Shown: piece after piece, positions 1 to 64,000 of the stretch
Numbering within the stretch: position 1 is the first letter of the stretch
Layout of the letters: each line of letters begins with the position of its first letter
Assembly (NCBI GenBank): GCA_034780895.1
Contig: JAUZTB010000107.1
Location: forward strand, 81,850,746 to 81,914,745
Direction: 5' to 3'
Origin: Rhynchobatus australiae
Taxonomy: Eukaryota
Length of the DNA stretch: 64,000 nucleotides
Made by a program: the position numbers and the translations under genes
Notes under the pieces: generated by a model
What the model was told of the DNA's origin: nothing
The model's input: only the letters and a program-made list of their open reading frames with translations
Database searches by the model: none

Positions 1-30
1 GAATGTTTAATGTTTATGTTTTCTTTGCAG

Positions 31-155
31 CTCCTTCTCCTGTTCTTATGGTGCATTTGCTGAGTGCCACTTCAGATAGCATGACTCTCTCGTGGCTTGC
101 TCCTGAAAAACCTAATGGTATAATTCTGGACTATGAGCTGAAATACCGTGAAAAG
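31..155 (+). CDS. ephb3: EphB3 exon, start of second fibronectin type-III repeat
   Basis: Acceptor ttctttgcAG at 29-30 and donor GTacag at 156; 125 nt; translates APSPVLMVHLLSATSDSMTLSWLAPEKPNGIILDYELKYREK (typical Eph PNGIILDYE motif). Not in the ORF track. Confidence 0.93.
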
Positions 156-582
156 GTACAGTTACCCCATGGATAATTATCAGAGCCTTGCTTTGGCGTG
201 ATGTCATTTTGGTTTTGCCAATCCCAGACTGCTGGAGCATTGTCTTGCCAATAATTATTTTAAATGCATCGAGTGCCGTCTAGTTGATTGTCAAGGAGAA
301 AAATCTGATAGTAGAATTGTTTAAATTTTGCAAATGGCAATGTATTTTTATACTAGTTTTTTTTTTAAAGAAAATGAACAGTTTTCAAAGGTTAGGTGTA
401 GGATAATACTCAAAACATTTTGCATTGCCTGTTCAGTAATGCATCAAATATTTTCTTCACAAAAATGAACTCCATCACAAACTCACTTTTCCATATTAAG
501 TGGATATTGTGTTGTGGGATGGAAAGTCTCCAGGGTTCCCAAACTAACATTTACCTTCCTTAATGCATCTGTTTCATTCCAG

Positions 583-745
583 GACCAAGATGAGTCAACA
601 GCATCGACTATTACAAGTCAGAAAAACACTATCCGCATTGATGGGTTAAAACCAACTGCTTTTTATGGAGTTCAGGTGCGAGCCAGGACTGTGGCTGGAT
701 ATGGGAAGTACAGTGAAACTGTCGATTTCCAGACACTGACGGAAA
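583..745 (+). CDS. ephb3: EphB3 exon, end of second FN3 repeat
   Basis: Acceptor cattccAG and donor GTacgt; 163 nt; DQDESTASTITSQKNTIRIDGLKPTAFYGVQVRARTVAGYGKYSETVDFQTLTE; phase matches neighbours. Confidence 0.94.
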
Positions 746-1151
746 GTACGTCCATTTTATTTAGAGCTTGGCCAATAGTACTCAACAGATGTATTTCCAG
801 TTGGGAAATGAAATTAGTTGCTATGAATTATTAACATTATTAAAAGTGAATTATCATTTTTGCAAAAGTAAGAATAATCAAAGTCTCTTATATTTTTACA
901 TATTTATTCTTCAGTGATATTTGTCAATAAATATACATATTACATAAATACCTAAATATTAACATAATATAATTCTTGAGTGGTGCAGAACCATGGGATG
1001 GTGTTTAAAAAGATTAAACCTTTGTTGAAGAGGATTGTAGATTTGAAATAATACACAAATTGTTAAAGGCTCTGCATTTCATTAATTGTCATTGTGTTTG
1101 TGAAACCACTGGTTGTGCTCTGACTAAAACCTATATTTTTTCCCCATTTAG

Positions 1152-1260
1152 ATGAGAATAGTAAAAGCATCCAGGAACAACTACCCTTGATTGTAGGTTC
1201 TGCTACTGCAGGCCTGGTTTTCATTGTAGCTGTGCTGGTCGTTGCTTTTGTTTGTATCAG
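1152..1260 (+). CDS. ephb3: EphB3 transmembrane exon
   Basis: Acceptor ccatttAG and donor GTaaca; 109 nt; NENSKSIQEQLPLIVGSATAGLVFIVAVLVVAFVCIR, very close to the EphB3 LQEQLPLIVGSATAGLVF transmembrane segment. Confidence 0.94.
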
Positions 1261-1373
1261 GTAACATAATATTTTAATTTATTCAGAAAAAATCATGCAT
1301 AAAAATTTTTTATTGTGTGTAATTTGTTTGAGAACCACAATAAAGCTTCACCTTTTTTTCGTTTTGTATTAAG

Positions 1374-1382
1374 GAAACGTGG
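1374..1382 (+). CDS. ephb3: Start of the short EphB3 juxtamembrane exon, truncated by an assembly gap
   Basis: Pyrimidine tract and tAAG acceptor, then G AAA CGT GG (R-K-R-G) in phase with the TM exon; N run begins at 1383. Confidence 0.65.
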
Positions 1383-2163
1383 NNNNNNNNNNNNNNNNNN
1401 NNNNNNNNNNNNNNNNNNNNNNNNNNNNNNNNNNNNNNNNNNNNNNNNNNNNNNNNNNNNNNNNNNNNNNNNNNNNNNNNNNNNAATGTTATCCTCTCAT
1501 TAAAAACACGCTCAGAGTCTTATACTTTGACTCATTCATGCATGTTTGAGCAATCCTGTACTGGTCACTTGCTGAAAGGGGCGAGGCAGAAGCAGAAAGA
1601 GGTTTTTAAATTTCAAGGTGTTTACCTCAATAGTCATGCCCTCTGCTAGGTGCTGAAGGAAGGGTATAATTTGTTGGGAAGAAGAAGCACTAGTGTATCT
1701 CTGCTACTCTTAGTTCCACAACAGCAATTTTATGTCAGTCATTTTTCAAAGTAATAGTGGCAGCAGTGTATTCTGAAGAATTATAATTGGAGCAGGATGA
1801 ATTTGCTCTCCCCACATTTCAATTCATCCCAACAGCCTAGAAACAAATATAAGGGCCCTCATTTCCACATGTTTTATTGGCCAAATGTGTCACCAAAATG
1901 AGCTTTCTTTACTGATGTTTAATGTCTGTAAAACAAGACAGAACTAGGTCCAATTTCTGGCACATTAACATATTTGAGCTGATCATTAATCTAGAAACTA
2001 TAAATGTGTTATCCTGTTAATGATGTTTACCACTTATCCTTATACACTCANNNNNNNNNNNNNNNNNNNNNNNNNNNNNNNNNNNNNNNNNNNNNNNNNN
2101 NNNNNNNNNNNNNNNNNNNNNNNNNNNNNNNNNNNNNNNNNNNNNNNNNNTATACACTCATAG

Positions 2164-2286
2164 TCACACCAGGAATGAAGGTGTATATTGATCCTTTCAC
2201 CTATGAAGATCCAAATGAAGCTGTCAGAGAATTTGCGAAGGAAATCGACGTATCCTGTGTGAAAATTGAAGAAGTGATTGGAGCAG
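2164..2286 (+). CDS. ephb3: EphB3 juxtamembrane tyrosines and kinase start
   Basis: Acceptor catAG and donor GTagac; 123 nt; [41 protein letters not shown]. Confidence 0.96.
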
Positions 2287-2392
2287 GTAGACTAAAAGGC
2301 ATTGACATTCTCTTATACTAAAATATACTTATATTAATCAATTTTTACTTAGTGCTTAATTTGAAATTTAATTTGTGTTTTTTTTTATGCAG

Positions 2393-2640
2393 GTGAATTT
2401 GGGGAAGTATGCAGAGGACGCCTTAAACTTACAGGGCGTAGGGAAATTTTTGTAGCAATAAAGACACTTAAAGCTGGCTACACAGAAAGGCAACGAAGAG
2501 ATTTCCTCAGTGAAGCCAGTATTATGGGACAATTTGATCATCCAAATATCATCCACTTGGAGGGAGTGGTCACTAAAAGCCGCCCTGTCATGATTGTTAC
2601 TGAGTTTATGGAGAATGGTGCCTTGGACTCCTTCCTCAGG
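2393..2640 (+). CDS. ephb3: EphB3 kinase N-lobe exon
   Basis: Acceptor tatgcAG and donor GTatgt; 248 nt; [82 protein letters not shown], including the VAIK lysine. Confidence 0.96.
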
Positions 2641-2757
2641 GTATGTAGCTTATGCATTCTGTTTCTTTGCAGTGGTTGAACATAATCAAACAAGGTACCT
2701 AATAAGCACAACACACTTATGCACAATTCACTGTTGAACATTGTCCCCACAAAATGT

Positions 2758-2847
2758 TTCAGATGAAAGGTTTTTACCCTGAAGCACTAATGCTGTTTCT
2801 CTCTCCATGCATGCTGCTTGACCTGTTTTCAGCATTCTCTGTTTTTA
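2758..2847 (+). mobile_element. Degenerate Penelope-type terminal fragment
   Basis: CAGATGAaaggtttttaccctGAAGC...atgctgcttgacctg...cagcattctctgtttt resembles the copies at 32332, 46792 and 51821. Confidence 0.45.
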
Positions 2848-3206
2848 GTTGGCTTTGTGATCATGTATGATGATTTTTTTTTATCTAGCTACTTCATTCT
2901 AATCTTAGGCTAAATATGACACAGCAATATATACTATTAATTGGCACAGATGTGCCAAACTGAAGTGGAATGTCCTGTTGGGGTTTAATGTATCATACTT
3001 GTCACATTTCTTTGTGTGATACACTGCAGGTGTGCTCTGCATGGTCACCTGCTTCAAGGAATTTCATTTTTTTGTTCATCAAGGTTAACTCAGGAATTTC
3101 CCTGGAAATTTGAGCTCCTCTTCTGCTGCTTTTATGGAAACAGAATCTCTAATATGTTTTATTTGTTGAATTTCTGACCTCGGTTGTTGTTTTGCTTGCT
3201 TTGCAG

Positions 3207-3422
3207 ATGAATGATGGACAGTTCACAGTAATCCAGCTGGTTGGCATGTTGAGAGGGATTGCAGCTGGGATGAAGTATTTGTCAGAAATGAACTATGTGC
3301 ACAGAGATCTGGCAGCCAGGAACATTCTCGTCAACAGTAACCTTGTGTGTAAAGTGTCTGATTTTGGCTTGTCAAGGTTCCTGGAGGATGATGCAGCTGA
3401 TCCAACCTACACAAGTTCACTG
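3207..3422 (+). CDS. ephb3: EphB3 kinase catalytic and activation loop exon
   Basis: Acceptor ttgcAG and donor GTgagg; 216 nt; HRDLAARN and DFG motifs intact; ends ...DPTYTSSL. Confidence 0.97.
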
Positions 3423-4256
3423 GTGAGGGCCAGATTGGGTTAAGTTGTGTGCATTTTTTTGTCAAGTTATGAAAACATTTGAGAAATTTCAGTGAAATGA
3501 GATAGTTATGTTGTAAACTTTATATTGGTTGGCTGTGAATCATTAAAAAATTCAAGTGATAGAACTATTTATTGTATCCTGTATTTTAACTTTCAGTTCA
3601 AGTACCATTTTAATTTATTTTTTTAATTACTGGCACACTTTGGAAGCATTCCAATCTACTGTTAAAGCTCCTATGTGCTGTTGCTTCTTGTGTTGTATTT
3701 CTAAGGAACTTGAAAGAAATTTGGATCAGTTTTTTTTCTGACCCACATGATAGAAGTGCATGTTGGTTGTTGGACTGAGAAGCAGTAACAAACCATTTCT
3801 TCCCTGCATGAGCTGCACTTCCCATCACAATTTCCACCAGACAGGTGACATGCAGACTTGTTCTGAATGCAGCAGATTTAATTGGAGGGAGGTGGAAAGA
3901 CACTGAGAACAGCCTGGGAAGATTTTGAGGAGAATTTTTTTAGGACATGCAGGATTAGGAATGCTCCTGTGTTTCTTCGAACTGTTTTTGGACCTGCAAC
4001 CCCAGGTGTGAACAGCACATGTTTCATACATTTTTATGTGAAAATGGCAGACCTATTGAAATAGCTTCCTGGGTACTTTAGGCCCTGCTTGTTGGGAATC
4101 TATTTAATGATCTGTCTGAGAATTGAATATGACAGGCCTTTATCATAGGGATGTCCAAAATACCCATTCATTTTTCCTCTGATAATCTCCTGTTTTGCAG
4201 CTATTGATTTAGAATTGACTCAGTTTTTCTTTGTGAATGGGAATCATACTCACACC

Positions 4257-4523
4257 CTAGAGGTGTATAAAATGTTGAGAGGGATAGATAGAGTAGACAG
4301 CCAGCGCCTCTTTCCCAGGGCACCGATACTCAAGACAAGAGGGCATGGATTTAAGATAATGTGGGGGAAGTTCAGGGGGAATGTCAGAGGGAGCTTTTTC
4401 ACCCATAGAGTGGTAGGTGCATGGAATGAGCTGCCTGGGGTGGTGTTGGAGGCGGATACGTTGGACAGGTTCAAGAGGTTGTTGGATAGGCATATGGAGG
4501 AGTGTGGGATAGAGGGATATGCG
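4257..4523 (+). mobile_element. CR1-type LINE, 3' ORF2 fragment
   Basis: EVYKMLRGIDRVDSQRLFP...TRGHGFK...FFTHRVVGAWNELP...FKRLLDRHM is the CR1 ORF2 C-terminus; runs into a gap. Confidence 0.88.
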
Positions 4524-4664
4524 NNNNNNNNNNNNNNNNNNNNNNNNNNNNNNNNNNNNNNNNNNNNNNNNNNNNNNNNNNNNNNNNNNNNNNNNNNNNN
4601 NNNNNNNNNNNNNNNNNNNNNNNNNNNNNNNNNNNNNNNNNNNNNNNNNNNNNNNNNNNNNNNN

Positions 4665-4825
4665 AAAAAAAAACTGCAGTTGCTGTAAATCTGAAATCAA
4701 ACAGAAATTGCTGGAACCATTCAGCAAGTTAAGAGAAGCTGATAACATTGCAGGTTGGAGACCTTTCATTAGTTCTCCTTCCACAGATGCTGCCTGACCT
4801 GCTGAGTTTTCCAGCATTTTCTAAT
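4665..4825. mobile_element. Penelope-derived fold-back fragment
   Basis: agaaattgctggaaccattcagcaag is inverted relative to cctgctgagttttccagcattttct; decayed hammerhead-like core on the minus strand at ~4740-4775. Confidence 0.6.
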
Positions 4826-5306
4826 GTTATTGTTCACATTTTCCTCAATCCAGGTTGGATTGCTTTGAGTTCATTCTGGCATCTTGGATTTGGATTGGCT
4901 TGGGCAATCGTTTTGTTTTGATTCAGTAAAGGGATTCCACACACACCCCTCCCCCCTGCTTTGGCTCAATATTAGTATAAATGTATTTTTTAATATCGAA
5001 ATCCAAATACTGATTACCATGTTGACACCAAATTAAATCCAGCAGGAATTTAATTCTGAGTGAAATTATCAGTAAAAATCACTGACCCTCTATTACAGAC
5101 TCAGCTATATATTTTACTGCACAGTCTTCCCATGAGTAACTGTGTGCCCAGGCAAATCCAGAAGAGCACTCAGTTTACAAAAATCATCCCTAGCAATAGA
5201 ATAGACCCACTGGTAAACTGCTGGTGTTCGCTGACATTTTGTGTGTGCACATTCCCCAACCTAGCCCCGACAGCCAACATCATACATGCTCTGCATTCCC
5301 TTGCAG

Positions 5307-5500
5307 GTTATCAACGCCGTCGAACAAGACTACCGCTTGCCCCCTCCGATGGACTGCCCAACTGCTCTCCATCAGTTGATGTTGGACTGCTGGGTGAAAG
5401 ATCGTAACAACAGGCCCAAGTTTGCCCAGATTGTAAACACACTGGATAAACTCATTAGGAATGCAGCTAGCCTGAAGATTGTCTCCGTTGCAAATCCAGG
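5307..5500 (+). CDS. ephb3: EphB3 kinase C-terminal exon
   Basis: Acceptor ttgcAG and donor GTaagt; 194 nt; [57 protein letters not shown]... Confidence 0.96.
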
Positions 5501-6505
5501 GTAAGTCATATTGCAAGGTGGAAATACTGTTTTGAAGACCAGATAATGCAACTTTGGATGTTGACAAATTTCTCAGCTTTTAATCACTTATATTAGATAA
5601 TATAATCATTGTTTACTCATTTTAATGATGCCATTGAAAGGAACTTAATTTGATCAAAAGGCATTTCATTCACAAGCATACAGAATACTTTCATGTTAAG
5701 TGACCAACTTTAATATCTTGATCTTTGGCGCCTGCTGTTCAAGCAGGGAGTCTGTACAGGTCATGACCCTGCTTATCTTGTGGGCTTTGGTATAAATGTC
5801 AGTCATGTAAGTCAACCTGTGGGACCACAAAATACAAAATGTTCTCTTCAGTAAATGGAGAGATACTGATTTGGAGCCTTTCTTTCTGCCTGTGCATCCA
5901 GTTCCTTCCTGATGAGTGAAAGACAGGAAGCAATAATAATGTGACCTTTTTGTTTTGAACTAAAGGTTAAAAGGTCAGGTGACCCTTAGTTGATAAGAAA
6001 GATAAGAGACCCAGATGAAGAATGAAAGAGGAATACAAACAAGGTGCACTGATTAGGTCAGTGGAGACACAAAATTGAAAAAAAAATGCTACTGGGAATA
6101 AACAATGAACTGTCAGAAAGTTTGGGTGGCATATCTTAAATAGATATAAAAGTAAATAATTTTAGATTAAGTCTCCTTCAAGTAATATTAACAAGGATAA
6201 ATCCTTCAACTGAAACAATCTGCTAATCTTACCTGAATCACATGTCAAAACTCAAATTAAACTTTCATGGCAAAATGATTAAGGAATCCAGAGAAATTTG
6301 AGGTAATTAATTTCATGATCATTGAAGCAATGAGGTTTTTTAAAAGAAGATCCCTTCCCCACGCATAGCAGGAAGGAAGAAGCTCAGGAAAGACACAAGA
6401 GGAACTTTGATGACAGGATTGATATCAGGTCCATAGATAACATTAATGGGCTATTCTTTGAGACTGAATCTTCAGCTTGGGCACAAACAGCAGCACTTGC
6501 TAGCA

Positions 6506-6600
6506 TTGTCCTGATACAGGGTCTCAACCCAAAACATTGACTATCCCTTCGCTTTCAGATGCTACCTTGACCCACTGAGTTCCTCCAGCAGCTTGCTTTT
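6506..6600 (+). mobile_element. Penelope-type terminal fragment with decayed hammerhead motif
   Basis: gtcCTGATACagggtctcaacccAAAACattgact...agatgctaccttgacccactgagttcctccagca. Confidence 0.6.
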
Positions 6601-6849
6601 GACTTGCAAGCACTTACTGGCATAAGATATAATTGAGCAGACAAGGAAGATGAAATTCATTAGTGTCATTGCAGCACATTCCAACAGGGGGATTGCTCTT
6701 TGTCACCACATAGGATTGTCAGTCCTATTATCACAGAATGACCACATAGTACAGAAGGCATACATTGGCCCATTGACCCAGTATCAGCTCTTTGGATAGA
6801 TTTAATGAAATTAGTCTCTTTCCCCATAACACTGCAATTTTTTCTTCAG

Positions 6850-6923
6850 ATATCCAAAGATGTACGGGTAGGTTAACATGGGTTTAAAATGGGCGGCACA
6901 GACTCATTCAGCTGAAAGGGCCT
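6850..6923 (+). mobile_element. V-SINE 3' tail fragment
   Basis: Matches the tail of the SINE copies at 22340-22415 and 23925-23995. Confidence 0.7.
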
Positions 6924-7566
6924 NNNNNNNNNNNNNNNNNNGCCTCCAGTCGTTTTACCAATTATTTTCAACCTGTGATTTCTGGTTAATTATACTTTTG
7001 CCAATGGAAACAGATACTACTTCTAAAAAAATATATAACTGTGAACATCTTGATCAAATCTTCCCCAAAATGTTCTTTGCTTAAAAAAGAGCAGTCTAAA
7101 TCTCTCCATACAACTGAAGTATCATTTCTGATACCATTCCTGGAAATATCCTCTGCATTCCAAGAACTTAAAATCCACCCTAAAATATGATGCCAGAAAT
7201 TTACCATAGCACTCCAGCTGTGCCTAACCAGGATTTTGTGAAAGTTTTATGCTTTAATACTCCTTTTGCTCTGTGTATGGAAGCTAAAGGTCTTGGATGC
7301 CTTTCTATTTATCAGGGAGTCCAGGGAAATCATTATTTTGTTGTTCCTTATAAGAAGCTTTTACAGATTGGTAACTAGCTTGAGAATACCTGAGGTGATT
7401 TTATATATAACCCACATTACCTGTGGGTATAAATTAAATAGATTAAGTTATACCAGTGATATAATTTAATTGAGGAAGTCATGGTGATAACAGTGTCAGT
7501 CAGCTCAAAGACATAGATAAGTGTAGGCTTTGTGGTTTGACCAGTGGGAAGTTGGTGATACAGTCG

Positions 7567-7636
7567 CTATAGGAAGGATGTGATTGCACTGGAGAGGATG
7601 CAGAGGCGATGTTCCATGGCATCACTTAAGTATGAG
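7567..7636 (+). mobile_element. CR1 fragment running into a gap
   Basis: YRKDVIALERMQRR, a CR1 ORF2 motif. Confidence 0.6.
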
Positions 7637-10094
7637 NNNNNNNNNNNNNNNNNNNNNNNNNNNNNNNNNNNNNNNNNNNNNNNNNNNNNNNNNNNNNNNN
7701 NNNNNNNNNNNNNNNNNNNNNNNNNNNNNNNNNNNNNNNNNNNNNNNNNNNNNNNNNNNNNNNNNNNNNNNNNNNNNNNNNNNNNNNNNNNNNNNNNNNN
7801 NNNNNNNNNNNNNNNNNNNNNNNNNNNNNNNNNNNNNNNNNNNNNNNNNNNNNNNNNNNNNNNNNNNNNNNNNNNNNNNNNNNNNNNNNNNGTTTATACC
7901 ATAGTATTAAGCCCTTTACATGAGTAAGGGGCCTGACACCATTTTAAGGTCCTACCTTCAAGGATGGTTTGCCCCGAATCAGCCAATTTCTTTGTGAGTT
8001 GGCTGTTGGGAAGCGGTGGGCCAACCATGAGCTCCACATTGAAGGAACTGATTGACAACTCAGACTCTATGAAGTACCATTCCCCTCAAGCCCACTTCAT
8101 CACAATCATAGCTAAACTAAACTGCCCTGTCCCTGTCACTCCCAATCCTAATACTGGTCAGATCTCTTTCCAAAGTATGCCTCTCACACCGCTCTCTCTG
8201 AACATCAACAAAGGCTGACCACCAGAGAATTTCTTTAGTGCCATTAGGATATGAGGCAGTGCAAAATATTTTCGCTGTGTATCCAAAACTGACTGTAGCT
8301 CAATTCCAAGGAGTCCTCATGTCTAACCGTGAATCCTCAGTGAGTCAGTTGTTTTTGAAGTACAGAGTACAAAGAGCAGCTTGTGTTCATAATGTTTTCA
8401 CCATGCTGAAAAGTTCATGCGCTTCTGTTCACAGATGTGTGGGAATTGTGGATTTGGTGTGATTCTCCATCATTGAATTGCCTGCTGGAATGTATTAGGT
8501 TCACACTTGAGAACTAGCTACCTCTACAATGGACAGGGGTAGGGGAATGGGGTGAAGGGTGGAGGGGGAGCAGAGTTGGAGAACAGAGCTTGCAAATGCC
8601 TGTGAAACTACAACATTGTTAGAACGATAGGAAGCACTGGTAGATGGAATGGAAATGATGATTCTTTATTTCTATTTAGTACTTGTTCACTGAAAGATCA
8701 AAGACATCCGCTCTTTTCCCTCTACCCTCATGTGTAAGTAGAAAAGATGTAACGAGTTAAATTCATACAAGCCTAATTTTGATGCAAACACTGCTGGAGG
8801 TGGAAATAAATGAAACACATGCCCTGAATGACCATGTCAGCTTTAGCATATGCTGTGGACTGATCTGTAAAATGTCAGACAGGCATTACTTCCCTCACTG
8901 TAAAAGATTAACAGGAAGAAATGAAACGGCAACTTAAGAGGATTAGTGGTCTGGAAGAGATGGGGCCTTTTTGTTTGTTCCTTTCACCAAGGCAGAAGAG
9001 ACGTTGCCCATGAGAAAATGTTTTTAGCCCCTGCAAGGAGGTGCAGAGAAACAAATCCTCAAGAATTTTTTTAAGTCACAGTACATCTGCTACATCCTTG
9101 ATTTGTTCCATATCCTTTTCCTGGCTCTAAATGTTCAGCTGGTAGTGATATGGCCTGCATTCCCAAATATCCAAAGGGCCTTATTAATTTTTTTGCTTTT
9201 TATCACATGTGTATTATGAGTGGCATCATTAATTAACAGACTAATTTCAATATTGGCCTATGTGGCAGGTTGATTTATGAAGTAAAGATTTCTAATCATG
9301 ACATGATTTGTTTCCTCAAGAATTCTCAACCTTTTCCTCTGCAGTCTGTTTTACATTATCTTTGAATCTTTCCTATGGATGCCTTGGTTGGAACATTTTG
9401 GCAATTTTCACTCATAAAACACTTTGTGTGTCCAAAGCAAACTAACCTTTGTATAATGTTCAACAATGCTGTGTATCAAATTCTTTCCTGATGTCCTCAT
9501 CACCAATTGTTCTCACACGATTCAACTGAAAATCTTTAATTATTTTATCTTCTACATTTTAGAGTATACTGTATGTCATAAATATCAGCAATATAGTCTA
9601 GTTTAATTTCATGCCCAGAGGCATAAATGTTATATCTACATTTTAATATATTTTCTTTTTAGCTACTGAATTTTATATCCTAGTGTTTTTAATACAGTAT
9701 AGCCACCCATTATTTTACTGTTTCTCATAAGGTAACCCCAATAAAATGACTGGTTCCTTCTGTAGATAATTAGTCAAAGAGTAAAGAATAAAACTAAATT
9801 ATCTTGTGGTGAAACTGAACAACCAAAACTTTTTAAAAATAGTATTTTTTTAAGGAGTTCAATATGCTGGTGACCAATATTTATTTAGAATTGAGTAACA
9901 TTGTCTCTCCAGCCCAGACTCATTTCCAGAATTAACGAAGCCAGACTGCATACACAGTCAGCCAAGGCAGAAACTCTACTCCCTGGGTGCAGGTTATAAC
10001 ATAAACACAGAGCTGGAAAATTCCACTTGCCAACTGGTCAGGACTGAAATGCTTTCACTCTTGAACAAAAATAAAATACTAATTTTCTTCCTCC

Positions 10095-10925
10095 ATTGAT
10101 TTAGTCATAAATATAGTTGGGAAAGTGAGCTGTGAGAAGGATACGAAGAATCCACCAAGGTACACGGAAAGGTTGAGCGGGTGGGTATGACAATGGCAAT
10201 GTGAAATGTGAGGAGATTTGAGATTATTCACATAGCAAGGAAGAATGAAAAGATACTAGTAGATGCTAGTTCACTGAAGGTTTGGGAGTGCTGGTACATG
10301 ATTGAACATGTAAGTATGGCAAACACGTGAAATCAAATGGGATATTGGCCTTTGTTGCAAGGGAATTGGAGAAAAAGTGTGAAGAAGTCTTGTCGTAGAT
10401 GTGGAGGCATTGGTGAGACCACACCTGGGGTTCTACATGTTGTCTTGCTCCCTTTTCCTAAGAGAGGAAGTTTTTGCCTTGGAAATGATGGAAGATTGAT
10501 TCCTGAGATGGAGAGGCTGTTTTTTCTTCAGGAGAGATCGGGTAAAGTGGGACTATATGTACCTGTGTTTGGAGAAATGAGGATTGATCTCATTGAGACA
10601 CAAAAGATTCTGAGAGGTGTTAACAGATAAAATAGTGGCAGTTTTGTTTTCTAGAGCTGAAGAGTTAGAACAAAAGTTTCAACATTAAGGGTTAGGCATT
10701 TAAGACTGAGATGAGGAGAGATTTCTTTACTCAAAAGGTTATGAATCTTAAAGAGTTCTACAGCTCAGAGTGGTGCATGCTCAATGAAGTCATCATTTTT
10801 TTGGAATTGATTAGGGGAATCAGGAATCAGATGGTAATATGGATTTAATGTAGAGGATCAGCCATGATCTTCTTTGAATGGTGGAGCCTTATAGCCTACA
10901 ACTACTTCACGTTTCTTATGTTCTT
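10095..10925 (+). mobile_element. Old degenerate CR1 LINE 3' portion
   Basis: Remnants such as LVRPHL, MRIDLIETQKILRG and gagatgaggagagatttctttactcaaaaggtt, ending in a ...tttcttatgttctt 3' tail. Confidence 0.75.
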
Positions 10926-11034
10926 TATCCATTTACTTCACCCTCTATCATTCTTTGAGGCCTGCTTTTGGTTTTCTCTGTTCCAGTTAATTTGACATTG
11001 GTACTCAAGAATTGTTTTGTTCCTTTTTATTTTA

Positions 11035-12440
11035 CAACAGTGCTGGGAAAGTTATTGGAAGGGATTCTAAGGGACAGATTTATATGCATTTGGAAGGGCA
11101 AGGACCGATTAAGGATACTCAGCATGGCTATCTGCGTGGGAAATCATGTCTCACAAATTTGATTAAGTTTTCTGAAGAGGAAGAGAATTGATGAGGGCAG
11201 TGTAGTAGATGTTGTCTATGTGGACTTCAGCAAGGACTTAGACAAGATCCCTCATGGTAGACTGGTCTGGAAGGTTAGAACACAGGGTGAGTTAGCAAAT
11301 TAGATACAAAATTAGCTTGGTGGTGGTGGAGGGTTGTTTGTCAAATTGAGGCCTGTGACCGGTGGTGTGCCACAGGTTGGTTATCATATTTATTAGTGAT
11401 TTGGATGAAAATGTAGGTGGCATGATTTGTAAGTTTTCAGATGACACTAAACTTGATGATATAGTGGACAGTGAAGAAGGTTGCCTAAGGTTACAACAGG
11501 ATATAGATGAACGGGGAAAGTGGGCAAGGGAATGGCTGATGGAATTTAACTCAGACAAGTGCGAGGTGATGCATTTTAGGAAGTTAAACCAGAACGGGGC
11601 ATACACAGTGAATGACAGGCCCTGGGGAGTGCTGATGAACAGAGAGACCTTGGGGTACTAGTACATAGTTTCCTGAAAATGCAAATACAGTTAGACAGGG
11701 CAGTGTAAGGTGTATGGTATGCCTGCTGTCATTGGCCGAAGCATTGAGTAGAGGAGTTGGGATGTCACGTTATGGTTGTACACAATGTTGATTAAGCCGG
11801 ACCTGGAGTATTGTGTGCAGTTCTGGTCACCACACTATAGGAAGCACATAATTAAGCTGGAGAGGTGTTGAAAATATTCACAAGGATTGGTGGGCTTGAA
11901 TTATCAGAGACCTAGGATTACAATGTTTAAAAGGCATCTAAACGGGTACAAGGATAGGAAAGGTTGAGAGGGCCGTGAGCCAAATGCGGGCAAATGGGTG
12001 TAGCTTAGGTTGGCAACTTGCTTGGCATGGATGATATGGGCTGAAGGTCCTATTTCTGTGCTGCATAACTTTATGGCTCTAGACGGTCTGTTTTCCCTCA
12101 AGCAAGGGAGGTGTAAGGGTGACATAATAGAGATAAAATTATGAGAGGTGTAGATGGGGTAGATACCCAGTGTCTATTTCCCATGATAGGAGTGTCTAAA
12201 ACTAGAGGGCATAAGTTCAAGCTGAGAGGAAGAAGGAGGTTTAAAGGGGATATGAGGGGTAGATTTTTTCATGCAAAGAATAGTTAGTATCTGGAATGAG
12301 CTGCCAGAGGAGGTGGTGGAGGCAGGAACAGTAACAACATGTAAGAAGAATCCAGACAGGTACTTGAGTGAACAGGGCTGGAAGGATGTTGAAATAAAAC
12401 AGGCCAGTGGGAAAAGTGTAGATAGGCATGATGGTCGATG
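11035..12440 (+). mobile_element. CR1 LINE with reverse-transcriptase region, with a nested CR1 3' end
   Basis: GKLLEGILRD, VDVVYVDFSK and IFISDLDENVGGMICKFSDDTKL...EFNSDKCEVMHF (RT core), then QRIVSIWNELPEEVVEA; many frameshifts. Confidence 0.9.
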
Positions 12441-12814
12441 TAGATTAATAATCAAGCCTTTTTGGTCAAGAAGTGATTCATATAAATATATTGTGATCAC
12501 TGATTCAGAGTGAGGACCCTGAAAACAAAAGCTTTGGCACATTTACTGCATGGTTACATAGCAATGCAGAGGGCACACAGGAAGCATCAGTGGGGGTTGT
12601 TGTCACCCTTTCATCAGCATTACATCTTAAAGCAGTACAGATATGCTTGGTCAGCTGTCAAGGATCAGACCTGAACTGCTTTAAGTAGTCTAAATGGGGC
12701 TTCTGTGATCCTTATCATCCTCAGTACCTGAAGTGACTTGTTCCAGACTCACTCTGGATACTGATGTAAGCAGGGCTTAAGATGTGGACTGATTTTGTCT
12801 TATCTTCTCCACAG

Positions 12815-12905
12815 CCCTTCCCAGCCTCTTTTGGATCGTACTGTTCCTGACTACACCACATTCACCACAGTGGGAGACTGGCTAGATGCAATTAAAATGG
12901 ATAAA
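12815..12905 (+). CDS. ephb3: EphB3 SAM exon, 5' part
   Basis: Acceptor ctccacAG; PSQPLLDRTVPDYTTFTTVGDWLDAIKM(DK). Homology stops at about 12900-12906 with no GT donor, so the right boundary is approximate. Confidence 0.85.
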
Positions 12906-13066
12906 TCACTGGACCCATGTAGGATGCCGAGGATNNNNNNNNNNNNNNNNNNNNNNNNNNNNNNNNNNNNNNNNNNNNNNNNNNNNNNNNNNNNNNNNNN
13001 NNNNNNNNNNNNNNNNNNNNNNNNNNNNNNNNNNGTGATGTCTAAAGTATCTGCACTACAGCTCCA

Positions 13067-13131
13067 TACAAGGAGAATTTTATTAATGCTGGGTTCACCT
13101 CTTTCGACTTGGTTGCTCAGATGACAGCAGA
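13067..13131 (+). CDS. ephb3: EphB3 SAM exon, 3' part
   Basis: YKENFINAGFTSFDLVAQMTAE followed by donor GTaagt at 13132. Joined to the 5' part it gives a 156-nt exon that keeps the reading frame. Confidence 0.88.
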
Positions 13132-13861
13132 GTAAGTATTAACCCTCCTCACTTTCATCAGCCAGTTCATGGAATTTGTTATGAACTTAGGCTGAGGCAA
13201 AATCAGTACAAATGGAGAAGCTATTTCAGTCAGGATATGCCTTTATCCCAAAATGTAGACTGTCCCGAGCATACCAGGTGGAAGCCTCTGGCTTCATACT
13301 TGAGTTTTAAAGTACTAAATAATGATCAGTATTTTCCAGCGCCTGCACCTCAAAATTAACTTGTAGAGCAGGAATTTAACACATAATGTCTATAAATGGG
13401 CAATTGGTATTGAGAAATTTTGAGAAGATCAGCTGGGTGCCTTTTCCAAAATAAACATAGCTTCCAGTATTCTTTAGACATGTTAAATCAGTTGGATCCA
13501 ATGTATTTAAAGGCTTCACAGTGCAATCCTAGCCATATTCTTTTCATTAAACAAATAATACAAAAGTCATCCATTTGTGTTCAATGAAAGTAATTTTGGA
13601 TAATGGAGCCACGTGGCGCATAACAAATATGGTTTAGTAAACCAAAGTCAGCAATTTCATGCATGAAGGACATTTGTGAAATGTTGCTTTTACATTCCTC
13701 ATAAATTTTGAAAACTGTACTTTACGAATGGCTTTGGAGACAAAAAAGAACATTTTGAGGACATCAGCATTGAATTATTAAACATTCTTTGTTTTCTTTT
13801 ATTGGATCAGAGCCAAAGTATCTTGCCAAAGAAAATGTAACTAATGTACATTCTGTTGCAG

Positions 13862-13970
13862 GGACTTGCTGAGGATAGGAGTCACATTGGCCGGGCACCA
13901 GAAGAAGATTCTCGGCAGCATTCAGGACATGAGGTTACAGATGAACCAGACGCTTCCAGTGCAGGTCTGA
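13862..13970 (+). CDS. ephb3: EphB3 last coding exon (SAM end and PDZ-binding motif)
   Basis: Acceptor gttgcAG; [38 protein letters not shown]. The MNQTLPVQV terminus is diagnostic for EphB3 among Eph receptors. Confidence 0.96.
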
Positions 13971-16220
13971 CAGCAAGGAACTCTGGAACTGATTAAGTTT
14001 GAAGTCAAATAGAATAATTGCGTGCAGTGCCTGGTTTCCAGTTTTTCCTGTGTGGAGCACCTAAAACTATTGTTTCAAGTCAACCCTCAGTTCAAGGATA
14101 ATTGTAGCATGAATTGAAAAATGTCTGAAAGGGCTCCAAAAAGGAATGCAGTCTGAAAATAGTTATTATGTTTTTTTGGGCAGTTGGTTTGTTTCATGGA
14201 ATTTTACTCCTATTGCATCAAACCTGTGACATTATCAAAGACTATTGTGCATTGCCAAGGGAGGCAGGTTCTGCCCAGAAGCTAGTACCTATTAAGTCTT
14301 CATATTGAAGATGTCTTATTTAAATTGATGTGTAAAGATACCACATGGAATATTGGATCACAGATTTGATATTCAGCTTGTGCGTTGCTTTCCTTCAAAG
14401 TACCACCTGTGAGAAAATAATAAAGAAATTGAACAATGCTGTATATAGCGTGGCAACCTTATAGCTAAATCCTGAGCTAATCCCTAATTCTCAATTTGCA
14501 ATAAAGCCAGATTGGAATAGCTAACTATGAATGCCTTCAAGGTGTGCTCGCACCTTTTGGTCCAAAATGACCTTCCTTCACAACTTGTGTGGCACTTGAA
14601 CATTGAATACTGGCATCAAGATAATTATACCTTAAGAGGAAATGAAAGTACACATGCCCAGCTATTATGCATATAAGATTTCACTTGGTTTTCCCAGGTG
14701 TTCTTATAATTTATAGTTACTCTAAGTAAACAGATTACTCGATGTATTGGGTCTACCTGTGCAGTGGCAAGTGAAGGATATACTGTGCCAAGAAACAGCT
14801 CTGACAAAGATCAGTCAAAAATGCCTGGGCAAAGATGGATAACAAGAACCTCAACAATGAAGCGATCGTGATTGATTCAGAACTGCTGTAACGTAGGGCA
14901 GAGTCTTTCTTCTGGACTTTATTATTGGGATTTCCTTGACTTCCATCTGAATTTATGAAATCGTCACCTGTGAGAGAAGAGTGGAACAGATCTTTTTGAA
15001 CTGTGCAAGCAAACACTAAGCCGCCAAAATGATTTAGAACCTTTAACCGTGAGAGCTGTCAAGAAAGTGAGAGACTATACATGACTGAAAAACTTCATGG
15101 CCATCTGTTTAATCAAGTGCTGTTAAATTTTGTTGTCATTGCCAAAAGACAGGAAACTTTATTTTTTCTAAAGACAGATAAAACCTTTGTAAACGACTGA
15201 GTGAAGAGTCTGTAATAGAGAAACAAAAAATATGGAAAGGCAATAAGCATTTTTAATTTAGTTAATGTTGCAGTAAATCATCCTCAGTTCATCTGCAAAA
15301 CTTCTCTTACTTAGAAAATGTGGCAGAGGAGACTGTACATTTGTACATACTATCAGATATTTTCCTTTGTTAATGTGTGGGCTTCAAACAGTAAATACAG
15401 ACTGTATATTTTGCCACTCTAGATGGGACATGCCTGTATTGTATATAGACAAAGCAAAAATGTGCGGAATGCAAAGTTAAAATTTGAATGTTCTGCAATC
15501 CTAAATCACAAAATTTGACCCTTAATCCCAACTTGTACTGTAAAATAACACTATGTTGTAAAAAAATTGTTGTGATAGGTCATTCATAGTAGTTCACGGT
15601 GTCTGTGGGACATCTGTGATCAAGGTAAAACATTCAGTTATTGTTGCTGTGAATTTGGTGCAAGATTTAATAACCATTGCCCACCATTTCCTCTTGAGTA
15701 ATCTTTCCCCTTAGTACTTCTGTAATAGCCTTACAGTGGCTAATCTTTTGTAGAAAGATCTAATGGCTGTCTTCCAGTCACTTTGGAAACATACCTGTAT
15801 AGTATTTTGCAAACTTTTTAAAATATTGAGATGTATTTAATGGTGAAAAATGATGCATTCTTGCATTTGTAGAAATATTTTTAAAAAACACTTTTGCAAT
15901 TAAATTATTTAAGAAGTTTATGGTATTACTTTGTGCTTGCTTCTTTTGTTTTATGCATCAAATTCAGTGTCATTGCCAGTACTCATAGTTGGCAATCAAT
16001 AATATAATGTTTTATGATGGTGATTATTAACAGCAATTTGTTGGAAACACCCTCAATTGAGAGTAGTGTTTGTTTTTGAAGAGTGTTTCTTGGCAATGCA
16101 GATAATTTTAAATACATATATTAGAACATACCACGCTGACCTAGAGCAGTAATGTAATACTGTAAAATGACAAGCAAACTTTTTTCTAATGAAAAATAAA
16201 GTTTCTTATCAAAATTTAAA
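13971..16220 (+). other. ephb3: Putative EphB3 3' UTR (~2.2 kb)
   Basis: Follows the stop codon, has no recognisable repeats and AU-rich distal blocks, and ends at AATAAA 16195-16200. Alternative AATAAA sites at 14419 and 14500. Confidence 0.6.
16195..16200 (+). promoter_or_regulatory. Probable polyadenylation signal
   Basis: AATAAA preceded by TGTA elements and a U-rich tract; a transposon remnant starts ~300 bp later. Confidence 0.55.
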
Positions 16221-16510
16221 TTTCATATTCTTATACTGGATACAGGACAACTAGATACCCACACTTGCTCGTTTAATAGTGACAGCTGATTGAAATGTGC
16301 TGAACTGAGGTTATCTCTGAAAGGCAGACATCTTTCAAAATGTCCTAACCTTATGATAAGAAGCAGAATAGCGGTAAATACATATCCAAGACTGAAGACC
16401 TGATAACAAGTCTTCAGTGTGGCTGACTTGTCCTGATATTGGTAAGCCCTATTTGTAGCATGCCTAAGTCTCCAATTTAATGAGGCATTATCAACCACAG
16501 AGGAGTTCTA

Positions 16511-17135
16511 CAACAAAAACAGAATGCTGGATGAAGTCAACAGATCAAGCAGCATCTGTGGAGGCAAGAGATGTCAATCAACTTTTTGGATCGAGAACCT
16601 GAATCAGGACTGAAAGGGAACCAGGAAAGATTACCAGTATATTAGAGTATGTGGGGGGGGTGGTGGTCGAGGTGGGGGTGGTGGTGTGTGCGAGGGAGAC
16701 TGATAGGTGATAGGTGGAACTAAATGGGAAGGAATTAATGCACAGATGGAACAAAGTGGGGGAGGAGGTGGGATAGAAGCCTGTGGGTATTGGTTGGAAC
16801 CAAATAGGGAGGGGATGATGGGTAGAAGGGACCAGGTGGGGGAGAAATGGGGTGGAACAGAGGCTGGTACGTGATATGGGGAGGGCATGATGAGCAGATA
16901 GAATCCAGTGGGGAAGAGGGGATGGGAGCAATGAACAAAGGAAGAAGATAACTAGGTGCACAGATAAGTGTGTGGGAGTTACCTGAAATTGGAAAACCCA
17001 ACATTCCCACCACTGGGTTATAAACTACCCAAGCAGAATATCAGATGTTGTTCTACCAATTTGCCCTCCCTGCTGGAGTTCTTCCAGCATTCTGTTTTTG
17101 TTCTAGATTCCTGCATCTGCAGTACCTTTTGTCTT
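16511..17135 (-). mobile_element. Penelope-like element remnant with GIY-YIG C-terminus and inverted termini
   Basis: Minus strand 17062-16979 reads KLVEQHLIFCLGSL*PSGGNVGFSNFR*, followed by a pyrimidine-rich tail and a hammerhead-like motif at ~16575-16612. 16512-16543 and 17071-17102 are inverted repeats. Confidence 0.75.
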
Positions 17136-18756
17136 CAGAGATCATATTTTTCTTGGCCTTCCTGTGATTTGTAGAGCAGCTAAGACCATTTTGTAGATTC
17201 TTTACTTTTTAAACCATTGCCTTATCAATGACTGGTCAACTAGAGGTGTTACTACAGTGGGTCATTGAGCAAAGTACAATCACCACCACCACCCGCCACC
17301 CCACCCCCCCCCACCCCTGACCGAAGAAAGGGAATGCTCCAATAGAACTAGAAGTCCTCATAGCTTAAGACTTTAATTGGCAAAACTAACCTCACGTGAA
17401 GTTGATGAATTCAAGCAATCCCAACTTTTGAACTTAAATGTATGACCTCCAAACTGCCTTTCTATTGTTACTTGCGGGGTCGTCCGTTAATTATTTTGTG
17501 CAATGGATTCCATGCCATTCTCTATTAATGATTTCCTTTCACTCAGTGANNNNNNNNNNNNNNNNNNNNNNNNNNNNNNNNNNNNNNNNNNNNNNNNNNN
17601 NNNNNNNNNNNNNNNNNNNNNNNNNNNNNNNNNNNNNNNNNNNNNNNNNAAGCAGTTTGGATTAAGCTTGCACACTTAAAAGCTATTATGCTTATGCCAG
17701 GAATTTTGACATTTTGATTTCAATCTGTATTGCTTTAAGTTCCTCTTTCCATCAAGAAGTCAGTTACTGTGTTCAGTCTGAAGAGATTTGATTCCTTTGA
17801 CCTATTTTTTTTCAATATGACTGTCTCAGGGCACTAACTTATTACTTCAGTTTTCAAACAACTAAGCACATTTGACTAATTTTCCAAAAGATGATTTTTA
17901 CTGAGAGGTGGTGCAAAGTTCACACATCATCCTCCAATTCAGCTAAAGCATTCAGACTGCTTTCAATTGGAATAGGTGTTTGCAGTCAAGTTTTGCCTGA
18001 AGTTACCCAAAATAGTTAAGTGTAAAGGTGGGTTCTGGTCTGTGCCTTAATGAGAAAATGCATTTCACTTGTTTCTTTTCATTCTTGCTGACAGGAAACT
18101 GAATTTAATACTCTGGAATGTTCGATGTTGAATTTAAAGTTCTGACCCTGCGAACATATTGAGTGAGGTGAAGACAGTTAATATTCTTATGCTCATGGAA
18201 ATTTAGAGGCAGCTGCAGTCCATAAATTTTTATGGTTTAATACCATGGTACATATTTCAGCTTCGTTGCTCTGGGCACTTTTATAGAAACTGGTTTCTTT
18301 TTCACTTTGGTATTGATCTTTATTAAATCCTTGTTATAGAGTTGAATTTTAAATGGCTCATTAAATGGTTAGTTAACATTCAGTATTTCCACTGACAAGG
18401 AGGTATAGGACATAGAAGCCTTGGTGTTACATGATATGGTAGAACACTATTGAAGGCTGGACATAACAGTTTTGGTCCAACATCGTATCTAAAGGAGAAC
18501 ACCTCCAACCTAATCTCCAGGTTATGTACATCATATCCTATAGTTCCTTTGGTTCAGAGTCATTGCCATTGTAGCTGGACAACCATTGCATTCTGTTCAC
18601 ATGTCTGCATCTTTCTAGATACCTACATAGGATGCTGGATAACAACTGGTTTACTGTCAAACTTTGCATTAGGAAGGTTGCAGGTGCTCTCTTTGAAACT
18701 TCTTTCACCTAAATACACTATTCATGTTCACGGTTTTGGTGACATCTGCAATGTAA

Positions 18757-19105
18757 GCAGCACAGTGGTGTAACTAGTAGAGCTGCTGCCTCCCAGCTCC
18801 AATAACTTGTGTTCGATTCCTGACCTCCAGTGCCGTCTATGTAGAGTTTGCAAGCTCTCCCTGTGATCAGGTTAGTTTCCTCTGGTTGCTCTGATTTTCT
18901 CCCATATCGTCAAAACTTGTAGGTTGGTAGGTTAATTTGGCCACTGTAAATTTCCCCTCGTGTGCAGCTAATTGGTAGAATGTGAGGAGAATTGATGGGA
19001 ATATGGAGAAAATAAAATTGGTTAGGGTAGGATCAGTTTAAAAATGGGTGCATGTCGGTCAATGCGGACTTCCTGGGCTGAAGGGCCTGTTTCTGTTCTG
19101 CTCCT
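18757..19105 (+). mobile_element. V-SINE (HE1-like), long CR1-type tail
   Basis: tRNA-like head with GTTCGATTCC B box, V-core tttcctctggttgctctgattttctcccata, tail gggctgaagggcctgtttctg. Confidence 0.8.
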
Positions 19106-19821
19106 CTTTATCACTCGGTTCAGGTTGCAATGAACTGTGCATGAATTGTTATTTGAACATTAATGCAAAGAAAGATCATCCAACTTATAACTGCATGTAT
19201 GCTGTGGGAAAACACCACAAAATCAAGCTGATGCTTTCCTGGGAATTTTTGAAAAGATGTTTATGCCTCAGCTTTCTCAAGGAGAGAATTGATTGGAAGC
19301 TGGCCTCAGAGACTGGTAACTTTAGATATGTGTCCTTCAAAGACATATATGACTATCAAGGGTCTTAGTAGATTTTTATGGTCTTGAAACAATGTCTCAA
19401 TTGCCTAATTTGCTTTAGGGTTGCAGGACAGCCAGTGCAAAATATTCCCAGAAGGGGATTTTAAGGCCAGTGAAGGTGCTTTGCATGTTTCACCATGATA
19501 ATATTGGTGGAACCTGCTAAAAAAAACAAATAAAACCACATTGAGAGGAGGAAGAGGGAAACATAGAAGCTATGGCCAATAGAGACTGTAGAATGGAACC
19601 ATATTTGATAGTCATGCTTTTATTGAAGGTCTATTAATGTGTGTGTTCTGTTTTTCAATAGGTGGGTTAAAAAAAATAACCTTTCATCATTAGGCATGTG
19701 GTATATCATTTGCATGCAGCACTTATTTTGTCAGGAATGTTAACCTGAATATTAATTCAAACAAAAGATTTGCTCTCCAAAACACTTTATCATCCTTCTT
19801 TTGACTTGCATTGCAGATGGA

Positions 19822-20021
19822 AATAAGATATTTATTTATGAGTCACATATACATCGAAACACACACATCTTTGGAATGTGGGAGGAAACTGGAGAACCTG
19901 GAGGAAACCCACGCAGACACGGGGAGAACGTACAAACTCCTTACAGGCAGCAGCGGGAATTGAACCCAGGTCACTGGCACTGTAATAGCATTACGCTAAC
20001 CACTATGCTACCGTGCTGTCC
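19822..20021 (-). mobile_element. V-SINE with shortened L2-like tail
   Basis: Reverse complement of the head and core at 22195; tail end resembles the 27863 copy but lacks its middle part. Confidence 0.82.
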
Positions 20022-20319
20022 TAAAGTAAGTCCTGTGCAACCCCATGAGCTTGGCTTCTTTGCTAAGTTAGCTCTCCTAATGATTTTGTAAGGTGGTTCC
20101 CCAATGATTCCTGCAGGAAGGTGGGAAGGCTGCTGATCATTCACTGTGGGCAGTTGAGACAACCTGGAGCAGGATTACAAGCAAGGAAGGGTCATGCACA
20201 GAATAATAAGAGATACGTATTTGGAATCTTAGGATTCCAACCTTAGGGGTCCTTGCGAGATCATTAAACTGCACTCTGTTTTGCAGCCAGCCAACAACAA
20301 ATTTTCCATTGACCTTTGA

Positions 20320-20492
20320 ACATACAGCAAAGGAACAGGCTCTTCAGCCCACATTGTCTGTGCTGACTATGATGCCAATTTAAACTGCACATCTGCCTGC
20401 ACGTGGTCTATGTCCCTCAATTCCCTGGCTGTTCATGTGCCTGTCTAAATGTCTCTTAAACATTGCTATCATATTTGCTTCCTCCACCTTCT
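20320..20492 (-). mobile_element. CR1 3' end
   Basis: Reverse complement of the CR1 3' UTR (tttaagagacatttagacaggcacatgaac...gggctgaagagcctgttcc). Confidence 0.75.
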
Positions 20493-20767
20493 CTTATGGT
20501 GCTGGTGCCGGGAAGTTTGACTGGAAAGGTTTTTGCCTCTTCATGAAAAAAGGATCTCCATGCCCCATCAGCACCTTCAGAGCAATACACTAAAGCTAAC
20601 CTGTACCAATCGTTCATGTGGTGCAGTGATTTTAAATTATATCTATGACATGTGATTTCCTGCTTTCCTACTCAAAACGCTGCCACGAACTGTGTTGGTA
20701 TCATTGGCTGCTCCCCAGTGTTAATTGAATTGGACATGAGCACTAAAATGGCCATTGTACAATGCAT

Positions 20768-21108
20768 TGGGGCGGTATAGTGGCTATGTTGGTGGATTAG
20801 CAGCTAGAGTTTTGCCACATAGATCCAGAAACCTGAATCCTACCATGACAACTGGAGATTTTACATTAAAGGAATTAAATCAATCTCGACCTTTAAGATA
20901 AATTTCTTTGAGGAATAGTAATTATGAAACCATTTGATTGCCAAGAGAATCCATCTAGTTCACTCATGCCCTTCAGGGAAGGAAATCCGTCATACTTACT
21001 CATACCTACTGAAGTGGTTTACTCATAGCTGCCTTCTCAGTCAGGGGATATTACACATGTACCATAAATGCTGGCATTCCATATTCTGTCAATTAATTTT
21101 AAAAAAAG
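20768..21108 (+). mobile_element. Old tRNA-derived SINE, second family
   Basis: tRNA-like head, ccatctagttcactcatgcccttcagggaaggaaatc body, ataaatgctggc tail and A-rich end; related minus-strand copy at 60620-60940. Confidence 0.55.
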
Positions 21109-22194
21109 TTTGATAAGTTCTCAATCAACAGCTGTCGTTACCTAATTCCCCTCTCCCTTAACCTCCATAAGAGATTGCACATTAGTGTTGATTTTTGGTC
21201 CTAATGAACTGGGTGCATATTTCATGTGAAGCACTATCCACCGTGTCCCACTCTATTTGACACAGTTTAGGAGCCACTTGTTGCTTCCTCTGCCCGGTAT
21301 TTTATAAAGTACCCCTTTCAGATTTGCAGCTTTTCAAAAACATAGGTCAAGTGAAATAAAGCTGGAATCTTTTATTTTTACTGCAGCTGTAGTAACAAAA
21401 TCACAGTTAAAATATTCCAATGCTTTATTCCCTTATAATTGCCACCAAAGTTGCGAAACACCAGTGGCATTACATGAGGTGTATAAAAAATAGTTTCAAA
21501 AGAAAGTTGAGCAACCATTGTCTTCAGTCCATGTAGATCGCAGAGATATTGTAACTTCTCTGTTGCTATATTTACAGTAACTTCCCTCTGCTCAGTTATT
21601 TCTTGATGGCTTGCATGGTAGTGTAAAGAAATTCTTACATCAGCAAGTCTTGACAGAAATACCAGCATCCATATGAGTGAGAAGATAAAATACTGACAGC
21701 TGGATGGTTATTTATTATAAAGGTGTCACAAGTTGTGAAGTATGTATTGGATATTGCCAGCTTCAATAGTAGGTTTTAATATTATTTTGTTAATATCATC
21801 CCTTGATGAATTATAGTAATGTCTACTGAATGCTTGTGTGCACCTTCAGTTCTCTATAAATGGTTAGTTGTACCATGTCACCATCATAGAAGGAAATTTC
21901 TTTTGCGGAGAACTTAAAGCTGTGTCTAGTTTCTGCTCATAAATCTTGGGCAGGTTATCCAAAGTATTCCGCAAACTTAATTACTCAGAGCTATTGTTGG
22001 TGCACTACACCCACTTAACGTGCTTTCAGCCTTGTATTTATTCATCTTTTATTACCTCTATGGAAAACTGCTTGAATTTTGAAAGACAAATTCTTTTCAT
22101 TTCAAAGTTTTTTTTTTGTTAACCAATTGTATGCTGTTTATACAGCGTTTTGATACTAAATTTGACTGCTTAATTCTCCATAGTGAAACAAATT

Positions 22195-22440
22195 GGGGCG
22201 GCACGGTAGCGTAGCGGTTAGCACAACGCTATTACAGCACCGGCGATTGGGGTTCGATTCCTGTTGCTGTCTGTAAGGAGTTTGTTTGTTCTCCTGTGTC
22301 TGTGTGGGTTTCCTCCGGGTGCTCCGGTTTCCTCCCACATTCTAAAGACGTACGGGTAGCTTAATTTGGGGTTTTAAATAGGCGGTGTGGACTCGTTGGG
22401 CTGGAAGGGCCTGTTACCACACTGTAAATAAAATTTAAAA
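22195..22440 (+). mobile_element. V-SINE, young full-length copy, short CR1-type tail
   Basis: A box TAGCGTAGCGG at 22207-22217, B box GGTTCGATTCC at 22251-22261, V-core gggtttcctccgggtgctccggtttcctcccac, AT-rich tail; CpGs retained. Confidence 0.9.
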
Positions 22441-23074
22441 TGTAAAATTTTTAAAAAATTAAAAATTCAATGCAACAAGAATGGAGCCAATACAACATGT
22501 GAGCTTTACATGGAGTCCAACCAACTTTTATCTGAGCTGCTTCTCTGGGATAGTGCTGCAGCACATTGTTATCTGACCAACATCTGGAATTGCTCCATGC
22601 AACATTGACAGGCTCTTTGATGGATTGCACTGAGTCTGAGCAAAATGTGTTCAGGCGTTCTCACGTAGATGTTTTGATCAGCTTTATTTTTACACTTGGC
22701 AGAAAGCCATCAATGGGTTATCTTTGTTAATAAAATATCAGAAAACATAAACTATCAGATCCAGGTCACTGAAAAGAAAAGAATATCATATTATCACAAC
22801 ATCACTGCAATTAGGAAGTCTAGCTTCTAAGAATAAATTACCTAAGAACAGTTTGTAATAGTCTAAATGGAAGTGCTTATATTCAGTTTTCAGAGGTTAC
22901 TCATTATTATTGCTTCGAGTACAAATTTGGATGTATGAATAGAGAACAAGAGTTGGCATATTGTGTACAATTGTGGTTGAAAGAAATGGGAAAAGTTAAA
23001 GCAAAGTGTCAGAATGATAGAAATGTAAAAGCCTTTAGAAAAGCTCACTTACTAAGCAACCTTCAGAAACTCAT

Positions 23075-23186
23075 GACACAAGAAATTCTACAGATGCTGG
23101 AATCTGGAGCAATACACAAAAAGTGCTAGAGGAACTCAGCAAGTCAGGCAGCATCTCTGGAGGGAAATAAACAGACGACATTTCAG
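23075..23186 (-). mobile_element. Penelope-type terminal fragment
   Basis: Reverse complement of 32345-32456; ends inside the hammerhead motif and retains GAAA (minus strand ctGAAAtgTCgtctg). Confidence 0.72.
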
Positions 23187-23790
23187 CAACCCATATTAAG
23201 AGCAGTAAGAAGTAACTATATCAAATGGAATTGAAATTCAGTACGTAATCATGATTCCTCAGCAAAGTAGAGTTGCATCTTAACACCTTAGTCTTTTCAT
23301 AATGTTTGTTGAAATGGGGATAGTGTTCCATCAGATGATTACAAGAAGAGTTGCCCTCAATGAATGATTTCTATTGGTTAACATTACAACATAACTGCAA
23401 AGAGATGGAGGCTGATAGAAACACATAGTTCTGTCAACCCTCTTTATGAGGTAGGACCAGATGTCCAGCAGCAGATGGCAGATCTNNNNNNNNNNNNNNN
23501 NNNNNNNNNNNNNNNNNNNNNNNNNNNNNNNNNNNNNNNNNNNNNNNNNNNNNNNNNNNNNNNNNNNNNNNNNNNNNNNNNNNNNNNNNNNNNNNNNNNN
23601 NNNNNNNNNNNNNNNNNNNNNNNNNNGGGTGTTCCAAGGAAATATCCAATTCACTATTGGTGAAGTGGTCACATATCTCATTGATGCCATCAGTTTCCTT
23701 TAAGAAGAAGAGTTTTCAGATGCATGGTGGGCTACCAAAGTGAGGAATATTCATCTTTTGGCATAAATCCATTGGACAAGCTCTCCCAAA

Positions 23791-24022
23791 TAGCGTAGCA
23801 GTTAGCGTGACACTATTACAGCACCAGCAATCGGGTTTGATTCCCGTCGCTGTCTGTAAGGAGCTTGTATGTTCTCCCGTGCCTACGTGGGTTTCCTCCG
23901 GGTGCTCTGGTTTCCTCCCACATTCTACAGACATACGGGTAGGTTAATACGGGGTTTAAAATGGGCGGCGTGGACTCGTTGGGCCAGAAGGGCCTGTTAC
24001 CATGCTGTAAATGAAATTTTTT
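23791..24022 (+). mobile_element. V-SINE, short CR1-type tail
   Basis: Close match to the 22195 copy along its length. Confidence 0.88.
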
Positions 24023-24989
24023 AAAAAGTTAACTCTTCACCTGCTGGCTTCTTTTCCTGCAGTTATGTCTGTTTCGTACACCATTGGAAGAACCCTCACA
24101 GACCTTGCTTATCCTCCGATGGAGTTCAGCAGTCCATTGCTTTGGAGAATCCTGCAATACACTGGTTTCATTGGCACACTGATAACATCAGCCTTAAAGG
24201 CACAGCATCCAAAACTTGATGTTGAAATTCATTACTATGTGAATTATCTTAACTTGCTTGCTCTTCTTCTGCTTGCTCATGTTGCAACTCAGGGAAGTGT
24301 TATCAGTTTTTTTTTTCATTTGTATTCCTGTATTTGTATGCTGTTATGTTTTCAGCATGGAATTTATGAAAATAATTCCTTACAACAGAAGCTGGAAAGT
24401 CTGGAAGAAAATGGTCGCAGTGATCACTAGGAATTTGACCATCCCAAGCACCACTTAAGCAAGAAGTTCAGTGAGATAATATGGGCAGAGTTTGTACATA
24501 CTTGTGCAAATAATGCAGCTCAGTACTCATATGCAACAAATACACGTTCTGCTCTTTGGGCAACATGCAGATGAAGCTGGTGAACAATGTCCAAGAGAGG
24601 TCACAGAGCAGCAGTGGAATGGCTGTAGCTAAGTGTGTGACCGAGTTTGAACAAAGGAGCACAGAGTGATAGACATGCTTCTACCATTGTGTCGGCCTAC
24701 AGCTCCGAAATCAGACTGATGAGTGGTGAGCACAAGACTCAGTCTGGTACTCTTCCAGTAAATCTCCTCAGCACTGAAAACAGTAAAAGGTAGAAATTCC
24801 CAGTGGTGGCATTGGGAAAAGAAAATAAAGTTAATGATTCAGGTTGATGAAAGGTGTTTCAAGCATTTTCTGTTTTATTTCTGATTTCTTTTTATTTTTG
24901 CTTTTCAGTCTTCTCCGTACCTCATCAAAGGCCTTTGCAATACTCAGCCTGGAAACTGGAGAGGTGGAAGTTCAGGGAAAATGCCTCAA

Positions 24990-25350
24990 TTTCTAAAGCT
25001 TCCTCAACCTATTTCACAGCCTTTCTCCCTAATCAGGGTTACAATGAATTACCTATATGATCTCCTTTCCTGTGCCAGTTGTAGAATTGGGTCCTTCTAT
25101 TTATATTGCCTTTGCTCTTCCTTCTACCAAAATATATGACTCTGTACTTGCTGCGTTAAATATCACCTGCCACAAGTCCACTCAAACCACCAGTTTGCCT
25201 TTTCCCTTCTGAAGTCTATCATTGTCCTCTTCACAGCCCACTATCCTTCCAAGCTCTGTGGAAATGGCAAATTCAGAAATGGTGCCCTGTACACCAAAGT
25301 GTAATTAAGACAAGCTGAGGAACCAGTACTGGCACTTGGAACATATCAAG
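24990..25350 (-). mobile_element. Old CR1 RT fragment
   Basis: Minus strand ISEFAISTELG resembles CR1 ISKFADDTKLG, followed by a region resembling WQM.FN..K..V..FG. Confidence 0.5.
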
Positions 25351-25421
25351 ATGCATTNNNNNNNNNNCCCTTCTCATGAGACTGTCAGCAGATCACTGAA
25401 TTTGCCAGTGACGAGCCAGAG

Positions 25422-25615
25422 AAAGTAAGGGACTGCACTGCTAGGTAAGGGTCTGTAAAGTAAGGGACTGCACTGCTAGGTAAGGGTATGTAAAGTAAGG
25501 GACTGCACTGCTAGGTAAGGGACTGTAAAGTAAGGGACTGCACTGCTAGGTAAGGGTCTGTAAAGTAGGGGAGTGCACTGATCGGTAAGGGTCTGTAAAG
25601 TAAGGGACTGCACTG
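25422..25615. repeat. 35-bp minisatellite, at least 5.5 copies
   Basis: Unit gtaagggactgcactgctaggtaagggtctgtaaa starts at 25425, 25460, 25495, 25530, 25565 and 25600, then runs into a gap. Confidence 0.95.
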
Positions 25616-26031
25616 NNNNNNNNNNNNNNNNNNNNNNNNNNNNNNNNNNNNNNNNNNNNNNNNNNNNNNNNNNNNNNNNNNNNNNNNNNNNNNNNNNNNN
25701 NNNNNNNNNNNNNNNNNNNNNNNNNNNNNNNNNNNNNNNNNNNNNNNNNNNNNNNNNNNNNNNNNNNNNNNNNNNNNNNNNNNNNNNNNNNNNNNNNNNN
25801 NNNNNNNNNNNNNNNNNNNNNNNNNNNNNNNNNNNNNNNNNNNNNNNNNNNNNNNNCTGTAGGCCAAAATGCTGCTGTTCTCGTCCTGTTTCCCACACTC
25901 CTTTGTTTCTCCTCATTGCTTTCACACTTTCTGCTTTTACTGAACAATTGATTATTCCACCGTGTAATATCAAAAAAATTCCATTGCTCCTGTGCTTTGA
26001 GAACGATAACTACTTGGAAGAAAAATGGAAG

Positions 26032-26220
26032 TAGCACACAAAGCTCTGGAGGAACACAGTGGGTCAGGCAGCATCCATGGAGGGAAATGGACAGTTGACG
26101 TTTTGCGTCGAGACCCTTCATCTGGTCCATTTCCCTCCATAGATGCTGTCTGACCCATTGAGATTCTCCGGCGCTCTGTGTGTTGTTCCACATTTCAGCA
26201 TCTCCATTCCCTTGTCTCTC
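26032..26220. mobile_element. Penelope-derived fold-back mini-element with central hammerhead-like motif
   Basis: ~60-bp imperfect inverted arms at 26034-26092 and 26125-26185; the spacer on the minus strand reads cCAGATGAagggtctcgacgcAAAAcgTCaactgt. Confidence 0.75.
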
Positions 26221-27862
26221 CAGGAAAATGGAAGTGTAATATTTGGGAGCACATCCTCACAGATTAAAGCTTTATTTGTATTTTGTTCTGATACACCTCT
26301 GAGAAGGCTACACTTGCAAAATAAAGTGTGCAGATTGGAACTTCACCTGCAACCCCTTTTTGCCAGGGAACAGCTTGGTCAGGAGGTCTAAAGGTGAAAA
26401 CAGAACTGCTTCCACATCTTGAGATTTCTTAGTGAATTCCAGTGAACTTCAGCATATTAGTCAGTCGGAGTGCCTGCAAATGCCATGGGAGAGAAAGGGT
26501 TGGGAGGAACATGGGGAGAAAGAAACCGAGATCGATGACAAACAAGTTTTTTCAATAAGCTAAATTCCTCCCAGAGCAAGCTATTGTTGATGCCACAAAT
26601 GGGGTTACATTAGTGCTCTTTGATTGCATTATGAGTTTCATCAACTGAATGTGGCTTAAATTACTGAATCTGTGGATAGTGAATGAAACCAGCCTCCTTG
26701 CTTTGTATCTCAAGACAAAGTACACACAGAGCTCCTAATATTTTATTATTCTCAGGTAATCCACAATTTCTTCACTGCATGGTCGGAATAACATGAAATA
26801 TGGCTGATTGGAGACCAGAGGGAACCGTCCAGTCACTGGTGATGACACCACTCCTCCATCCCAGGACAGAGACTGAAGCAAAGCGTGAGTACTATGTACA
26901 TGAGCTGACCTCTGGTTTTCACGTTGATGTGAGGAGCCAGGGGAGTTAATGGTAACCTTTGTCCCCAGGATATAAGGCAACATTAGTGGTGCTGTCTGGA
27001 AACACAGCATTGACCATCAGAACAATCTGAATATTGAAACTTGCTGTTGAGGGAAAGTCCAGATTATGAACAGAGCCCCTGCTGGGAGATGAGTGCAGTC
27101 AGGGGCTGTCTGTGCTCATAGAAAGGCAGCAAAGTTGGCAACTACTCATGCTTGAGATGTCACCTGGTTGTCACTGAAAATATACAAATTAATTTATTTA
27201 TGCATACAATGCCTGGGAACAATACATTGGGAGATGTGGCAGATATCTGCTGCAAACGCTTGGAAAGATCCTGTGGTGGGAGGTTGAGAGTCAACCTGGA
27301 TTTCCACAGAGAGGGTAGTCCAGGAATGAAAGCTTAGCTGGTGAACTGCCAACAGCACTTCACATACCTCAACACTAGAAAACCAAGGCTTACAAAACCA
27401 TTTTTCATTAGAAGTCCAAGTGGGATGTGATATCTCTGAAGACTCTGTCAGAGAAGCTTCTTTGCACATAAGTGTGTCAGTACATCCTAGCCTGAGGTCA
27501 CTAACCTTTTCTGCATGGTCGGCCCCAGCCATAATGAAGCCTTCAGCAGCGGATGGCTGCCAGTTGTGTCACTGAGGTGCCCGTTGAATGAGAACTATAG
27601 GAGGTAATTGCTATAAGAACACACCCTGGTAGTTGTAGCATCTCTGTATACTTCAGCAGGTACCTGAGTAGTGTCCAGTCACTTCTGTTGCTGCCCACAC
27701 ATCTGCCATTGTCAGTTAGTGTCCCTTTAAGTTATGAGAAGAGCAACCAGTTGGAGCAATGCACTGACAATTCAGTGACAACTGCAGGTTGCACCAAACA
27801 CAAATCTATCCAGTAAAAGTGGAAATGATGCTTGTGTGAATGGTGATGTGATTAGAACACAG

Positions 27863-28153
27863 ATAAGATATCTTTATTTGTCACATGTGCATTGAAACAC
27901 ACAGTGAAATGCTCTTTTGCACAGAGTGTTCTGGGGGCAGCCCGCAAGTGTCGCCACGCTTCCGGCACCAACATAGCATGCCCATAACTTCCTAACCCGT
28001 ACGTCTTTGGAATGTGGGAGGAAACCGGAGCACTCAGAGGAAACACACGCAGACACGGGGACAATGTACAAACTCGTTACAGACAGCAGCGGGAATTGAA
28101 CCCAGGTCGCTGGTGCCGTAAAGCGTTATGCTAACTGCTACGCTACCGTGCCT
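27863..28153 (-). mobile_element. V-SINE with L2-like tail and 7-bp target-site duplication
   Basis: Same head and core as 22195 but a different tail; AACACAG flanks both sides (27856-27862 and 28154-28160). Confidence 0.9.
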
Positions 28154-28294
28154 AACACAGGTTCAAAGAAACAGGAGCAGGGGTAGTAATTCAATTCTTC
28201 CTGTTCTGTGCCAATCAATAAGATGATAGCTGATCTTTTACACGTTGCTATGAGGAGCCAAGGAGGTGAATGGTAACCTTTTAGTTTATTCATT

Positions 28295-29215
28295 TTTTGG
28301 TTTATGGGCATCACCAGGAAGACCAGAATTTATTGCCATTGCCTAAAATGCGCTCGTAAAGGCAATGATGAACCACCATCTTGAACTGATGCAGTCTTTC
28401 TCATAAAGGTACTCTTGCAATGCTATTGGGGAGCGAGTTCCAGGATTTGGACCCCGCAGTGATGAATGAACAGCGATATGTTTCCGAGTCACTTGGAGGG
28501 CAACCTGCAGATGGAGCTGTCCAATGCACCCACTTTCATTGTCTCTTGGCGGTAGAGGTCACTGTTTAGGAGATGCTGTCAAAGTAGCCAAAGGGAATAA
28601 CTGCAATGCAATATTTAGATGGTCACTCTTCAGACACCATGCACCAGCCATGGAGTAAATAAATGTTTAGGATGATAGACTGGGCACCAGTGAAATGGGG
28701 TTGTTGTTCCTGTATGGTGCCAAGATTCCTGAGAATTGTTGGGGCTCATCTAGGCAAGTGAAGAGTATTTCTTGCTTGTGCCTTGTAGATGGTGAAAAGG
28801 CTCTGGATGTGATGCACTATTTGGCACAGGATATCCAGCCTCTAATCTGCTCTAATAGCCACAGTACTTTTCTGGCTGGTCCAACTGAGTTTCTGGTCAA
28901 GGTGACCACCTGCCATTGAATATCATGGGCAGGTGGTTGGACTCTCACTTGTTGAGATGCACATTACCTGGAACTTTTGTTACATGCTGCTTGTCACCTA
29001 CCATCCAATGTGTGAATGTTGTCTGTGTATCAGTGAATACATGTGTGGTCTGGTTCATTTATGTGAATGGATTTGTATATTTCACAATCATCAGCGAACA
29101 TCTTCACTTCTGACCTTACGATGGGAGGAGGGTTACTGATGAAGCAGCTGAAGATGACAGGACCTAGGACTCTGCCCTTAGAAATTCCTGCAGTGATGTT
29201 TTGGGTTGGCATGAC
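28295..29215 (-). mobile_element. CR1-clade LINE 3' portion with RT motif
   Basis: Minus strand GRVLGPVIFSCFISNPPPIVRSEVKMFADDCEIY (PQG-like and FADD motifs); 3' tail near 28300. Confidence 0.8.
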
Positions 29216-29459
29216 NNNNNNNNNNNNNNNNNNNNNNNNNNNNNNNNNNNNNNNNNNNNNNNNNNNNNNNNNNNNNNNNNNNNNNNNNNNNNNNNNNNNN
29301 NNNNNNNNNNNNNNNNNNNNNNNNNNNNNNNNNNNNNNNNNNNNNNNNNNNNNNNNNNNNNNNNNNNNNNNNNNNNNNNNNNNNNNNNNNNNNNNNNNNN
29401 NNNNNNNNNNNNNNNNNNNNNNNNNNNNNNNNNNNNNNNNNNNNNNNNNNGGGGGGAGA

Positions 29460-29752
29460 GAGGGGAGCTCCTTTGAGTGGAGATTCGAAAGATTTACCAT
29501 TCTCTGGGTGAAATTTCCTGTCTCATTTCTGTCTTAAATGGCTGACCCTTTATTTTGAGTCTGTTTTGCCTTTATTCTGAACACCCCAGCCAGACAAAAC
29601 AGTATGCTTTCATCTACACTGTCAAGCTTTGTAAGAATTTCATGTGTCTATGAGATTACCTCTCATTTTTCTAAACTCAAGAGACTACAGGTGCAGTCTG
29701 TTTAATCTCTACTCCTACAACAAGCACACTATCCCAGGAATCAACCTGGCAT
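29460..29752 (-). mobile_element. CR1 3' ORF2 fragment
   Basis: Reverse complement of gagacaggaaatttcacccagagaatggtaaatcttt and of a MRGNLIDT-EILT-like region. Confidence 0.65.
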
Positions 29753-31971
29753 ACTTTCTTTATTAGGTGTGTGTCTGACACCAGCAAAATGTCAGAAGTG
29801 CCAACATGAGTAGTGACTGAAGTGCCTGGGTCAACTTCATGATCACCAATAGATTGTAATCCACATTTTATTGTATTTTGGTTTGATTTGGGCATTCAAA
29901 TAGGGTGCTAATTGATCAAAACTCTTGGCTAAAGTGCTTTCCTTTATTTGAAAATTTGCAAGTTTAGTGCCTGGTACATTATCAATGGAACTTTCAGGAT
30001 TCTAATTGTCCTGTGGAGCTTGCTAACGGTGTCACAACACTTNNNNNNNNNNTGGAACCAATCAGAGGCAAGAAAACAAACTTATACATTGAGGTGGAGG
30101 CACGGTTACTGATGGGAGAAATGGCGATTACTTGTTGCAAGGCATGAGAAGACCTCAGCTGGATGATGTTAATTATCTACATTACAGCTGGCCAAAGAAC
30201 CCTGGAATGCTTGAGTCAAGGAAGGAGACTCTGAATGAGTGGTCGTGCCTGCCATGGTGGAAGAATCAAATGCTCTGTCGGCCTCCCCGACACTGAGGTT
30301 GTAGAACTCTCCACTTGCCAAACCCACCGTTCATGTTTTATTACACCTCCTCTTTCAGAGAGGTGCAGCAGGTCCCCTTATTGGCTTGGATTTTTAATAA
30401 AGGATTTGATTAAACTCACCATTTTGTGTGCTTAGTAGCAGTGTATTTTCTCATAAGAAGACAGAGAAAATAAAACAGAACTCAAATGAAACAAAAAAAA
30501 TGGCTTTNNNNNNNNNNNNNNNNNNNNNNNNNNNNNNNNNNNNNNNNNNNNNNNNNNNNNNNNNNNNNNNNNNNNNNNNNNNNNNNNNNNNNNNNNNNNN
30601 NNNNNNNNNNNNNNNNNNNNNNNNNNNNNNNNNNNNNNNNNNNNNNNNNNNNNNNNNNNNNNNNNNNNNNNNNNNNNNNNNNNNNNNNNNNNNNNNNNNN
30701 NNNCCTTCTTCAGGGATGGAAATAGCAATTTTTATAGAATAAAAATAATTCATAAGAAAATAAACCAAATGAAAAATGGTGAAAAATGATCAAAATGTAA
30801 AATTAGGAAAGATTTAATATGCTTATTAAACTATTGTAATGCTGGTGACTTCACTTTGTCTGGAGTACCTCAACAATAATCAATTCTTGCACTTTAATTA
30901 AATGTCTTTGCCTATGTTCTCAGTACTCAGTCAATTCAGAGACTGGTGTACAACTGACAACTGAATGTATCATTGAAATTACATGTTGAGCAATAAAGTG
31001 AGAGAAATAAAATGCTAACAGTCACCAGGTGCTTTCCTCTTTGATCCCTGCAGGATGCTTATAAGAGACAAATACTTGATATGGTTAGCTGTGATTCATC
31101 CCAGCGTCCCACCTTCAGTGACCTACTCCATTTGATCACAGATTTAAATACGTTGTTGTTCAAATTTAATCATGAATTGCATTGCCAGCTTATTCACAAT
31201 TTACTATGCTTTCCCCTGGGCTTTTCTCCAAGGGAGCACTGGGATGTAGTCCAGTGCAGACATTTACAGGTAAACCCATAGGAAGTGGTTTATTAATACC
31301 ATCTGTGTGGGGTTTTAGTGCGTGAAAACAAGGCTGTTCATTAAGATTTACAAAGTCTGCTTTTCCTTTACAAAGAGCAACATTAAAAAAGGATCCGAAT
31401 GCCTGTTCTGGAAATAATCTGATTTTATGCCAAAGCAAGAAGAATGGTCAGTTATTTTTTTTATATATTCCAAGATACAGAGCCAGTAGGGAAGAATTTT
31501 TCATTAGATTGATGTTTATTTGATGCAAAAATCCTCAATGAGAAACGTTCTGTGAATTATGCTGTAGGTCTACTGCACAAAAAAAGTTAGTCTAGTTCTT
31601 TAAAAGCCAAATCAGTGAAAGATTGGTTTCATGCTGGCAAAACTGCTCTCTTTCACCTGCTGCTAAAAATGCTTCATCTACGTTTTTAACTATCTCGAGT
31701 CATGAAGCATGCAAGTTGCATGAGAAATGAAAGAAAAACATTGTTGCTGTTGGTAGCAAGAGCTTTATTTGCTGAATGTAGAGCAGGAAACAAAGATGAA
31801 TAATTAAGGTATGAGTTTTTATATTTATAAGACTGAAACATCTATAAAGAATTTGAGGCATCATTTAAATGAAGACAGTGGTGTGTTTCATCAGTTTGTG
31901 GTGAGACCTGTTTGATCTTCCATTTGCAGAAAAAAGGATTTGAAAATGTGTCCAAGAGAGATAATTCCAAC

Positions 31972-32456
31972 TATTCCTTTCTCCCTTTCTTTTTCACCCC
32001 CCCCCCACTCCTTTGTCTTCCCTTATTCCCGTGGCTCCCTTTTCCCTGCCTTGATGACTTGCCCATATCCTCTCCTCCCGTCCTCCATCCTTTATTCCAT
32101 GGTCTACTGCCCTCTTTGACCAGATTCCTTCTTCTTCAGCCCTTTGCCCCTTTTACCTATCATCTCTCAGCCCATTACACCTTCTCCCCCTCCCCCTCCC
32201 ACCTACCATCCCCCCTCACCTGGNNNNNNNNNNNNNNNNNNNNNNNNNNNNNNNNNNNNNNNNNNNNNNNNNNNNNNNNNNNNNNNNNNNNNNNNNNNNN
32301 NNNNNNNNNNNNNNNNNNNNNNNNNNNNNNNAAGGGTCTCGGCCCAAAACGTCGACTGTTTATTTCCCTCCATAGATGCTGCCTGACCTGCTGAGTTCCT
32401 CCAGCAGTTTTTGTGTATTGCTCCAGATTCCAGCATCTGCGGAATTTCTTGTGTCT
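31972..32456 (+). mobile_element. Penelope-type 3' region: pyrimidine-rich tail, hammerhead motif, terminal repeat
   Basis: C/T-rich 31972-32223, gap, then aagggtctcggcccAAAAcgTCgactg...agatgctgcctgacctgctgagttcctccagc; same layout as the 16.5 kb element. Confidence 0.75.
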
Positions 32457-33699
32457 AACTTGTGTGACTACTGCAGTAGAATAAACCATGCAGCCCTCAA
32501 GTCTGTTCCACCATTCAATTAGATCAGAGTGAAAGAGGAAGGGAAATACATTGATGTTGTTTTTCTGTGACTGCCAAAGAGAGATGGAAAGTTACTGTGT
32601 CAATGTTAACTAGTAAACTTGCACGGCTACTCAGGTTGTAAGAATGATATGAATGGAAGCCTTAACTTAGCCATTCTGTTCAAGTCATTGAATTTCTTCT
32701 TATATTGGCATCAGACCTATCCACTCTCTGGCCTCAACCAGAGACATGCACATACTCCCGCCCATTGTTACCCAGCAGGGCATTCTATCAGCTAGGGATG
32801 ACATCACTCCTACTGGGTCACATTCCATAACAACATATGAAAGAAAAGGTGACGTGGGGGAGTGGTCAAGTGTCAAATGTTCTCCTTGCCGTTGCAGCTG
32901 CTCTGATATTGACCACTGACCAAAGGCACCAACTCTTGAAGAGGTGCATACTGCCATTCAATCATGGAAACCTTACCAGTTTTCCCCCCATAACCAAGTG
33001 GTAAACTTCTATGTACACTTAGTATTTGTAGCTCAGCCATTTCACTGTGGAAATGAGGCACATGCCTCAAAAGCCACCCACTTTGGGCAAGCGCGATGAT
33101 TGCACTACTACTTGAGAATTATCCTGATGAAGTCATACATTCTCAGAAGAACAGTGACTGGAGGTTATAACCTAAAATTATTAACAGACTCAATATTAGA
33201 GAAGCAAGGGTGTTGCTATACAAGCTTACAGAGGAAATTCCTCATCATCGGCTGGAAATGTTTTAATTCCCATTAAATATACTTATTACTCTTACAGGAA
33301 ATTTATGAAGTTGCTGGATATCAAATTGGAGATAAATAATGTTTGCATTCATACCTTTTACAATAATTTTATGTGGATTCTATTCCATTTTCAGTATTTC
33401 TACCAATGTTCTCTGAAAAACTATAAGCGAAGAACTAATGACTGTGGATTATTGTGCAATTATTGAAACTGGCTCTGGCATTTGGGACCTCAATGTAGAG
33501 GTTAAAAAAATGACATAATAGTAAGTCCCACAGCCAAGGAATAAAACCCTGCAGCTACATTGTTCATTTTCTTAAATCTTGACATTTATTTAGGAGATTT
33601 GTGCTCTTTAATACATGTGTTAGGATTCAGATGCTATCGGCCACTTGGTTTACATATGCATATCTGAACACTGTGCTTTTACGGAGGAAGTCAAATCAA

Positions 33700-33882
33700 C
33701 AGAGGCTGGATATCGGAAATAAAAACAAAAGTGCTGCAACAGTAGATCAAGCAGCATTGTGGGATGATAAACAGAGTTAATGTTTCATGTTGAAATGGTG
33801 AAAGATCATCGACCTAAATTTATTTTTCTCTCCACAGGTGGTGACTGGCCTGAGCATTTCCAGCACTTTTTTATTGTAATAT
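33700..33882. mobile_element. Old Penelope-derived fold-back fragment
   Basis: aaaagtgctgcaac...caagcagcattgtggga is inverted relative to tccacaggtggtgactggcctgagcatttccagcacttttt. Confidence 0.5.
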
Positions 33883-34234
33883 TCAGCTACAGCTTAGTCC
33901 AACCCAAGGATACAATTTTGTGGTGGGAATAATGGTGATTGTGTGAAGGGTCACCAACATGGAGTGAATTGGAAGAGTAAATTCTGGCCTCCTCAGATGC
34001 ATGGCGAAAGATGGAAATCAGGAATCTACTTGCTGATTTTCCCTGGGCAGCTAATTGAGAGGCTCATCATTCAAATATATTCCAAGATTTGTCTGCTGGA
34101 TACCCATTAAAAATTCCATTTCAGTAAGTTTTTCAAATAACTTTTTCATAAGTTTTTCAAATAGCTTTTCAAATAAACCTCTTTTTTTTTAGTTTTTTTT
34201 AATGAAGATCCATTAGATCATTTCTTAAACATAA

Positions 34235-34435
34235 AACATAGAACACTACATCACAGGAAAAAGCCCTTCAGTCCACAATGTCTGTGCCAACCATGATGCC
34301 AAAATAGCTAATCCCATCTGCCTGCATGCGATCCGTATCCCTCCATTCCCTGCACGTTCATGTGCCTATCTAAATGCCTCGTAGACGTCACTATCATATC
34401 TGCTTCCACCAATCCCCTGGCAGCACGTTCCAGGG
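34235..34435 (-). mobile_element. CR1 3' end
   Basis: Similar to 20320-20492; catagaacactac microsatellite-like tail. Confidence 0.75.
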
Positions 34436-35444
34436 ACTCAGTCATCATCTTAGTTCTTTGTCTTCAGTGAATGAGCTGCTTTAAGATCTATTCCCAAATT
34501 CAGCAAGTAACCACATAGTCCAGAGAGCCAGACCACTTTGCTCCACTCTGCTTGTATGAGTCTTTTGTACTCTCACATCCTCCTTTACCAAATGTTATTT
34601 CTGTTGTCAAGCTGGTTGACATTTTGACCAAAAGACTTTTAGTGACCGTCACCGTGATCAGTTACTAAATCTGGTCATGCTCTAAATTCCTGAATGTATT
34701 TGCAGTCTTGGCTGCAATAAACATGTAGTCATAGCAGTCAATGATCTGATGAGTTGTCATGTAGTGATATATTTTATTGATTGAGATAATGTCCCTTTCT
34801 TGGAAGAGAAGAAGGAGGTATTGTCAAGGATGGACAGACTTACAGTACAAAAATACCAAGATATTTTGCCAGTCTACAAAAGCAAGTTAAAAATCTACCA
34901 CGTTAGTTAGAATGGGAAAAACACCAGTTTAAATAAAAGTATTTCAGGTCAGCAATAATCTGCATTGAAAAATGTCTGGATTATTCAGTGTCAGGAACTC
35001 TTCATTTCCCTCTGTATCAAATAGCAACTGCTCCTCATAAATGTCAGCCTGTAACTTAGAAAGCATTACAAATCCAGATCACACGTTACTGCCATGACAA
35101 GAGTTCTCACTATGACAGGCCAGTGGCCATTCCTCGCTATTGAAATTATATGGAGCCTGAAAACTGAGTAAACTTGGTTGAAGTGTTGGAAACATCGTTG
35201 AATTGAGATACCCCGCTGAAAGGTTTTCTATGTTTTGAGGAATGCATGCACTGAGTTTTATTTGCAAATATCACCAGCTCTCTTTATTTTTAACAGGTCA
35301 GTAGTTCTGACCTCATAGAGGGTGATTTCTGATTGGGACAAACTTTGTAAATTCATTCAAAATCAGTTAAAACATTGCCTAAGTCCAAGACATTTTAGGT
35401 TTACATTATACTAAGAACAGATCGAGCTACCATGATCTGCTGTC

Positions 35445-36240
35445 ATTAATACATTTTGTGAGCTGAACTTTTGTCATCCAGGACAACACTTTAAAATCTG
35501 CAGATGATACAAAATTCATAATTGTATTAAAAAAAGGTGGATAGTGAGAGGATTCAGGAACATAGGTGCAACTAGCAAACAAATGGCTAGTAATAAATCT
35601 TGGTACAAGGAATGAAGAGAGGTAATGTAAACTAAATAATAATATTTTAAAGGTGATACATGACAAACAAAGCTGTGTATGTGTCTGTGTTTGTATCCAA
35701 ATACTCGAAAGTATTATGACATTTTAAAAACGTGTATACTTGTTTTTTTTTAAGGTAAGCATAAAATTAAAAACTGGGACTTTATACAGAACCTTTTTGA
35801 ACTGTTCATTTCTGGCCACCACATTTTAGGTAGAATATCAAGGTGCAGAAGAGATTTACTAGAAGTGGACCAAGGGTAATGGAGACATGAAAAGCAGATG
35901 CTCTGCTCCTTAGAGATGAGAAGATTGAGATTTGACAGAGGTGTTTGAGGTCATAAATAATTTTGGTTGAGTAAGTAAGGAAGAACTATTTCCAGCAGTA
36001 GATCATTGGTAACCAAGGGACATAGATTTGAGGTAATTGGTAAAAGATAGCAAGCTATTGTGATCTGAAATGTCCTGCTTGAAATGAAAATGATGGAAGC
36101 AGATTCATTTTCTTAACATTTGTTAAGAAAAATAACAGTAAGTATTTGCAGGGAAAAAAATTGGTGGGGTATAAGGAAAGAGGGGCTTTAAGGACCTGTT
36201 GGATTGTTGTATTTACAAGCCAACACAGGTTAATCTGAAG
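35445..36240 (+). mobile_element. Highly decayed CR1
   Basis: KSADDTK (FADDTK-like) at ~35495, QFWPPHFR-like region, ttgacagaggtgtttgagg, gggacatagatttgagg. Confidence 0.6.
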
Positions 36241-38202
36241 TGGGTGGCTGCACATTTAAACAAATCTCTTAATTGAAGCCATTTTCAATTATATAACATA
36301 ACTGCACTTCTTCTTCTACATTATTTCTTCTAAGTACATCAAGCAATATATTTTAAATGTTAAAGGAATAGATACACACAGTTACCTTCTAAAAAGCTGA
36401 TCAATTCTTGCGGGTCATGGAAAATGTTATGATTGTAATTGAGTTTGAGTAGAAACCTGAACCATAACTTCGCTTTGGAAAACCAATGCAATTTCTACCC
36501 AGGCTGCCAATAGAACCATAAACATAAAGTCAATCCTATTGTTTTCAGTGAACATTGGCTTTCACAATATCTTGCCACCTCTGGATCTTTGTACAGGTGC
36601 CAAGGTCGTCCCTTTAATAAAGTCAGTTTTAACTGGGGCAGACATATCCAATCAAACACAGAATTACAAAACAGTTGATCTCCACTTTTAATGGATGCAT
36701 CAGTGTAAACTCAGGATGATAAAGCCAAGTTATGGCAAGGTTGGACAGTCATAGAAGGAGAACTGGAGTAGCCACTTCTTGCAGCATGGTATCGTTGGAG
36801 ATAACTCTGCCATATTATTTTTTTTAGACTGCTTCTATGGTGTCTGATTTTGCACAGATTTATTTTGGAAAAGGTAGGCCATAACCACTCAAGTGAGGTG
36901 CATAAATGTTATTTTTTCCATTTGTGAGTTTAAGATTTCATATGTTGAAATGTATTCTTACATGCATTGATATTTCCTCGAGAAAAGTGTTAAAACATCC
37001 AGAAAATCAGCTGCAAATATCCAGTTAAACTCATTTTGGAATGAGTTTAAATTAAAAACAGTCTCTGTGTGGGACACTGAAAAGTTATTTTGTAAATTAA
37101 TAGCAATCCGATGATGTCCCATGACCAGTGTTTGTTGGACTAATTCTGTTGAGTTGCTCTTATTTTAGATATAAGGGCATTCTGAATGTGGTAACATATT
37201 AGTATGGTAACATAATGTGGTAACATTCTAGAAACTGATGCTGATTTCAATCCCATGAAATGTTTAATGCTTCTTATAAAATGTTCAGATTAAAATCCAA
37301 AGACAATACTAAGAGAAGTAATGAAATTTGATTAATTCTTGGTAACTTAATGGGAATATATCTTGTTTGAGAAATATCAAAAATCGTTTCCATGCTGTTG
37401 GTATCCAAATCTTTTTAAACAGACAATTGAATAAGCAATTATGTTAATCATGATTTTGAACCTTGGCAATCTATCCTGTTATTTCAGTTGTTTTCTTTGC
37501 AGCCTTGGTGGTTTAGANNNNNNNNNNACATGGGTTTAACTGTTCACTTTTTTAATTCCCTTCTTTAAAATGAATTTACAGCTTGTGCATTTAATCTTAT
37601 TTGACATCTCCACTGAATTATGATTCATTGTTCCCACAAGATTAGATTTACCAGATGAATTAATTATTGCAAATAGAACAGTCTTGCTTTATTTATAAGC
37701 TTTGTATAAATACAGCCTCTATTCAAAATTAAATTGCACAATGCTGCACTTGAATTTCAGAGAAGTCAACTGACCATTTGCTCTTTGCGAGAAATAATGA
37801 TTTTCTGCTATTTTGAAGATCTTAATTTACCTGGTACACATGCTTCCAAAAATATGAAGCTATACTCCTCAAATGTTTACTTTTCAAAAAACAATCTTTG
37901 ATTTTGTTATTTTTTTTCAAGGAATTTTGGAAATTAAGCTTAATCATGTGTAAAGATGATAAGTTCATCCAATAACAATCAACTATTTAAGTGTATGCTC
38001 ACATTTTGTGAGATTTTAAGTTTTAATCTTATGTTCTTTCATGCTCATGGTTATGTGAAACATTTTTATCGATACTAGATTGTAACATAGGACAGTAGAA
38101 TAACACTCAAGAAATCACGGCAAAACAGTGTAGCATTTTGGACAGAGCAAACTATAGCACAGTTTCTGATTCTAATAAACAAAGTTGCCAAGCTGGGATC
38201 TG

Positions 38203-38362
38203 ACAACATTTAAGAAGTATCTAGATGAGCACTTGAATTGCTTTGGCACAGAAGACTGGGGACAAAGTGCTGGGTGATGGGATAAATATTGAATGGTGCC
38301 CACTGGTCAGCATGGATGAGCTGGGCTGAATGGCCGTTTCCATGCTGTCTGATTCTATAACA
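38203..38362 (+). mobile_element. CR1 3' end
   Basis: acaacatttaagaagtatctagatgagcac...gggctgaatggccgtttccatgctg. Confidence 0.75.
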
Positions 38363-38471
38363 GTGGTAGATAATTAAGCAGTTACTAAGAGGAGGAGGAT
38401 CCAAAATCACCCCCACCTTCAATGTTGGCAGAGCCATTTATAAGTGCCAGGCCAAGGCACGATCTTTTTTT

Positions 38472-38762
38472 TAAGATATCTTTATTAGTCACAGGCACAT
38501 TGTAATGTGCAGTGAAATGCATCTTTTGCATAGATGCTGGGGGCAGCCCACAAGTGTCACCATGTTTCCGGCGCCAACATGGCATGGCCCACAATTTCCT
38601 AGCCCTTACATCTTTGGAACGTGGGAGGAAACTGGAGCACCCGAAAGAAACCCACGCAGACACAGGGAGAACGTACAAACTCCTTACAGACAATGGTTGG
38701 AATGGAACCCGGGTTGCTGGCACTATAATAGTGTTATGCTAACCGCTACACTACCGTGTCTG
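38472..38762 (-). mobile_element. V-SINE with L2-like tail
   Basis: Colinear with the 27863-28153 copy. Confidence 0.88.
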
Positions 38763-41700
38763 CCCACACTCCAAGAGGATGACTCCTCTGTCTCCCCTTG
38801 AAGTCTTCATCATCATAGATACCAGTATTCAACCAATTTGCTTTACTTCATGCGCCATTGAAAAAAAAGGACTGTGTACATTAGATACAGCAAAGCTCAA
38901 GGAAGCTAGAAACATTAGGCCTGTGACTGCTGAAGGACAGTGCTCCAGGGCTAGCTGCACCCCAAGTTAAGCAGTGCCTAGATACAACTAACTTCTCCTC
39001 ACCAATGCGGAAAGTGGCTCAAGTATGTTTAAAAAAAAGTAGAACCAGTCCAAGACAGTCATATCCCAAACTTCCTTCAGTTTATTAGAACACTTCAGTG
39101 ATGTCACAGAAAGAGTCATTAAAGTGACCAAACAGCACTTAATAAAACACAGAATAATTTGCTCAGCAATGTTTTGCTGACATTTCACCAGAAGCATTTG
39201 GGTGCAGACTTCATGTTTGCCTGGTCCAAACATGGATGTAAGGATTGAATTTCAGAGGCAAGTTGGAATTGAATGCCCTAAACATCAAGGCAATGTATGC
39301 CAAGTGTAGTATCAGGGTGCCCCAGTGAAACTGAAGTCATTGGGAACAGGGTGTGGGGAGCTCTCCATTGCTGAAGGCAAAACTGGCACAAAGGAAGGTG
39401 ACTGTAGATGTTGGCATTACCCACCTATGACAATCTTTCCTTTTTACCTGAAAGTAAGGTACATGTCTATGAGCATGAAGTTTAATTATTGGTTGTATCA
39501 CGTGGTCAATTATTATAACATTGCATTTACCATACTCTAAGTTCTATTGAACATTGACTGCAATAAATAGTCATGCTCCCCTTGATTCTCCAGGCCCGAG
39601 TGAGTTGTATAATACTCCACTGTACAGTGCAAATAGAATGCAAATATACTACAAATGGCATTTGGGTTCATCTGTGGTTTGATTTTGTGCAGATGGAAGC
39701 TTTCTTGACTTTCTTTTATGTTCTTCTTAAAGCACTTTAATGAATGCTGTAATTAATTCAGCATCTATCACTGATTTTTGGTCAGGCATTTCACATTTCA
39801 ATAACCCTGCAAAATATAAATTTTCTAATCTCTTCTGTTTCTTGTCCTCATCCTGAGATCATAACCTGGCTTCAATTTACCTACCAATCTAAAAAAAATC
39901 CTGAAATTTATGTGAGTCATAATCCAATCTTGAATTTTAATGCCCTCTGTACTCCACTCCCTTCCCCTCTCTTTAAACTTTATTTCTGGTTTGTGCTTTC
40001 CCCAAGGGACCAGGAAACCACAACATCAGGATTCCGCATAAAAGGTTCCATATCCCAGTGGTTCCTAGGGTTCGGGCTTCAGCTCACAAACAGTACATAT
40101 TAGGCAGCCCTGGTTTAAAATGATTACAAAATTTAATCAAGACAGCATTCTTTCTGTCTAAAATTGGTTGTCACACCAATTATCCTTGGGTAAAATGAAT
40201 TAATAAGGACTGAGTGCAGATTAAATATTCTTGATGAATAGCTTAAATAAATGGAACAAAAGTTGTTTTAATCAGAGTTATGCTTCAACTAAGTATAAAA
40301 ACATTGTCCTGACAATTCCTAATGTGAGTCATGCTGCTTGAAGTCTTGCATAATACAAATACTAGTGTAATTAGGCAATTTGGAACTAGCTGAATTGGAC
40401 TTCCGGCTGAGTGCCACCCAATGCTTAAAATTTTAGCTGAAAACTCATATTAGCCTTGGCTTGTGAACTTGAAGTACAATAAGCCTAGATATTGGATTGC
40501 ACCTATTTCTGGTGTGATCCTGTTCATTTGTTTAGCACTTGCACGTAATCACGTTCCACCTCAAGAAAATCCTGAAGCTTGCAACAACATTAGGATGTTT
40601 TACACCCAGAAATGTTAAAACAGGGCCTGTGTGGTTTTAACAGGACCACATTCAATTCAGTGCAGCTGTTGACTCGTTGCTGTGCAGCAAACAGACCAGG
40701 GTGCCAGTCCTTAAATGCATGCACCCAAGGCAGTACAAAACAGCAACACACATGTTGGCCAACGTGGAGGAGAGAATGACTCCAGGGGAGAGAAGGGGAA
40801 AGATCCCAGATCTCCACGAGGGTCATTGTAATGTACAAAGTGAGCAACACTACCTGGACAATCAACTGATGCCAAAAATAAATTATAATCCTGCAAGATA
40901 AGGTGATCTTAATATGGTAAATACAGACATACTCTCCCTTACTCCAACTGTTAATCATACAACTCTTTACTCAATCTGCAACCCTTCCTCTCCCATACAA
41001 TGCTCATCCCAATCCACCATTGACATTCTGCCCCTTCCATTCCCCAGTCAGATTTCAACGGTCCCAAGGTCAGGTAAGGAAACAATCACTTAATGTCCAT
41101 CGATTTTCTCCATGTAAGGCATGCATCAAGTATTAGGAAGCAGGCAGCCAGAACAAAAAGGAGCCCCTCTTAAGTCCACTGTCTTACTAACTGGAGAGAC
41201 CATCCTTCTCCTCAGAGGCACTTGTGCCACAGAAATGCAAATGACCTCATGAGCAGATGCAGTTTGATATCTGCCATGTATTCTGGAAAGAACCATTGGT
41301 TAACTGTGCAGCTTTGTACTGCACACTCATGACTTCTGTGCTGTGGAGAAGGATGGAATGTGTTGGCAGTCAGGTGTAGCTACATCAGATCTGCTTCATT
41401 ACTGGACTCTGCACTGAGTCCAGGGCAGAGCTTGGTTATGCTGAGCTGAGGAACTATGTGCTCCTCATCTCTGGGCCCTTAGCTGTATGTCAGCCATAGC
41501 TGGTGTATCCAATGCACTCACATGAATGTGGTCACCAACTGGGATGGAAAGGAAAGTGGTTTGGTATTCTCTTTATATTGATCAATATTAATGTTTTAAG
41601 TATTTTATATCAGTGAAATTTTTTTCATAAATGATTTGGTAATTTTTAAATTGTTTTAATAACTGCTAAAATTATTTGAATGTGTTTCAGTTGTTTTTAA

Positions 41701-44700
41701 ATGTTGGGAACAATCGAAAAGCAGGAGCTGTCAACAGACCATCAGGGGTGGTCCAGGGTTGAGTCTCAAGCAAGACCAGCTGAGCTAGGTGCTGCTCAAA
41801 GACCACTTGCTTCCTGGGGTGGCTGTGGCAGTAATACCTGCAACTCAGTTGGACACATCAGGCTGTGGAAGGATAATTTAGCAATAGGGATTGTGCAANN
41901 NNNAACAGGAGGCATATTTTTTGCCAAACACAATCAAGCCCAGTGTTTCGTTGTGATTACAGCATTCCCTTTGAAATAATCTGTGGTAAATATCTTCATT
42001 AATATGTGTTAATTACAAAGGTGTTTGGAGTGCACCTTATCAGGTAAAGCACCTTGTTTTGCCTTTGCCAGATGCAAGGAAAGTTTCACTAATTTCACAA
42101 TCATCAGAACAGCATGAATTGGACAAGGAGCATTGGGAGAGATGGAGAAGCACAAAAGGAGAATGATTGGGCAGGAGGAGATGATGATGATGATACTCAC
42201 AGTGTGTTATTATGCCTGAGTCCTCATAGTACCACCTCAGAGACCTGTATATTTTGAGAGATGAGCAAAATTCCTTACACCTTGTTCCACTACTGCCTGG
42301 TGTATCTCCCCATGACACACTTCAAAACTGTTTTGCTCATCTCTCAAAGTACTGGTCTTCTGAGACTGCTTTGAACTCAATATATGACACCATGGATAGT
42401 GCAATCAATTATGTCATTGGATGTGATCATGGGAAAAGATCAGGTACGCCAACTTGGATCTTGACCACAAGTGGTGCATTTCCCCTGGAAATCATCATTA
42501 ATGCAATTTACTCAGAGTAAAATTGATGGTGGATTGGATGATACTTCAGCATCACATGATTCAATTTTTAAGATAAATTACCCAAGTGTCGTAGGCATTT
42601 TTAAACTGGCTGGTGAAACAATCATGAAAGTGGATTTAAAGTTAAGTTATTTGGTTGAATAAAAAGGAAGAATTATAGAAGACAAGTTCTCTCACTATTA
42701 TAAAGTATGACTAGAAATCTATTAATCTGCAGAAGATATCACAACCTTTGACATTGTCCTTCACCATGGAGGTCAGTGACTGTTAAGTTATTTCATCCAA
42801 GAAGTTCTTTGGTGAAATAAGTTACAACTGCATCAGAAAGTTGTGCCATAGTGAACATTGAAAATTGGATCCAGAACTAGTCTGGATATTTATAGTGAAG
42901 TTCGTAATAAAGGAGGGTTCAGTCAATCTTCCCTTACTCTGCCTTATTGAGTTCATGACTGTTTTCAATAGCGATTTTCTTGTGGAGCTGTTTTCTGATG
43001 CAATTGAAGACAATGTAGTTGGAGTTATTCACTTGTACAAGTGGAACCTGAAATACCAGATCTTTATTAGACAATCAGTAGAGATAATTAGGATATTTTT
43101 TCAATGAGTAAGTTATTCTTAACTGGATCCTGTGGTATAAAGGAAGAGAGGAAATAATATTTCTTGTCTCAATGGTCTCTTTCATTATATCTTGCAAATT
43201 TGTGAACAATTGGTGACTTAGAGAGTGATCATACATGATTCATTACTGGTTATGTCATAATGGAAATACATTTCCAACTTACAAGTATAAAGCTTGTTTC
43301 TATTAATTAAGTCCTGAGAAGGTCTCTTGCAGATTAAAGGTATTTAAATGGTTACAGTTGCTGCAGTGACGAACAGGTTATGCATAAATGTATACAGAGA
43401 TTGCAATTGCATTGTAATAAAAGCACAATGTCTTATCTTCCATCTGAAGCACTTCCCTATTTCCCTGTTTTAATTCTGTTGCAAAAGCTAAAGCAAAGAG
43501 AAGAGTTCAGTGTTTCTTGTGAGTGGGATCTTACCATGCATACATTTCAAAAAGCATTTAGCTAAAAGGGGTTATTCTGCTTCTCATCAGAACACAAATC
43601 CAGGTGCCTCCAAGCCTATCAATATCTCTTCTGCATTTTTCTTCCCAAATCTCTTGAAAATGACAGAGGAAAAGAACTACAATTACAGAACCCTATTTGA
43701 TTTTTAAGTTGCCTCTGGTACAGAGAACATTGGATGAACAATTGCTTCATGAACTAAGGATGTGAGGCATTCCTTGGGTGCAGAAAATCTGTGATTGGTA
43801 TCTATCATACAAAAGTGTTTGACTATTTTACTAAATGGAAAGAACTGTAAAACAGATTGAATTAAAATGATTATGTTAAAGGGTTAAAGTCTAGCTTGCC
43901 TCTAAAGACTAAAATAATTGTAATTAAACAATTGGACCTCCCGATTTCTTACAGATGGGACAATAGTGGCAGTTGTTATCTCAAGTCAAATCCTTCAGTA
44001 AATATCCACACCAGGGTTGCTGAGATGACTCTATTTGGGAGGGTCAGTTGCCTAGGCAGCATGTTGAGAATCTGCTCTTTCTGAGCAGGCTATTGGACTT
44101 GATTNNNNNNNNNNAGTTCTGATTAACAAGCCTGGAGTAGGGGCAGTGAACAGGAACCAAGCCCCACTTACTGTGCTTGGAAAAATAAAATGCATTGGCA
44201 GTCTCTTTATCAAAGAATGTGCCATTTGGTTTTTTTTTAACACTGAGCTTGAAACTGAAGTAAAGCGGTTCAGTTCTTTGCATCTGGAGAGTGGCCAGAA
44301 AAGCAAAAACAACAAACCTTCTACCCTGTCATTCAAAAGTAGTTTTATGTCATGGAAGTGTTTTTACAAATCCTGGAAATACTATCTTGCTCTATCCTAA
44401 TAAGTAAGCCAGCTTCTTGATTTTACATTGACCTTATTTCACCTAGGTATGTATCAGTTCTGCTACTGGATGATTGTAGAAAGGCATGCGTGAAGGATAT
44501 GGAGTGGGACCTTGTTAAATTCCCTAGGTTACTCTATCTTATAAGTAAACATTATGGAGCATGAGGTAACTCCAGAGCACAGGAGAAATAGGATCTACAT
44601 ATGGCAGAGACGATTGACATTAAATTCATTGTGGATCTGAAACTGTACCTTTGTTCAATTTCATGATTACTTTTTAACAAATGGGGTTTTAGATGCATGC

Positions 44701-46791
44701 AGAATTCTGTCACCACATTTAAGGGCGAATATAAGCTACCAAGAAATTCACACAAGTGACCAAATGGCAATTTTTGCTTAAATTTCTTGTATGCTTTTGT
44801 TGTATTCTTACGCACATAGATTTTTCTAAGCTCACTGGATCAGCTGCCAACTCACTCTCCAGACCCCAAGGATGTCATCATGGATATTAAGAGGGCAGCA
44901 GACAAATCACTAACTGGCAGTAGATCAGAAGGGTTCTTTTGATCACAATTGACATTAATGCTCCTCCTTGCAGATGACTGCAAGCCGTTGACCCATCTTC
45001 CTAATGTTCCCCCTGGCTTTGCGATGCAGCAAATCAGGATCTACCTTTGCAGCAGGGCTCAATTGTGCCATAACTGTAACTACACTGCAATCTTGCCTGA
45101 AAGCAGTCCTACCCTTTACTTTAACAGAATGCTGAGTAGCTGTTAGGTTTTTGACCACTTTTTGTGATTTCGGTTGCTGATGAAATCATTGACCATCTTG
45201 AGTTATTCAATCCTTGCTGTGGGCAGTAATTGAGATCCAGTCTCAGCTTCAGGGACATCAATATCCTTATGTCTCCACCATTTTAGAAGCAGTAATAGTT
45301 TAAAAAAATGTTCTACGTTCTTTAAGAAAAGCACTTCACAGAATTCTCATAAACCCATTGGTTCTCAGCATTATTTAGAACTGCCAATGATTTGACTTGT
45401 ATTGCTGCACTTATAAAAGTTTGATTCCCTCCACAATTACTTTTGTTTAATCATCACCGAACAAAGTATTTAGAAATAAAAGATGGTATTAAGTTAATTT
45501 CATGAAGATAAATACCAGTGCTTTGTTATTTTTTTATGAATTGTGGATTCCTACCATCAGCAAATGCTCTTCTTAAGTCAGAAATGCATTTAAAAGAAAA
45601 TCAAATTTGGAAATGTTGATAGTGGCATCAAAATTCTTCAGCTACATGTGACATGCAATGTTCAAGCAATAATGGCATGAATAATCGCATAATTTGAAAG
45701 AATGTTTCTGAGCATGAACTTGTTTGAGTGTGACCCAGATGAAGTTGGCTTTTAATGAGATTCTACACCACTTTCATACATGTTGTGTCCAAAGCTTGTG
45801 TATAACAAAGAATATTGATTTATTTATAGACTAACTGGGTACTTGAGCAATGGGTACTGTACAATGCTGTTTTAGTTCTTGGATAAGAATTTAAGATTTG
45901 TCAGAGGTATGCAAGTTTTGGCATTTGCCATCAATTGTAAACCGAGCTTCAGCTTCTTTGTATCAATATCTTCATCGTAATTGAATTGATGAATCTAACC
46001 TGACGTACTGTGAATGAAATTGCATTAGGATGTGATGAAAATGATTGTATTTACTCAGTAATTTACAGCTTATGTTTGTGTTCTTTTATCTGTTGCCCGT
46101 AGTTATTTCATTTTGAAAGGTTATCTCCAAGCGCTTTACTAAGAGAAGAAAATGAGCAGGAGTAGGAAAGAAAAAACCTGGCAGTTGTTTTGCGAGAAAG
46201 AATGGGACAGTTATTTTAAGATTATGAAGGATTAGGGAAATGAACTAAAAGAGCAGTTGAAGGGTAGAGGCTGGATTCTGTGACAAAGCTGCAGCCAAGC
46301 AAAGTGGCAATGATTGGGTAATCCCCCACGTCAATTAGACTTTGTGACACTGTGATAACTGCCTGAGATTAATAACTATCCTTCACTCTTAGTATTTTTC
46401 TGGATAAATTGTTCTGCTTTTACTGAGAGGATTTGCTATCGTTAGTCTGAAGAGAAAATAAGCTTTGGACAGTAGGAGGTAAGTTGAAATGAATTTGCAA
46501 ACTCTTTGAGTTTGGAAGGCCAGCTGTGGAAATGGGTGGGAAAGAGAAGTAAAGGAGACCAGACTGGTCTTAAGAGGACTGAATTTGATAGGAGCAGGTG
46601 CNNNNNNNNNNNNNNNNNNNNNNNNNNNNNNNNNNNNNNNNNNNNNNNNNNNNNNNNNNNNNNNNNNNNNNNNNNNNNNNNNNNNNNNNNNNNNNNNNNN
46701 NTAAAGGAGACCAGACTGGTCTTAAGAGGACTGAATTTGATAGGAGCAGGTGCAACATTGGGGCAGGAATGTGATGCTAGGCACACACAGG

Positions 46792-46893
46792 AGTCCTGAT
46801 GAAGGGTCTCGGCCCAAAACGTCAAATGTTTATTTTCCTCCAGAGATGTTTCCTGACCTGCGGAGTTCCTCCAGCATTTTGTGTGTATTGCTG
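46792..46893 (+). mobile_element. Penelope-type terminal fragment with the best-preserved hammerhead motif
   Basis: agtcCTGATGA(46796-46802)agggtctcggcccAAAAcgTC(46822-46823)aaatg followed by the terminal repeat. Confidence 0.75.
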
Positions 46894-47214
46894 CAGGTGG
46901 TAACAGGCATCACCCTTCCAAGTTTTCTGCTTTCTCTGGTACAATGCAGTATGACGTTAAGCATGTTCACAGAAGAAATGTGATGTCATTTAATCATACA
47001 CTGGCGACAAAAGAGAATGTCTTTCTGCAATCTGTGCTTGTTGGCTTCGTTGCTGCATCATGTGAGGTTATCAGTGTTGTGGTTTGAAGCAAGAGGTTTG
47101 AGGAGCAACAGAAGCTGATGTGCCCAATCTTTTGCTCCACCAGTATTTACACCCTCCTCCAGAGCTTTCTCCCTTGTCACTGTAGATCACATAGTTAGAA
47201 GCAACTCCTAGCTT

Positions 47215-47750
47215 AGTCCTAAAATAAAGACAAATCGAGGGAATATATTAGCAGGATTGAAGAGTGAGTTAATGAATGTAACAAGAGTTGGATTAAATTA
47301 ATATTTTTTGGAATGGCAACCATGAGGATTAGTGTTTGAATCTGAACTATTGGAAGTCTATACCAGTGATTTGGAGAAGGAGGATAATAACAAAATAAGA
47401 TCCCATTTTTCCATTAATACAAAGCTAGGTGGGAAAGTTAAACTGTAAGACTTGGTAAAGGATATAGCATGGTTTAGTGGGAAAGAAGGTATTAGATGGA
47501 ATGTAATATGGAGAAGTGTGAAATTATTCTCTTCGAGAAGAAAACTAGAAAAATAGTATCTTTTTAAAGTTGGTATTCAGAAGTTAACATGCAGGTACAG
47601 AATTAAGAAAGCAAATTTTATGTTAACTCTGACTACAATATGCTGCAATGTAAGGGTAAGTAAAATTTTCTGCATTTATATAGGACAGGTGTAGTCTCAG
47701 CATACTTGGTGTACAGTTTACAGTTTTGTACTTTGTACATAAAGAAGATA
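47215..47750 (+). mobile_element. Highly decayed CR1
   Basis: atacaaagctaggtgggaaag (TKLGGK), gatggaatgtaatatggagaagtgtgaaatt, aacatgcaggtacag...aagaaagcaaat. Confidence 0.55.
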
Positions 47751-47804
47751 CTTGTTTAAGTATGACTGCAGACTTGAAAGCAAAGATCTACACTGATTCT
47801 TCAG

Positions 47805-48123
47805 TGATGCTCTTTCCTGTCTGAGATGATAAATCAAGGTCCCATCTGTTTTCCCAGGTGAGGGCAGTAATCCAGCAATAATCCCCTGACTATACAATGC
47901 AAGAATATTCAACAGTAATTCCTTTTGAAGAACTGAAGTTAATCTTGGGGCCCTAGCCATTCTTTTTCCCTCAAAAATTATTACGAAAATGTTGTTGTTG
48001 TCCATAACTTGATTGCTGCATTTGGCATAGTTCAACAGTTACTATACCTACTGCTCCATTCACCCTAAGGCACAGTAGGATGTCATGAAAGGAATACACT
48101 TTGTCAGTACAAGTCTTTCTTTT
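47805..48123 (+). mobile_element. Degenerate Deu-domain SINE (AmnSINE1/SacSINE1-like)
   Basis: gatgctctttc..gagatgataaatcaaggtcccatctgttttcccaggtg and tail caacagttactatac...tcatgaaagg...caagtctttcttt resemble the DeuSINE core and tail as recalled; no alignment run. Confidence 0.45.
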
Positions 48124-48713
48124 GTTCTAAAATCCAGACATGCCAAACTCCTTGCAGCATATATTGATGGTGGAATAATGACCAATGCTTTTAAGTGTAC
48201 AAGAATTGCGTTGAAATTAACGCTTCTCTCTCTGGTTGGACAGCACACAGTTCATTTGTCAACTGTGTAGGTGTGCACTACAAAGTCTTGAATAGACTTC
48301 GTAATGCTAATATAATACCCTGGGGAACAAGATAGTGTCCCACCCCTTCCTTGACGATGTAATGCTGCATATCAGTTTTTGACTCCACTCTTTGTAATTG
48401 TTCAGCATAATGTTCTATGGTTTAAGTTGTCATGAAGATTTGTGGCATTTGGGTCTTACTGTAACTAATTATTTATAGATGATTTTGATGTCTCGGGTTG
48501 TTATCTATACAGACAATGCCCTAAGGCTAATGAAAAGAATACATCTTGTTTTTATTAAGACTTGCAAAGTAGCTCAATGTCTTTAAATAACATTCATACT
48601 CTTCTTTTAGCTAAAGGTTAACAAAGGATTAAACCTCTGGGGATTTTCATATGCTTGTTTTTAAATATCACTGAAACATGAAAACCATTGTGAAATACAG
48701 GCCTAATTTTTCA

Positions 48714-48910
48714 TAGAATCAATCGTAGTGATTCAACGTAGAAGGAGTCTCTTTGTCCCATTGTGCCTGTGGTGGTTCTTTGAAAGAGCCATTTAAATTG
48801 TCCACTCTACAGCTTTTCCTTTCCCTCCCCTAGCACGGGAAATTTTACTCATTCAAGTATTTATCCAGTTCCCTTTTAAAGTAGTAATTGGCTCTGCTTT
48901 CACCATCTAT
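48714..48910 (-). mobile_element. CR1-type 3' end
   Basis: catagaatc tail, ttcaagtatttatccagttcccttttaaa...tctgctttcaccat. Confidence 0.55.
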
Positions 48911-50097
48911 CCATTCTGATTCCCTTGCCTATCACAAGCCTATCTAGAACAATCAACAGAAGCCAAAGATGGGTTTTCACTGGGAAGCTCTTGCGCAGGA
49001 CAATTCTGTAAAAGGCCATAGCAGAGGTAGACGTGTTGGGACTATGATAGGTCACTTTGGATCTGTAGCATGTATTTTATGAGGAGAGAAATTGGGGAAA
49101 ATTCTACTTCACACCACATGTTTTATTCAAACATATGTAAAGAAATTGCACATGTGTACATCTTCTTTCCTTTCTCTCTCCTTTTCTATCATAGTGGTGA
49201 TCTGTGACAGGCGTACACAATGAATCACTCTTCCCCAGCAAAACTTATTTCATGACCGCGTGGTCTATTCATTCATCCAACGTTCACACAGGCACACTTC
49301 TGAAAGAACGAGACTAAACAATAATACTGAGAGGCCAGTCTGACTTGCTCTCCTTCCCCTCCTCTCTGGGATTCCTGTGGCAATTTTAAATTCCCACTCT
49401 TGCTGTTTGAGAGATAGACAAACTTACCAGAAATCATTACTGCACTATACTGTCCATTTACTCGCTAACTCTCTTGGGCTTTGCAGAGAGCAAAAGAGAT
49501 GGAACGCCCTGAAAATCATACATTGAAAACATCCCATCAGAAAAATTCACCATGTTTTAAAATCTAGAATATGGCTCCAGCTGACTAATTTAGTAAAACA
49601 AAATTTACTAACGTGACAAATCCCTCCTCATAAGTAACATTTTGGTTTGAAGATATCTTTTTGACTAGCATTGCTTGGAAAAGATACTCAGCCTGAAATT
49701 CTTCAGGGCTAATTATTATAACTCCAGTGATTCTGATGAAAAATTCTTTGAAAATTTAAGGTGAATACAAATTGAAAGTCTTGTCTGATGAAGGGTCTTC
49801 TGGCTAACGGCTGAATTTCCTTTTTGTAAAGTGCAAAATTCCAACCATCAATTCCCCCTGATTTCTGACCACACTTGCCTTGGGCTGTTTGGGGTTGGAG
49901 GTGCCAAATGAAATTCTGTTAAAAATCACAACCTAGGATGCTCCTGAAGCAGGGTGCTTTTTCCCTTGCTGGAAGGGGGGACTATCAGAGAACCCTGCAG
50001 CAGTTATGGTAATCTTGAAACTTCATGGCCTCACCACCCATCTTACTTCCATCTGTTTCTCATCATCGCTCCATTGCTCTTTTAACTTTGTATCCAT

Positions 50098-50176
50098 TTC
50101 AGAATCAGAATCAGGTTTATTACCACTGACACGTGTCATGAAATTTGTCGTTTTGCGGCAGCAGTACAGCGCAAGC
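50098..50176 (-). mobile_element. LINE 3' end with (TCTGAT)n tail
   Basis: tcagaatcagaatcaggtttatt, i.e. AATAAA plus a short tandem tail on the minus strand, typical of L2/Rex1-type 3' ends. Confidence 0.55.
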
Positions 50177-51820
50177 CACAAAAATTGGAAGTTTGTAATA
50201 ATCAATGACTTAACATCACGGAAATTTTACAAATAATGATAATAGGAATATGGGGCAAAAGACAAATGGCTAGAAATTGGATTGCGTAGCACCACTTTCT
50301 AAGCACTAGACGATTTAAAAAATAAACAAGAATGAAGATTTGGTGACTGGTTGTGAGTTTCATGAAATCCATGATGCTTCACCATGATCCTCCATGTGTT
50401 TGATGTACTGGTACATGCATGAACCTGTTCCTGCTTGTTGGTATCCAGTGGTGTGCAACATCCAACCTGGCTGCCATTTGCTGGGATTTTCATCCATTCA
50501 TGCACCAAGTGTGGGGCACTTGTGCTGAAGCAAGCCTTCAGAGGTTTATTTCAGCATTAGTTAAAGGAGACCCAAATAAACGAATCCCAATTATGAGCAA
50601 CAATGCTGTAAATCTACCTTGGGTTGGTTGTAATGTAGCTTTAAGCACAGGGTATCACTGCCTTCTTTGTCCCTGTATGTTGTTCATGTTTTACTCCTAT
50701 TGGGCAGCAGAATCATGTGCTTACTTTTCAACAATGTATCAATTACGCAGACATACAGTCTGCAGCAGGATTATATATGTATTTTGTATCTCCATGAAAT
50801 CATGAAAGCATTACGTTGGGTTCCTTGGAAGGATATAATATAAATATCTGACTCTCTCTTGGGGAATCCCCACCCCAGTAGCAATTTTCACTTCCTTTCC
50901 AATTTCACAACTGCTGACCAGTCAACTCATACCCTACTTTTCTGCCAGTCTCTCTAGCTACCCCTGAATGAGCCAATTCTTGACACCTGATTTCTTTTGC
51001 AGCCTCCGCGATCCCCCGATGTAAGACATGTTCAGTAATGCACAGCGCCTTTGGGCTCATGTGCTAATGAAATTCCCAGTGACAGGTCCTGGAGCAAACT
51101 TTCTTTGGTCTACTGTGAACCCTAATGGTTTATTGCATCATTTCAGTTTTTAGGCACAAAGGGTATTTGGCAATCAGCAAATATCTTCCAGAAAATAGAT
51201 GCATACAACAGATGGAGGGATTTCTATATCTACAGCCCTGTAGACATTACTAACATTTTACCACCTTCAACAGACTGGTCAAGGTGACTGAAGATACAAG
51301 AACCCTAGCAGAGTCTTAAGACTTGTGTTAGAACTGTGATTCACTTCCATTCTGTCCAGGATCACAATGTAGACAAAGGAATGAATATGGCCATTTTCAG
51401 ACAAAATAAGAACACATTTACCTTCTCACGTACATCACCACTCCTACTATTCCAGTGTTCCAAATCACACTTTCTCAACTGTTTGACCATAAGAACTACA
51501 GATTTTCTATTCTTGTACACGAAAGCATGTGCACAAGCGAATATGTACAGTCATTTTGGTGAAAAGGCATAATAAATGAGTCTAAATCTTGACATTCCTT
51601 GTGAAAGGGACTCACTTGTATAACCAGATGAAGGAATGGTTGGAATTGGCTACCACACGAAGGATGAAGAGCACACAGTAGACTGAGAAGTTGGAGGGCA
51701 GCAATCAGGTTCCTCTTGGTAACTGGATGGAAGGTTTACACAACATCCTCAGCTTCTGTTAAGTGAAAGGTTTATTTATATCACACACCTTGAGTTGTAA
51801 AATGTGAAACAAGTGTTACA

Positions 51821-51953
51821 GGATTCTGATGCAGGATCTTGACCTGAAGCGTCGACTATCTCTTTACCTCTACAGATGCTGCCTGACCCCTGAGTTCCTC
51901 CAGCAGTTTGTTTTTGCTTCAGATCCAAGCATCTGCAGTTTTTTTGTGTTTCC
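51821..51953 (+). mobile_element. Penelope-type terminal fragment with hammerhead-like motif
   Basis: ttCTGATGCaggatcttgacctGAAGcgTCgact...agatgctgcctgacccctgagttcctccagc. Confidence 0.7.
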
Positions 51954-52374
51954 ATGAAACACATGTTTATGCTTTGACTTGCGCAGTGCATTCAGCAAGA
52001 TTAACAGGAAAGCATAGGTCTGTAATTGCAGTAAAATTGAAACGGGCCATGTCAAGACACTAAATATCACACTGTTTACATAAAATTATCAATAGCTTGG
52101 CAGCAAACAAATTAACTGGGCATATGTTTGAATAATCAATTAAAATCTCTAAACTAAAGTCAAATATCTGAAGAATATTTTTATAGAAAGTGTCATATTT
52201 TAACATGAAAAGAATGCTATTCAGATGCAATTCTTGATTTTGGCTATAATTATTCTGAATGTCTTCAAGAACAGGTGCAAAGCCCATCTGAGATGGTGGA
52301 AAAAAATATAAGCCCAGTGAGTCTATTAACATATCCCATGAAAGTTCTGTTATTTTAGCCACATGAATGATAGA

Positions 52375-52490
52375 AAACTGGAGGGCTCTGTGGGAGAGAA
52401 GGGTTAGAGATCTTAGAGCAGGATAAAATGCTGGCACAACAGTGTGGGCTGAAGGGCCTGTATTGTGCTGTAGTGTTCTATGTGCTGTGT
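52375..52490 (+). mobile_element. CR1 3' end
   Basis: ggcacaacagtgtgggctgaagggcctgtattgtgctgtagtgttctatg. Confidence 0.65.
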
Positions 52491-52834
52491 TCTTTGAATG
52501 GGTTGGCTTCATTGTCATCAGTACAAATATGTTTCAGGAACAAGGTTTGCCCTGCAGCAACATGGGCATGTGGGCACATGTNNNNNNNNNNNNNNNNNNN
52601 NNNNNNNNNNNNNNNNNNNNNNNNNNNNNNNNNNNNNNNNNNNNNNNNNNNNNNNNNNNNNNNNNNNNNNNNNNNNNNNNNACATGTGTCAGAGCTGAAA
52701 GGATGCCTGAAATGGTCTGAATTCTGGTTCTGGTTCAGTAAAGCTGTAACAAATTGAGATTTGTTGGTTTTCACTGCAGGATCACCTTTTAAGGGTAAGC
52801 AGATTGTGGTTACACTGCAGTAGTTCATATATAT

Positions 52835-53640
52835 AGTATTTATTTGGATGAGAAGGTAGATGGCTTTATCATTAAGTTTGTGGATAACTTTAGAATCAGG
52901 AGTGTAGTGGACAGTAAAGAAAGTTGTCCAAGGTTACAAAAGGATCTAGATCAACTGGGAAAGTGGGCAAAGGAATTGCAGCTATAATTTAACTTAGACA
53001 AGTGTGAAGAGATGCATTTTGGGAAATTAAGTCGTGGCAAGAGCTCCACAGTAAATAACAGGGTTCTGGGTAGTGTTGTAGAACAGAGAGACCTTGGCGT
53101 GCAAGTGCAGAGCTCTCTGAAAGTGGTGCCACAGGCGGATAGGATGGTGAAGAAGTTGTATGGCATGCTTACCTTCATGGGGCAATGAGTAAGAGAGTGG
53201 GGATGTCATGCTACAGCTGCATGAGATGCTGGTGAAACCGCACCTGGAATATTGTGTGCTGTTCTGATTGCCATACTATCAGAAAGATGTGATTAAATGC
53301 AGAAAAGATTCACAAGGTTGTTACCAGGATTGGAGGGATTCTAAAACCAGAGGGCAGAGGTTAGAGGGGAAAGATTTAAAGAGAACCTGAGGGGTAAGTT
53401 TTTCACACTTACAGAGAGTAGTGGGTATATTGGAAGGAGCTGCAAGAGGAAGTGGTAGAGGTAGGTTCAATTACAACATTTAAAATACATTTGGACAGGT
53501 TCATGGATAGAAAAAGTTGAGCGGGACATGGGCCAAATGCAAGCAAATGCGAATAGCTCAGGAAGGTGTCTCAATTGGCCTGGACAAGTTGGGCTGAAGG
53601 ACTTGTTTATGTGTGATGTAACTCTTTGACTCTATGAATC
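52835..53640 (+). mobile_element. CR1 LINE 3' portion
   Basis: IKFVDN (FADD-like), FNLDKCEEMHFG, EQRDLGVQV, LVKPHLEYCV and the 3' tail gactctatga; internal deletion near 53340. Confidence 0.88.
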
Positions 53641-54409
53641 ATGACTCCATTCTTAGTGCTCGACACAGATCATGTATTTTGCACCCATTAATGCGACTGT
53701 ATATTTGGCAAACACAAATGCTTCTATTATCACTTTTCCAGCATTCCTACATTGAACCCTAATGCAGACTGTTATACACTCATTCACTGTATTTGCTGCA
53801 CTATGTAGCACATTTCCTGCACACCAAGACATCTGTGCAGGGTGCATATGATTATTATTAAAAAGAGTTGACCTCACAGTTATACAGATCAGTTTTCTGT
53901 GCCCTTGCATGCAACGTGGTAATCTGCCAGCACTGTGACCAGACCGGATAATCAGCCAGATGGAGCAATGAGCTATGCATCCTTGAAATGTCTCCAATGT
54001 GAAGGGGCATTTCCAAGATAAATAAAAGTGAAGTAATTCTTACCTTGAATGAAGGGATGTAAAGCTATGTTTCCCCAATGTTATATGAAGGGTTGTCAAT
54101 GTAAATCTCATTCATGTAAAAAGGTTAAATAATAGTAAGTGAACTGTAGCAGCAAGTGGAGCTATAATTGAATCTAACTGAAATGGAACTTTAAGCAAAT
54201 TTGGGGCTTGGTATAATGATGAGTGAAGCTGATAAGGCAAGAGTTCAGCCCTCCCAGGGAATGTTAGCTTTAGCCATGAGAAATCTGCAGAGTAAACGTT
54301 TGTTTTCCCTACAGGCTGTCTTGTGTCTTTTGGTACATGGGAAGTATTCAGTAAAGTAGAAACAAAAGCAAGTTAAAATCTATGGGTACAAAATAGGGTA
54401 ATCAATCCC

Positions 54410-54912
54410 TCCATCTTTGTCTATTTTGACCCTTTCATTTTGTTATGATATCCCTTATATATGGTCTCCTCCCCCTCCTGTCACCTACCCACTCCACCTC
54501 CCTTATTTGGTTCACCTTCCTTTGCTATCATATTCTGTCATCAGCAGCCCTTTGTTGCCTCCACCTTTCACCTCACAGCCTCTGTCACTATTTCCCACTC
54601 TTCCCTTCTCCATCGTCCTTTCACCCCTCCTCACCTGGATCCACCTAATGCTTGCTGGCTCTTGCTTCACCCCTTCCCCTCACCTCTTTATACTGGCCAT
54701 CTCCCTTTATCTCTCAGNNNNNNNNNNNNNNNNNNNNNNNNNNNNNNNNNNNNNNNNNNNNNNNNNNNNNNNNNNNNNNNNNNNNNNNNNNNNNNNNNNN
54801 NNNNNNNNNNNNNNNNNCTCTTGCTTCACCCCTTCCCCTCACCTCTTTATACTGGCCATCGCCCTTTATCTCTCAGTCCATCTGAAAGGTCTCCATCTGA
54901 AGTGTTGACCGT
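54410..54912 (+). mobile_element. Penelope-type pyrimidine-rich 3' region with decayed hammerhead motif
   Basis: C/T-rich tail ending tctcagtccatctgaaaggtctccatctGAAGtgttgac; homologous to the minus strand of 16575-16960. Confidence 0.62.
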
Positions 54913-55090
54913 CCGCCTTGTGGTTTTGTTTGATTTTATGACTAATTGAACCTATTCACAGCAGTGCTAGATCTGACCTGGGAATTTTGCTCAAAGCTAG
55001 TAGTGGCTTGAATGTGCTTCATGACAAATAAAGTTTGGATGTAGTTGAAATAGAGTATAGAGGAATCTCAATGTTTCTCAGTCTCAAAAA

Positions 55091-55133
55091 TCTCAATCTC
55101 ATTGAAGTTCTCAATCTCATTGAAGTTCTCAAT
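55091..55133. repeat. 18-bp tandem duplication
   Basis: tctcaatctcattgaagt twice plus a partial third copy. Confidence 0.85.
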
Positions 55134-58100
55134 GTTTCTTTCTCACACCTCCCAGTAGTTGAGTCTGAATTTAATCCACCTCAGTTATTCATTAGGTATA
55201 TACAATCAGTAGCTGAGTTGAGCAGGCCTGGAATCTTTCCCTGTAATTAAACCCAGTTGAAGGGCAGCAGCAACGCCAAAGGTGAATTGGTGCCCCTTGG
55301 GTTTGGGGGATGGTGGGGGAGTGGAGAAGGGATCAGCACATCTTCCTACACCTGTTGGCTTTGCAGTTGGCTTTTCAGTGACCCAATCTTCCATTTGTCT
55401 TTGCTGACAAACTACATGAGAATGCCCAAGGCTGACCACAGTTCATCTGTCCCATGATAATGGCCCCAACATTGAGTGTGCCTTGCCATTCCAGTGCAGG
55501 GATTAACTCCAGCCGCTTGAATTTCTAAACTGATTCTTTTCTCATGCTCACTGCCAAGAACCATTCCCATAAATGAGCCCATTTCCTGCGAATCAAAGTG
55601 CAACCTTGCATAAAATTATCTGAAAATTGTGCGGATAAATTGGACAAAAAGACAATCTCGGGAAGTATTTGTATTTTCACCGCATAATAATTAACCCATT
55701 GTTCAAGCACCACCACTGTGTTCTTGTTTATTTAAGGGAACAATGTTTAGATTTGCCATCTGTCTGTTTATAGTATTCATCAATTCTATCCTGTGAGTTT
55801 CTGCTTGGCTGTGTGGAGCACTGAGTGTTAAATTTCTAGCTGTAACCATGCTTTTTCTGCTTGGAATGATACAACTCATTAAGCAACAAGTGTNNNNNNN
55901 NNNNNNNNNNNNNNNNNNNNNNNNNNNNNNNNNNNNNNNNNNNNNNNNNNNNNNNNNNNNNNNNNNNNNNNNNNNNNNNNNNNNNNNNNNNNNTGCTCCG
56001 TATCAACAAAACACACATGCTCACTTGCTGTCTTGCTTCCTTCGTATCTTGCTTATCTTTCAGGCCTTTTATAGCATCCTGGTTCCTCATTCTAAAGTTA
56101 ATGGAGTGTGAGCCAAGGCAGTTAAACAAATTGTTATTCCTTGAATGATGGCGTTGATTGTTGATTTTTTTTTAAAGAAAAGTCTAGAACTGTCACTGTA
56201 ATTCACTTCATAAAGAATGTTTCCATAAACTTTGCAATGCTGGTATTTTTATTCAGAGCCAACTGGTTCAGATCAGGTACCGATATTGCCAAATCGTTTG
56301 ATTATGTGGTCTAAAAATTGAGAAACCATGAGAATTAGAAAAATGTAGAAGGAGAGAAAATTAGAAATAAGATCAGGCATGGTAATAAAATTTGCTGCTC
56401 ATTTCTTGCAACCACATTCAGGATCCTGGAAATGAGTTCCAAGCTGAAATATAAAGTTTAAGCTGTCAATCAAAACAGATCAACAATTTATCATAAATTT
56501 TAATATGTTAACTGAAAGATAGTATATTTCATTTTGCTGTGCTGCCTTCTAGGTGTCCAGTATGGGCCATGATGTGTGAATAGAATAAACACATTGGGAC
56601 TGCACATTCAATGCCATAATCAATCACTGTATAAAACCCAAATCACAATACCAATTAGATATTTGTTCTTTCCTACCATTGTGCAAAGGTATTATTTAGC
56701 CTAATGCAACAGCTTATTCAGTGGAGAAGATAGAAATAGCCAGACAATAAAATTCTGCTTTAAGGGTATCAATTCCATATTTCTTTTAAAAATATAATTT
56801 ACTCCCTCAAAGCAAAATTTGCTTGTTGAACAAAATTTCAGTCTTGCTTTATCACTGTTGGAAGGAAATACTGTTGGGATTAAGTGCATTCAACAATTAC
56901 TGAATTCATTACAAAAAGGGTTACATGTTGTACTTAATGAAAACAATAGAGATCTCCAGTTTCATTTCATTTCTTTCAGCTGCTCTCAGTTCTCTACCTG
57001 AGAAGGCAGGAATCCATAGGGTGAATCTTTGATTTTCCGAAACTGTAGAAATAATAAAACGAAAAGAAATCTGGAATTGGAATGCCACTTATAATGCCTC
57101 CTTTCAAAGAAAAACCTTGCTCTTGGATCATACCTAACCCCAGGACTCTGACTGTGTCATGTTCTATGTACGTTTAAGTAATCATCATATCTTCAATTAT
57201 TTGTTATCTATCAGGATCAATGGGCATTAATGGAAAGATGAACATTTATTATCATCCCCAATTATCCCTGAGAAAGTGGTGCTAAACCACAATGCTCCTA
57301 CTTTAACATGACGATTTGATGCATCTGAATGGCTTGTTAGGTCTTTGAAGAGTGCTTGACGCTCAATCATATTACTGTGGGTCCAGGGTCTCCTATAGAC
57401 CAGATAAGGACAGCAGTGTTTATGGTAGTTCCAATTACTGAGATAGTTTTGTTTTAAAGTAGAACAATGATGNNNNNNNNNNNNNNNNNNNNNNNNNNNN
57501 NNNNCTGGGCACTTGCTATACCACAATGTACCAAGGGGTTTTGAACAAGTTACGTCAGTGTCCAGGGAAAGGAACAAACCACTGGTGAGGGAATGGGTTT
57601 TGTGGAGGGACCATAGGCAATGGTTTTGGACTTTCCAAACATTACTCCGAGGAAACTCTGACCTGTCAAGAACTGGTTTTTAGACAGTGGCAAGATTGTG
57701 GAACATTATGGTCACATTTCCAGGTAAATATCAATAAACTAGCTCAGTGCATTGGAATTGGTTTATTACTGTCAGATGTACTGAGGAACAGTGAAAAGCT
57801 TGTCTTGCATACCACTCATATGGATCTATTGGAATAGTATTCATATTGATTCCCATGTTAAAACTGATTTACTCCTGCACTTGTAACATTCATTTATCTA
57901 CCACATCTGAAAAGCACTTACTAATGGACTGGATCGTGCTGGAATGAACCTGCTGCTTGAGAATGCAGCCTGTGGTTTCTACAATCAGTATATACCTGAA
58001 CTGGATACAGAGACCACTGGGGCCTTGGGCAGTGTTCAAGATATATGTTTCACTGTCCTTGATGGAATGTGGAACTGTCCTCTGTCACAGATGTCCCTGA

Positions 58101-58439
58101 CATCAAGAAATATTTAAAAATTGTTAAAATTGAAGTCTACGGTTGTAAAAAATTAAAATAAAAAACTTATTTAAAACATTTCCCTTTTTAAAGAAATGTT
58201 ACTTATCTTTTCCTTTGCCTCCTAAAGCTGTGTTCTTCAACCCCACATTGAAATTAAGAGAACCTCAGATCCTGTGCCAGGTCTGACAAGTGCAGGATCT
58301 GTGGCTAGGGAATCCTAGCAAGACTGGGCCTTGCTTTTGGACCAACTGAGAGACCCAGCCCTCCCAAGTCTGACAGTAAGTCCGAGACTCCTGTGGGTCA
58401 CTGCATATCTGCTGAAATCCACTTCCGAATGCAACATCA

Positions 58440-58560
58440 AAATTCCACAAATGCTGCAAATCTGAAATAAAGTCTTAGTGAAAGGTCATTTTCTTGAAAC
58501 TGTTTCTTTTTCCACTGATGCTGCCTGACCTGAGCACTCCTAGTGTTTTAAGCATTTTTT
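58440..58560. mobile_element. Old Penelope-derived fragment
   Basis: cacaaatgctgcaaatctgaaataaa followed by gtgaaaggtcattttcttGAAAc...gatgctgcctgacctgagc. Confidence 0.5.
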
Positions 58561-60619
58561 TTTCATTAGACTGAAAGTTTTACATGAAATAGGAAAAAGA
58601 GCTAAAAACTAATCATCTTGTACTTCACAAAACTGGTAACACTGAACATGTTGTAAATTTCATAAATTTACTATGAATCATTCATGTTGCACTGGCATTA
58701 CACCCATTCAGCAGGTACATTTTTAGTTGGCCCGAAACATTGCAATGAATTTTGTTTTTTAACAAGTGTCTGCCTGAACAACAAAGGAAATCTCTTTTTT
58801 TTATAATAGCATCTATTTTAAATAACCACTTTACACCCTTTTTTTGGTTTATTATTAAGTAGTACTTATTCAGGCAATGTGTGGTTTGATAGTCAAATTT
58901 GCAATGGGAAAGTCAGTGAGCATCTGAGGCAAACTGAAATCATTTTGAAGTATAATTTCTGTAATTCCATAGCAAGGTTCTATTTAGCGAATGCATGCTG
59001 ACTGTAGAAACAGAGGCATTGTAAAAGCCAACAATGACATCAGTGTTTAATTGGTTCTTCTGCACAGTTGGTTCATGTTAGTACATACACTGGAGCATGA
59101 ACTGTAAGTTTGGTGCATACCTTAGGGCTGTGTACTCATTGTTAGTGATCCTCAATGAATGGCAAATTGCTGCTGAGGACAAGATTTAAATAACTTGACA
59201 CTCTGTGTAGTTGTCATAGGAACAGGTACCAGGATTGTAGTGTAAATTGGAAGATATTCCAAGTATTCAGAGCCAAGGGAGGATCGTTCAATTAAGGTAT
59301 GTTTTTAATGATTTGAGAGTGCTTTGTTGATAACCAGACCATAGATTTTTGAATTATCAAAACAGCAGTGAGAGGGCAGAATACAAAAATGAACTCATTA
59401 AATTAATTTCACACTTGAGATTATTGATGAAGTACAAGGGATTGACGGGTCATTTTTACCACAATGAATAAAGTGAGGTCTATGTTAGAAAAGTGGGTGA
59501 ATGAAGGCCCATGCATTAGAAAGAATCCTATGTAACATTTCTAGATAACATGCAAAATTATTTTGTAATAAAGCTAGCATGTAAAACTAGTGCTGACTGA
59601 GCCCAGAGACGAGGCAGTACAGCCAGAATATTTAAGTAAATTGCAAAATTGTTATTGTTATAAAGGACAAAGCTCAGGTTTTTCAAGCCTGGCTCTGGTA
59701 TCTGGATAACATCATATGTGCAGAGCATTTGGCAGCTAATGAAAACTTTGTTCTAATTAACCTAGGTGCAAAATATTTAAAGGGTATGTTGAAACAAAAA
59801 ACTCCCTATTCAATTCATGAGACTTGTTCACACAACTGACAGATTTTTATTATGTTGTACTTGTCACAGACTTAGGAGTTGGTTAATAAATTGAGATAAT
59901 AACTGACAATTGGTATCCTCAGAGGACTGATCAATTCCACTTTGCCTATCTACTCCCTGCAATCTTCCAGCAGGTTGTAGGCCAGATTCTGCAACCAGAC
60001 TACATTAACTGCTGCTTAGATAGAAATCTAATCATCATAAATCAGGAAAGGAACACTTGAGGACATTAAAGGAAATTCTGACTTCCCTGAAAGAACAATA
60101 TATCTTGGTAAGCTGTTCAGAATGTTATGATTTTCTTCAGCAGAATGTAAAATATCAGGATACATATCTATAGGTTTACAGAGGAGCACAATGTAGAAAA
60201 CTGACTAAACAGCAAAACCACAAGGTATCTAAGCTTATCTTTTTCAAATAATTGAATGATAAAACCTCTGCAGCCACTTGTGGGCTAACTAAGTTAAATC
60301 CTGTACAAATGATCAACAATGAGCAAGGTAGCACACATTAGATAAGTTCAATTACTTCACAGAATGGAAAATAGTACACAATATGTGCGTAGCATGTAGC
60401 ATTGTGTACAGGTTGTGGTGATGCAGTGGTGGTGTCAATGGACCTGCATACATAAGGCAGAGCTCTTGTGCTATGATTGTGGACAAATTCCAATCTAGAG
60501 TTCATCCAGAGAAATCATGGGCAATGCTCTTCATCATTATTCTTTGCATCAGCCAGAAATGTGATTTTTTTTTTGAAATGGAGAAGAAAATGATATGGGG
60601 GAGAAAACAGAATGGTGGG

Positions 60620-60940
60620 ATATTCATAATCAGGATGTGGATGCTGTTGCCAAAGCCAGCATTTATTGTCTGTCCCTAATGAACCCCAAGAATCAGCTAC
60701 ATGGTAGATCTGGAGACACTTAGAAGCAAGAGCAAGTAAAGAAGGCAGATTTCCAGGTGGAATTTTAATATAATCCAATACATTTGTGCTGAATGTTACT
60801 GAAATCACCTATCTTTAAAATTAAATTTCTGTTTTATTTGGTTACTTGATTTTAAACTCCTTATTGGGATTTGAACTAGCTTCTCTGGATCAGTGGTCCA
60901 GAACTCTGGCTGTTAGCCAATAACAACTACCATGCAACTT
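60620..60940 (-). mobile_element. Old tRNA-derived SINE, second family
   Basis: ccagcatttattg tail, ggcagatttcc body and gggatttgaac (reverse B box); related to 20768-21108. Confidence 0.5.
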
Positions 60941-63703
60941 TAGACACATGTTGCTTTGATTTCTGGATTATGATGAGACATCCTAAGTTCGAATAGTCCT
61001 CACATGATGGTAATGCAGCGTGAGTGGAACTGCTGCATTGATAAACTTGAAGGGTAAATTTGTCCTCTGCTTTGTTCCATAAACATTATACCACTNNNNC
61101 CACTATAGGGTACGTAACTTTACATTCAAGTTTTATTAAGTTTGGGATATGAGTGTTTAGAAGAAAGACAAATTTAAATTAATGAATTGTCCTATACATA
61201 AATTGACCTTGCTCTACATAAAAAATATCTTCTTGCACTGAAGTCTGCAGCTGCAAAAAGAGGAGGGGTTGAAAAACTTTGCACATGTTTGTGCATTTGC
61301 ATGTGAAAGCTGAAGCCCTCAAAAATGACTCTGGGAAGCAAGCGAGATGAATGATCTGATTCCCAGTGATGGTGGGATCAGAGGGGTTGGTGTTGGTAGA
61401 GTGGAAGGAGGAGTGGAGACTGGGAGGTGGGAGGAAAGCAAATAGAATGCAGAGGGAGGAGGAGAAGCATGTTTACTGCATAGCTTCTTTGGCTTGTAAG
61501 AAATAAATCGTTGTCCAGTTGATGCTGTAAACAGCACTCTGTGCATTGATTCAGTCTTTGGAGTCTTTCAGATGCTGAATTTCCTCTGACCTGGGAAACC
61601 TGGTTGCCCGTGGATGATAATGCATTAATTGTTGTAATGGGACCAGCTCCTGCATCTTAATATTTAAATAACTGGCTCTATTAACTTGAACAGATCTGTT
61701 GCTTGACTTTTGTCTCACTGTTAATAAAATTAGAAGTGATCAATTGAAGTTACCGTTGGAGATTTTATGTTTTAATCTTTGAAACAACCTTAAACTACCA
61801 TTTTAGGAATATAAGATTTATCTAAACTAAATAAAACGAAAACAAAATTTTGCACTTAGTTAAAGAACTAATCACTGACTACGGCTCACAGAAATGGCTT
61901 TTTGTTCAACTTTTAGGTTTTGATCTTCTATTCACTGATTTATAGCTTTCTAAAGTCTGCTTTAGTAAAACCACAAGAAGAAATAAAAACAACCTTATCC
62001 AACATTTATTAATCATTTCATTTCACCTTATCAACACATTAAATGGAGCAGTGGTGGGGGTGGGGGGAAAGATAATATGTTGGAATATATTTGCCAGGAT
62101 AGGGTAAAGGTTTCTCTGAGACCATTTGTAAGGGTGGAACATAAAAATAGTCATCAACGTCTGGAGCAAGGATGTTTGTTCTATAGAACAACAGAAGGAA
62201 GGTGTAGAATTCTTATAAATGATGTATAATATCACCCTACACTTTCCATTAACTAGTTTGAATGTGGAAAAGTGATTTTTAATACCTTTTGAACAAAAGT
62301 TCCATTTCTTGAATGCATTAAAATATCTTCCATTCAATTGCACCTCAACATGAAAATAAAACAATTCAGCAAAGTAGTACTTAAGTCCTCTTTATAGTCA
62401 GTTCATGTTCCTGTAATTTGATTCTTTGCAAAGTTTAATTTGTGAATGGATTCCAAACAACAGTAATTTGGACCTTTTGATTCCTTTATCTGAATGCTTA
62501 ATTACAACATACAGCAATGTTTCCTGCTCTAGACTTCATTCAAATATTTCTTGTCATATATAGCAGAAGAATCTCATTTCTGAAATCCTATACCATTATA
62601 TTATTTCCAACTACAATATTTCCGCAAATTGATTTTACGAAGCATTATATTGAAGTTTTATTGAAAACTTTAATTTCGGATTCCTAAAATTCAATAAATG
62701 ACCCCTTCCCCATTTATTTGTGTGCAATGCATTTGGTTTCCCTCGAATAATGCAAATTTAATACTAACTTTAGCCAATGAAGCAAAAGCTTTCGGCCATT
62801 ACATATTTTGAAAAGGGATTTATAGGCCAAGGCATCAATGTTTAAATCAAAAATGTGTTTGTTTTCTCTCTCAATGCCAAAAACACTAATGTGGTTTCAG
62901 TTCTAAAGGTCTAAAATCCATTTTCTTTAATAGCCTGGGCCTTGTTTTATTGAATACTTTCTCCAAAAGGCCTGGAGGAGTATGTTGCTTGATCAGAAAA
63001 TTGTTTACTGCCTAAAACTGGAAATGGTTGTTNNNNNNNNNNNNNNNNNNNNNNNNNNNNNNNNNNNNNNNNNNNNNNNNNNNNNNNNNNNNNNNNNNNN
63101 NNNNNNNNNNNNNNNNNNNNNNNNNNNNNNNNACTAAAAGCATGAGCAGCAGAGGCTGGGATATGGATATTTTAAGTCATAATTTTAATACAAATCGTAC
63201 GACAGCAGTATAACCATATTCTTTCAGGATGTTAACATATTAGACCGATTGTTCCCTCTAATACTCGCTCAAACAACAAGCGACACTGCCATTTCAAACA
63301 CACAAACTCATATATTTTATTTATTTCTGGATATGTAGCTCTAGTTATTTTTTGGCTCACAGTAGGACACTATGTTCTAATAACTTCCATGAGGTTTTCT
63401 GCTAAAATCTTCAGGGAACTGGTTTGTGAAGTATTGAACTTTGTTGTGCGAGGCAGTCAGTTCCTACAAGATACATGAATAGTCGTTAAAAGATGAGCCA
63501 TTCAAATCACTATCAACACTAATATTAGCAAATACAAGTGTAGTCATTTAACTTTTAAATGAACTTTAACAGGAGCAAATTTCCTGTGCCAATTGTAAAT
63601 ACTAAGAACCTTAGCTAAGGAATGCCTTTGGATACATCGTAATTAAAAGCACGGGCAAAATATTTGCGTCCCATCCCATTTCAGTTTGTGCCATCCCATT
63701 CAT

Positions 63704-64000
63704 GGGCAGCACAATGACACAGCTAGTAGAGCAGCTGCCATGAAACAGTAGAGAGCTAGGTTCAATCCCAACTTCAGTGCTACCTTTGTGAAGTTTGCAC
63801 GTTCTCCCTGTGACTGTGTGGGTTTCTTTTGGGTGCCCTGGTTTTCTCCCATGTCTCAAAGATGAATGGGTTGGTAGGATAATTGGCCACTATAAATTGC
63901 CCCTAGTGTAAAAGTGAGTGGTTGGAGGAGTTAATGAGAATGTGGGGAAAGTAAAAACAAATGGGATCAATGTAAGATTTGCGTAAATGGGTTGTTGATG
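63704..64000 (+). mobile_element. V-SINE (HE1-like), long tail, cut by the window end
   Basis: Colinear with 18757-19105; GGTTCAATCC B box and V-core. Confidence 0.82.

Follow-up and report, generated by a model that had tools for sequence, protein, structure and literature searches.

A dispersed minimal hammerhead in the Rhynchobatus australiae genome belongs to the pLTR of a probable Neptune-type Penelope-like element, whose copies often begin at the front of stem I

A 64,000-nucleotide stretch of the Rhynchobatus australiae genome (hereafter the window) contains, at positions 46792-46896 of the plus strand, a short repeat with the parts of a minimal hammerhead ribozyme. The locus raises the question of what kind of element the repeat belongs to, and whether the ribozyme cuts the RNA from which such copies are made. 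In the numbering used here N1.1, the base 3′ of the predicted cut, is +1; C3 is -28 and the A of stem I at position 2.4 is -32.

The copy at 46792-46896 is a pLTR fragment extending from -32 to about +73, and comprises the hammerhead and downstream pLTR sequence without the tail. The 5′ strand of stem I (2.4-2.1) occupies 46792-46795, 46792 being the putative transcript start. The next segment (46796-46803) consists of the intact CUGAUGA box (C3-A9, 46796-46802) and an extra A, after which stem II (46804-46815) forms four base pairs, one of them a U-G wobble, closed by a loop of four nucleotides. The segment 46816-46823 contains the GAAA box, the palindromic ACGU (46819-46822), directly visible and replacing helix III, and C17 (46823). 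The core is broken by a G12 to A change at 46816, a product of CpG decay. The 3′ strand of stem I (46824-46828) is mutated at 46824 and 46826, and formation of stem I is not predicted. The motif itself is real: the hammerhead layout described in an earlier sequence-only reading of the window is present at 46792-46828, with three damaging changes (G12 at 46816, and positions 46824 and 46826). No target-site duplication was detected for the copy at 46792-46896. The G directly 5′ of its first base (46791, plus strand) is typical of copies starting at -32, and is uninformative for a single copy. Upstream, a run of 100 N (46602-46701) is flanked by a near-identical stretch (46702-46752 on one side, a stretch ending at 46601 on the other), which may be an assembly overlap.

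The abundance of the repeat was estimated in the 2.23 Gb assembly to which the window belongs. A descriptor of the core alone had 3,996 matches (54 in the controls), and a 32-mer from the downstream part had 6,971 (control 0). The flanking DNA (398 kb) contained 128 fragments, the reversed control none; this corresponds to roughly 0.7 million fragments genome-wide, a rough extrapolation from flanks that come from one contig and lie near picked copies. In 184 copies picked independently of the core, the CUGANGA and GAA core, A15.1-U16.1 and H17 are the majority bases, and all core bases are likewise in the majority in 81 copies of an older subfamily. The consensus core proposed earlier has 218 exact matches in the genome (control 0), but it represents one young subfamily, because opposite U10.4 most copies have A (128 of 184), and G is found in 50. 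The older subfamily is distinguished by U2.1-A1.1, by U17 and by U11.1 facing A (38 copies) or G (31 copies). Old-type copies, such as the one at 2753-2850 of the window, carry the triplet GUU where the cut is predicted, and their loop II has five nucleotides. GUU is a weaker cleavage triplet.

Profile searches detected 16 fragments of this repeat family in the window, compared with one and zero matches in the reversed-window controls. Ten of the 11 places pointed out previously are among them. The remaining one (54875-54914, plus strand), a heavily decayed copy with a pyrimidine-rich upstream stretch, is weak (E 0.12) and lies outside the 16. The young type is represented by two copies with tail on the plus strand, 32332-32456 (5′ part masked by N, G12 to A) and 51825-51944 (decayed core), by two further copies with decayed core, 6508-6595 (plus) and 16505-16620 (minus), and by 23074-23185 (minus), which is truncated at -10 and lacks CUGAUGA. 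Two of the copies listed earlier are thus unable to show the CUGAUGA box, this last one and the one at 32332, where the upstream sequence is N-masked. To the old type belong a decayed copy at 58476-58556 (plus), a fragment at 24769-24850 (minus), a fold-back at 4694-4831 (4694-4776 minus, 4772-4831 plus) and another at 33713-33877 (33713-33793 minus, 33796-33877 plus); the fragment at 24769 and the fold-back at 33713 were absent from the earlier list. A head-to-head fold-back with two arms occupies 26034-26206 (26034-26127 minus, 26125-26206 plus), and a fragment at 17069-17132 (plus) consists of downstream pLTR and tail without hammerhead. The old-type copy at 2753-2850 (plus) lies between two kinase-coding frames of an EphB-like gene.

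None of the 16 fragments has an intact hammerhead core; all are decayed, as the sequence-only reading had noted. An Rfam scan of the window with E up to 10 gave eight matches and no hammerhead family, the window copies all being decayed, and by the Rfam models none of them is a canonical hammerhead with closed helix III. No PLE protein match was found inside the window. The window copies are 5′-truncated, decayed insertions in which the ribozyme is likely a passenger.

Other features of the window were recorded alongside. Plus-strand frames at 469-831, 2365-2676 and 3153-3440 encode an fn3 domain and tyrosine-kinase pieces; the best match of the frame at 3153-3440 is to EphB receptors, and the repeat copy at 2753 lies between two such frames. 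A second dispersed repeat family (19865-20015, 22194-22436, 23833-24019, 28001-28151, 38608-38758 and 63772-63884) presumably resembles an elasmobranch tRNA-derived SINE. A tandem array at 25387-25615 has a 35-nt period with 15/20-nt sub-units, and a longer repeat present in two copies (11386-12081 and 52829-53634, 71-77% identity) possibly represents LINE 3′ ends.

What connects the repeat to a known element is its neighbourhood. One locus first showed a GIY-YIG-like frame upstream of the motif, whereas long open frames reported at first proved to be mostly runs of N. Forty-six GIY-YIG loci were then examined, 21 of which were unreadable (N or contig ends); in 24 of the 25 readable loci the repeat is located downstream of the GIY-YIG region on the same strand, at a distance of 250-1,090 nt, mostly 520-630 nt, and in one it is missing. 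The ORF contains reverse transcriptase (RT) motifs, DKG, a CX4CxxC linker and a GIY-YIG of CCHH type. Full-length homologues of the ORF are 36-39% identical and carry RVT_1, one of them also GIY-YIG. Pfam searches with the decayed copies of this genome gave GIY-YIG with an E of 0.0034, below the curated cut-off, and no match for the RT copy itself; a PDB sequence search with the RT fragment returned nothing relevant. At the other end of the ORF, the repeat or its tail runs into the N-terminal frame in four loci (L332, L333, L334 and L335), and the ORF start region matches the N-terminus of a homologue (E 1e-4). L335 is a nearly whole unit with the hammerhead repeat at its end. In L332 (1859-2270) and L334 (2614-2956) we observed internally deleted elements, in which the tail and about 130-150 nt of the ORF start are joined to a second terminal repeat.

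The single ORF with RT and C-terminal GIY-YIG, the pLTR at both ORF ends, the inverted 5′ copies and the optional tail of 30-40 bp are those of an EN+ Penelope-like element. Because the repeat is linked to the RT and GIY-YIG ORF at both ends, we identify it, from its sequence context, as the pLTR of such an element; the Penelope origin, an assumption of the sequence-only reading, is now shown by this linkage. DKG, the CX2-5CxxC linker and CCHH in the endonuclease are motifs of the Neptune clade, the linker being common to Nematis too, and by the motifs given in 10.1101/2021.04.23.441226 the element appears to be of Neptune type. An intact full-length element with both hammerheads visible was not found among the loci. 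At 30 loci around the DKG region an upstream hammerhead on the same strand was absent because these loci are 5′-truncated. The AUG inside the CUGAUGA box opens an upstream frame of 21 codons, and the first AUG of the main frame is at +23.

The copies drift neutrally. The CpG at G12 was found as TG in 57, CA in 56, CG in 50 and TA in six of the 184 copies, the same spectrum as at three other CpGs, and all four decay alike; this bears out the proposal that the recurrent GAAA to AAAA change is CpG decay. Non-CpG positions of the core are 89.9% conserved, compared with 87.9% at other positions. Intact cores were observed in 42 of the 184 copies where 33 were expected, a small excess that can be explained by mixed ages, and purifying selection on the core was looked for in this sample and not found. 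The copies are neutral debris. Covariation of stem II had been claimed between copies. Among copies its pairs do not exceed shuffles (p 0.16-0.90), only pair 2.1-1.1 of stem I doing so (p 0.002); the claim holds only between the two subfamilies, which differ by two compensatory pairs (2.1-1.1, C-G to U-A, and 10.1-11.1, G-C to A-U or G-U), a weak covariation that spans two lineages only.

Structure prediction for an intact copy gave helix I (4-5 bp) and helix II, the palindrome standing where helix III would be. For the monomer the predicted fold has the core shut (-12.7 kcal/mol, compared with -10.5 kcal/mol for the open form), and the double-hammerhead dimer (-16.1) is predicted to be less stable than either a plain duplex (-29.9) or two monomers in the shut form (-21.6); folding z-scores are unremarkable (-1.0 to -1.6). 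These predictions fit the low activity reported in PMC4209133. The earlier statement that palindromic variants cleave as dimers was too strong: in PMC4209133 cleavage of dimers or trimers was low and none was found for monomers, and the single element that has been reconstituted required its protein for cleavage (PMC11167929). The shut monomer and the unfavoured dimer, together with U at position 17 in the old subfamily and the report that eight of nine Xenopus retrozyme dimers remained uncleaved (10.64898/2026.07.22.740005), would also suit a motif that is non-catalytic even in the master element and serves as a hammerhead-like promoter, translation or protein-binding element. We regard this as unlikely, since the core bases are all in the majority in both subfamilies and the corresponding anole motif cleaves in the presence of protein and responds to mutation and rescue of C3/G8 (PMC11167929). 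That the master element encodes a functional ribozyme is our inference.

The ends of the copies offer a different view of the ribozyme. After removal of 67 copies that were core-picked or came from ORF-picked loci, and of 23 that were masked by N, 115 of 205 copies were left. The 5′ ends of 35 of these fall at -34 to -26, i.e. at the front of stem I, with the mode at -32 (11 copies). The 5′-end hazard in this interval is 5.8% per nt, as opposed to 0.8% elsewhere (p 1e-15), and the cluster is broad, spanning 9 nt. At the cut site (-3 to +3) the hazard is 0.5%; a 5′-end peak at the cleavage site was looked for among the 115 copies and not found. Two copies outside this set, L116 and L129, begin at +1; they are inversion joints sharing stem I microhomology. 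Counts of the first mismatch genome-wide (529 at -32, 665 at -33 and 349 at -34) show only a moderate peak.

Copies starting at -32 are preceded by G more often than expected. Of the 50 fetched copies that have a purine at -33, 45 are truncated there; G precedes -32 in 33 of the 45, with a background of 38% (p 1.5e-6), the excess being modest relative to the -34 control among truncated copies (33/45 compared with 8/17). A hand count of the first 100 of the listed places gave G in 69 at -33 and in 42 at -34 (p 2e-4). Target-site duplications were found in ten of 22 non-inverted readable copies and in nine of 462 controls, in a search that allowed one mismatch and extra bases (exact search found little); the flanks therefore consist of target DNA and short additions, and the added bases end in G in eight of the ten copies with duplications. 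In 20 of the 45 copies starting at -32 an inverted arm lies upstream. The sequence around -32 agrees with the initiator pattern YYANWYY, and a weak TATA-like word, TTATT at -29, is present in 36 of 70. For L1 and SVA an untemplated G has been read as a cap signature (PMC4859970). Copies that end at the front of stem I with an extra G, and not at the cut site, suggest that transcription starts at the ribozyme and that the templates are uncut, the G probably deriving from the cap.

Splicing to an acceptor at the front of stem I, or stalling of RT at the hammerhead fold, could produce the same 5′ cluster in the same element. The upstream sequence can be read equally well as such an acceptor, with a branch-point-like word at a distance of 28 nt, a polypyrimidine tract and a CAG whose end is at -31, and the width of 9 nt would suit either process. 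In D. virilis helix I marks the end of an intron (PMC4209133), and the start site is located further upstream (PMC2377424). Against splicing, the 45 truncated copies share no common upstream exon, their flanks contain target-site duplications, and the preceding purine is G in 33 and A in 12. Exon ends prefer A over G at the corresponding place. Against stalling, a polymerase moving 3′ to 5′ would reach stem I at +5 and not at -32. We therefore consider splicing or stalling unlikely, and prefer a transcript start at stem I.

Among 286 copies the 3′ ends form two groups some 33 nt apart, one at about +63 to +76 and the other at about +102 to +109. The pattern matches the tail (30-40 bp) and the pair of internal initiation sites described for the anole Poseidon element PAc, for which uncut RNA was the main substrate (PMC11167929). 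By the model of PMC4209133, the ribozyme would cut tandem transcripts and unit RNAs would be religated to circles that act as templates, the cut being rejoined. Circles also predict what we see in most copies, namely that they span the scissile bond, and retention of the motif in two subfamilies with compensatory pairs is in keeping with such a use. But a circle has no 5′ end, which leaves run-off at -32 with an extra G unexplained. No same-strand pair of intact cores within 3 kb was found among 129 cores in the fetched loci, and insertion in vitro was unaffected by ribozyme mutants (PMC11167929). Circular templates are thus quite improbable here, and linear, uncut templates are favoured. Fold-back joints (L116, L129, L121 and L203) often use the complement of stem I as microhomology; the ribozyme's own stem may guide template switching at these joints.

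In RNA reads of a related organism the repeat appears on both strands; 95% of the reads continue into unrelated flanks, and neither starts nor ends form a pile on the repeat, a result that is uninformative as to cleavage. The raw reads left the unique DNA of the window at 40000-52500 uncovered. The presence of the family in these reads, its very high copy number and fairly fixed ends might indicate that the short copies propagate themselves as a non-autonomous, retrozyme- or SINE-like family, or that some were co-opted as host ribozymes. Reads of this kind are, however, what passengers of host transcripts would give, tandem arrays were absent from the fetched loci, the core has no excess conservation and the sequence upstream of -32 is missing from the short copies. 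Self-propagation or co-option is accordingly the least probable of the readings considered, and the short copies are better seen as truncated products of the Penelope-like element.

The element is a further member of the known Penelope-like elements with minimal hammerheads (PMC4209133). Such motifs were described there in fish Neptune elements, mostly as solo truncated copies, and also in Xena and Poseidon. In common with them, the motif lacks helix III, has a palindromic 15.1-16.1 and an extra base after A9, G10.1-C11.1 in the young subfamily and a helix I of 4-5 bp, and is located in a pLTR whose copies are mostly solo and truncated. It differs from them by the U17 and the A-U or G-U at 10.1-11.1 of the old subfamily, and from the Schistosoma motifs, whose helix II has 7-8 bp, by a helix II of 4-5 bp. 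One searched supplement file of PMC4209133 contained no cartilaginous-fish entry. Like PAc, the element has the hammerhead at the junction of pLTR and ORF, apparently uncut templates and, downstream of the cut, 3′ ends of two classes separated by about 33 nt (PMC11167929). The PAc ORF starts 26 nt before the cut, whereas the AUG at that place opens the 21-codon upstream frame here, and the linker here is of Neptune type. With the EN+ elements of the Neptune clade (10.1101/2021.04.23.441226; PMC3846280) it shares RT, the linker zinc finger and the C-terminal CCHH GIY-YIG as well as 5′ truncation, inverted pLTR copies and the optional tail, and the comparison, made by motifs, revealed no difference. 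Non-LTR retrozymes (PMC7229834; 10.64898/2026.07.22.740005) likewise have a type-I hammerhead and are related to PLE pLTRs, but they form tandem arrays of mostly canonical motifs, whereas here the motif is minimal and its copies stand alone or inverted; no tandem units with intact hammerheads occurred among the 129 cores of the fetched loci. In the literature searched, which included few subscription journals, we found no description of this family or of a start site at helix I.

Taken as a whole, the explanation that we consider probable is a hammerhead in the pLTR of a Neptune-type PLE, with transcription starting at stem I, internal initiation of reverse transcription and an uncut template. 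The element RNA would start at the first base of stem I, the hammerhead thus forming its first 37 nucleotides. Reverse transcriptase would initiate at internal sites, some 70 or 105 nt beyond the predicted cut, pass the uncut ribozyme and often run off the capped 5′ end of the RNA, yielding stubs of 100-140 bp and fold-backs. For copies with a more upstream 5′ end, the template would be the 3′ repeat of a read-through RNA. Cleavage by the master element would need a dimer or help from a protein, and its effect would be to detach the capped leader, not to produce the template for insertion. Points against this explanation are the width of the 5′ cluster, the acceptor-like sequence upstream, the weakness of the TATA-like word and the lack of a pile of starts in the RNA reads.

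A more tentative proposal, possible though not likely, is that the hammerhead acts as an off-switch. Placed in the first 37 nucleotides of a capped mRNA, it would not be a processing enzyme; the element's own protein might bind downstream, and cleavage would then strip the RNA of its cap and upstream AUG and so limit translation, the uncut RNA being what is copied. If this were true, the transcript start and both start sites of reverse transcription would have been recorded in vivo in the 0.7 million stubs. The motif itself is known biology, and the added value lies in the statistics of the copy ends. The function of Penelope hammerheads has been called unclear (10.1101/2021.04.23.441226). The copy ends lend in vivo support to the in vitro result that uncut RNA is the template (PMC11167929), and they predict an exact transcript start, the first base of the ribozyme. 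Such end statistics make the role of the Penelope hammerheads testable.
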